NCBI GenBank assembly: GCA_965649765.1 | Contig: OZ287754.1 | Location: 62,806,001-62,870,000 of the forward strand | DNA: 64,000 bases | Source of the DNA: Bispira polyomma | Lineage: Eukaryota | Direction of reading: 5' to 3' | Shown here: piece after piece, positions 1 through 64,000 of the stretch | Layout of the letters: the number at the start of each line of letters is the position of its first letter | Numbering within the stretch: the first letter of the stretch is position 1 | Translations under genes and position numbers: made by a program | The notes under the pieces: model-generated | Seen by the model: the letters and a program-made list of their open reading frames with translations, nothing else | Told to the model about the DNA's origin: nothing | The model's database searches: none

Positions 1-160
1 GTTTTTCCACATTTAGGTATTTAGGCTGATAATGATTCAAATTGAGCATCTGAATTATTGTGTCCTATGTAATTCTAAATAACTATTCATGTTGTCACAA
101 TACATAATACAATGACAGGACCTCAGATGAACCTGACTCTAGCTAACAAAAATATAGCCA

Positions 161-214
161 CAATGTCAACATATACTACAATGTCAACATATACTACAAT
201 GTCAACATATACTA
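161..214. repeat. 18-bp tandem repeat x3 (CAATGTCAACATATACTA)
   Basis: Three exact copies; single diverged copy at ~19389 in the paralogous intron. Confidence 0.9.
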
Positions 215-272
215 CACTAAATTTACAATTTAGTCATGTAACGCATTGTACAGCTAACCAACCTTCCACCTA

Positions 273-349
273 CCATTGCATTTGTCATTGCATTCTATTT
301 CCATAATAATGAGTCCAATCACACTGACTGCTGTTTTGGAAGAATTCCA
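273..349 (-). pseudogene. Pseudogenised exon 1 of TNFR-like (Grindelwald/BCMA-like) paralogue
   Basis: Minus strand reads MEFFQNSSQCDWTHY then, out of frame, MEIECNDKCN-G|GTAGGT. Collinear with 19607-19472 but with a 59-nt frameshifting deletion of the CRD core; flanks ~86-1210 align patchily to ~19319-20890. Confidence 0.8.
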
Positions 350-1237
350 TCTTTTCAATCAGTTTAGGGGATCTATTTATGATATTTGTTCAGCTGTTGT
401 TGTTTTCATATTTGAAACTACATCAAGGTGTTAGCACTTTTAAGATATTTCACAGAGTTCCACTTTAAATTGCTGGTTTCTGTCATTAATTTTTATTGGT
501 TTAGACCCAGTCACATGACAATGATTACCCTCATACGATAATTTTATGGTCAGAATTGCTACCCAACAATGTAATATATCACAAGATCAGTCGAAGTTTT
601 TTTTTCTACTTATAATATATTTTTTTGCAAATATTCATGACTTAAGCAATAACAAATTAATAGTAAATCCTCAGGTAGTAGCAGTCCAAATCTTAGTTAG
701 CCAAAAAATGAATGCTAGTAACTCAATTTGTGGTTAAAAACAGTTGCCCAAACTTCACATAATGGCTGTTCAAGTCTAAAGTGTAAACCACTTGACACCA
801 GCTATCCAATCTTTTATTTATTCATATAAACCATGCTCTTTACAAAAAAAACAAAAAAACAAGTAACACATACACACAAACAAATCCCCACTTCAAATAC
901 ACCTCAATGTAAAATACTAGATCTTTACAAGTAACTTAATTTATACTTCGTACAAAACTGTTAGCTTTGAGTTATAAATACTTTAGGTTACTTAACATTT
1001 AATCACTTTTTACGCTAAAATGACTACATTTCTGATCGAATAAATGGCAATTTGGTCACAACCAACTCTTTCATAACTTTTCATGTTACACACATTATAT
1101 TTACCATTTTCTCAATCCTGAACATTGATCTGTGTCAACAAAACAGCTTTGTCATCATAAAATGCCCCATTCCTTGTGCAAACTCCCGAGGTAGTCCCAT
1201 TTTTAAAAGTTACTTAGTTCATTTCAAGTTGAACTTG

Positions 1238-4200
1238 TTTGTGCCATATGGTGGTGGAGAGCAGAGTTTAGGTTTGGCCTTTTTGTATCATACAGTGGTG
1301 GAGAGCAGAGTTTAGGTTTAGCCTTTTTGCATCATACGGTGGTGGAGAGCAGAGTTTAGGTTTAGCCTTTTTGTATCATACGGTGGTGGAGAGCAGAGTT
1401 TAGGTTTAGCCTTTTTGTATCATACGGTGGTGGAGAGCAGAGTTTAGGTTTAGCCTTTTTGTATCATACAGTGGTGGAGAGCAGAGTTTATTTTTGGCCT
1501 TTTTGTATCATACAGTGGTGGAGAGCAGAGTTTAGGTTTGGCCTTTTTGTATCATACAGTGGTGGAGAGCAGAGTTTAGGTTTAGCCTTTTTGTATCATA
1601 CGGTGGTGGAGAGCAGAGTTTAGGTTTAGCCTTTTTGTATCATACAGTGGTGGAGAGCAGAGTTTAGGTTTAGCCTTTTTGTATCATACAGTGGTGGAGA
1701 GCAGAGTTTAGGTTTAGCCTTTTTGTATCATACGGTGATGGAGAGCAGAGTTTAGGTTTGGCCTTTTTGTATCATACAGTGGTGGAGAGCAGAGTTTAGG
1801 TTTAGCCTTTTTGTATCATACGGTGGTGGAGAGCAGAGTTTAGGTTTAGCCTTTTTGTATCATACAGTGGTGGAGAGCAGAGTTTAGGTTTAGCCTTTTT
1901 GTATCATACGGTGGTGGAGAGCAGAGTTTAGGTTTAGCCTTTTTGTATCATACAGTGGTGGAGAGCAGAGTTTATTTTTGGCCTTTTTGTATCATACAGT
2001 GGTGGAGAGCAGAGTTTAGGTTTGGCCTTTTTGTATCATACAGTGGTGGAGAGCAGAGTTTAGGTTTAGCCTTTTTGTATCATACGGTGGTGGAGAGCAG
2101 AGTTTAGGTTTAGCCTTTTTGTATCATACGGTGGTGGAGAGCAGAGTTTAGGTTTAGCCTTTTTGTATCATACAGTGGTGGAGAGCAGAGTTTAGGTTTA
2201 GCCTTTTTGTATCATACGGTGATGGAGAGCAGAGTTTAGGTTTGGCCTTTTTGTATCATACAGTGGTGGAGAGCAGAGTTTAGGTTTAGCCTTTTTGTAT
2301 CATACAGTGGTGGAGAGCAGAGTTTAGGTTTAGCCTTTTTGTATCATACAGTGGTGGAGAGCAGAGTTTAGGTTTGGCCTTTTTGTATCATACGGTGGTG
2401 GAGAGCAGAGTTTAGGTTTAGCCTTTTTGTATCATACAGTGGTGGAGAGCAGAGTTTAGGTTTAGCCTTTTTGTATCATACGGTGGTGGAGAGCAGAGTT
2501 TAGGTTTAGCCTTTTTGTATCATACGGTGGTGGAGAGCAGAGTTTAGGTTTAGCCTTTTTGTATCATACAGTGGTGGAGAGCAGAGTTTATTTTTGGCCT
2601 TTTTGTATCATACAGTGGTGGAGAGCAGAGTTTAGGTTTGGCCTTTTTGTATCATACAGTGGTGGAGAGCAGAGTTTAGGTTTAGCCTTTTTGTATCATA
2701 CGGTGGTGGAGAGCAGAGTTTAGGTTTGGCCTTTTTGTATCATACGGTGGTGGAGAGCAGAGTTTAGGTTTGGCCTTTTTGTATCATACAGTGGTGGGGA
2801 GCAGAGTTTAGGTTTAGCCTTTTTGTATCATACGGTGATGGAGAGCAGAGTTTAGGTTTGGCCTTTTTGTATCATACAGTGGTGGAGAGCAGAGTTTAGG
2901 TTTGGCCTTTTTGTATCATACGGTGGTGGAGAGCAGAGTTTAGGTTTAGCCTTTTTGTATCATACAGTGGTGGAGAGCAGAGTTTAGGTTTAGCCTTTTT
3001 GTATCATACAGTGGTGGAGAGCAGAGTTTAGGTTTGGCCTTTTTGTATCATACGGTGGTGGAGAGCAGAGTTTAGGTTTAGCCTTTTTGTATCATACGGT
3101 GGTGGAGAGCAGAGTTTAGGTTTAGCCTTTTTGTATCATACGGTGGTGGAGAGCAGAGTTTAGGTTTGGCCTTTTTGTATCATACAGTGGTGGAGAGCAG
3201 AGTTTAGGTTTAGCCTTTTTGTATCATACGGTGGTGGAGAGCAGAGTTTAGGTTTGGCCTTTTTGTATCATACAGTGGTGGAGAGCAGAGTTTAGGTTTG
3301 GCCTTTTTGTATCATACGGTGGTGGAGAGCAGAGTTTAGGTTTAGCCTTTTTGTATCATACGGTGGTGGAGAGCAGAGTTTAGGTTTGGCCTTTTTGTAT
3401 CATACGGTGGTGGAGAGCAGAGTTTAGGTTTGGCCTTTTTGTATCATACAGTGGTGGAGAGCAGAGTTTAGGTTTAGCCTTTTTGTATCATACGGTGATG
3501 GAGAGCAGAGTTTAGGTTTGGCCTTTTTGTATCATACAGTGGTGGAGAGCAGAGTTTAGGTTTAACCTTTTTGTATCATACGGTGGTGGAGAGCAGAGTT
3601 TAGGTTTAGCCTTTTTGTATCATACAGTGGTGGAGAGCAGAGTTTAGGTTTAGCCTTTTTGTATCATACAGTGGTGGAGAGCAGAGTTTAGGTTTGGCCT
3701 TTTTGTATCATACGGTGGTGGAGAGCAGAGTTTAGGTTTAGCCTTTTTGTATCATACGGTGGTGGAGAGCAGAGTTTAGGTTTAGCCTTTTTGTATCATA
3801 CAGTGGTGTAGAGCAGAGTTTAGGTTTGGCCTTTTTGTATCATACAGTGGTGGAGAGCAGAGTTTAGGTTTGGCCTTTTTGTATCATACAGTGGTGGAGA
3901 GCAGAGTTTAGGTTTAGCCTTTTTGTATCATACAGTGGTGGAGAGCAGAGTTTAGGTTTAGCCTTTTTGTATCATACGGTGGTGGAGAGCAGAGTTTAGG
4001 TTTGGCCTTTTTGTATCATACGGTGGTGGAGAGCTGAGTTTAGGTTTAGCCTTTTTGTATCATACGGTGGTGGAGAGCAGAGTTTAGGTTTAGCCTTTTT
4101 GTATCATACAGTGGTGTAGAGCAGAGTTTAGGTTTGGCCTTTTTGTATCATACAGTGGTGGAGAGCAGAGTTTAGGTTTGGCCTTTTTGTATCATACGGT

Positions 4201-4338
4201 GGTGGAGAGCAGAGTTTAGGTTTAGCCTTTTTGTATCATACAGTGGTGGAGAGCAGAGTTTAGGTTTAGCCTTTTTGTATCATACAGTGGTGGAGAGCAG
4301 AGTTTAGGTTTAGCCTTTTTGTATTATACGGTGGAGGA
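1238..4338. repeat. 44-bp minisatellite, ~70 copies (RGTGGTGGAGAGCAGAGTTTAGGTTTRGCCTTTTTGTATCATAC)
   Basis: Period 44 (e.g. 1337 to 1381); near-identical units, no unique spacers. Confidence 0.98.
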
Positions 4339-5242
4339 AATGAGAACAGGGTACTCAGAGGTACAATTATATTTTATCCACCTTGGCAGCCCGTGGAAAG
4401 CTGACGTAATGTCTTTGGAAGAAGGGGTTGGATTGATACAAGTATAAAAAGACAACCCCTTTAAAAGGAGTGTACAGGATAACAAGTATCAAAAACTTGG
4501 TGTACTAAAATTGAACCATTTTAAATTTACTTTGTTTTATAGTTTTAGTATAACTAATCTCTGGTCATGCCACGAGTAAAACTGGTACATTGTAGCAAGT
4601 GGGTGCAAAAACATAAGAGACCTACTGGTTGGAATAGTAACGTTATGCTCGATCGGTCCACTGAGGAAGCTGACACTGACCCGAGTAATAACACCCTGCC
4701 TAATTCCACTCCAGATGGTGCGCAATCGGTATTGTCACCAGCTATATTGTCACAATTGGTATTGCCACAAGCTATATTGTCACTGTTATTTAGGTTGAAC
4801 CAAATAGTGGAAAAAATGGACAAGCGGGTGCAGTTCACGGAAGTGGCGTTAGCAGGAAGCACCTCAAAGGATCAGGGCAGTATTACTCTATCAAATAATT
4901 CACCTGTAGACTCTAGTGATAGCCATAATGGTCGCACTGAGAGTAGTATTGTCCCAAATGTAGATTTTCTTTAGCATAATGTTGAGATTCAGACTCAGGT
5001 TAAGCATAATTTCAAGAAGCTGAAGAAAATCAATGAGAGTCCCTCGCAAGGTAGGGTAAAATTCTAATGCGGGGGTGGTGGATTTGTGGCTTAACTAGGA
5101 TCATCAGCCAGGAAGAAAAAAATGTCGAAACAAAAACAGCCATGTTGGACTGTTTGACTTGCAATGTAGTCGTCCTCACCAATATGGAAATCTACATGTT
5201 GAACTAGAGAGATATTGATCAGGCTGATCGGATCAGACTATA

Positions 5243-8065
5243 GTATCTTTGAAAATATAGTCATAACAGCTGCTTTTCCAGATCATAGCTTGACTTTTGT
5301 ATCCCTCCTACTTCCAATATGACAAGTTTTCTGGATGACTTCTTATCATATATGAGTTTTCTCAGCTCTACCAGCTCCTCAGTGGTGACTTTAATATTCA
5401 CAATAATGCCAATTTTAGCTCTATACTGGATTCCTGCAATTTAACTCATTATGTTTCCACTTCCACCCACAATCACAGACACATTTTAGACGTCATTCTG
5501 GCTCCCACAGATCTTGAGTTAGTTAGAAATACAAGGTGCTCAGGTTTCACATCTGATCATGCAGTTTTTCATGCGACGTCAACATAATACCTCAAACCGA
5601 ATCAGTCAGCTTCAGGTGTTATCACTGTATTGACATGTGCAAACTAAAGCATGACTTGTCTACCATTCCCTTTGTCCTCGACCCTTGCAAAAATGCTACT
5701 GACTTGTATAATCAATATTTTCACCTTAAACTCTTACTTGACAAACATGCCCCAGTTAAAACTAGATTACTAAAAAAACCAGCACCAAAATGGGTTGCTG
5801 AAGCATACCGCACGGCTAAAGTACTGCGCCGTCAATAAGAAACAGCCTAGTAAAAGGAGAAGAGTCCACTAAAAAGATTCAGATTAAGGAAACAGGTTGC
5901 ATGGTGCAATAAATTGATAAATAGAGAAAAAAAAGATCACTACAAATCAGTCATTGAAAATTCACAAAACGAGCAAAGGCTGTGGCAAGAATTGCGTAGA
6001 GTCCTCTATACCACACCTGAGTCCATCCTTCCAGGACTTAAATCAGAAAAATCTCTGGCAGTGAAAAAATTAAGAATATCAAAAACATGTTCTCTGGCTC
6101 GAATACATAATGAATCCCACATCCAGACCTCCACCAAATTTCTCTGGCTTTACCCAAGTTTCACAAGATGAATTCCTAAAAACTATTAATGATTCCCCCA
6201 CTAAATCCTGTATGTTAGACCCCTGGTCAACCTTCCTGGTGAAGGAATGCGTCAATATACTTCAACCGTCTATCACCAGACTTGTCAACCACTTTCTTGC
6301 AGAGGGTATTGTGCCTGATAAATTCAAACAGGCTGTAGTAACTCACCTTATAAAGAAACAATCGTTACCAAAAAATGACCTTAAAAATTATAGGCCAGTA
6401 TCGGGCCTATGTTTCATCTCCAAGCTAATGGAAAGGATTGTTTCAAAACAAAAACAGAACATATCAATATAATGGGTTTAGGTAATCTTCTGCAATCTGC
6501 TTATAAACAGGGCCATTTCCACTATTCCATTCATTTCTATCCATCAAAAATGAAGTACATATATTTCTTTCAAAAGGCACTAGTCCTCCTCGACTTGTCG
6601 GTAGCTCTCGATATTATTGATCATGCTACCTTACTTGAATACTTATCATCCTGGTTCGGCTTTCATGGTACAATTCTCGAATGGTTCACTGCATATCTCT
6701 CAAATATATATCAGTCTGTCAAAATAGGCTCCACTCTGTTAAAGGGGCCGCGGTGGCCTAGTGGTTAATAACCATTGCGCTTCACAATCACTGGTCTCTC
6801 ACCTCTGAGGGGTGTAAGTTTGATTCCTGTCGATGCCTATGTGGGAAAGGTAGTAGTTCCTTACTGTGGTCCGCTGGTTTCAGTTCAGCGGCCCTGATCA
6901 ACTGTATGCAGTGTTCCCTCCAGTGTTTCCAACTACCCGTCCCAATATAACCTAAACAGGTACTAGAATGGATGTTAAATATTCCAATTCAAATCCACTC
7001 TGTTAGAGTTGTTTAAGCTTGAGTTTGGTGTTCCACAAGTGTCAGTTCTGGGCCCAATCTTGTTTTATGTGTACACTACTCTGATTAGCTATATCATCAG
7101 CAAACATAGCAATATCAAGTATCACTTTTCTACTGATGACACATATCTGTTCTCGACATTCTAAAAAGTTTTCTCAGTGATGTTCGAAAATGAATGTTGG
7201 CCAACAGTTTATACTATTTGGATCAAGGGCACAGGCTGATAGATTTATGAATTTTTTCCCAGTCAACATTTTAGGAGACATGGTGTACCCTGCAAGTGCT
7301 GTCAAAAACCTGGGGGTGTGGTTCAATTCTACGTTTTCCTTCTCCAAACATGTTCATGAAGTTTGCAAGTCTTGTATCATGTAAATGAGGGATCAAAGAA
7401 AAGTTAGGCGCTATTTGCCAACCAGTACTGCTACTATAGTCGCATATGCCCTTGTTACAAGTCATCTGGACTACTGTAATTCTCTTTATAGAAGTTTATC
7501 CAAGGCTGACATCCGTAAGTTGCAATGCATCCAAAACTCATTTGGCAGACTGGTGGCCAACTATTCTAAGTACTCCTGTGTTACTCCAGTCTTATGAAGT
7601 CTCCATTGGTTACCCATTGAGTTTAGATGGATGTTCAAAACAGCTACCTTAGTTTTTACAAAATTTTTAAATTATGGCCTTCCAGCCTACTGGAATCCAC
7701 ACCTCATACTTTACACAGGCAGTCATAATACCAGAAGGAGCAAACCGTAAAAAAGTTACCTGACCGTTCCAAGATTTATCTCAGCAATACACAAATCTAA
7801 ACGTCAGTTTAACAATATCTTTGCCCATGATGCTCCAACACTTTGGAATGAATCACCTGCCGAAATTCGTTGTGCAATCTTACTCACATCCTTTAGAAAA
7901 AAACTTAAAACCTTCTTATTAGACAAGATTTTTCAACCATAGCCCTAAATTCACCCGGTGTCTCCAATTTGTTCACTTACGGAAATGCAAATTAAATAAG
8001 GATACTGCCTGTGCCTTAGAACCCTTTAATAAGGAGAGATTAAGCCCCATAAAAGTTAGATTAGA
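5243..8065 (+). mobile_element. CR1/L2-group LINE, 5'-truncated and degenerate (partial APE endonuclease + RT)
   Basis: Fragments KSCMLDP, KNYRPVSGL.FISKLMERIV, LLDLS.A.DIIDH, FGVPQ.SVLGP, KNLGVWF, LDYCNSL, FRKKLKTFL; 3' tail near 8010-8065. Confidence 0.92.
6742..6993 (+). mobile_element. tRNA-derived SINE (family 1) inserted in LINE RT
   Basis: GGGGCCGCGGTGGCCTAGTGG head (A box); 12-bp TSD TCCACTCTGTTA at 6730-6741 and 6994-7005; homologous to copies at 39671, 51623 and 58361. Confidence 0.92.
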
Positions 8066-9097
8066 TCCGAAGGTCCTATTGCCAGAGATATATCAGTACG
8101 AGTATGTCTTCATTTAGTTCTGGGGTTAGGTAGTGCCAAACAAGCACAGTAAAGTTGGGTTAAGTTACATGTCACTTCTTTCAGGAAGGAAATTATAAGT
8201 CCCCAAAGAGTCATAAAAAACAGTGGTCAATATTACAAGCATACGTGTGAGACATGTGAGGGAACACATTAAACAAGTGTATGTGCAAAGACAGCTCGGG
8301 GGCCACTGCAACAGTTCAGTGGGAAATACAAACAACCCGCATGAAACACATAGTAGAGTAGTTTATAAAACTAGTTTTAGAAATTTCCAATTGTTGGAAA
8401 AAAATGTTGTACAGAAAATGTTTCAATATATGAAATATAAAAAACCAAATATCAGTTATACTGATGTGGTGAAGGGAAAAAAGTGTGAAACAATATGTCA
8501 ACCAGCTTGTCCTATGTTCACGAGCGTCAGCAAAGCAAAAGCAGAAACAATGGTCAGTAGTGACATTGAAATCTGCAGCCTCAACAAAAACAAGCAGTCA
8601 TCACCAAATGGTGACACAGTCCTTAAAGTTTAGGCCTGAGTTGAACAAGGTCATGAAAACTTTTCACTTGTTGCCTATTTAACTATCAGGCTGAGAATGA
8701 CCTTTCCTTAGAAAAGGGCGACAAAATCTGATATTTCTCTAGTCTCTTATTGGACAATACAAATAAAAAAAAATTACTAGCAACAATTACCGTAAGGCTG
8801 TGTCGTTTAGTGACTGATAGGTCATGCTTATTTCATATGCAGTGACTGTAACAGTCCCTAAAGTTTCAGCCTGAGTTGAACAAGGTCATATGTATTTTCA
8901 AGGTCATATTCATATAGCAAGGTCATATATTCAAAAGGTCATATTCTTATATCTCTGTTGTGGGTTTTTTTGATGAGAAAACATGTGATGCTGTTTGGGA
9001 TAGTTTTTTAGTAACAGTTTTTTAATTTTACAACTATACAGGAATTTTAAAATATGTTGATTTTTTAAAATTTTTGTAAAATATGCCAAACCCAAAA

Positions 9098-10071
9098 TTA
9101 AAAAGAGGGGGAAATGATTGCAGCAAAAGTATCTGGGATAATAGAAGCTGCATGAGATGTTGATTCTAAATAGTCCCAAACAGCATCAGACTTCCAACAT
9201 TGATGTTTTTGGATATTTTGAAGTTTTACATTGCTGTTGAAGGCCAGAGATGCCCCTGACTTTCTAAAGCAATGAAAAGAATGACCAATGTGTGGGATTT
9301 GACTCCTTTGTAGTATCTGTTTTAATCTGAGCTGTGTATCAGTTGTGCATCTACCTCTGTTTTTTGGATTTGCCAAAAGAGGAGCCTGTTTCTCTAGAGG
9401 ATATTTGTTCAATGGTGTTTTGGCTGCCGCCACTGGACATAACCAGGGATTCTTTAAACTTCGCAGTTGTATGACATTATGTTGATTTTTTGATTGATTT
9501 GTTTTAGACCACTTTAGAATTAAGTAGATACCAGGTGGTTCAAAAATGATGTCCGATCTTGTTATATGTCTTGCGGAGTCAAATTCTGTGAGTTATGTTG
9601 GTGTCAGGTTTGATCTCCTGAGAAAACCAAAGAATGCAAATAGAAATGCTGTTCTGTAGAGTTCTGGGAAGTTTGTCAGTTGACACTGTTTTGATATTAA
9701 ATGCAGTTGATTTAAGTCGAAACACCCTTTGGTGTGGGCTTAAATGTTGATGTCAAAACCTGAGATTTCTGATATAGTGCAATTCTTGGGTCATATAATT
9801 GTGCATCCATTTTTTTGAATTTCTTTACATAGTATCGGATGGAAGCCAAATAGTTATTTATCACCCTGTATGAAAGACTTTTTTCTTGGAGAAATTCCAA
9901 AAAAAGCCAGAACTGTACAGATACTGAAGGTAGTTGTAATATCATAATATATCTGAAATGCCATGTACAGCCTTATTTGGCCGTGGTACTGTCTATTTGT
10001 CTTTGGTCTGTGACTGTCATCAAGTCTCTTGAGGGCCTTACGTACTAGGGATTGTATCCTGTCTGTCGATC
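9098..10071 (-). pseudogene. Tyrosine recombinase of YR element
   Basis: N-terminal LVRKALKRL..SHRPKT...Y, GFLRRSNL, KWSKT, LCPVAA, HCFRKSGAS, W.SDAVWDY (R..K..HxxR..W..Y pattern). Confidence 0.92.
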
Positions 10072-10092
10072 CTGAAATTAGATGTCCCTATT

Positions 10093-11704
10093 TTATATAA
10101 ACATGTCAATTGGTACATGTTCCATGTTGAAATTTTCACTTAACAATGTCTTTATTTCTGTGGCATAAGGCCCTAGTTTCTGCCATCTAGACAGTATATC
10201 AGGTATTATGTTTAATTTCCCTGGTATATGTTCAATGCTGATCCCAATATCTAGTGTTGCACATGTTAACCATAAATTCCTTAAACAGGTGCTCAAATAT
10301 GTGTCCTTACTTTTTGCTGACTGCACCAGGGCTACGACATTGTCAGATTTGATTTTTACAGTCTTATTTGTCCAGTCTTTAGTCCATAATTTGAATGTTA
10401 TTATTATACTAAGCATTTCAAAATGCACATTTGTTAGATTTTTTCTAATACAAACGAAAAGTGGAGCTGCAAATACATTTCTATTTGAAATACCACCTAT
10501 ACCTTCTAGACATGCATTCACTTGTAATAATTCTTCATATGTTTGTGTTTTATACACATAGCTACTACGTTGAATGTAAACAAGAACTGAATAAACCAGT
10601 TTAAGTCTTTGAGGAATTCTTCCGTCAATTTTATTCTTTTTAAACTTGTATGATCTCTCAGTAATTGCCACATTCTGTTCATAAAGACACTTGCTGGTTT
10701 TATGCACCTATGTATGCAGAGTAATTTTCCTAAAAGTGACTGGTATTTATTCTTTGTCACTTTTTTAAGATCACGGAAACTTAAAAATGTCTCGTATATG
10801 GTTTTTAACTTTTCTTCTTCAATATTTAACGAGCCTGCGTCAATACCAATAGTAATGGCCATACACGTGACCTTTGTATCTGGTGGTACTAGTTTCTTTT
10901 TATTTATGGGCAGACCTAAATCTTTGGGTATTTTTTGTAAAAATTCATAGGCTAAGGTAGCCTTATGTTTTGTCGATATGATTACAAAATCATCGATGTA
11001 GTTAAAGACTTTAAATCCGTTTTGTTCCATAATATACGTCACTGCATCCAAATAAAGACAGCCGTTCCATGAGTCAGACCAAACGTCCACGCAAGATCGA
11101 CGTAATGGTTTCCGTTCCATTGATACTCGAGTTAAAGACTGTCACAGGGATCAACCCTCAAATTACGGAACGCATGGGCTATGTCAACCTTTGCTAACAT
11201 TGCGTCCTCTAAAGTCTGAATATGTTGAACTATTTGATCTATTGTAGGCAGTTTAAGTTCAAACCTTATGTTGTCATAAATATTTTTATATGTTCAATCG
11301 TTCACTGAAAATCCCATCGGATATGACAAATTTAGTATTAACCGTCTTTGGTTATTGTCCTTTGGTCTTGTCAAAAAAGGAGAGCAATGGAATTCCTCAT
11401 GAATTTTTCCATTAATTGATCCTATAACTGTTCCTTGTTCTAGTTCATTATTAAAATAAATATCAATTTTTTTCTGGGTATTGTCGTGCCGAATGGTGAT
11501 TTTCAATATGTTTGTGTTCAATCTGTTCCTGTCATATAGTGGTCTTGGAAATCCAAATTCTAAATACTTTAATACTTGTTGGTCTTCATAGTCTTTTAAG
11601 TATTTTCTCCAGTTCCCTATATTGAGTCCTGATCTGATAGGTATAAGTGCTGCCTTATAGTTTTCTAGTCCAGTACTTTTTATTATGTCTGTTACCGTAA
11701 CCAA
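10093..11704 (-). pseudogene. Reverse transcriptase + RNase H of YR element
   Basis: SPFLTRPKD..RRLILNLSYP, NYIDDF, SLLGKLL, KDLNWF, NACLEGIGG, EMLSI, KSDN, HIPGKLNIIPDILSR. Confidence 0.93.
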
Positions 11705-12705
11705 TTATTTGTAGCTATCTATGTCTACTGTTTCTCTACTAGGTCCTTTAAACGAGTAGTCAATTTTGTCTAGAGGTATAAAATCATAAGTCCTCTGATC
11801 ATCTATCTGTTGACTTTTATTTGTCGTTATTTGTCTATTATCCTGTGATTCTACTTTCCATGTTTCATTTTCTATTTCTTGTAATAATGTACTAATTATT
11901 TGTGTTGTATGTTCTTGGTTGTCATGATGTATATTCTGTCTGTCTTTGTTTTCTGTATGCCTTGTCATTTCTGTTGTTATTTTGTCATTCATAATGACCT
12001 CATGTGTCTGTACAGTGTGTTGTATGTGTGCATTTTCATTTTTACTTATTTGTTCAATGTTGTGACACATATTGTCAATATAATATTCTGCTGTATGTGT
12101 TTTTGTTCTCGTGTGTACTGTTCTAGATCGGTGTTTGTTCCAATGGTTTTGTTTTGTTTTTGTCTTACTCTTGTGATTTCTTGTAAATATGTTAACACAT
12201 GTTGTTATACAAAAACAAACAGGCCAGATTTCCCTTAGGACATATGTGACTGGCTGAAATACATGCATGTCATTGATAAACAACTTTCTGTATAACCCTG
12301 TGTACTCAGGGTTATCTCTACATACTAAATGGTACATTACTACTTCACTGTTCAGTATCTTAGTAGTGCTACTATATACATCTACTAACATATTTTTAAT
12401 GTCATTATCTCTCGAGTCTTGTAACCATATCTGCTCTTTGTTCTGGTTATTATCTACACCATAAGCATTGTCCGCTATAACATGATTTACATTATTTTTA
12501 CACATATCATACCTTATCATATTGTCCTAATATATTGTTTCATTATCTCTGTTCTTCATATTATTATTACTGTTCTCTAGTTCGGGTTTAATCTTAACAC
12601 TCTGTGAATCATATCTAGTATTGTTCTGATAAAAAACATATTCACTATTTTCCGCTATTTGCTTATTTAAATCTAACTTGTTATACACTGATTCATAAAT
12701 CGGTA

Positions 12706-13973
12706 TCACTGCTGCCGTCGGTTCGTATTGCAGTCGTCTGTCCTATTGTGTTGTAGTGGTAGTTGGTCGGCCATGTAGTTTGTAACATTTGTTTTGCGGA
12801 TGAACGTTTTCCCATTTGTTAATTTTGAAACAATTGCTACAAATGTGTCTGGAAATCGTGGAGTTGTTCTCATGATCTGCTTCCTAGTTGCACTGATTCT
12901 TTTGGTAGTGTCTGCACGGGACACGTGATTTGGTTGTTGTCGATTTGTTGCTGTTCGTAGCAACTGAAGAAACAGACGTTGAAGACATTAATGCCTGGGA
13001 ATATGACAGCCTGTTCATGATCCATTTGTTTTCATCAAGCCAGATTAAGCGGCCTTCCTCGATATCGTGCATATTAGTTGCATATGCCCCTTTTGCTACC
13101 AGCCACGAAATGTTGGACGCATCTCGTAATGTGTCCCCTAACTGCCTAAGCATTGTGTTTGATATTGTCTGATTTGAAACTTCCATATTATTTTGGACTT
13201 GTCCTGCAGCAAAATGAGCCAATGTGAGGTTGTCAAAACACACACGTTTCTTGTTTACCCCGGACAGGCGTCCGTCATTCGGCCATCGGAACATGGGATC
13301 AGATGTGCATACTTTGGCTACATTAAATCGACCATATTTGCGTTTGATAGTTGACTTACCAGTCAACATGTCTCCTGTAGTCACTTCATTTTGTAGATGA
13401 GCCGACTGGCTTAGTACATTGGTGGTCAGAACTATGTTGTGTTGACTGCCGGTAAGCCCACCTGCCAGTAGCTAAAGTTGTTGTGAATACGGTAACGGTG
13501 TGTGTATGTACACTCTGAGGAATGTGTTGAAACCCTCTGTTCTGCTGCGCGTGTCCCCCTAGCTGGGTCTGAAGTGTCGACAACGGGAATTGTTGATTTC
13601 CACCCACAGCTGTCTGAACTTGTTGTGGTATAACCGGATTTGGATGGAAGCGAGAAGTTGAGTACTTCATTCTGTATTACTGATGCTTGAGAAACTACTG
13701 GCTCTTTATTTTTAGAGGCAAAACTGTCTCTAGTATTGTATTCATCATTATCTGTTGTTGTTTACACATGTCTTTATACTGAGAATCAGTCGTACTTACT
13801 GCTTGTTCTACCGACTCCTCATGTAAGGAAACATCACTCTCACTTGATCCATCTCTTTCTGTGTTGTTTTTCCATTTACACCTTTTTCCTACTGGACGCT
13901 TGTGTCTTATTACACATTTTGAGCACTCTGGTAACACTGAAGATTTTTGCTTTGATTTATCCATTATTTCCAC
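12706..13973 (-). pseudogene. gag-like ORF1 of YR element (frameshifted)
   Basis: N-terminal CSKCVIRHKRPVGKRC finger; core WPN..LSG..KKR...DNLTLAHFAAG..SW..AKGAYA..IEEG..W; C-terminal PCRHYQKNQC. Confidence 0.8.
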
Positions 13974-16900
13974 ACCACTGGGTACACAATGTTTATAATG
14001 TTGTTTTAAAACAATATACTTGTAAATAAACTAAAAACCTTTAGTAAAAACACTAAAATGCGCCGACATAAAATTTGTTTTTTCATAAAATCCAATATGG
14101 CGCTATGTATATAAATTTTTCACTTGTTGCCTTTTCAACTTTCAGGCTGAGAATGACCTTTCCTTAGTAAAGGGCAGCAAAATCTGTAATTTCTCTGGTC
14201 TCTTTTTGGACAACACAAATAAGCAAATCTACTAGCAACAAGTACAGTAAGGCTCTGTCTTTTAGTGACTGATAGGTCATGCTTATTTCATATGCAGTGA
14301 CTGTAACATTTAGACAATGAAGGTGGCAGGGGTGGAGGCTGTTACCGTCTCACCTACCCTGTCACTGTTTTCACATGTGTCACTAATTAGGGGGCAAACC
14401 TATTGTACAAAACGGGAGTTACAATCATTGCCAGAAGTGCTCCTTTCTGTAGCCAAATGCATCAAACATGCAAGAAGTTTTTCTAAACCGAAAGTTAGAG
14501 CTCCTTGGAAATAGCCACAGTAAAACTCTATTTAAGACGTGATTTAAACTGGTTCCAAACATTTATAGATCACTTTAATGGAGTTTCCTTTTTTGACTTT
14601 CGACCTCAGATTGAGCTGGATGCCTGCCTAACAAGAATGGGATCTATCCATGCCAATCAAGTATATCAAATTAAATTACCCAGTTATTGCCAAATGAAAA
14701 CATAGCATACTTGGAAATTTTAAATATTATAGTCCCCTCAAAATTACGGGCAACAGCTTAGTAGAGATAAAAAGTGCTGGTTAAATGTGATAACTAAGTG
14801 GTGGTTAGTGTTTTGCAAAGTGGGAAAACCAGGGACCCAATTCTGGCAACATATACCTGCGATAAATTAATGCTGGCCAGTCAGATTTTGTGATCCATAT
14901 CCTGGGAAAAGAACAAAATTGCAGATACGCTGTCCAGATGGACTGAAAATATAACTAAGCATGAACTTTTGTTTCAGTTAGCAGGACCAGTACAATGGTT
15001 GGCCACACATAAAAGTATGCTGAAAATATATGATAACATTTAGTTAGCCACGTATTGTGTATTTATTGCAGATGCCAATGGCTTGGACACATTGCTGACT
15101 GAGCGTGCTTTTGATAGACTGATAACTGCTTTTGCACCTTCAACTACCAAGGCTTACCAGAGAATGCATAATTTATTCTTATCATGTGGGTTACATTATG
15201 TCATGGCCTGCATCAAAGGTGATTGTGCTTCAATTATTGTCATATTTAGAGTTTCTGGTCCATAATGCTATATCTGTCTTCCAAATTGCTAACCATCTGC
15301 CAGCCATTGAGGCTCAATGCATCTTGTTCAATATCAATGTTGATGTTTTTGCTGATCCCACGATTGGTTATTATAATAGAGCTCTGCTAATTAATAGACC
15401 TTTACAAGTAAAATTGAAGTTTTAATTTGACATACCTCTTCTTAAAGATTTAGTGCAAAAATGTGACCTGACGTATATGGGCTAGGTGTTCAAGGCAGTA
15501 TATCTGACCATTTTTTTCAGCTTCCTGAGAATGTCTAGCCTGTGCCCCTTATTCAGCTAGTATTTGTTCAGCATTTAAAGCAGTTGGTCAGGGTCGATAA
15601 CATGTTTAAGCCTGGAGATAGAATAATGATGGTAAAATGGTCAAAAACGTTACAAACAAATAATGCGATTAAATCGATTACTCTACCAGCCATTCTGGGT
15701 TCTGTGCTTTGCCAAGTCAAAGCTTTTAAAAAGTATAACACCAGCTGGCAAAAATATGCTCCTTTTTCAATACGGTTGAAGATTGGATCCCTCTAACGAA
15801 CACCAGTGTCCACAAGCATCTGAAAAATGTTTTGCAAATGCTGGGCCTAACCCAATCCGGTGTGACCTTTCACGCTTTTCGTTCAGGTGCCATGTTTGCC
15901 TTCAATAATAACGTCTAACTACCGGACATACAAAGGCATGGCACTTGGATGTCGGATTGTATTTGGCGCTATAAAACCGATGGAGCTGGAGCCCAAGTAG
16001 CTGACTGCTTCAAACGGGGTTCACTAACTAGATAGTATCCAGTGTTTGGTGGGCAGACAAACCAGATTTGTCAGTCAAATAACGAACATAGTCAAATAAA
16101 ATTAAAATTTATTAGTGGAAATATACAGTAAAATAAAATGTTACTGGCTTTTGGGCATAAGGCTACCTGTAGCATTTAGTACATTAACCAATTTAGTACT
16201 TAACCTGAAACTTTTCAAAATTTGTAAATCCAATTTAATTTAGGGTAACCTTAACAAAAACTCTACTATCTTAAACTCAATATAGGGTGACCTTAAACTC
16301 AGCTAAGGTGACCTGCCCATCTTAAAACAACTGTATAATATATCAAGATAGTATTAACATAGAACTAATAGAAATTTTAATCACACTTCCTTACTAGTCT
16401 TGGTAAATTATTATATCATGACATCTGAAACCCCTCGGCTCTGGTGTACCTTACAAACTGATATTGATTTCATTCTGAAACATTAATAATTGTCACAATG
16501 TGCGCTTGTGTATTTTAATAAAGACAACTCTGGTGTTCACTGTGGAGGTAGGTGTTTTACCTGCAAGCCATTCTAGTGATATACTGAAGTAACACTAAAT
16601 AGTTCAGACTTAGTTTAACGTCACTTTCAACACTTCAGTATAATATTATAATGAGCAGTTTCTTGGTGGGGGAGAGTGGAACAGGATGGACCAATTATGT
16701 TTACACTTAAAATAACCGGCCTTCATAAAGTCTACTACCGACTTTCCCCAATGAATGCTGGGATCGAGAAAAAAGACCTAACTGATACATAGGAGGTGAA
16801 GTCACTGGACATTCTTCTACTACATTTGTCCAAATTACATTGAAACTTTCAGGTATTCTTGTGTTAGCTAAATAAAGATATTCTTAAGGTTTAATTTTTT

Positions 16901-17570
16901 CAGGATATCAATATATTTTTTGGTATTGGTTTCAGAGTAGAATTCGTGATTTTTTAAAACGGTGGGGGTTAAAACATTTTAAGGAACTCGTTCAAAGGAT
17001 CTTGTTCAAATAGAAGTTATCTTTTAGTTATATACATTTAAATTATGTAGTTTTATGTAACGAATAATTACTGGTTGCACACATTGACTGAAACATATAC
17101 CTGCTTACAGCACATTGCACAAATGGCTCCTCAATCATCATGCCTGATCATGTTAACACAAACATAGATGCATTGTGTTAACATGATTAAACATAATGAT
17201 TTTAGCTAAATCACTACACACAATTTGAATTTCAACGCTATTTGGTAAAACATAATATACATCTTAGATACACATGGACATGGTTAGAATAGACGTGTTA
17301 CAAATATATTATGCCTTACTAGTTGTAATGTTGCAAAGTTAAAATATTTTAGCATTAAAATAACATGAATTTCTGTGAATATACATAGTTGTTTTTTCTG
17401 AAATGTTATATTTTGCAATTTATTGATGATATAATATAGTGTAGAATAGATGTAAAACAGCTCGTGTACAATTAAATTATATAACCCTAACAGGTTCGTT
17501 TTTGTAATATTTTGTCTTCTTTGTTATATAATTATATTGTACCTGCCACTTGTGGAGTTTTACTACTACA

Positions 17571-17928
17571 TCAATATATGCTTTGCATGCTCTGTTGTGC
17601 ATCGGTAACTTTAACATCCATCATTTCTACAATCTCTCTTAAACTAGTCTGATCTTGATCTTCTGTATTGTTTAAGTTTGCTCTCTCTTTTTGTCTTTTC
17701 TTATTTCTCCGCCTTTTTTGTGGACCAACAGACACACAGTTACACCAATGATCAACCCCAAACCAGACAACATCAGTACAGCCACGATCAATGTCATCTG
17801 CATAACATTGGAGTTACTTGCTAACTGTTTATTTACTTGTGTCTGCATTTTACTCTCAGGTATGGAAGACATAGAGGTTGCTGAAGGCACCAACTCTCCT
17901 GTGGTTGGGAACTTCTGTTGTATATAAC
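17571..17928 (-). CDS. Exon 2 of TNFR-like receptor: stalk, TM helix, cytoplasmic tail (stop at 17672 as assembled, 17571 if one A is restored)
   Basis: Acceptor TTTGTGAG|GT continues phase 1 as GYIQQKFPTTGELVPS...; TM LIVAVLMLSGLGLIIGVTVCLLV. The GAG acceptor is a weak type. Confidence 0.68.
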
Positions 17929-19471
17929 CTCACAAATAGCATTAATCAGTCAAATTATTAATTATTTTTTTACAACCTATTGGATAGACAGCAGAGGCAT
18001 TACCAAGTACACATATAAGCAATGCTAAATACTGCATGTTTATTATAGTATTATACAATGCGGCCTGGCAATGTTACTTAGCAAAAGGTGTTGTCAATTT
18101 AGAACAAAAATAATTAAGTGGACCTATATTAAATACAAAATTGTTAGCTATTTGAAGACTAAATAATCTACTGTAACCAGAAGATTAATCGGAAATTTTA
18201 GAGACTATCAATAAAGTCGTTTTTATATTGTTATTGAAACCCTATAGCCTGTCTTTTATCTCCCTCAACGGAGGTAATAAACTGCCTTGTGTATATTAGA
18301 TCACAAAAAAAATATTTTAGAAGGTCCAGCAAAATACCCAAGGTCTATATTTTAAAACCAGCTGGCACACCTAGTTTTATTAATCGTCACATGCTTAATC
18401 ATGATGTTAATGTTTCACTTCACCAATTAATGTGCCAGCTTAAATGACTACTTTATTATACTTAGACAGTAACTTGCAATTTGGTAATTTACTAAATATT
18501 ATATTGTATGTGTTATTTATTTAATGCTACATATCTGTTAACATCGACCCTCCCTGAATTTGTTTGAACATATACTAAACTACTTATATCACCTTATGGC
18601 ATCACCTTATGGCATCTACTTTGGACTTCAACATTATTACAAACAATCAGATTTCAATGACGCACTAGATAAGCATACTTGTTTGAATGCAAAGTGGCTT
18701 CTACATCCTATTGATGACTAGAAAGTACTTAAACAGTTTACAATAATGAAAGTTGATCTTATGTGGCATTAGTTTGTTTTTTGTTGGCACAAAACAGAAA
18801 CAACAGATGTATACATTCAGTTACAAAAGACACAGACATACACAAAAATACACAATACTAAATATTACTCACATATACAACAAAACATATTTAAAAGCTG
18901 TTGTACAAAGCATATACCATTTAGACTACTACTAAGTAACACAAAGATGTGCTGTAAACTATTAAATTATTTGGCCGTAGTGTTAATAATATGCATTTTT
19001 ATCATTAAACCAGTCGCTATTTGTAGGTTGTAATGCCCAGTCAGGGTTAATAGTTTTGTATATTCATCAAGGGCTATAGGCTGATAGTCATTTTATAGCA
19101 ACTAGGCTCGTTATCTCAAAGGTTCTTGTCATAATACTTATATATCTGTCTCATTTATGTCATTTGACATGTTTACACTACAATCAATAATAAAGAATAA
19201 AATATCAAAATATTCAAAAAATAAAGGTAACATTTACTAAATTGTGATATATAAATGTGGTATTATACCAGTTTGAGTAGTGTTAGGTTATCATGAAATT
19301 GTACTCTTCACCTTACAATTCATGGTGTCACAATACACAACATTTCACAATGATCAGACTCGAGTGAACATAATACAAAATATAGCTACAATGTAAACAT
19401 ATATTACAATTCTTTCATAGTGCACACACGTAATATCCATACAAAATCCAGGAAACGAATGTTCCACCTAC

Positions 19472-19607
19472 CATTGCACTTGTCATTACACGCCATTTCC
19501 ATATCACGTGATCTATCACATAACCAGGAACACGCAAAACAGTAGCCAATGACAAGGTCACAATATTGAGTCGAATCACACTGGCTGCTATATTGGCAAA
19601 ATTCCAT
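19472..19607 (-). CDS. Exon 1 of single-CRD TNFR-like receptor (Grindelwald/BCMA/TACI-like)
   Basis: MEFCQYSSQCDSTQYCDLVIGYCFACSWLCDRSRDMEMACNDKCN, 8 Cys, phase-1 donor G|GTAGGT conserved in the paralogue. Confidence 0.8.
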
Positions 19608-19731
19608 ATTTAGGGGTTTAGGGGATCTATTGATCTTGTTACTGTTTTTACAGTTATAACAACACGAAAGTGTCAAGCAGTTTTATGACATTTCACAGAG
19701 TTCCAGTTTTATTTGCTGGTTTTTGTGATCA

Positions 19732-19762
19732 ATTTGCATTGGCTTAGACATGGTCACATGAC
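19732..19762 (-). promoter_or_regulatory. Putative proximal promoter: M-box/E-box GTCATGTGAC, CCAAT, octamer ATGCAAAT
   Basis: GTCACATGAC identical at 19753-19762 and 510-519; CCAAT in both paralogues; octamer only in this copy. Confidence 0.45.
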
Positions 19763-20286
19763 AATGATCACATCACAATAGAGTTTAACACGATGTCAGT
19801 ATAAACAGTTGTTCAACTTAAAATACTTTATCTTACATATATTTATGAAACCAAGCAATACAAAATAATTATAGTGTGTCATAGTAAATCCCCGGATAGT
19901 AGCACTTCAACTACTGCATAGTCACAAAATGGATGCCACTATATCAATGTGTGGATAAAAAAAACATTTTCAATAATCTTGAAATGATGACTGACAAACA
20001 CACATCTACCACCATAATGTGTGAATGGGTATTCTCACATTATCCTTACTTCTCCCTTCCATTTCAAGAGATTTCATATTTTGGAATGCAATATTTATTA
20101 ATACAACATTTAGTAAAAGTCACTTGTGACGACAAATGGCATGCACTATTACCACTAACAAAAATGAAATCAGTTCTTATACCATTCTAACAGATTATAT
20201 ATTAATAAAAGATCAACCATTGCATTATAGTGGTAACTAAAATAAACACTTCGACAGAAAGACTTGAAATAAAAAAACTTCCTTAT

Positions 20287-20877
20287 GGAAATTCCCTTGG
20301 TCCGAATAAAGGTTTTCATACAATAAGAGAATCTGTCTTTTTTGGGTGTCATGTGTAAGAGTTGTTCAAATGAATAAACTAATAAGTACAAAGACAAATA
20401 TAGATAAGGAAGTGTTTACAAAATAATACTGGATCTAGAGATAATATCCACCTAGCGTCTTGCAATTAATATATATTATGACAGGTATTCCCGTAGGTTC
20501 CAATGTGTATCTATTTGTTTTTTTTTCTACCATTTTAGTAAACAAAAAAAAAAAAAAATGATTTGGATTTAAAGTTAACTAAATCTAAAGTGTGAAATAA
20601 TTGATTTCTGTTAATATATTTAGCAAATAAACCATGTTCCTAGTATAAACATAAGTACACGCACGTAAAATAAATATAAAGTTAAGTATTACTTTGCAAC
20701 TAAATCAATTCATTAGTTGTAGAAAACTGTTACCTTGAATATAGGTTAGTTAATAGGCAATCAGTTCTTTATGCTAAAATGGCTTACACAATTATGGGAA
20801 TTGCCTCATTTCTAAAAAATGTACTACTGTGTACACAATTATTTCCTTAATCTTGTGCCAACGCCGGGGGAAGTCCC
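20287..20877. promoter_or_regulatory. Cluster of NF-kB-like sites upstream of TNFR-like gene
   Basis: GGAAATTCCC 20287-20296, GGGAATTGCC 20796-20805, GGGAAGTCCC 20868-20877. Confidence 0.45.
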
Positions 20878-23221
20878 ATTTTCCCTAGTCCATATTCATG
20901 ACAAGTATGTATGATATATGCTTTTTAAAAGAGTACATGACTCTTGGCACATATTTTATTTACATTCTAAACTTCCTCACATTATATTTGTGAAGGACCC
21001 GTGAATACAAACCCATAGTATGTTTAAACAAGCTCATGCCCTCAACAAATGTCTATTGGTAACTTTACTGTTGGACTTTGAAGTTATTTTTTGGCAGCTA
21101 ACTCTGGTGTAGCTTATATATGTAGATTAGGTGGAGCAGGACCTCTTCGGGGGATGGCTCTTTCAGTCCATCATAATTCTGTAATATGTTAAAACTATAG
21201 GTTATCCCAGTCCTCCAATAAACACCTATATTTATATAAAAGTACATTTTTGCTCATAAACCCGAGGCCTTTAGCCCTATTTAAAAGTATGTCTAGTTTA
21301 TTAACTAACAGCATATCATTATAGAGTTCATTGTAAATCAAGTTAAGAGATTTTGGAGTTCTGAAATCTGTCATTCAACTGTCACTGACACGTAAAAGTG
21401 ACTTGAGAAATGTATGTTTTGGCAAAATTTCTTCAAGCTATGAAACCTGCGTTTCTTGGCTATGAGGCGGCATAGTAAAATATGTTTTGGAGTCTTAAAA
21501 TCGGGTTCCCATTGATTTCTCCAATGAGGCCAGTTTAAGCAGTGAAAGGGTTAACAAGCCCTTAGGTACATAATAAATTAAGCTTTGGGGCTGATATTGG
21601 TCTATTTCACGAAAACCAAATTCATGACTTGCATATTGCACCATTCCCTACAAAAAAAAAACAAAAAAACAATCTTGATTCTGACAAACGTAGAGTTAAT
21701 TGATCTGAGATGGCCTTATGACCATTCTGTTAATTATGGTTTTAGCAAAGATAAATGCTTAGGAAAAATTACCTCCTCTTATTTTCCTCAGTTGATAGTA
21801 TTGTGAGTGTGAATGTTAGGTAAGGGGGTGCCACTTGGTACAAGTTGGACATTAACAGGGCATTCAAGCATATACAACTGGATTCACATGACTACAATCT
21901 CCTGGGTCTTGAACTTAACAGCATATATGGATAGACTTGTCAGTCTTTTGGCTACAGGAAGGGTAGTTTGCTTTTCAAAGGATCAGCGATAGTATCAGGT
22001 TTATGATGGACAAGGAAGGTCATGACATCATAAACTATATAGATGACCTGTTTGGTTTTTGAGTCTCTAGCAATACTAGTGTCGCTTTCCAGAGGTTATA
22101 CTGTTTACTGGGCACCCTTGGGTTTGATATTTGCCCAAAGTAGGCAAGCAATACCTCAACTAAAGTGAAATGCCTAGGCATTTTTATTGATAACATAAAT
22201 AACACAACATCAGTACTATCTAAACAAATGCACAAAACAAAATAATTATGCAACAACTGGGGCACATGCCTTGAAAAAAATATAAATTTAATGGGGTCAC
22301 TTTTGTGCATCAAATTCACCAGGTTTTATCTTAACCGTATTTTAGAGGCCCTCAAGGCTAACCCTGAACAAAGAAAATGTACAATGCACTCCTGAATGTT
22401 ACAAAGATATTGGATGGTTACTTTTTCAATCATAAGGAAAGATGCCTTTCTTACACAGTGGACTGACTGGAGTTAACTCTGACGTCGGCTGAGGGAACCT
22501 TAAAATGCTAAACATCTTTAAGGCAGCTTTAAATGTGTGAAGCAAAGCTTGGAAAAATACAAAAACCCTCATACATTGTGACAACCAGGCAGTTGTCAAT
22601 GTACTTTCCACGGATAAAACTAGAGACATTTAGCTAACAGCCTATGCTCGTAATATCTCCATGGAAATGGCGTTATTCAAAATAGGTGCAAAATTCATAG
22701 ATATATTGGGTAAGAACAAAAATGTTGCAGACCTGGTATCTCGTTGCAAAAAATAAACCCAGTCAACATCAACAATTGCACACACATTCAGCCAGTCATT
22801 GTTCATAATGTCATCTTAACTTAAATTCATTATATTACTAATAAAATAACTTTGGTGCCCTTAAACTGATGTTAATGTCACATCACTCTTACTTTTTAAC
22901 TTAATTAATGTCGGCCTTAAGGTCAATTAAGGCCATTAAACTTAAAATATTTTTATCAATTTATCTTAAATGTTTCACTAATCATAATGTAGTAATTTGG
23001 ATGCATACATAGTGTTAGTTTTATTATTTATCAATAAATAAAATTTCCTGACTGTGTTGTCCATTTTAGTGAACAAAAAATTGATTCAGAGTTAAAGTTA
23101 ACTAAATCTAAAGTGTGAAATAATTGATTTATGTTAGTATATTTCAAATAAACCATGTTCTTAGTATAAACATAAGTACACGTACGTAAAAAAAATATAA
23201 AGTATTAGTTTGCAACTAAAT
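20530..23221. repeat. ~170-bp direct repeat pair (20530-20705 / 23061-23221)
   Basis: CCATTTTAGT...AAAGTTAACTAAATCTAAAGTGTGAAATAATTGATTT...TTTGCAACTAAAT occurs twice. Confidence 0.85.
21640..22770 (+). mobile_element. YR retrotransposon RT/RNaseH relic
   Basis: YKLDINRAFKHI, INYIDDLFG, VKCLGI.ID, IHCDNQAVV, ILGKNKNVADLVSR with stops. Confidence 0.8.
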
Positions 23222-23595
23222 ACCGGACTTGCTGTGTTTTGCTTGGGTCATCAGGTTGTGACCTTCTCTTGACCTTGGAACTGATAAGCTCCGATAAATT
23301 CATGAATCAATATAGTACTACACTCCTCCACTCAAAAAATGTATCATCCTATTCCTGCATACGGTATAGTTCCATACGTGGAGACCTCTGAATATATCTT
23401 GCATTTTGTCAAAACTCGAAAACATTGCCTATATTTTTGATGTTTAACGAATAAATCAGCAAATGAACTTCAATAGTATTGGGATAATACTAATTAGCAT
23501 CAGTAATGTTATTAAAGTTAATTTTAAAAAAAATTGTTTAGTATCGCCAATGTAGCTAGCCAGGATGTCTGTCTTTGAGCCACAGTAGCTTCGCC

Positions 23596-24860
23596 TATGA
23601 TCATTCCACGCTTCTCAGTTGTCTTCAGACTTGGTTTGGAGTTAGGCGCTCTGTTCTTAAATGGTTCACTTCCTACTTAACTGATCGTTATCAGTCAATA
23701 AAAATTGGCTCTAATCTGTCCGATCTTTGTAAACTCTTGTTTGGTGTTCCTCAAGGTTCTGTTTTGGGCCCTCTGTTGTTCTCATTATACACTGCCCCTC
23801 TCAGATTGGTTATTGGCAAATACACAGGAATAAAGTTTCATTTTTATGCAGATGATACCCAAATTTATGTGCACCATAAAAACACATCTACTGCCTTGGA
23901 ACAGTTGAACAGGTGCCTTGACGATGTGAAAGAGTGGATGTCAGCTGGTAAACTCAAACTTAATCCCGACAAGACTGAGTTCATAATCTTTGGCTCAAAA
24001 CAACAGAGGGATAAGTTGAAAGCATTGTTTCCAGTTGACATCCTGGGTAGCCCTTTCAGTACAGCTGATTCTGTCAAGAACCTGGGTGTATGGTTTAACT
24101 CTGACTTTTTGTTTTCTAAACACATTCAGAGTGTCTGCAAAAGCTGTTTTGTGCAACTCCGTGACTTTAGACGTGTCAGACGGTTTCTCACTTATGATGC
24201 TTCTATACTTGTGGCCAATGCTTTTGTCAGTAGTAGACTGGATTACTGCAATTCACTTTTCAGTAGTCTCTCAAAGTTTAATTTACGCAAATTACAATGC
24301 ATTCAAAATAGTGCAGCTAGAATTGTGTCAAACACCAGTCGATAGTATAACTCCTGTTCTTAAGAAATTGCATTGGCTCCCTGTTGAATAGCGTTCAGTG
24401 TTTAAGACAGCTACACTTGTTTATAAGTTTCTCCACACTGGGTTTCCAAAGTATTTTGCCCCATATCTTTCCACTTACAGTAGTTCCTACAATACCAGAC
24501 GTAGTCAGAGTGGTAGTAATTTCCTTGTTGTTCCGAAGTTCCACCCATCTACTCAAAAGTCGGTTAAACAGTTTGGTCACAGCTTTGCTTTTGATGCTCC
24601 CATTGTTTGGAATGCTCTTCCTGATGTAATTCGTGCTTCCCCCTCACTAGCCTGTTTTAGAAAGAAGCTTAAAACCCACTTGTACACTAAAGCATATCCA
24701 CCTTAGTCTCAATCATCCCCCGGCGCACTCTATGTTGCTGACCCTTTTTCTGTCCCTTGATTTTGGAAATTGGATAACTGTCTTTTGTGCTGGTGCGCCT
24801 TAGAGTCCCCTTTGTTAATGGGAGATTAAGCGCAATAAAAGTCTAATTACAATTATAATT
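23596..24860 (+). mobile_element. 5'-truncated CR1/L2-group LINE (RT C-terminal half + 3' UTR)
   Basis: GVPQGSVLGPLLFSLY, HFYADDTQ, KLNPDKTE, SRLDYCNSL, FRKKLKTHLYTKAYPP; tail GCGCCTTAGAG...TAAGCGCAATAAAA. Confidence 0.95.
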
Positions 24861-26223
24861 CCTATTGTGTATTCATTGAGTAACACACACCACCACCAAA
24901 GTAGGTATATGTATATATATCAATAACATGGCAAGTACTATATTGAAGTATGTACATGTAAATATCATAAATGGTGTAAGTGAATACTGGTTCATATTTG
25001 CGTAAGCTAGGTAGTGGTATTAATGGATTTTACCTTATATTGTCAGACAGGTATACAAATTTAGCTATATTTGGATACGGTGATTCATTCAGGTTTCATT
25101 TTAATGACAATATACAATAAACAATCTTTATATGCTGTACATATTGCCAAAAAACATCAGGCTGTCAACCATATATATATACTTATATTAAAAGACAATG
25201 CCTTATTACGTTCACTTTTAGGAATATATATAGGAAGTGTGGTATAAACCTGTGGGACATTTATTACGTGAGTATAATTGCTATTACATATGACTATGCA
25301 TATGTCTATCTTGTTTTACATGTTTAAATATCAAAGCCGTGATTTTAAGGTTTTCTCTACCAATCTCATTGAATCTGGCGTGATAACAAGAAAATCTTGG
25401 AACTGGATCGAAATGGGTTATGGTGTGAAATTAGGGTCGAATGAAAAGTTTGGGCTCTAGTGCTGCAATATTTTTTGGTGTGTGAATTCGGAAAATATTG
25501 TGCTGATATGAGATTTCTGGGTGTGGATGTGTGCCTTATTTTCACAATTGTAGTTAAATATATTTTACTCAGGTCTTTTAGACTTCAAAACGACTTCCTG
25601 TAACAATAATGTCAACTTGTACTCAAGAATTCAATCAGAAAGTCGCTTGCAAAAACCTTAAGGCAGCATGTAGGTATGCGTTGACTTGAAATCTCTGAAA
25701 TCTTTGAAATGTGACCTTCTAAATCTTGGAACTTGGAGATTTGAGATGAGATTAAATCTCAACTCAGTTTTTATTCTCCAATATTTTGAGCTGAGATATT
25801 TATTTAACGCAAGCTTAAAGTTGAGCAAGGCTGTACATTAAATCAACTGTAATACGAATCATGTGACCATGTGACCATATAACAGTAAGTTTGATTGCCC
25901 TGTTGCTATTTTGGACCTGTGCGAATATGTCTAGACTTATGTGTGAGCTCAGAGAATATCTCTGAGGAAAATATCTCTGAGTAAAATTGTATTCGAGAAT
26001 ATCAACATGAGAAAAAACTCAACTGAGCAAAAATCTGAGAGTTGAGCATTAGTCTGATTCTGAACTTAAGAATATGGCCAATGGAAAAAGATAGAATCAT
26101 CAAGAAATCTTTAAATAGCAGTAGTTTACCACAAGTACAGTATTTGTAGGTATTATATTAAAGTTGTAGTAAAGTGAGAAAAGTTGTGCCGTGCTGAAAA
26201 ATAATACACACTTTAGGACACCT

Positions 26224-27009
26224 TGAAATAATCTAGTAATACATACCTTATTGTTGCGGTCACGGGAGCAAGCGCGATAGTAATTACCGGTTGCTTTGAG
26301 GTTGTAACTGGAAAAGACAAAAAGTTTCACTTAACAAATTTATTTAACAAATAAAATAACAATTACAGAATTACAGTCAACCAAGATACTCTTAATGGTT
26401 CATACAATAATACAATAATGAAACCAATCTGACCTGCCCACAGTCCTGTCCACATAAATAACAATTAAACAAGTTTGTCCACTGTATCCAGCAATCTGTC
26501 TTGAAATCCGCTCGGTGTCCACACAATGCCTGTATCCTGTTATCTGTTCGGTGTCCACAAACACAAAATGTATATATCCAGAGAGTCTGCACAACTAAGC
26601 TATCCAACCCAGGATGCAAACAATATCCAATATGCAGTAAATCCAATCTCTGGTAGATCCACAACTTTTTATCTAGTTCACTCCAATGAGTTCACCACAA
26701 AAACATATATAGTAATCAGTTTATATCCACAGGAAAAGAAATAAAATGTTTCATAGTATAGCAGTTCATATAGCAGACCAACTCAATAATCTCTGGTCTG
26801 TGGCCAGGCTGTCAACCCTTATATATACAACTGCTACAGAAGGTTGCTAGAATATGTGAACAATTGCTAGAATGTTCCAGATTGAGATGTAAACAAATAA
26901 GGACAGCTTCAATAACAACAGAAACAAAATAGAAACAGCTTCCAGAAGCTTAGGGGTTTCCCTAAATCTATAAATAGATCACTCTAGCAGAGTGCTTTAA
27001 CATACCACA
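26224..27009 (-). mobile_element. Probable solo LTR
   Basis: Minus strand TGTGGTAT...TTATTTCA ends, TATA-like TATATATAAGGG ~26816-26827, AATAAA ~26340; no clean TSD. Confidence 0.45.
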
Positions 27010-27249
27010 ATGTCCTCATATGTAACACTTATTTTCCAATACACACAGAGTAAATGGATGCTTTAAGGAGGGATAGAATTCTGCAGAGGGTAAATGAGAT
27101 TGAGCAAACGTTGGCACACCCTCTGCAGACTGAAAAGGACAGGGATGATACAGTAAGTACAGTACTTTTTAAATTTGAATTTTGTTTGGTTTTACATCAC
27201 TTTGAACAGTAAATGTTGTACAGTGCCCTACCATTCGACCTTGAATGAG

Positions 27250-29300
27250 CTATGTTTAAACTAGTCAGTAAAAGAGTCAGATGGGGATATTAGTTTTAAT
27301 GGATCTAAATTAATCACTAATACTTATTTACATACTAGATGGTAGGGCCACCCTAGCACCGTTAGTTTTGAAAAGTAAAGGTGACCAGAATGATTTAAAG
27401 TTAGAGTAGCCTTAGTTTCTGAAGGTTGCTACATTAGGCTAATGTTTAAGTTTGAGGTAACCTTCGATGTTGATCAGGTTAGTGTGATTTATTGAATATT
27501 TATGTATCTATTATATTTGTAATATTGTATGTAAATATAGACTATAAATATACATAAAGCCCAATTAGGTAGTAGAGTTGGAAAGGAGGGCCTTGAAAGC
27601 CAACACCACTTGTTAAGTTGATTGTGGTCTTGGACAATGTACTTCCACACACAGTCTGACGTCCGGGTGCTATGACTCTGTATGCCCTGAATGGGCATGT
27701 TACTATTGAACGCTAGAGTGATCTCTGAACACCGGAAGGAGTGGAAGGTAATATTTGAATGCCGTAACTCGAGGTGGTGCAATATCTGGGTCAAATTAGC
27801 CCGAACCCTTTTTTGATTGGAATAAGGGGGTGTCTCCAAGCCCCGGGGTGATGGCTAACGAGGCCCTAGTAACTGCCACTGGGCAGATATTGAAACCATT
27901 TAATCTTTAATACTTTAGCCACATTTTTTGATTGAAGGGTTTTAGTCCATTTAAAAATGATGTGGAGACCAGGAGGTGCGAACAAGACTTCACCTCAAGC
28001 CAGTCGAACAACGGTGAAAATTGTGTGACTGCATGAGGGACTAAATTTGATATTCTTAAAATGGAGAAAGGGCTTACTAGATAAAGTGCCTTAAATACCT
28101 AGCCCATATACATGATGTTTTACACTTGCATCATCTGAGTGAGTAAAGGCATATCAATAATGGCTTTGATACGAGCCCTGAAGGGGCCATAAAGCAGTAG
28201 GTATATGTTTATAAACCTTGAAAATCTGGCACTGTACTGCTGCAGTGTCTTTTTCGTTCTTTTTACCACGTTATTTCTACAATCCTTAGCGAGATGTGGG
28301 TAATAACGACTTTGAGTTTCCTTTAGTATCATGATCCCCTTTCTGGGGGCAAGTACCTTTCTGGTAGTATCTACAAGGGGTGACTTTTTAATGACTAGTA
28401 TGGGTGTTATTGGAAGTTTGAGTGGAATTCATTACTCTTTGGGCGTAAGCTCTTCTAGCCCTGTCTATTTTATGAAAGTCTCCTATGTGCTTTTTACTCT
28501 TCCATTTTGCATAATAAAATCGCATGACTGCTTTTAGCCGATGACCAGGAAAAGTCAGGGAAGTCCTTCATCAGATCAGATAAATACTAACATTTGGTTT
28601 GTACAGTCAGTATTACTCTCTTCTCTGATAATGCTGTTAGAACCAGCGAACCACTGGGCCATGGATAGTGAATCTTACAAAACCCTTGACTTATTATGGC
28701 CCCCTAATATGAAACTCTGAGGACACAGGACTCTTTGCTTTACCCACACAGTATCTGTGCCCCCTCTCTGGGACTTGGGCATACTCGACTCGTTGATTGC
28801 CACTAATTCTTTGAGCTGTGTATCAACTGTCGCCTGTGTGCTTGGAGATGACTATAGTGTTTGCAAGGTGAGCACTAGAAGGTTCTTCTGCTCCTGGAGC
28901 GGAGGTGTACCGTAAAGGGCTTTATGGTCGCTGTGGTTTACCTGCTGTCCAGCCTTGGTCATATGGTCACTTAGCTTTCGTAATTATGTCAATGTTTGAA
29001 CATTAATGTCAGCAGGACTTTGACTTCCACTAGCCTGAGCAGAGTTCAGCACCTCAATCTTCGCAGCATTAAACTAGACTGCCACAATTATCATTGATTG
29101 GTTTTTAATGCTTATTTCCACAATTATCGCAGTCATAAGTTTTACGTGGAGCCATATCCGAATTATATAATCAGAACTCTGTGCTTTGGTACTTGCGAAT
29201 ATATGATAATGAAACAGATTTATGTATTTGAATAGTACAGTAGTTTATTGTAAAATTGTTTAAATATAAATACAAAATGACATTCCTTTACCAAAGCTAA
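27250..29300 (-). mobile_element. Internally deleted YR retrotransposon (gag + YR C-terminal part, RT/RH missing)
   Basis: gag KSQRG, PQSFILGG.NKSRV, AQWFAG, FSWSSAKSSHAILLCKMEE (28500-28900); YR LRISNLVPH, KWTKT, FHSFR.S..TLAF, SDCVWKY (27600-28200). Ends approximate. Confidence 0.8.
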
Positions 29301-30894
29301 AATGAATATATATATGCAAGACTCAAAGTATGAGTTATAAACAAAGCAGAACAGTCGTGACTTTGTCGGTAGTATGTGACACATCTAGATGAATTATTCG
29401 GTGCACTGTATAATGTCATCCAATATATAGTTTACAATCCTTGAGGGAAATTAAAATGTCACAATTTAAATATTTAAAGATGGTGTTGTTGCCTATTTGA
29501 CTTCAATGTACAAAGTTGTAGCCCCACAAAATTGGCGTAAAAATTAGGGTTAATTAGTACAAAGTTTACCAATTAGAGTGGGATCAGAAGCAATGACCCC
29601 AGGACTAAGTCAATAGAAATACTGGTAGCACTGAAGTAACCATCCCCCGGGATGCTACCCCGCAATATATCGCACAAGGTAAAGAACTGGTGCTGAAGCA
29701 CATGAGATGTACCTCACAAACTTTATAACATGAAGGAAGTAACATAATAAATAATAATTCGAACTCACATTGGTGAGAGGCCAGGAATAGCTGAATCTGG
29801 AGTTTGAAAGTTATTGCTGTAGTTCTATATAGTGATAACATTATATTTCAGCTCTGTGTGGTTCAAAGTCAGATAAAGCAACTCCAACATGCGCTACAAC
29901 AAGATACATGGACATCTCAGGCACAAGTGTCTACCAAAGACAGCTCGAGGGGAATACTGAAGGATACTCAAGTCACAGTATGTGTCAGTTTATCATTACT
30001 AGCCTTTGTCATCAGTTCTATTATATCCATTCATGAACTGCTGAGTCATGAGCTTTCTTAATCGGTGTCCCGATGTCATAGAGTAATCTCCTAGTTAAGC
30101 TTAGATCTCTTGAAAACTTTCTGGGTTCAGGAAAAAATTTAAAACTTATATACCTTATTTTCCTCTGTGTACACACATCCATTTTACGACCAGACTATTA
30201 TTTTTGGACTGCTCCATTGGCTAATAATACAATAATTGGAGTGTAGTAAATATTTTAATTCAGTGGTGTTTTTTTGTTCAACTGACTTTGTCCACCATAT
30301 CGTGCACTAATTCATATTTTTAACTGGGATATGACAAGGGTGTGAAATATCATATACATTTTTTTACGTTAAAGAAGCGTCTCACCTAAAACAGTATGCC
30401 ACAAGGCAACTAAAACTAAACTATGACATGCACCTCCAAACTAATGTCGGTGTCACACATGTACAGTGAAATCATTTTTAGAATAATAGCATTATATCAC
30501 AAATGAGTGGATAATTGTTGTTAGTTTATAACGTGCATTGCTATCTAGTTTTGGTAAGATTTCTAGGGCATTCGTTTAACTAAAAATCTTTATACATTTT
30601 AAATTTCAATGTTCATCTATGTTATCTGCTTGTTTTTGTATTTCAGAAATCATTTGTCAATTGGAAGGTTGGTATATCTCAACTTACTGTATTATTCCCA
30701 AAGCCATTGAACTGTGATTTAAAAAAATGCTCATTTGTATAGATTTTCAAATTTAGTGTCTATTAATGTACCACACCCATTGAGAAGTGTGAGATCAAAT
30801 ATGTGTACTGTGTTCTTAGGCCTGTGAATGTGGTGAAAGTGACTGTCCACCTTGTCAAGCCGAGAGGGAAGCAATCAATTCTGCCTCCACTTGG

Positions 30895-32510
30895 ATGACT
30901 ACCCATCATTACTTTGAATTGGATGGTTATGATGACCACCATCGTGTAACAAAAAATCAGAAGGGGAATGACATCAACAAAGGATCGAAGTTTAACAGTC
31001 AGTTCAACAATGAAAGTGGTATCATACAAGGAAGCAGTGGTGGGGATCCAGTGGCTACCAACAAAGATTTAGTTGATACTGAACATTTTCTTGATGTGAA
31101 AGAAATGGATAATGCTGCATGCCCACCAGATGCGGATAGGTTTGATGCCACAGAATCAGAAATCATAGATTTGCACTGCATCTCTTTCCGGGAGGCGATT
31201 GACCAGCAAGAAACTGTGACACCCACTGACCAGCAACACAAATGTACCAGCGAAGCAAGGCAGAAGAGAGTTAGATTTAAACTTCCAGATTCAGATAATG
31301 CAGTAAAGGAACATATAAATGAAGAAAAAACCGATGGTATGCATATAATTATGTATTTATTATAAAGCAAAACATCTATTATCCAGATACCAAACATTTT
31401 AAGACAACCATGTTTCTTAAACATATAATATTATTATTATGAATTTTAATGCACTTTATTGATGCTAGGCATCTTCTAAAGAACAACAGCAGAATCATTG
31501 ATTCAATCGTAATGTCCATTGGCATAGCAATGTCATAAGCAATGATGTGGGGGCATACGGAAGAACTCTCGATCCCGCCTTCACAATGGGTCTGACCCAA
31601 AAAAACAGGATGTTTGTCTCTCCTACGTTTACTGAAAATGAGAAGGGACGCAAGGTAGGAGTGACTACAGCCTTAAAAGTGGTAACGTGAATTTTAAACA
31701 AAATTTGAGAGTGAATGGCCAGTTAGTGTAATTTTTTGAGGTAAGGAGTGACATCTATGCGACCACCCAGGCGAAAAATCATCCTGCATCGAATAGATAC
31801 ATGAAGTTTTGATAACGTAGGTTTCACAGTATTGGTTTAGTTAGTATTACACATCAAATAGATTAACATACATGTGAGAATATTCACCAAGAATGTTTAC
31901 AAGTGTACACTATATATTTATTTAGAATGCAATTTCAAATATACATTATATATTGCAGAGCATTAGTGAAAAGGAAGAAAGAGTGAGGCTGACAGTTGAT
32001 CACAGAGACAGAGAAGGTAGGCCTGCAATGCAGCAGCGTGTGCTACTCTTTATGGCAGGAACAGGAGAAATGAGGTGCATTTCTTTTAAATAGAATACAA
32101 CCATAAATGTTTTTTGCAGCTTAGGAGCATCATATGAGATAGTATTTGCAGTTTAGGAGCATCACATGAGAAACTATTGTTAATGTCTTGAAAAATGAAT
32201 AAAGTTCCCAATATTCAGTATTAGAAAACCACTACATCTATATACATACAATGAATATTTTTGTAGCCAGTCATATTTTGCTATACAGTGCATAATATGC
32301 ATAGGGGTGCAATATGAACATACCTAAAACAATGTCTCATTTATATTTTTTCCGTATGAATGTTTGCATTAATTAACTATTTTATTTACAATAAACAATT
32401 ACAATATTATATCATACCAACCATTTTGGTATTATTATTGTTTAGATTTCTGAGGACCCGAGAATTAAAACAAATTTTGTATCTCAGGGACCTAATCACT
32501 GGCTAAAGGG
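30895..32510 (+). pseudogene. Decayed upstream exon-like segments of the VTD-like gene
   Basis: Acidic ORF 30895-31336 ending at G|GTATGC; exon-like blocks ~31469-31740 (AG|GTAAGG), 31959-32074 and ~32446-32510; several TGA stops and inconsistent phases. Confidence 0.35.
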
Positions 32511-32723
32511 GTTTGGGAAATCTTATTAAGACAAAATATTTGCAGCATGTATGATCTATACCACTTGTTTTTGCATATTGTGCATAGATAACTGTAACTA
32601 TTAATTATATCATCAGCTGCACCATATACATTATGTATTTAATATATTTGTATTTTGCTTAGCCCCTAAAACAAACATTTTACTGAGAGAAATGATATAT
32701 TCTCAAACTTTTTCTATTTTCAG

Positions 32724-33447
32724 AAGTACAGGTGTAATTTGTCTTCAGCAAACTCCACGGAAAGTGTCTTGTCTCGTGGACTCCACTAACAGTCAAACGG
32801 GCATTAATTCCAAGTGCATCATACGAATGCATCAGCTTTTGTCCACAGCTGGTTTTGGCAGAGAACATTTCCATTTTGCATGTGGGGTTGTTGTTCTACT
32901 ATTTGCGGAGAAAATGGTTAAGGTCCCCCAGGCACAGTTGCACCTGATGATAAACCGTCAGGACTGTTTATCCACTGATGTATACCAGATGGTTGTATGG
33001 TCCCTATCAGAAGGGACTGATACATACGCCTCAAAATATGGGGCGACACAGAAGAAGTTGGGGGTCCAGGATATCATCTTCTTAAATAGCCACCTGGAGG
33101 TTAAACTGAAAGAAGAAAAACAGGTACAGTATTTGGCTACTGAAGCTTTCATTGACAGCCTTATGAATTTACAAGTTGGACAAATTCTTCTACTTCTTCG
33201 CATGGAGGAGGATTACAAAGTGTTAAGCGCCATTCGCGGCCAGACGAACAATGACTTAGTAATATTTGACTGCCACCCCCACACTATAGTGGAGGAATCT
33301 GCCAGCTATGAGAAGACAGAGTATGGAGCTTTCATATATCACATTCTGAAAAATGACTTAAATAGTGTGAAAGAAACCCTGAGGTATCTGGAAAAGTTTA
33401 GTGGGAAATTAAAAGGTACATGCATACTTGCAGTTATTGAGACTTAA
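32724..33447 (+). CDS. Terminal exon encoding viral-tegument-like (VTD / peptidase C76-like) deubiquitinase domain
   Basis: Strong acceptor TTTTCTATTTTCAG at 32723; ~240 open codons with HQ...FACGVVVL and LVIFDCHPH...YGAFI motifs; AATAAA at ~33716. Confidence 0.65.
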
Positions 33448-34139
33448 AACGTTGGGCTACCAATTACAAACCATTGAACCAACTGGACAATATGATGTGG
33501 TCTGACACTTGTATCTGTTACTACTCTGTTTAAATTTTAAAATTTTGTGATGTTAGGTTTGTAAATATGTATGCTGAACTCTAAATATAATCTCTTTGTG
33601 ACACCACTTGTAAAGCATGTGTATGCTATAATAATGTAACATATCTATTTGTATATATTACTGACTATCTTGAAGTGTATACAGGTTAATAGAAGTTTTT
33701 TATCAAATATTTTACAATAAAAGTTTTGTCAATTAGTAGATGAAATACTTTTGTGTCGATTTACCACATTCTAGGCTTTATTATTGCATCTGAAAAAAAA
33801 ATGTAAATTATATATTAAGCATTGAACATCTGGTTTAATCCACTATTCCAGGTCAATCCAAATTTGCTGCAATGAATTGCAAAAAGTTTGTGATTAGTAA
33901 CATTGATAATACAAATCATTGAAATAAGTAATCATACTTATAATAGAATACATATTTTGGAATTTGGTTTGGTTATTAGTTTTTTTTCAGGACGTTTGTA
34001 TGAATCTAGTTTATGACTTTAAACAATAAGAAACATAACACAAGTTAACAATAAAATTAAAACAATCTATTTGAGTGAAGCAAATGAAACTGGAAACATC
34101 AGGAAAATTCACCAGTCAATATGGATTGGAAAGTCTATA

Positions 34140-37100
34140 TGTATTTAATGTTCAAATACCCATGCTAAGAGTTATTTTCATGACACAGGCATCTTCTGTG
34201 GCGCATATCCTAGTAAGAATGCAAGAGCATAGTCCGGCAAACGGGAAAAGGTTTGTGATCAGAGAATCAGTCGTGACCATCGGACGCAAGCTAGGGTGGA
34301 AAAGCGAGCTGATACAGATGTGTTTTGAGTCTTTTTCTGAAACCCATGATGCTCGTCTCAGTCTGAAGACTGGTAGGGAGGCTATTCCACCCATCAGGTG
34401 CTGCAACTAAGAATGATTTTGAACCAGCTTGTTTTTTTGGTAGGAAACCAGAGGTGGAGAGACGATTGCCTCTGGTGAGATTGCTGAGAGACAGCATAAA
34501 TGATAAGTAGGCAGGTTGATGTACATGGACTGTCTTAAAAATGAGGACAATTACCATAAATTTAATACAAAACTCAATAGGTAACCAATGTAATTGTTTC
34601 AGCAGGGGAGTAGTGTGAGTACGAGGGCCAGCATGGCTTACTATTCTGCACAGGTTATTTTGTATTTTCTGTAGCTTGTTTATTTGGCCCTTTCCAATTC
34701 CATACAGTAGTGAGTTACAGTAATCTAGTCGACTTGATTCCAGGTCATTTGCCACTGCAATGGCATTTTCTTGGGTTAAATGTCGTCGAATCCTGCGATA
34801 GTCATGGATGTTGCCGTAGCAGGAGCGACAGATATTGGAGACATGTTTTTTGAAGGAGAAGTCAGAATCAAAAGTAATTCCTAGGTTTTTCGCACTATCA
34901 GCAGGAACAGTGGTGCTACCAAGGAGAGTAGCAGGAAAGAAATCCAGAACTTTTTCCCTCTGATGTTTGGATCCAATGAGTAGGAATTCTGTTTTGTCAG
35001 GGTTGAGTTTCAATTTTGAATTACTCATCCAAGATTCTATCGAAGACTGGCAACTAGAAAGCTGTTCAAGGATCGGAGAACAATTTTTGGGAGTAAGGGA
35101 GCAGTAGATCTGTGTGTCATCTGCATAGAAGTGATAGCTAATATTGTGGTGTGAGGATACTATACTTGCAAGGGAAGTAGTGTACAGTGAAAACAGAAGG
35201 GGCCCTAGGACAGAACCTTGAGGGACACGGAAAGGGAGATCAAAGGGAGATGACTTTGCTCCATTGACCCTGATGATTTGATCACGGCATTCAAGATAGG
35301 ATTCAATCCATTGAAGTACCGAGTCAGATAGCCCGAACCAAGAATTAAGGCATTCAAAAAGTATCTTGCGGTCAATTGTGTCAAATGCAGCAGACAAATT
35401 GAGGAGGGTAAGGGCAACCAAACCACTCCTATCTAAGATCATATTGATGTCACTGCTAATTTTTAGAAGTGCTGTTTCAGTTGAATGGAACTTTATGTAG
35501 GCTGACTGGTGTGTATTTCCCATATGGTTGGAGTACAGGGGTTCATTTATTTAGAGAGCGACAGCTTTCTCAATCAATTTTGAGACAAAACTTAAATTTG
35601 ATACTGGTCTGTTATTTTTAAGGTTGTTTCTGTCTAGGTTTGGCTTTTTAAGTAACGGGGTCACATTGGCAGCTCTAAACGATTTGGGGAAGCAGCCCCA
35701 AAGTGAATAGTTTATGATGTGTGTGATTGGAGTTAATAGGATATCTATACAATCCTTCAGTAAGGAAGTTGTGATAGGGTCTAGATCACATTGTTTGGAA
35801 GGGGATGAAGTAATGATTTTCAGGACTTCATCTCTGCTGAGTGTTCTGAACTTATTTAAGGTAGCTAGTTTGTATGGTGGAGTTGGGGTGTTGATTGAGG
35901 TGGATGCTTTGAAAGCCATACGGATTTTATCAATCTTCCCAGAGAAAAATTTTTCAAATGCATTTACAGCTTCAATAAAGTTGTTACAGTCCGGTAGAAC
36001 CGGATCTGTAACTTTATGAAGTATCTTCTTCACAGATTGCCAACATTTCCTTGAGTCTGTGCAACTTTTTGAGATGAGAGAATCATAGTGATCTTTCTTA
36101 GCCTTTGACAGGAGCCTGTTGTGATGGTTGACAGCCACTCTGTAGTGTGACCTATCAACCCTGGATTTAGTGTGGCGCCATATTTTCTACAGGAACCGTT
36201 TCCACTTCTTTGCAGTGAGCATTTCTGGGGAGATCCAGCTGCAGTCAGGGTGGGACGACACGTTTTTTTCCCGAAGGGGGGCATGATTGTCTATGATATC
36301 TCCCAGGACAGTTTTGTATTGATCACACAGATCAGTGGCATTAGTATTTGGGTTTTTGAGAAGTTCGGAGGATGCAATGTCACTTTTAAACTTGTCAATA
36401 TTGATTTTAATAATATTTCTAAACTTGATTGTTTTACCGATTGTGTATGTGTCAGGAAATTTGATGTGGAGGCCGACAGTGAAATGGTTAGAAATACCCT
36501 CGGCCACGAATGATTCAACGAAGATGGGGGAGTCTGATTTTGTTATTACCAGGTCTAAAATGCAACCATGAATGTGGGTTGATTTGGTGATGTGTTGGGT
36601 GTCATCAAATCTGGTAAGTAGTTCTGTGAAGTCTGCAGACAAGCTGTCGCTTATGTAAATAGGGATGTTGAAATCACCTGTTATTAATGTCTCAAGAGAT
36701 CTGGTATTAATTATTTCCATGAGATCGGTCCAGTCAGAGGCAAAAGAGAATTTTGAGAGACATGGTGGCCTGTAAACTGTCAAGAGTAATTTTTAGATAG
36801 ATAAATTCAAATGAGGCAAAATAAGGAAGATTGATTTCAGTAACATTGAAGATTTGAAGATCTTTTTCACAAAGACGCCAACTCCACCGCCTCTCCTGTC
36901 TCCACTTGGCTTTTGAAAGAAGTTGTATGCATAGGGGGTAATACTATCCAGAAAAGAGTCTGTGTCATTTTTACCAATCCATGTCTCAGTGATACCTGCT
37001 ATGTCAAGTTTGTTGCTGAGTATACTGTCCACAACTGAGGGGCCCTTGTTCCTGATGGACCTTATATTAAAGGTGCCAATTTTCAAAGAATTTTTAAAAA

Positions 37101-37400
37101 AGCATTTAGGGCCAGGATTTACCTGGATGTCACCAGAATATAAAAACATGTGGAGCTTTGTTTGAGAAAAATGAGTTTTTACTCTGGCAGAGAATGGCCA
37201 CATGCACTTTGGCAAGAGAAAAAATTAAAGAGGGTTGTATCCAGGGTTTATATAGTGACGGCGATTCATCTTCGGCTGTGACAGATCTGATCCAGATAAG
37301 GACCATCACACAAAAAACATGTAGTAGGTGCATAGCTTGAACATATACAAAAGAAGTGATACAGCCTAAAAGATAGAAAAACCAGATTCAAGAAACAGCT
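34140..37400 (-). mobile_element. Near-complete CR1/L2-group LINE ORF2 (2A-like peptide, APE endonuclease, RT), few lesions
   Basis: GDIQVNPGP, FNIRSIRNK, ITETW, RGGGVG, VYRPP, GDFNI, ILDLVIT, NNRPVSNL, HSTETAL, VPQGSVLGP, YADDTQ, FRKRLKTHLY. Confidence 0.96.
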
Positions 37401-37539
37401 CTAGAGCACTGTACGGTAGTTAATATTACTATGTCTAGTTAGTTTACTAGAAGTAGAATTATAACTCTACAAACATTACCAGCCATTACACTGAGCATTG
37501 TGGAACACTCAACTAATTTTCTATGGTCACACTACCTGA

Positions 37540-37865
37540 CTGCAAATCAGTGGCAGACTTGGCAAAGATATTTGGCCGAGGAAGAAGCCCCAAATAAGTC
37601 CTGCGATCTGAATCCAATCCCAACATCTTCGGTAAAGGAATGTAGTAACATCCTTATCAAACCAATTACAACAGTAATATAAATTTCTCATTCCAGGAAG
37701 GCATTTTTTCATCTTTAAGACTACATCTTTAAGACTATGTTTCTCCACTTCTCAAAAATCCCAGCCTTGACAGAAACATCTTCAGGAATTATAGATCTGT
37801 ATCCAATTTGACCTATGTCTCCAAACTCATCTATAAAGCTGTGGCAAAGCAAGTCTTCCGCAGTA
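37540..37865 (+). mobile_element. Short CR1/L2 LINE fragment
   Basis: NKSCDLNPIPTS.VKEC, PLLK.PSLDRNIFRNYRSVSNL. Confidence 0.75.
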
Positions 37866-38345
37866 GTAATTGTAAGTTTCAGGGGGTATACTTTGCCTAG
37901 ATGGAACAACTGACTTAATGGGTGGAAATGGAAATTACTGTATATTTTGACCTTCTGGTACTGCCTACTATACCGCCCTGATGTGGCCGGGCCATTACCA
38001 AAATATCAAACCTATATGTAGCGTCACTGATGTCTTGTGGAGATACATGTTCAAGTTGGAGGTTATTCTCACTATTTATCAAATAATACACATCTTGCAT
38101 TTGGGGTAGAATAGTACAATGGTTACGCAAAGTGAAAACATCTACATCTGTTTTCATTATAAATTACGTAATGACCCCCGATAAATGATATGCACATGAT
38201 TGTAGATTAGGCCTTGCATATAACATATTGGTTGAAGCCCTGATACATCAACAAAATACATAAACATACTCAAAATCGACATTATGATTGAAACAAATAT
38301 ATAATCATATCTTCGCCAAAGCAAGGTTATCTTTGTATGTCAGGC

Positions 38346-38648
38346 TAAAGGTACAGACTGGATCCGGATTATTTTGAAACAAACTCAAGCATTCACACAG
38401 AAGATAGATCCAAATCCGGCCCGGATAAAATTTACACAGATTTCATTTCTAATTTTTGACCGATCCGTATCCAGATCTCTGCTAAGCACCTGCAATGTAG
38501 CTTTCACATATTTAAACAAATAGACAGTCATTCTGTGCCCATGATTTGGCCGGATTTTCTGCACTATGTGATTTGAAGAAAACAAAATCTGTTTTCAGAT
38601 GCTTATGCTGATCCGGATCCGGATGTGGTTCTGATGTGTGGACCTTAA
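38346..38648. mobile_element. Probable MITE with GATCCGG subrepeats
   Basis: Imperfect inverted ends TAAAGGTACAGAC / GTGTGGACCTTAA; repeated GGATCCGGAT. Confidence 0.4.
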
Positions 38649-39670
38649 GTCTATCACTAATATTTATTAGATGGAGGTGGAGCTTAAATACTGAGTAGAA
38701 AAACCTTTGTGTGGAGGTCAGTTAAAGATTTGCTCTTCACTGACACAGATATATATTGTTATATTTTTCTTCATCCTTTTCTGTATAACCATTTTTGTAT
38801 GTTTTCTTTTTTATTTTGTGAACAATCCTGTTTAGTTTTGGTGGTTTATTGTCCCTCATAAATAAATAATGTATATATAAGTCACTTTCGTTATTTATGT
38901 AAACATATTATAAGCCTGGTTTAATGTATAGACAGTTGAATAAACTGGCCATTTCAATCCAAATGTTGTGTTTTCATCTAATATTATAAGTATTCCTAAA
39001 TTTGGGCGGAAATAAATGCTTGTATTTTGCAAGATTAGGGCAAGTCTCCACGTGGAAATAAGGAATCAGCTTGTACATTCTATCTTTATGAGTCATGTAT
39101 AATTTATTTTAATATGCACATCACAAGGGTTATTTCACTTTAAATTTATCCTCCACTTATGTTACTAGAATTATTTACTGTATGGTGTATAATAATGTAT
39201 TTCTAGTGCTGAGTCACGTCTACATACATCCATGGAGAGATATATGCATGGTGATGAAGAAATATTAACAAAGATTAATACACAATATTTTATAATTTCC
39301 AAAAAAGCTACTCTTCTAGTAACACCCTTATGAAGGTGGGGCTTGGAAATCGAAAGTGAAACAACAAAGGTGGCGGTAACTCCTTTTTTAAGCTATTGTT
39401 GCTTCCCCCCAAAATCTTTTTCAAGAAAATACCAAGCAAAGAATATGATGGGCGAGAAATCCAAAGTCACAAGCATAGGGAAACAGATGTTAAGAAAATG
39501 AAAGTTGTCTTTCACTTGCCAATTAATTGAGTCCTATTCTATTTTGACCAGTGTACGAAGTGTACAGCGACTAGGGACAAGTTAATTTTATTTAGCAATT
39601 TTATTTAGCAACATACAGTACAATACACAAACATGATTAAAATAAACAAAGGAACAAGCACAACAGAACA

Positions 39671-39925
39671 TTTTTTTTTTAATTGGGATATTTAACGTCC
39701 ACTGTAGTACCTGTTTAGGTTATATTGGGACGGGTAGTTGGAAACGCTGGAGAAAACACTGCATACAGTTGATCAAGGTTCTGCACTGAAACCAGCGGCC
39801 CACAGTAAGGAACTACCACCTTTCCCACATAGGCATCGATGGGAGTCGAACTCACGCCACCCAGAGGTGAGAGATCAGTCATTGTGAAGCACAATGCTTG
39901 CTAATTACTAGGCTACCGCGGCCCC
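39671..39925 (-). mobile_element. tRNA-derived SINE (family 1)
   Basis: Reverse complement of the 51623 copy, with A-tail. Confidence 0.92.
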
Positions 39926-40405
39926 ATAGCCTCTTAATAAGGACTTCTGGATTCCATAATATTGTCATATCTTCCATGCTAGATATTTGGTTTCCATGAA
40001 TATGTTTTAATAATTATAGTCGTACAGCCACCTGTTTTACATTTTCTGCTTCATACATATCCAATGAATAATTTCTGAAGTTTTACAAAAAAAAACACAA
40101 CAATTATAAAGGTTATTCATATTTTCATATATGTCTCTGAAAATTAAAAAAAAGAGTTGTCCAATCATATGTAGTACTTACAAATTAAGGAATAGCGACC
40201 GGTATATGGTGAACATATACCTGAGATAAAAATAGACCCAGTTAGTGTCATCAGTCTACATTATCTTATTATCTCACAAATACCACCAATAGGGGAAGAT
40301 TATGCAAACTGATTGAGATGTTAACCTCTAAGGGAGAAAATAACTATTTGAGATTTAAATATAAGTTGTCATGAACAAACACACTTGTGTAACTTCAGAA
40401 TAATC

Positions 40406-42695
40406 ATGGCCAGTCAGGAAGAGAGTAATCAGCATCTACCGGGGGTCATTTACCAGAAGACTGTAATGGTCAAGCAGCTTCTAAAGTCTCCCCCTTGATG
40501 ATAGCAGCATATTATGGTGAAATGGAAAGTGTGCAGTGAAAACTAAAGGAAGATGATCAGAGTATCGGCAAAAGAAATGTTGCCAATGCAACAGCACTGC
40601 ATTATGCAGTTGATAATAACCAGATAAAGGTTGTCGACATATTATTGGCATTCAGAGCAGATCTTGATGAGACTGATGATGAAAGACAAAGTATGTTGCA
40701 CAGATCCGTTGGCAGCAATTCAATCCAGAAGGTACATACCTGTCTACACATCGGACTTTGTATAGATTTAATTGACAAAAATGGAGATACAGCTTTGATT
40801 CTAGCAGCTAAGGATGGGAATATGGCCATTATTAAATGTTTGATCGAAAATGGATCTAATACAGCAATTAGAAATAATGACGGTCTTGACGCGGCCAAAT
40901 GTGCATTCTGTAATAAACAATTACAATCATACATTCAAAATGCAGTTTTTGAAGTCAGTGGTGGTGAAAATCAAAATAACATGCTACGATCTTGTCAAGA
41001 TGGTGACATAGACAATGTACAGAATCTGATTTCAAGACATGGTTCAAAGGTAATTAACTTCAGGCAAACTGGACATGAATGTTTAAGTCCACTTTTAGTT
41101 GCATGTAAATCAGGACATCTATAAATTGCAAAACTGTTGAAGGAAAATGGTGCCTATGTGAATATGTCAACATTGACACTATACACTCCTCTAATGATGG
41201 CCACTGTGAGGGGTCATTTAGATGTAATCCGTTTGTAAAATTTTAATTGAAATGGAGCATTATTAAATTTTAAAGGAGAAAATGGTTGCACTGCTGCTCA
41301 TTTGGCTGTGCGCCATCACTGTTTGGATACAGTTTTTGTGTAAAATGTTTTTGTTACAACACGGTACACCTGCAAATATTACAAGAGAAGATGGTATAAC
41401 TCCAATGTTACATACAGTTGAGAATAAAAATATAAGAATAATTGAATGTCTTCTAAAATATGATGCAGATGTAAATAGGTGTGACAGCTTCTTTAGGTCC
41501 CCTCTCTTTGTAGCTGTATCAAAAAAAATCTTTAACTGTCACTCAATATTTGATCCAACGAGGAGCCGATATTGACATTGCAACGCCATGTGGGTTACAA
41601 CTAAAACAGTATGCAGCTGTATTTAGCAGTAATGAGGTAACTAGGGCAATACATTGCACTGAACTTGGTCCAAACAATGGACTATTTCAACTGCCTAGTC
41701 CACAGGACGTTCAAGATAAACTCTTTGAAGTATGTCAGGCTGGATTAGGTAGTGTTGCGACTATAGACAAATTGGTAGATGCTGGTTCAAATGTGAATGG
41801 AAGAGATAAAGATGGTAGGAATTTATGCATTAATGATAGCTGTAAAGTGTGCCCAAGAGATACAAGCTAAATGGCTTGTAGAAAATGGTGCAAAAGTGAA
41901 TTCAAGAGATAATGACAAGACAGCATTACTATATGCCATACAAAGTGGATCTACAGCACTTGTTGAAACATTACTCAATGAAAAAACTGCTAAAACGGTA
42001 GATCTTGTTTGCACAGATATTAATGGAAGAAACGCTTTTTTTCGGATTGTATTAGTGATATGGCTCAGAGTTCTGTGGACATTGCTAAATTGCTGATCTT
42101 TTATGGAAGAAAAACAGGTTGTCCCAGTCCAAACTTACTTCCAATATGTATAGCATATGGAAACAGCATTATGTTGGAACACCTGCTTGATAGTTGTTGC
42201 GACCTGGGTAATCTTCCCAGTGATGTCATCATAGATGCCGGCTTATGTCTAAACGAAGAAATTGTCAAAGCATTTGTATCAAAAGTGTTTTGCAAGGAAA
42301 ATGGGCTTAATTTTTCGAAAATTACTGTGAGATTTAGTTTGGCAAATGAATGTAAGCATTTCCTGGCGATCATAGAGGACAAGTGTCACATTGTCCAGAT
42401 ATATTTTAGAATACAGATAAATTCTGGTGTTATCATAGTCCACAACTTGCTGAATTTGCAATAGAATTCATATGTATAATCTTGTATTTTGGAGAGGATC
42501 ACCATAGTAAGAAGGGTGAAGTGCTGAAAACAGCTGCAGAATATGGACTGATAAATGTAATTGGTTTAATTTTAAAAACACTTGTGACCTCTGCACATTT
42601 AGTTACATTCAAACAGGATGCACTACAGATTGCTCTCAATTGTGGGCAATATGAGGCAGCAGCTGTACTCTCAGGAGATGCTGTCATTATACAAG
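40406..42695 (+). pseudogene. Ankyrin-repeat pseudogene (single ~2.3-kb exon, at least 10 ANK repeats)
   Basis: TALHYAV, NGDTALILAAKDGN..IIKCLIENG, SPLLVACKSGH, TPLMMA, DGITPMLH, SPLFVAV, KTALLYAI; stops at 40537 and 41122 plus several frameshifts; acceptor ~40398, donor AG|GTAGG at 42695. Confidence 0.88.
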
Positions 42696-43449
42696 GTAGG
42701 AAATCAATTTGAGTATTTGTTGCGTTAGTTAATACATCAAATCAAATCAATGTATCAGTTAATGTATCAAATGTTTTACTATTGAGGTGTTTATTCTTTG
42801 TGACTATAATTCGATTTTGAATGCAGACCATGACCAACAAATAACCAACAAAATATGTTTAACCTTTCTGTATGAATGTTTATATTCTGGGACATATTGT
42901 ATGGTTTCCTTAAAAGTAGTATTGAATGGCGATAACTTTGACAAAGAAGCAACATCAAATTAAGTGACTGTTGAAATATTTGAGTCTTTATAGCACCATA
43001 ACAGTCGATAAAAGGCATGTCCTTGGCTTAATATTCTGTTATAATATTTCTAAAGTTCACTTTGTTTTTTGGGTATAGCATTTTTCCAGAAATATCAATG
43101 CATAAATAACTTTAATGGTGAAATTACAAATAGTGTTTTTAAAATGTATTTATATATACAAATACCTACAGAAACTTTGGAAATGGTATTTCAAGAATGA
43201 AGAGATAATGGTAAACGTTAAAATTTGTTGAATGTAATTTCTTAAATTTGCTGCATTATAGGTTTTGTTCAATATTATCAAATATTTCACTGCATTGATA
43301 AAAAAAAAATTAATAATTTGTGATATACCCTTAACTGAGATGTACTGCTGTTACTGAATATGCTGTATGTTTATCGCATACACTGTTTGAATGAATTTAG
43401 TATGATACAGTCCTTAACATAAATACCCCAAAGCCAACAGCATCCAGTG

Positions 43450-44250
43450 TTTCCACAAAATTCAGTTTATATACACCACTCTCCTTAGTAAAATAATATC
43501 TAATTTTAACGTAACTCATCACCTGTATGCTGATGATAAACAAATATACTTGGCACTAGATGCAAGAAACTTTGACTCCAGCATATCAAAGTTGGCAAAA
43601 TGCCTTGAGGCTGTACAAATATGGATAAAAAGTGAGGAGCTTAAACTCAACGCAGACAAAAGTGTATTTATTACTGACAATGCTACTCGTGAAAGTTTCA
43701 AACCATTCTTTCTGATCAGTCTCATTCACAACAATATGTTACCATCGAGTAAACTAAAGAACCTTGGTGTTATCTTCAACCAAGAATACTCCTGCAGTAG
43801 TCATGTAGCCAGTGTCTGCCGGGCGTGCTACTACCATTTACGCGATCTGTACAGAATATGCAGGAATGTCATTCTTGAAACTGTAGTCTAGGTGGCAAAC
43901 GCAAGACTATTACAATTCCTTGCAGTACAGTATTAATAAGGTTCCAAAGAGTCCAAAATGCCCTCTTACATATTGTGTACGTATCTGAGGCACTGCTTTG
44001 CCGTTACAGCTCATGTTGAATGGAAACAACTCCTACACACTGTCAGATCACATAATGAAATCACAGGTTTCAGAAGCCATCTGAACACCTATGACAGGCC
44101 TAACCCATCATTAGTCACCTTTTCCTTGATAGGTGCTTTTGTGTTTTGTGCTTTGGTTACCCCTGGACTTTCCGATTTTTGATATCAGTGCCTTAGAGCA
44201 TACGATCATCAATTTGGAGCTTTATAAATGTTTCAATTACATTAATTATT
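43450..44250 (+). mobile_element. Degenerate 3' fragment of CR1/L2 LINE
   Basis: HHLYADDKQIY, LKLNADK, KNLGVIF, CRACYYHLRDL; tail GTGCCTTAGAGCA...TTTATAAAT. Confidence 0.85.
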
Positions 44251-45757
44251 ATATTGTACAGAATTATTGGCCGCTATTCTCTTCTAGGTATATTTAATAT
44301 CACTTATGTTACAGACTTAAATTACTACATATTATTTGCAGTTTTTTTGGTGTTGTACATAGTGTTATTATTGCAACTCTAAGGTAGTTAGTGTTTGTTT
44401 GTAGTTGGCACCTACTCCTTGCCTTTAATGTTCACTCATTTTTAACTTTAAACAGTTAAATACAACCCAAGATTACAGCAATGTAAATGTACAAATATCT
44501 GATAATTATCTGGTGTAATGAATCGATTGTCATTATTTTAAATTTCTTCAGTATTGAATTGCCTATCTTCCCACAAAACCTGATGCAAGCCTTGTAAAAG
44601 GCTAAATAATTACCCCAACTGTGACACATGCCATAAACAAACAACCCTTTTCTGCATTGCACAGTGAGAACACAGCCATCTTTGTTTAACATATACTACA
44701 CTGAGGGAGAAAACTTTGCCCTACTTTCCTATGTCACAAAATAAAAATGATATTTTTGCTACTACTTATTGCCTCACAAATTAGACCATATATTTAATTT
44801 AACATTTAAAGCTTGTCGAATGACAAGGTCATTAAGGAGTTTATGTGATTAATCCTACTTTATTAAGGTTTTCCACAAACTCACTGAAAGTGCATAAATA
44901 TTGTGTATAAAATTTACTGTAACGGCATGTATAGACATGTGACTATGTATAATTTTTACAGCACAAATGTATAGCATGTGCATAAATGTGCTGCATACAT
45001 ACACAGTGTACATTCTAGTGTGTAACAAAAATAAAACTCTCAATTTCTCCAGAGGTTGTGGGCAAATCAAATTTCATACCCCACTGTGCTGCAGTGAGTG
45101 TGTAATCTAGACAAGATGAGGGCAGAGTTGGGGATTGCCTTTAAATTTTCACTTGTACTGGTACATAGCAGTGTGTGGTGCAGTATTTCCCATTTTTCTA
45201 TCATGGACCATATTCCTTGTACATGTTCAATAGGGTTAAATGTGATATGGTTGATGTTGACAATTACATAAAAGCATATTTGAGGGAAATGAGGATTATA
45301 GCCATTTACAGGTAGTCCTTTTGGTAATCATAATGAAATTACAATTCACTGGAAATGTAAAGTTTTATACCATATTTACTAGTTTTATGTTATAGGTCTT
45401 AATATATGTCAAAATGGTACGAATTTTTATTGTTGTCTTATTGATTTCTGGTATAAATTTGAGCAGTGAACATATCAAACACTGCTGGCTAAAACCTAAA
45501 TAAGAATTTCGTTGGACACTGAACTGTTAAATTTACTCTGTTGATACACACCATACATAATAATGTTAATACGTGTATTTAAATTAATCCTTGCATTCAA
45601 CCACAAAAGATTGAATAATTTCATAATTAACTTTTACTAAAAAGGGACAGAACGAGATATAGTAGTCTTTAAACTAGAAAATACTTTCATCGAATAGTTT
45701 ACCAATAAATGTATTTCATACTGAACCAATGTACCAAAAATGGTAATAATTAATAAT

Positions 45758-46228
45758 TCACTGTACTAGGTGATGGGGCTAACTCGGTGGTGGGGCTGGT
45801 TTAGTCTCTTTAATGTACTAGATGATGGGGCTAACTGGGTAGTGGGTCTGGTTGGTCTCATCACTGTTCTAGAGGATGGGGCTAACTAGGGGGCTATGGG
45901 ACTCACTAGGGCGCTGGTTTGGTCTCTTCACTGTACTAGATGATAGGGCTAACTAGGGGGCTGGTTTTGTCTTATCACTGTACTACATGATGGGGCTAAC
46001 TAGGTAGTGGGACTGGTTTGGTTTCTTTACTGTACTAGATTATAGGCTAACTGGGTAGTCGGGCTGGTTGGGTCTCTTCACTGTACTAGATAATGGGGCT
46101 AACTAAGTAGTGGGGCTGGTTTGGTCTCTTTACTGGACTAGATGATAGGCTCACTGGGTAGTCGGGCTGGTTGGGTCTCTTCACTGTACTAGATGATGGG
46201 GCTAACTGGGTAGTGGGGCTGGTTGGTC
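45758..46228. repeat. ~52-bp minisatellite, ~9 copies
   Basis: Recurrent CACTGTACTAGATGATGGGGCTAACTRGGTAGTGGGGCTGGTTTGGTCTCTT. Confidence 0.9.
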
Positions 46229-47708
46229 GTTCCACATTCAATTTCGATTGGCAAAATGGGCCCATTTTTGAGATCAGGCGGTCGTGGCAAAAAAATCAAT
46301 AAATTAAATATTTTGGGGGGAAAATAAATGTGTGAGGTGACCTTCTCGATCGAACTGATTGTGTCCTGTTTTGACAGGACACCGACCACGATTGACCTTG
46401 AAGTCTGTACTAAAACTGCCCCGGCTTCCCCGACCTCGGTTTGGGTCGAACCTATTGGCGATAGGATCTGACGTATCCCCCTAGAATCAACCGTATTGGC
46501 AATAAGATCTGAAGGATCTATACCCCCCCGCCCCATCTCTCACGATCGTACTTTTAATAATCAAGGTCGGGACTGCTTATGCAAAATAACTGACAAAATG
46601 GTTTTATATGTGTCCACAGCACCCTGTTTGCCCCCATTTTGGCGACCTGACCTATACGTTCAAAGAGCCAGTGTTAGGACAGGCCTGGAGTGAGATAAGA
46701 CCTATCAAACAGAACGTAATGACAATCCGATTGAACTTATGCAGCGACCACCACGCTCAGCCTCTTTTCACCCCCGAATCTATACAGACATGCCCCCGAC
46801 CTCAAAATTGGGAAGGTCAGGGACCAAATCGGAATAATGGAACCACTATTTAAGAATGTTAACATTTCCATTATAACAAAATTCTATTCAAAAAAGGCTG
46901 TAAACAAAAGCTCTCTAGTTTTTATAATTGGTGCATATAAAGGGAAATATCAAATATTCTAACCTTAGGAACCAGATTAAAACTGCATCTTATAGTCTGT
47001 GATATAATTTACATTAGTTCTAAAATGGTTATATTTGGGTAAGAAATAGTTCAGACTAATCCGAGTCAATCCGGATAGCAGATTGACCCGATTCACTGGA
47101 ACACGGGTTGAGTGTCCGCACTAGAAACTACCTAAAAAATTTTACATTACAGTGTTAATTCAGAACCTCCTTACCAAAAAAATTTTAATGACAAAGTTTT
47201 ATACCTGATAATATACATTTGAAAGCACTGTAAATTGAGGATGGCAAAATGTGCCAAAAGCTCCTAAACACCCAATTTAACACAAAAAAACACATACCAG
47301 AAGTGACATATATAATAAATACCTAATAAAAACTACTTTCCATTATTTAATACATCCATTTTATATTCTATTTAGTCAAGTGTTTGTGACGTAAACAATC
47401 AATGACAAACTACGTAGTTTTTGGTATGACACAGTTTCTTGACCATGTTTGCTGATTCATGGTTTGGTATCAGTATGTACTGTATGATAAACATTTAAAA
47501 TGAAGAAAAAGGCCATTATAAGTGATGTAATCGCATTATCGTCCACCCCCGGTTTCACTCTAATTTCGACCTAACGCCGAGTAGTTGCCAAAGACCACAA
47601 GACTTAAAATTTATTTTTATTGACATAAATTTTAAGGATAATAGAACTCATAGATACTGTGCTTTAAATCAAAAGGCAACTTAAATTAAAATTTTAACAA
47701 CTTAATTG

Positions 47709-48240
47709 TGGCATTGTTTACACTGTCCTCTTTCTCTATTCCCGTTCGGTCCCATTCTGAGAACATGTAAGAACTTGAACAAACATCTGAAAACTGGACA
47801 TAAACAGGGGTAGAACCGGGGCGAACTAGGGCGAACGGCAAGAACGGGAGCTACAGCCGAAAATTTTGAACATGCTCAAAACTTCCGTGGGGGGACGTCT
47901 CTGAAAACACATCTTGAGAGAACTTGAGAAAACGGCAGAAACGGGGAATAAACGGGACTTGAACAGGAGTTGAACTGCTCAAAACTGTGGAAACAGGGCT
48001 TAAACTGCGTAGAACTGGTGTGATCTGGCCAGAACTGGAGAGAACTTGAGAAAACGTTACATAAACTGGGCATAAACAGAGCTAAATGGGGCTAAAACGG
48101 GTCATAAACGACGGATGAAAATTTATGCAAAAGCAAATGAACATTTTCCACCTTTTCTCTCGGCCAAGTTTAGCCAAGTTCTTCAGGTCTTTAGTAAACG
48201 GCAATGTCGGGGCGTCAACTTGGACAATGTGAATGCACCA
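47709..48240. mobile_element. Probable Harbinger-like MITE
   Basis: Imperfect TIRs TGGCATTGTTTACACTGTCC / GGACAATGTGAATGCACCA; internal GAAC-rich subrepeats. Confidence 0.5.
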
Positions 48241-48544
48241 TTAGACCACTGTATTTATTCTTTTGAGGAATATCAATGTCAACTAAAATAAAACTATTAT
48301 AGACACACTGTTTTATAGCAAATGCCAACTTAAAATATTAATTTTGAATTTGTTAGGTGTGTGAAAATCCTCTTTGGCTGCTTGAGACTAAAGTGTTTAT
48401 TATTATCAAAATGGGACATCAATTTCGAATTAAAAACAACCACCTGATAATAGATATGAAGTATTTGTTTATGTTAGTATATAGAGCGTTCTCACTAAAA
48501 CTGTTTGACAAACTGGATCCGAAAAGATGGGTGGTATAAAATAT

Positions 48545-48738
48545 GGGGTATGGACAAAATTTACCTGTACAAACCATGCCCTGACATAATGTACCAAGAT
48601 TTATAGAACTTTATAATTTAAGATTTAAGATTTCTTTTTAAAAATCTGATACATTTGGTTTGGTCCATTTGGCTTTGTATTTTTTTCTGGGTACATTTTG
48701 TCTTGGTTATTTTGTCCTGGTACATGTTGTCCTACTCC
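48545..48738. mobile_element. Foldback / Mutator-like MITE
   Basis: Inverted arrays of GGACAAAAT..ACC; 9-bp flanks ATAAAATAT / ATGAATTAT (7 of 9 match). Confidence 0.55.
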
Positions 48739-51622
48739 ATGAATTATGCAGGAATCTGTTTTTCTTATATTGCATAACTCATCAAAATCAGTCTTAAAAT
48801 TAGTTTTAACATAAACATAGCTTTCATAAAATAGGAACATATTTATTGACCACTTTTGATTGATACAAAACTAAATTAAAACAGCATAAAATACCCAGAC
48901 TGATTATTTGGATTCAAATTGTTAGTATATTATTGATAAACGTTTTAAACCGTTTTATATAGAAGTCCAAAAACAACCTAAAAATAATAGGCAATTTATT
49001 AGTTATAAAGTTATTGGATATCAAATTTTAAAATATTTTATGTTGACATTTCTAGGTTTGGTATTTTTACTAAAACAGTTTATAGAACCAAGGTGTGTTA
49101 TATTGAAGCCAAACCTCTATTGTCCAAACATTTTTAAAGAGTAAGATTTTATTTGGACATATTTAGATTGTTCATAAAATAGAAGAGGAATTTTAGTATA
49201 AACAATAGAAAAATATAAATTTAGGACAAAGTATGAAAGTATGTTGACAATTTTAAAGTTTTGATAATAAAGAAAATTCACTTATACTGTATAATTACTT
49301 GTCTACTGTATAATTACTTGGTTTCTCCAGAGGTTGTGGTAAATCAATTTATACACCCCACTGTGTGTGTAATTTTGGAGAGATAAGGGGCAGAGTGGAG
49401 AAATTCTCTTACTTGTCTGCAGCAGTGATTATTTTCACTCCTAAAGAGTATCTGGTTGATAAAAGAACCAAATCGCTTCTCCTGAAATTTGTCTGGGAAG
49501 AGACAGATTGCATTATATTTATACAAGTATAGACTGGTGTGGTGGGAATTAAGCTACTTAAAACCTTATCACTGCTACACTTTACTGTCCAGGTAAAGTA
49601 ATGCTCTACTCTGGCCCTATATTAGTGAAATTAAACTCATGCTGAGTGTGACGCATGATCCAGCACTACCTACAGATAATAATCTCTAGGTGTATTTATG
49701 TAGCACATCCTTGACCTGCTTGTGGTGCAGTGTTGAGTGTTTATAAACTGCACATATATACAAAAGGTTTACAACAAAACAATGATTTGAAAAAAATACA
49801 TTTACTCTTTTTCAGAAGAGTCTATAATACTGTTTTCAATTTAGATTAAAAAAATATCATGAGAGATTTATTACACATATAAATGTAATATTTGTTTTAT
49901 AAAAGAATTGCATTTTTTAAATATTCAATGCAGCTTTATGCTCAGGCAAAGGCACCACTGACTCCAAATGTGTATATGGCTTAGGTATTTCCATATTTTC
50001 TTTGGTTAGTTGCCAATATTTTCAATTATTTCATATCTCATTTCAAGAATTATTATTTCAAATGCAATTAAATTGGGAAAATATCTGTAGGGCTAAACAG
50101 GAGGCATTGGTAGTGTAGTGGTAACACATACACCAGCCTTAATTAAATCTAAAACTAAACAAAGTTACAGGTAAAGTTTTGTACCAATTTTTTAGTTGGT
50201 ATGTACTTTAAATCAATGATGCTAAAGCCTTATAACCTGAGTAAGACTAGCCAGATTTGTTATAACTTATTCAAGAACCAGTAACAGAAAGCACTTTAAA
50301 ATGAAGTGGTACTTCAGAAAAGTGATTTTATTTAAGGTCACTGCTTCAGTGTCAAACTTAGGTCAGACACATGCTGCACAAAAAAAAATTGACCTGGCCA
50401 AGGTAGATTTCATTTGAACATTTCATTTCTATCCACTTCATTTTACATAAAAACTATTTTTTTCTTTCATTCTGGCAATGTAATTTGCCAGTTTTTCTTA
50501 CTATGGAAAACATATTCTTAATATGGAAAACAAGACATTTCTTGTTTTCCATATCAAGATTTTATTTAAATTTTGTAAAAAGATTTCTCGTTAAATATTG
50601 TATAGATAATACAAAGTTGAAATTTAAATGTAAAAACCCTTGATAATACAATCTTTAGTGCTAATCACTACCAATAAGATAAATGCTAAAACTACATCTC
50701 ATTCTATATGAAACATTTTTTCCTTAAAATAATTTGTTATAAATATAGTGGTCAAACTTGTGTACTACACTATAGAAGACTGGACATAAAGAAATATACC
50801 ATACATTATTTGTTCAGACTTCATCAGCTGATGCACCACAGGAGAGTGAGTGGATGTTGTTTTAACACCCACCAACTGCCAGGTTTATTACTTGGGAGGG
50901 AGATAAGGGAAATCTGACTCCAAAACACAGATGAGCAGTTTTGGCAGTAAACAGTAGTAGTGTATAATCATCAACAACAGTATGGTTTCAGGAGGGGAAT
51001 TCTCCAGCCATTAAAATGTAAAGGAGGTACCCATGTCAGAATGATACAGCCTTTTGCTGAAACCTGAGGTATTGAAAAGTGGAAGTAGTTGTGCTGGGGA
51101 AGTGTTTGAAAATTCAAGTTATTGTGTAGACAAATGTGGAGTTGGAATATTATGAATAGGTATACATATTGTTTGTTTACTGAAATGGTAATTACTTTAT
51201 TTGTACAATCATGATAATCTATTGTAAGGTTTCTTTATGTTGATTTAGTATGAATAGCCAAATAAATTTACCAAATAAACTGATTACTTTTGTCTTATAG
51301 CAACATATAAAGCAAAACTTTGTATAAAGTACATCTTGCAATTTCTCTCAGTAAAAATGATAAACAACAAAAAAATGTCTTTTAAAAAGATGGATCACGG
51401 TGGCTCACACTTAATTGATCGGCGAAAGCGATGCCAGTGCGTTTGCTGTGAGAAGCCGTTCACTGTTATCACCCCACAAACAAATTTAGAATGTGTTGCA
51501 TACATATAGAATGCGAGCGAGAATGAAAATCGTAGAATTTACCGTCTTTGCAGTAAATATGCATTGCAACTAAATTTTCGCAATGGATACTCACAGCAGT
51601 GGTGGACATTCAATACACACAA

Positions 51623-51885
51623 GGGGGCCGCGGTGGCCTAGTGGTTAGTAAGCATTGCGCTTCAGAGTCACTGGTCTCTCACCTCTGGGTGGCGTGAGTT
51701 CAAATCCCGTCGATGCATATGTGGGAAAGGTGGTAGTTCCTTACTGTGGGCCGCTGGTTTCAGTGCAGAACCTTGATCAACTGTATGCAGTGTTTCCTCC
51801 AGCGTTTCCAACTACCCGTCCCAATATAACCTAAACAGGTACTAGAGTGGACGTTAAATATCCAAATTTAAAAAAAAAATAACTA
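51623..51885 (+). mobile_element. tRNA-derived SINE (family 1), best-preserved copy
   Basis: A box TGGCCTAGTGG, B box GAGTTCAAATCC, A-rich tail, 13-bp TSD AATACACACAAGG. Confidence 0.95.
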
Positions 51886-52604
51886 AATACACACAAGGAA
51901 CGAGTTTACAATGCACTGCCATTACAATAAATTTGTAGTAAAGGTGTAATCGCTCCATTTAAGTGGCAACCATCTTACTTTTGGAATTAATGTCCAAAGG
52001 TGACAAAAAAACACAGAACTTAAATTTTCACATATTTTTCTAGTTGATTTTGTATTTCCATTAAAAATAGGACTTTAGGGTCACCGTATAATAGTGATCC
52101 AACTAGACCCAGATACAAAATTCAAATGAAACACATGCAACAGTTTGTGAGTTATAAAAACAGACGTAAGAAATTTAACTTAAAGTCGCTCCTATTTCTA
52201 TAAAAAATAGGACTTGACAGTCACCTTAAAATACTGATCCAAGTAAACTTACATCCTAAAATGTGAACAAAATCTGTGCAACAGTTTCCGAATTATTATC
52301 CCAAGCAAAATAAAATAGTGAACAAAATAGGCTATTTTATTAATTCCTCTGTTGATTTTGTAATCTTAAAGTTGTGCCTATGTCCCTGTAAATTAGGATT
52401 TTAAGGTCACTTTAAAATAAACATCCAAATACATAAACATATTAAATGTTTGAACAAAATCTGTGCATTATCTGGACACCAAATATATATATATGAACAT
52501 AGGAGTTTAAGTTCACCTTAAAGTTATTTTCCAGTTATTTTCAGGAAACAAAAACAGGACACTCCAACATATGACCACAGACCAGTGATCCTTATGTGTC
52601 CAGC

Positions 52605-53640
52605 TGTGCTGAATAAATTTTTCCACCTGTAGTAAAAATGTGCTCTCATATATCTTCAGTATATACTGATTGTAATCTAAATATCCCCATTACACCACAG
52701 TGCAACCTGTACAGTCTTATATGCCACTGAATAAATTTATTCAGTTCATGTCTGTATAGGTTCTGAGAAAATATTTAAACTGATGAAACTTGGCATCAAC
52801 TCCAAGAGTTACTGTGAATAAATTTGTTCACTTCTTGTAAGAAGCTCAAATTAAACCACACTGCAGTCTGTACAGTATGTTATGTCACTGAATATTTTTT
52901 TGTCATCTGTTGTAAGAAGCCCCATTACACCACACCGCAGCCTGTAGAATGTTTTATGTCACTGAATAAATTGTTTCACCTATGGTAAGAAACCTATATT
53001 AAACCACACTGCAGCCACTGAATAAATTTATTCAGCCCATGCCTGCGGGTTCTGAGAAGCTGTTTGAACTGATAAATTAGGGATAAAATGGAACAGTGAA
53101 TAAATTCTTTCATCTGTTGTAAGAAGCCCCTAATAAACCACACTGAAGCCTTTACAGTGTTTTTATGCCACTGAATAATTTTTTTTCATCTTGTCAGAGA
53201 AGCCCTAGCAAAACCACGCTGCAGCCTGTTTAGTGTTGTTTGCCACTGAATAAATTTTTTCACCTGTTCTAAGAAACTCTTATTATACCACACTGCAGCC
53301 TGTACAATGTGTTTATGTCACTGAATAATTTTTTTCAAATCTTACAAGAAACCTGCATTAGACCACACTGCAGCCTGCAGAGTGTTTTATGTCACTGAAT
53401 AATTTTTTTCACCTCCTGCAAGAAACAAACATTAGACCACACTGCATCCATTCTTTCAGGGGACTAAATAAATTTTTTCACCTGTTGTAATAGCCACATT
53501 ACACTCACATTGCAGCCTGTACAGTGTTTTTGTCACTGAATAAATTTTTTCATTTATAATAAACCCTGTAAAGTGTTTTATGCCATCGAATAAATTTTTT
53601 CACCTGTTGTAAGAAGCCTCCATTAGACCAAAGTGCAGCC
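52605..53640. repeat. Degenerate ~72-bp tandem repeat
   Basis: Recurrent CCACACTGCAGCCTGTACAGTG..CACTGAATAAATTTTTTCACCTGTTGTAAGAA, about a dozen diverged units. Confidence 0.85.
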
Positions 53641-53699
53641 TATATGAGCAATATGTGCAATGAATATACAATAATATGTACAGTTTGAAATTTATTCAA

Positions 53700-54280
53700 A
53701 ATTTGAGACTTCCGGAATAGTCTCAAACTAGATCGGAATCACTTGATGTTGCTTTTTCTAATATTTTAATATTTTATAATACAAGGTTTTTGTTGAGCAG
53801 GTATGAGCAAATTGAGGTAGGCACAGGTTGAAAGACGATCAGAAGCCCCATCAGTGACCCAGGTTTCACTGATCAGTTTGGAATTGGGTCGAGCTGTGAC
53901 AAGGTAGAGTATGGGATTGTGAAAGTGAGTCGGAGTGGCGATAGGCTGTCTAGGAGGCTGTTGAAATCGTTAGTAGCTCTGTTTTTAAGGTCAACCATGA
54001 TGTTGAAATATCCAAGGATGATAGCTTCTGGTCTGAGAAGCTTGAGGGTTTCAAGGAATTGAATAAACCTCTTGAGTAAAGGTTGCTAGAGAATATATTG
54101 TTGGACAATGAATAGAGGAGATCAGAAATGCCTAGAAACCATTCGAAATTTGACAAGTGATGGATCCAAAGGAGGAAAATGACTGGATTTTAAGGACGTC
54201 ACAGGAGAGGAAATCTTTTACAAATATGCCTACTCTACCTCTGCATCTATGGAGCCCAGGAGAGTGAAAAAATGTGTATC
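53700..54280 (-). mobile_element. Highly decayed LINE endonuclease fragment
   Basis: RGRVGIFV motif and downstream APE-like context resembling the other LINEs. Confidence 0.5.
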
Positions 54281-54403
54281 CCGGAGGAGTTATTTAAGAC
54301 AAGAAAGAGAGTCATAGTGATTACAAGTGACCTTGTTAAGAATGTTTTAAGTCAAAGCTTTAATTTCCAAATAAAAATCATGGTCATCGACCGGGATGTT
54401 CCT

Positions 54404-54812
54404 TGTGGGAACCCGGGATTGAACCAGGGACCTTTAGATCTTCAGTCTAACACTCTCCCAACTGAAGAGTGCCCCATACTAACTGGTGTGAACAACTAAA
54501 ATGGCTTTTATACTCATTTTATGTAATTACAGAAAAACTGACAGCAGTAGATAAATGTTTTCTCTTGCAACTCAAGCATGTATAGGACCTTAATGGTGTA
54601 CTGTTAACACACTGACCTTTTGGGTACATACTGTAATCTTATTGGCTGCTGTTGTTCCATCTTTGCAAAAGCAATGATCGCATAAGTACTGATGTTCCAT
54701 CTATGTTTCATCTTTCGGAATGCAGTGATATGTTGGACAATACTGTTCCATCTTTGTTCATGTTTGTTCTATCTTTCTACAGTCAAACGGGGTATTTTAG
54801 AGCTATTCCAGC
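54404..54812 (-). pseudogene. tRNA-Phe(GAA) split by a 333-bp insertion
   Basis: 3' part 54404-54465, 5' part 54799-54812. Confidence 0.85.
54466..54798. mobile_element. MITE inserted in tRNA-Phe D arm
   Basis: Imperfect TIRs AGAGTGCCCCATACTAACTG / CAGTCAAACGGGGTATTTT, flanks TGA / AGA. Confidence 0.65.
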
Positions 54813-55052
54813 TGTCAATTACAATTGTCTTACATCATTTGACATGAAGAACCTCAGTTAAGATCCACCTTGGATTGACTAAAAAAGCTTCAAACATCAG
54901 TATCTGGTGGCACACTTCAGTTTTATTGGTGTAAAAGCTAACAGACAATGAATAAGACCAATTATTGTGTCGGAATTGATGATATTTAAGATTCAATTTG
55001 CTTTTCTTGATACCGTTTCACAGTATTGGCTAGTAGCCCAATAAAATAACAC

Positions 55053-55146
55053 CAGCTCTGGTGGGACTCGAACCCAAAGCCTCCGAATACCCTATTTGCA
55101 TACACTTTCTAGAAGTCCGACGCACTATCCATTGTGTCACAGAGTT
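55053..55146 (-). pseudogene. tRNA-Arg(TCT), 21-nt intron, damaged stems
   Basis: Array copy with acceptor-, D- and T-stem substitutions. Confidence 0.75.
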
Positions 55147-55822
55147 AATTGGCAACAACTCAAAAGACCAACATATGCTGGAATCAAAATATCTAGTTTA
55201 CAAGATTAAGATAATTAAATCACATACAGAATGAACCATTGATGTCTCTCATCTCCTCACATATATATGTATAAATCTGAAACATATACCTACAAATATG
55301 ACCAGTCTTCAAACAAATTTCCCTGAAACAATGTTTAAATGACACTGATATCTCTTTAGAAGGATAAACCCTAATAAACAATTGAACACAATTTGTTAAT
55401 TGACACTCCTACTGACAAAATAATCCTTGCACAGGTGAAGCTTGTTTAATAATTCACGTACTTGTCTAACAATGAAGTGTGCAATGTATAATAAATTATG
55501 CTATTTAAAAAACAAGACTACCACTTGTCAAAGCATAAAAGTTGAACATTATAGCTAGGCTGACATTGAAGGGTAATCATTAAAGATATATAGAAACATC
55601 AAGCTATTAACTGAACCAATTACATTATGTTTGATTTTGATGACACTGCCAAGCAAGTTCAGCAATTAGACTCTGTAACTAAATTGAAGTTTGCCATCAG
55701 ATGATACGTGTTGTAATGACAGAATTTCAGGAACACTGGTGACAAGTGACTTAGTTGAGAATGTTTTAAGTCAAAGCTTTAATTTCCACATAAAAACCAT
55801 GGTCAGCCACCAGGATGTTCCT

Positions 55823-55895
55823 TGCCAGGATCCAGGATAGACCCAGGGACCTTTAGATCTTCAGTCTAACACTCTCCCAACTGAGCTATTCCAGC
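55823..55895 (-). pseudogene. tRNA-Phe(GAA) with broken T loop/B box (same variant at 56898, 61848, 62923)
   Basis: GGGTCTATCC replaces GGTTCRATCC. Confidence 0.85.
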
Positions 55896-56135
55896 TGACA
55901 ATTAAAACTGTCTTACATCATTTGACATAAAACACCTTAGTTTGGTTCCACCTTGGGTTGACCAAAAGAGCTTCAAACATCAGTATCTGGTGGCACAGTT
56001 CAGTTTTATTGGTGTAAAAGCTAACAGACTATGAATAAGACCGATTATTGTGTCAGAATTGATGATATTAAGGATTTAATTTGCTTTTCTTGATACCGTT
56101 TCCTGGTATTGGTTAGTAGCCCAATAACATAACAC

Positions 56136-56229
56136 CAACTCTGGTGGGACTCAAACCCACAGCCTCCGAATACCCTATTTGCATACATTTTCTAGAAGTC
56201 CGACGCGCTATCCATTGCGCCACAGAGTC
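56136..56229 (-). tRNA. tRNA-Arg(TCT) with intron, B box GGTTTGAG (likely weak or pseudo; similar at 57211, 62161, 63236)
   Basis: Cloverleaf recognisable; C56 changed to T. Confidence 0.7.
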
Positions 56230-57971
56230 AATTGATAACAACTCAAAAGACTAACATATGCTGGAATCAAAACATCTAGTATACAAGATTAAGATAATTA
56301 AATCGCATACAGAATGAACCATTGATGTCTCTCATCTCCTCACATATAGATGTATAAATCTAAAACCTTAAAATATGACCAGTCTTCAGACAAATTTCAC
56401 TGAAACAATGTTTAAATGACACTGATGTCTCTTTAGACGGATGAACCCTAATAAACAATTGAACACAATTTGTTAATTGACACTCCTACTGACAAAATAA
56501 TCCTTGCACAGGTGAAGCTGGTTTAATAATTCACGTACTTGTCTAACAATGAAGCGTGCAATGTATAATAAATATGATCTTTAGAAAGCAAGACCACCAC
56601 TTGTCAAAGCATAAAAGTTGAACATTATAGTTAGGCTGACATTTAAGGGTAATCATTGAAGATATATAGAAACATCAAGCTATTAACTGAACCAATTACA
56701 TTGTGTTTGATTTTGATGACACTGCTAAGCAAGTTCAGCAATTAGATTCTGTAACCAAATTGAAGTTTGCCATCAGATGATAGTGCTGTAATGACAGAAT
56801 TTCAGGAACACTGGTGACAAGTGACTTAGTTGAGAATGTTTTAAGTCAAAGCTTTAATTTCCACATAAAAACCATGGTCAGCCACCAGGATGTTCCTTGC
56901 CAGGATCCAGGATAGACCCAGGGACCTTTAGATCTTCAGTCTAACACTCTCCCAACTGAGCTATTCCAGCTGACAATTAAAACTGTCTTACATCATTTGA
57001 CATAAAACACCTTAGTTTGGTTCCACCTTGGGTTGACCAAAAGAGCTTCAAACATCAGTATCTGGTGGCACAGTTCAGTTTTATTGGTGTAAAAGCTAAC
57101 AGACTATGAATAAGACCGATTATTGTGTCAGAATTGATGATATTAAGGATTTAATTTGCTTTTCTTGATACCGTTTCCTGGTATTGGCTAGTAGCCCAAT
57201 AACATAACACCAACTCTGGTGGGACTCAAACCCACAGCCTCCAAATACCCTATTTGCATACATTTTCTAGAAGTCCGACGCGCTATCCATTGCGCCACAG
57301 AGTCAATTGATAACAACTCAAAAGACTAACATATGCTGGAATCAAAACATCTAGTATACAAGATTAAGATAATTAAATCGCATACAGAATGAACCATTGA
57401 TGTCTCTCATCTCCTCACATATAGATGTATAAATCTAAAACCTTAAAATATGACCAGTCTTCAGACAAATTTCACTGAAACAATGTTTAAATGGCACTGA
57501 TGTTTCTTTAGACGGATGAACCCTAATAAACAATTGAACACAATTTGTTAATTGACACTCCTACTGACAAAATAATCCTTGCACAGGTGAAGCTGGTTTA
57601 ATAATTCACGTACTTGTCTAACAATGAAGCGTGCAATGTATAATAAATATGATCTTTAGAAAGCAAGACCACCACTTGTCAAAGCATAAAAGTTGAACAT
57701 TATAGTTAGGCTGACATTTAAGGGTAATCATTGAAGATATATAGAAACATCAAGCTATTAACTGAACCAATTACATTGTGTTTGATTTTGATGACACTGC
57801 TAAGCAAGTTCAGCAATTAGATTCTGTAACCAAATTGAAGTTTGCCATCAGATGATAGTGCTGTAATGACAGAATTTCAGGAACAGTGGTGACAAGAGAT
57901 CTCGTTCAGAATGCTTAAGTCAAAGCTTTAATTTCCACATAAAAACCATGGTCAGCCACCAGGATGTTCCT

Positions 57972-58231
57972 TGCCAGAACCAGGGATTGAACCATGGACC
58001 TTTAGATTTTCAGTCAAATGCTCTCCCAACTGAGTTATTGCGGCTGACAATTAAAACTATCTCACATCATTTGACATAAAGCACCTTTGTTTGGAAACTG
58101 TTTCATAGTATTGGTTAGTAGCCCAAAAAAATAACACCAACTCTGGTGGGACTCAAACCCACAGCCTCCGAATACCCTATTTGCATACACTTTCTAGAAG
58201 TCTGACCCGCTATCCATTGTGTCACAGAGTC
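57972..58231 (-). pseudogene. Diverged tRNA-Phe (57972-58044) and tRNA-Arg (58138-58231) pseudogenes in a shortened unit
   Basis: Multiple stem mismatches; ~145 bp missing from the spacer. Confidence 0.8.
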
Positions 58232-58360
58232 AATTGACAACAACTCAAAAGATGAACATATGCTGCAATCAAACCATCTAGTATACAAGATTAAGATAAT
58301 TAAATTACATACAGAATGAACCATTGATGTCTCTCATTTCCTCATATATATATATGTATA

Positions 58361-58611
58361 TTTGAATTTGAATTTGGATATTTAACGTCCACTCTAGTAC
58401 CTTTTAGTAGCTTATTTTTGGTCGGGTAGTTGGAAACGCTGGAGGAAACACTGCATACAGTCAGGGAAGGTTCTGCACTGAAACCAGCAGCCCACAGTAA
58501 GGAACTACCACCTTTCCCACATAGGCATCGACGGGATTCAAACTCAAGGCCTCCAGAGGTGAGTGACGAGTGATTGTGAAGCCCAATGCTTGCTAACCAC
58601 TAGACTACCCT
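58361..58611 (-). mobile_element. tRNA-derived SINE (family 1) inside tRNA array spacer
   Basis: (ATTCAA)n tail; duplicated target ATATATATGTATA on both sides; absent from the other units. Confidence 0.92.
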
Positions 58612-59175
58612 ACATATATATGTATAAATCTGAAACATATACCTTAAAATATGACCAGTCTTCAAACAAATTTCACTGAAACAATGTTTAAATGACACTG
58701 ATGTCTCTTTAGAAGGATAAACCCTAGTAAACAATTGAATACAATTTGTTAATTGACACTCCTACTGACAAAATAATCCTTGCACAGGTGAAGCTTGTTT
58801 AATAATTTACGTACTTGTCTAACAATGAAGCGTGCAATGTATAATAAATTATGCTATTTAGAAAACAAGACCACCACTTGTCAAGGCATAAAAGTTGAAC
58901 ATTATAGCTAGGCTTACATTGAAGGGTAATCATTAAAGATATATAGAAACATCAAGCTATTAACTGAACCAATTACATCGTGTTTGATTTTGATGACACT
59001 GCCAAGCAAGTTCAGCAATTAGACTCTGTAACCAAATTGAAGTTTGCCATCAGATGATACGTGTTTTAATGACAGAATTTTAGGAACACTGGTGACAAGT
59101 CACCTAGTTGAGAATGTTTTAAGTCAAAGCTTTAATTTCCACATAAAAACCATGGTCAGCCACCAGGATGTTCCT

Positions 59176-59248
59176 TGCCGGAACCCGGGATTGAACCAGG
59201 TACCTTTAGATCTTCAGTCTAACGCTCTCCCAACTGAGCTATTCCGGC
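59176..59248 (-). tRNA. tRNA-Phe(GAA), near intact (C48 to A)
   Basis: GCCGGAATAGCTCAGTTGGGAGAGCGTTAGACTGAAGATCTAAAGGTACCTGGTTCAATCCCGGGTTCCGGCA; T5 terminator downstream. Confidence 0.92.
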
Positions 59249-59487
59249 TGACAATTAAAACTGTCTTACATCATTTGACATAAAGCACCTTAGTTTGGAT
59301 CCACCTTGGGTTGACCAAAAGAGCTTCAAACATCAGTATCTGGTGGCACACTTCAGTTTTATTGGTGTAAAAGCTAACAGACAATGAATAAGACTGATTA
59401 TTGTGTCGGAATTGATGATATTTAAGATTCAATTTGCTTTCTTGATACCGTTTCATAGTATTGGCTAGTAGCCCAATAAAATAACAC

Positions 59488-59581
59488 CAACTCTGGTGGG
59501 ACTCGAACCCACAGCCTCCGAATACCCTATTTGCAATCACTTTCTAGAAGTCCGACGCGCTATCCATTGCGCCACAGAGTC
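59488..59581 (-). tRNA. tRNA-Arg(TCT) with 21-nt intron, intact boxes
   Basis: GACTCTGTGGCGCAATGGATAGCGCGTCGGACTTCTA-[GAAAGTGATTGCAAATAGGGT]-ATTCGGAGGCTGTGGGTTCGAGTCCCACCAGAGTTG. Confidence 0.92.
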
Positions 59582-60765
59582 AATTCATAACAACTCCAAA
59601 GACCAACATATGCTGGAATCAAAACATCTAGTATACAAGATTCAGATAATTAAATCATATACAGAATGAACCATTGATGTCTCTCATCTCCTCACATATA
59701 TATGTATAAATCTGAAACATATACCTTTAAATATGACCAGTCTTCAGACAAATTTCACTGAAACAATGTTTAAATGACACTGATGTCTCTTTAGAAGGAT
59801 AAACCCTAGTAAACAATTGAATACAATTTGTTAATTGACACTCCTACTGACAAAATAATCCTTGCACAGGTGAAGCTTGTTCAATAATTCACGTACTTGT
59901 CTAACAATTAAGCGTGCAATGTATAATAAATTATGCTATTTAGAAAGCTAGACCACCACTTGTCAAAGCATAAAAGTTGAACATTACAGCTAGTCTGACA
60001 TTGAAGGGTAATCATTAAAGATATATAGAAACATCAAGCTATTAACTGAACCAATTACATCGTGTTTGATTTTGATGACACTGCCAAGCAAGTTCAGCAA
60101 TTAGACTCTGTAACCAAATTGAAGTTTGCCATCAGATGATACGTGTTTTAATGACAGAATTTTAGGAAATCATATACAGAATGAACCATTGATGTCTCTC
60201 ATCTCCTCACATATATATGTATAAATCTGAAACATATACCTTTAAATATGACCAGTCTTCAGACAAATTTCACTGAAACAATGTTTAAATGACACTGATG
60301 TCTCTTTAGAAGGATAAACCCTAGTAAACAATTGAATACAATTTGTTAATTGACACTCCTACTGACAAAATAATCCTTGCACAGGTGAAGCTTGTTCAAT
60401 AATTCACGTACTTGTCTAACAATTAAGCGTGCAATGTATAATAAATTATGCTATTTAGAAAGCAAGACCACCACTTGTCAAAGCATAAAAGTTGAACATT
60501 ACAGCTAGTCTGACATTGAAGGGTAATCATTAAAGATATATAGAAACATCAAGCTATTAACTGAACCAATTACATCGTGTTTGATTTTGATGACACTGCC
60601 AAGCAAGTTCAGCAATTAGACTCTGTAACCAAATTGAAGTTTGCCATCAGATGATACGTGTTTTAATGACAGAATTTTAGGAACACTAGTCACCTAGTTG
60701 AGAATGTTTTAAGTCAAAGCTTTAATTTCCACATAAAAACCATGGTCAGCCACCAGGATGTTCCT

Positions 60766-60838
60766 TGCCGGAACCCGGGATTGAACCAGGGACCTTTAGA
60801 TCTTCAGTCTAACGCTCTCCCAACTGAGCTATTCCAGC
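60766..60838 (-). tRNA. tRNA-Phe(GAA), intact apart from U3:G70 wobble
   Basis: Canonical metazoan Phe sequence with intact A and B boxes. Confidence 0.92.
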
Positions 60839-61077
60839 TGACAATTAAAACTGTCTTACATCATTTGACATAAAGCACCTTAGTTTGGATCCACCTTGGG
60901 TTGACCAAAAGAGCTTCAAACATCAGTATCTGGTGGCACACTTCAGTTTTATTGGTGTAAAAGCTAACAGACAATGAATAAGACTGATTATTGTGTCGGA
61001 ATTGATGATATTTAAGATTCAATTTGCTTTCTTGATACCGTTTCATAGTATTGGCTAGTAGCCCAATAAAATAACAC

Positions 61078-61171
61078 CAACTCTGGTGGGACTCGAACCC
61101 ACAGCCTCCGAATACCCTATTTGCAATCACTTTCTAGAAGTCCGACGCGCTATCCATTGCGCCACAGAGTC
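61078..61171 (-). tRNA. tRNA-Arg(TCT) with 21-nt intron, intact boxes
   Basis: Identical to 59488-59581. Confidence 0.92.
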
Positions 61172-64000
61172 AATTCATAACAACTCCAAAGACCAACATA
61201 TGCTGGAATCAAAATATCTAGTTTACAAGATTAAGATAATTAAATCACATACAGAATGAACCATTGATGTCTCTCATCTCCTCACATATATATGTATAAA
61301 TCTGAAACATATACCTACAAATATGACCAGTCTTCAAACAAATTTCCCTGAAACAATGTTTAAATGACACTGATATCTCTTTAGAAGGATAAACCCTAAT
61401 AAACAATTGAACACAATTTGTTAATTGACACTCCTACTGACAAAATAATCCTTGCACAGGTGAAGCTTGTTTAATAATTCACGTACTTGTCTAACAATGA
61501 AGTGTGCAATGTATAATAAATTATGCTATTTAAAAAACAAGACTACCACTTGTCAAAGCATAAAAGTTGAACATTATAGCTAGGCTGACATTGAAGGGTA
61601 ATCATTAAAGATATATAGAAACATCAAGCTATTAACTGAACCAATTACATTATGTTTGATTTTGATGACACTGCCAAGCAAGTTCAGCAATTAGACTCTG
61701 TAACTAAATTGAAGTTTGCCATCAGATGATACGTGTTGTAATGACAGAATTTCAGGAACACTGGTGACAAGTGACTTAGTTGAGAATGTTTTAAGTCAAA
61801 GCTTTAATTTCCACATAAAAACCATGGTCAGCCACCAGGATGTTCCTTGCCAGGATCCAGGATAGACCCAGGGACCTTTAGATCTTCAGTCTAACACTCT
61901 CCCAACTGAGCTATTCCAGCTGACAATTAAAACTGTCTTACATCATTTGACATAAAACACCTTAGTTTGGTTCCACCTTGGGTTGACCAAAAGAGCTTCA
62001 AACATCAGTATCTGGTGGCACAGTTCAGTTTTATTGGTGTAAAAGCTAACAGACTATGAATAAGACCGATTATTGTGTCAGAATTGATGATATTAAGGAT
62101 TTAATTTGCTTTTCTTGATACCGTTTCCTGGTATTGGTTAGTAGCCCAATAACATAACACCAACTCTGGTGGGACTCAAACCCACAGCCTCCGAATACCC
62201 TATTTGCATACATTTTCTAGAAGTCCGACGCGCTATCCATTGCGCCACAGAGTCAATTGATAACAACTCAAAAGACTAACATATGCTGGAATCAAAACAT
62301 CTAGTATACAAGATTAAGATAATTAAATCGCATACAGAATGAACCATTGATGTCTCTCATCTCCTCACATATAGATGTATAAATCTAAAACCTTAAAATA
62401 TGACCAGTCTTCAGACAAATTTCACTGAAACAATGTTTAAATGACACTGATGTCTCTTTAGACGGATGAACCCTAATAAACAATTGAACACAATTTGTTA
62501 ATTGACACTCCTACTGACAAAATAATCCTTGCACAGGTGAAGCTGGTTTAATAATTCACGTACTTGTCTAACAATGAAGCGTGCAATGTATAATAAATAT
62601 GATCTTTAGAAAGCAAGACCACCACTTGTCAAAGCATAAAAGTTGAACATTATAGTTAGGCTGACATTTAAGGGTAATCATTGAAGATATATAGAAACAT
62701 CAAGCTATTAACTGAACCAATTACATTGTGTTTGATTTTGATGACACTGCTAAGCAAGTTCAGCAATTAGATTCTGTAACCAAATTGAAGTTTGCCATCA
62801 GATGATAGTGCTGTAATGACAGAATTTCAGGAACACTGGTGACAAGTGACTTAGTTGAGAATGTTTTAAGTCAAAGCTTTAATTTCCACATAAAAACCAT
62901 GGTCAGCCACCAGGATGTTCCTTGCCAGGATCCAGGATAGACCCAGGGACCTTTAGATCTTCAGTCTAACACTCTCCCAACTGAGCTATTCCAGCTGACA
63001 ATTAAAACTGTCTTACATCATTTGACATAAAACACCTTAGTTTGGTTCCACCTTGGGTTGACCAAAAGAGCTTCAAACATCAGTATCTGGTGGCACAGTT
63101 CAGTTTTATTGGTGTAAAAGCTAACAGACTATGAATAAGACCGATTATTGTGTCAGAATTGATGATATTAAGGATTTAATTTGCTTTTCTTGATACCGTT
63201 TCCTGGTATTGGCTAGTAGCCCAATAACATAACACCAACTCTGGTGGGACTCAAACCCACAGCCTCCAAATACCCTATTTGCATACATTTTCTAGAAGTC
63301 CGACGCGCTATCCATTGCGCCACAGAGTCAATTGATAACAACTCAAAAGACTAACATATGCTGGAATCAAAACATCTAGTATACAAGATTAAGATAATTA
63401 AATCGCATACAGAATGAACCATTGATGTCTCTCATCTCCTCACATATAGATGTATAAATCTAAAACCTTAAAATATGACCAGTCTTCAGACAAATTTCAC
63501 TGAAACAATGTTTAAATGGCACTGATGTCTCTTTAGACGGATGAACCCTAATAAACAATTGAACACAATTTGTTAATTGACACTCCTACTGACAAAATAA
63601 TCCTTGCACAGGTGAAGCTGGTTTAATAATTCACGTACTTGTCTAACAATGAAGCGTGCAATGTATAATAAATATGATCTTTAGAAAGCAAGACCACCAC
63701 TTGTCAAAGCATAAAAGTTGAACATTATAGTTAGGCTGACATTTAAGGGTAATCATTGAAGATATATAGAAACATCAAGCTATTAACTGAACCAATTACA
63801 TTGTGTTTGATTTTGATGACACTGCTAAGCAAGTTCAGCAATTAGATTCTGTAACCAAATTGAAGTTTGCCATCAGATGATAGTGCTGTAATGACAGAAT
63901 TTCAGGAACAGTGGTGACAAGAGATCTCGTTCAGAATGCTTAAGTCAAAGCTTTAATTTCCACATAAAAACCATGGTCAGCCACCAGGATGTTCCTTGCC

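Follow-up and report, generated by a model that had tools for sequence, protein, structure and literature searches.

A candidate leaderless, single-domain TNF receptor gene with Grindelwald- and BCMA-like features in Bispira polyomma

On the reverse strand of the analyzed stretch of Bispira polyomma DNA (64,000 nucleotides, here called the window) two short segments are found, a real coding exon and a predicted second exon, which very probably form a genuine gene for a small receptor of the single-CRD (cysteine-rich domain) Grindelwald/BCMA type (Table 1). When exon 1 is joined by script to position 17928, the predicted spliced frame encodes 130 amino acids and ends with the TAA at 17674–17672. 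A sequence-only reading of the same DNA had placed the left end of the gene at 17571, but this is the stop of a different (-1) frame. The same reading had noted an in-frame stop shortly upstream of the ATG at 19607 and no hydrophobic leader after it, and both observations are confirmed: the stop lies at 19685–19683, 25 codons before the ATG, and no leader follows. The ATG stands in a strong context (A in position -3, G in position +4).

Table 1. Features of the candidate receptor locus and of its paralog, with positions in the window
Feature	Position	Strand	Remarks
Exon 1: ATG and entire eight-cysteine domain	19472..19607	-	45 codons + 1 nt (136 nt), phase 1
Predicted intron, 1543 nt	17929..19471	-	GT donor at 19471, non-consensus GAG acceptor; sequence only
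Coding part of exon 2 (stalk, TM helix, tail of 16 residues, stop codon TAA)	17672..17928	-	Splice predicted
Predicted TM helix, about residues 90–114	17723..17797	-	Hydropathy, charge; basic stretch of net +4 after it
Open -1 frame, 49 codons	17571..17720	-	After six-A run, basic cluster at start; outside the spliced frame
Candidate poly(A) signal, first AATAAA past the stop	17419..17424	-	Sequence only
Upstream region common to main copy and paralog	19608..20790	-	Blocks 68–78% identical
Paralogous exon 1	274..350	-	59-nt internal deletion giving frameshift and stop after 21 codons; first Cys lost

Splicing from 19472 to 17928 is inferred. The GT donor of exon 1 is conserved in the main copy and in the paralog, and the GC content steps from 15–23% to 40–53% at the predicted exon 2 boundary. 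The acceptor at 17928 is a GAG, which is a rare type, and it ranks 22nd among 89 AGs by pyrimidine content. Branch-like YTRAY motifs are present at 17961–17945, 15–32 nt upstream of it, and no other AG occurs between 17977 and 17930. The in-frame CAGs at 17898 and 17880 are alternatives that would shorten the stalk and leave the architecture otherwise unchanged. Use of the TAG at 17976, which is richer in pyrimidines than the predicted acceptor, would bring the frame to a stop after a further 11 codons; this TAG and the CAG at 17914 would both lead to CRD-only products. The predicted intron holds no internal micro-exons at the thresholds applied, and a search for the donor of a third exon gave nothing convincing (best GT score -0.9). 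The contigs of runs X1–X3 leave exon 1 and the intron ends uncovered.

Exon 1 has cysteines at residues 4, 10, 16, 23, 26, 30, 40, and 44, i.e., a spacing of 5, 5, 6, 2, 3, 9, and 3 residues, which matches exactly the eight-cysteine pattern claimed beforehand. A strict and a core version of this pattern are each found a single time in the window, and 100 order-3 Markov simulations of the window contain neither, a result whose significance is overstated as the patterns were composed after the exon had been seen. With the looser rule of eight cysteines within 41 residues there are four occurrences in the window against 0.22 expected. As also described in the sequence-only reading, the predicted spliced protein continues with a stalk (45 residues, of which 11 are Ser or Thr) and a single hydrophobic helix (maximal KD19 value 2.65), with a charge of +1 before the helix and +4 after it. 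Receptors have been called grnd-like when a single CRD with the signature CxxCxxxC is followed by a TM helix within about 80–120 residues (10.1101/2024.07.27.603686). Here the single CRD carries the signature as C23-x2-C26-x3-C30 and, given the predicted splice, the helix, at about residues 90–114, agrees with this range.

The strongest evidence of the analysis comes from comparing exon 1 with its paralog, which tblastn located at a distance of about 19 kb. The paralogous copy spans 274–1030, its exon 2 would fall off the window, and its upstream homology with the main copy extends over about 0.7–1.2 kb. Both copies retain the ATG, its context and the donor, and in each an in-frame stop precedes the ATG. 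Among the 25 codons common to the two there are six synonymous differences in 10.4 sites and six non-synonymous differences in 64.6 sites, and the resulting pN/pS of 0.16 (Fisher p=0.0007) is a sign of purifying selection. The exon is identical at 65 of 77 positions and the flanks at 388 of 541 (p=0.019). Because purifying selection is seen against a frameshifted paralog, exon 1 is, or recently was, coding; its frame was maintained as protein, present-day activity being a separate matter. That two unrelated frames were joined by chance is scarcely credible in the light of this codon-level selection, the donor conserved in both copies, the GC step at exon 2 and the absence of the cysteine pattern from the simulations, even if a weak acceptor and the failure to find a homolog would suit such a coincidence. 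Two further observations concern copies of the region. A 5861-nt contig from runs X1–X3 matches 19729–19762 with 3 differences in 34 nt, where the paralog in the window differs at 7, and faintly suggests that the genome has a third copy elsewhere. Part of the common upstream region is also locally duplicated (20530–20705 and 23061–23221, 85% identical).

The relation to known receptors was addressed by remote searches and folding for which the exon pieces served as queries. In a sequence search of the PDB (phmmer) with exon 1, six of the seven matches were BCMA, with a sub-significant best E-value of 0.06. Two chance cysteine-rich frames from the window, used as controls, gave a best E-value of 0.16 and no match, respectively. 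As a chance frame can come this close, the BCMA E-value proves nothing by itself, and what counts is the register over the full length of the domain. The alignment covers residues 4–45 with all six BCMA cysteines in register and one gap of a single residue; Y15 and D17 are identical, and V19 and I20 stand opposite two leucines. It had been proposed that the segment QYCDLVIGYC mirrors the DxL ligand-binding hairpin as DxV, and the alignment fits this: D17 falls on the Asp of BCMA and V19 replaces the Leu of DxL, a conservative variant inside the predicted hairpin. In the Atlas, which uses ESM features, the top two clusters were TACI-CRD2 (0.80) and BCMA (0.76), matches that count as leads only by the Atlas's own rule. 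Pfam recognized none of its families in exon 1, including PF09257, PF09305, and PF09256 at the curated cut-off; another profile, PF00020, reportedly fails to detect even Grnd (10.1101/2024.07.27.603686).

Of the five AlphaFold2 single-sequence models of exon 1, one reached a pLDDT of 70 or more (77; the others 47–62), and it consists of a hairpin (strands at residues 14–17 and 22–25) and two helices (26–32 and 37–45), an arrangement that fits the X2 and C2 modules described for Grnd (PMC8024323). Foldseek, one of the checks suggested with the original claim, placed BCMA chains at ranks 1–8 of 36 for this model and also listed Grnd, TACI, Fn14 (rank 22), and BAFF-R; the E-values of the BCMA chains were 0.85–1.3, none of the matches did better than 0.85, and the ranking is uncalibrated against chance cysteine-rich frames. 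Thus phmmer, ESM features, and Foldseek agree in putting BCMA or TACI first, but all three rest on one stretch of 46 residues, so that they do not count as independent, and none is significant. With VIA-align, seven of 48,161 chains had Z of at least 2 (2.2–3.0), and the Ascaris carboxypeptidase inhibitor (3.0), Grnd (2.9), Draxin (2.8), and BCMA (2.7) were tied; the match to Grnd (6ZSY) has an rmsd of 3.7 over 42 residues. In a second look with VIA-align Grnd came first and BCMA filled 8 of 12 rows. Whether an unrelated cysteine-rich fold is the best structural match, one of the outcomes named beforehand as refuting the proposal, is answered differently by the two methods: BCMA leads in Foldseek, and VIA-align ties Grnd and BCMA with unrelated folds. 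It is conceivable from the latter that the protein is a membrane-anchored cysteine-rich domain of knottin, Draxin or protease-inhibitor type whose likeness to BCMA arose by convergence. EETI-II too is tied with Grnd and BCMA in VIA-align, among the Foldseek matches the highest probability is that of Draxin (0.66, for 25 columns), and no sequence match is significant. Convergence is nevertheless quite improbable, as Draxin (25 columns) and EETI-II (residues 1–27) match best over the N-terminal half, while BCMA matches residues 4–45 with all six cysteines and the helical C-x3-C...C-x3-C module, and as the order CRD, stalk, TM helix fits a receptor. A single-CRD TNFRSF-like receptor, as originally proposed, is still the best reading on account of the cysteine register, the DxV hairpin, and the predicted fold, with every score below significance.

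The description as resembling both Grindelwald and BCMA/TACI is fair in view of the C2 loop of nine residues, the extra cysteines 4 and 16 and the D-x-V tip; it describes cysteine register and hairpin, the similarity scores all being sub-significant. The CRD of Grindelwald is built from an X2 hairpin containing two intercalated disulfides and a C2 module, Cys-x3-Cys-x11-Cys-x3-Cys (Palmerini et al., PMC8024323), and the same paper likens it to BCMA, Fn14, and TACI but without their Asp-x-Leu motif. Like Grnd (6ZSY, 6ZT0), the present protein has one eight-cysteine CRD with a predicted hairpin followed by helix-loop-helix, the CxxCxxxC core, a second module of the form C-x3-C...C-x3-C, and a single predicted TM helix, and an aromatic residue precedes the third cysteine in both (Y15 here, probably corresponding to F46 in Grnd). 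It differs in sequence (17–20% identity), in the second-module loop (x9 here, x11 in Grnd), in its D-x-V tip where Grnd has no Asp-x-Leu motif (PMC8024323), in having no detectable signal peptide where the mosquito Grnd has a predicted one (PMC9646898), and in a 16-residue tail where Grnd has Veli- and Traf2-binding regions (PMC8024323). Like BCMA (TNFRSF17) it would have a CRD that starts right after the Met without a leader, as in type III receptors, and it shares the six-cysteine register and the Tyr and Asp of the hairpin. In contrast to BCMA it has two additional cysteines (residues 4 and 16, with a Phe of BCMA opposite the second), Val for Leu in DxL, a C2 loop of x9 instead of x8, and no TRAF motif; the likeness is a resemblance and does not imply orthology. 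Fn14 (TNFRSF12A) is likewise a small single-CRD receptor with a C2 module (PMC8024323) but is only 16% identical. Wengen is an invertebrate TNF receptor whose mosquito homolog has no predicted signal peptide; the CRD of Wengen is of the canonical TNFR type and is recognized by PF00020 (PMC9646898), whereas exon 1 has no Pfam match.

The absence of a leader bears on topology. BCMA, TACI, BAFF-R, and XEDAR are type III receptors (PMC6001812), and a leaderless invertebrate TNFR would not be unprecedented, given the mosquito Wengen without a predicted signal peptide (PMC9646898). The alternative is a type I, Grindelwald-like receptor in which an upstream signal-peptide exon is spliced to an AG at 19626, 19634, or 19641 (all in frame, at 19, 27, and 34 nt upstream of the ATG), which would make the ATG internal. 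The mosquito Grnd homolog with its predicted signal peptide (PMC9646898) gives this alternative some appeal, as does the conservation around the first of these AGs: the two copies agree in all of the 16 nt around 19626, and the indel that follows is 3 nt long and keeps the frame. On the other hand the upstream AGs are poor in pyrimidines (27–45%) and lack any run of four T, both copies conserve the Met with its context, and the frame of the paralog is closed by a stop upstream of the nearest AG. A scan of the 44.3 kb upstream for exons with an ATG, a hydrophobic stretch and a donor gave 0, 1, and 3 candidates at three thresholds (21852, 24995, 40435, and 44679, all weak), and the plus strand, scanned as a control over about 64 kb, gave 1, 3, and 1, i.e., the candidates occur at control frequency with no upstream excess. 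An upstream signal-peptide exon is unlikely, and a leaderless type III topology with the N-terminus outside is the favored, though unproven, reading over type I.

The cytoplasmic tail of 16 residues contains none of six motif patterns (three TRAF, PDZ class I, and two sorting patterns). The BCMA tail is far longer, and Fn14 is a type I receptor with a TRAF-binding tail. Neither the Traf2- and Veli-binding regions of Grindelwald sensu stricto nor the TRAF-binding cytoplasmic motif that goes with BCMA, TACI, and BAFF-R is present in the predicted tail. After a run of six A the -1 frame is open for 49 codons; open windows of this length make up 178 of 6302 (2.8%) in the flanks, or about 6% for two frames, and this tail also lacks all six signaling motifs tested. 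An assembly error in the run of six A as the cause of the short tail is not supported: a contig from run X3, which may be the source sample, matches 17000–17814 with 0 differences, the six-A run included. Since this contig agrees, the run is not an obvious assembly error, and a one-base loss in the lineage is possible, by which an ancestral longer tail, the -1 frame, may have been cut. Taken further, the locus could be a decaying copy in a birth-and-death family that once signaled with the -1-frame tail and now, with a weak acceptor and the one-base loss, yields little or no protein. The GAG acceptor, the rarity of such open windows, the neighboring copy that is already broken, and a region rich in mobile-element remnants are all consistent with decay. 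Yet all eight cysteines, the ATG, the donor, and the TM helix are intact, pN/pS is 0.16 (although this value also covers any period before decay set in), the -1 tail is itself devoid of the tested motifs, and the in-frame tail is basic as well. Decay to this extent is considered unlikely.

Taken together, the locus is best read as a type III single-CRD TNF receptor, probably a decoy or a truncated allele. The fuller account, in which the two segments encode a 130-residue leaderless single-pass protein with a Grnd/BCMA-like CRD that binds a TNF trimer and whose tail probably does not signal alone, has a moderate likelihood. The exon 1 frame with its cysteines, the selection on exon 1, the hydrophobic helix and the short tail are present at the locus; the β-hairpin (residues 14–25) and the helices at 26–32 and 37–45 are predicted. 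By analogy with Grnd and BCMA, disulfides would join cysteines 4 and 16, 10 and 23, 26 and 44, and 30 and 40, with Cys4 and Cys16 supplying the second bond of the X2 module; the helix would act as a reverse signal anchor oriented by the basic residues behind it; and a TNF trimer would be bound 3:3 through Y15, D17, V19, and I20, the DxL site being the ligand site of BCMA (PMC9428257). It is more speculative that the protein tunes TNF/Eiger signaling as a membrane decoy or co-receptor, a role suggested by the lack of a TRAF motif or death domain. That it works like a single-CRD receptor is well supported; strict membership of the Grnd or BCMA family fails on the tail and on profile scores.

Single-CRD receptors of this kind have been described before. 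Grnd was called arthropod-specific from BLAST searches (10.1101/2021.12.26.474206), and a survey of 148 proteomes later listed 115 grnd homologs, which include as many as 12 paralogs in an annelid, members in molluscs, and a single one in a coral, the single-CRD CxxCxxxC type being called the predominant invertebrate mode (10.1101/2024.07.27.603686). The novelty of the present gene is lower for this reason, as Grnd-like receptors are already known outside arthropods. What may be new is the combination of a Grindelwald-type eight-cysteine domain with a BCMA-type hairpin and no leader, the receptor type itself being known. The main text of the survey makes no mention of signal peptides, type III receptors, BCMA, TACI, or DxL, and its supplements may hold leaderless members. 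In the open-licence literature no report was found of a BCMA-like, leaderless or type III invertebrate TNFR, nor of the exon structure of BCMA; PMC7674686, PMC9295861, and 10.64898/2026.08.14.743262 have little further bearing. It is tempting to speculate that a functional invertebrate type III receptor joins the eight-cysteine X2 and C2 modules of Grnd with the Dx(L/V) hairpin of BCMA, so that the leaderless design and the hairpin binding mode would be older than vertebrates and share one ancestor with Grnd, a proposal that is possible but doubtful. If it were true, loss of one disulfide would yield the BCMA domain. A receptor with both sets of features would help to link the B-cell survival receptors of vertebrates to the single-CRD receptors of invertebrates, and the domain of exon 1 can serve as a seed for profile searches; the gain is modest as yet, with a single locus and sub-significant similarity.

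Searches for homologs gave no candidate for exon 1 among longer proteins and none for exon 2 among 73 candidates examined, and no unnamed Atlas cluster matched. Two matches were rejected, i.e., a prokaryote-like repeat protein aligned to residues 10–36 (phmmer E 1.6e-4, the only match in 1.84 billion representatives) and one of 131 stretches in a metagenome scan that had a 10-residue seed match. As the collections appear thin in animal proteins, these blank searches do not show novelty. No TNF domain or ligand was found among the 115 frames of at least 75 residues in the window.

The window has the character of animal DNA: besides remnants of LINE reverse transcriptases it contains satellites, tRNA genes in an array, and an ankyrin-repeat gene that is broken. 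The repeat types make an invertebrate source plausible; in a vertebrate the receptor candidate would be read more simply as a divergent gene of the BCMA group. The LINE endonuclease and reverse transcriptase remnants (Pfam Exo_endo_phos and RVT_1) lie at 34294–37224 on the minus strand and at 23560–24700 and 43418–43888 on the plus strand. Fragments at 9100–13800 (minus strand), 14100–16000, and 27492–27854 resemble what we take to be tyrosine-recombinase (DIRS-type) retrotransposons, and have no Pfam match at E 0.001. The ankyrin-repeat gene (40540–42700, plus strand) is split over several frames, and its first piece is 45% identical to two proteins of about 800 residues. A 44-nt satellite with 70 copies and 96% matches occupies 1251–4338, just upstream of the broken paralog, and 54400–64000 is a tandem array of units of about 1075 nt with tRNA genes, in which 16 Rfam tRNA matches were found and ARAGORN identified tRNA-Ser(AGA) of 94–96 nt and tRNA-Phe(GAA). 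No CA microsatellites were found in the window. Its GC content is 36%, and the strong depletion of CpG (observed/expected 0.39) together with an excess of TpG/CpA suggests widespread DNA methylation.
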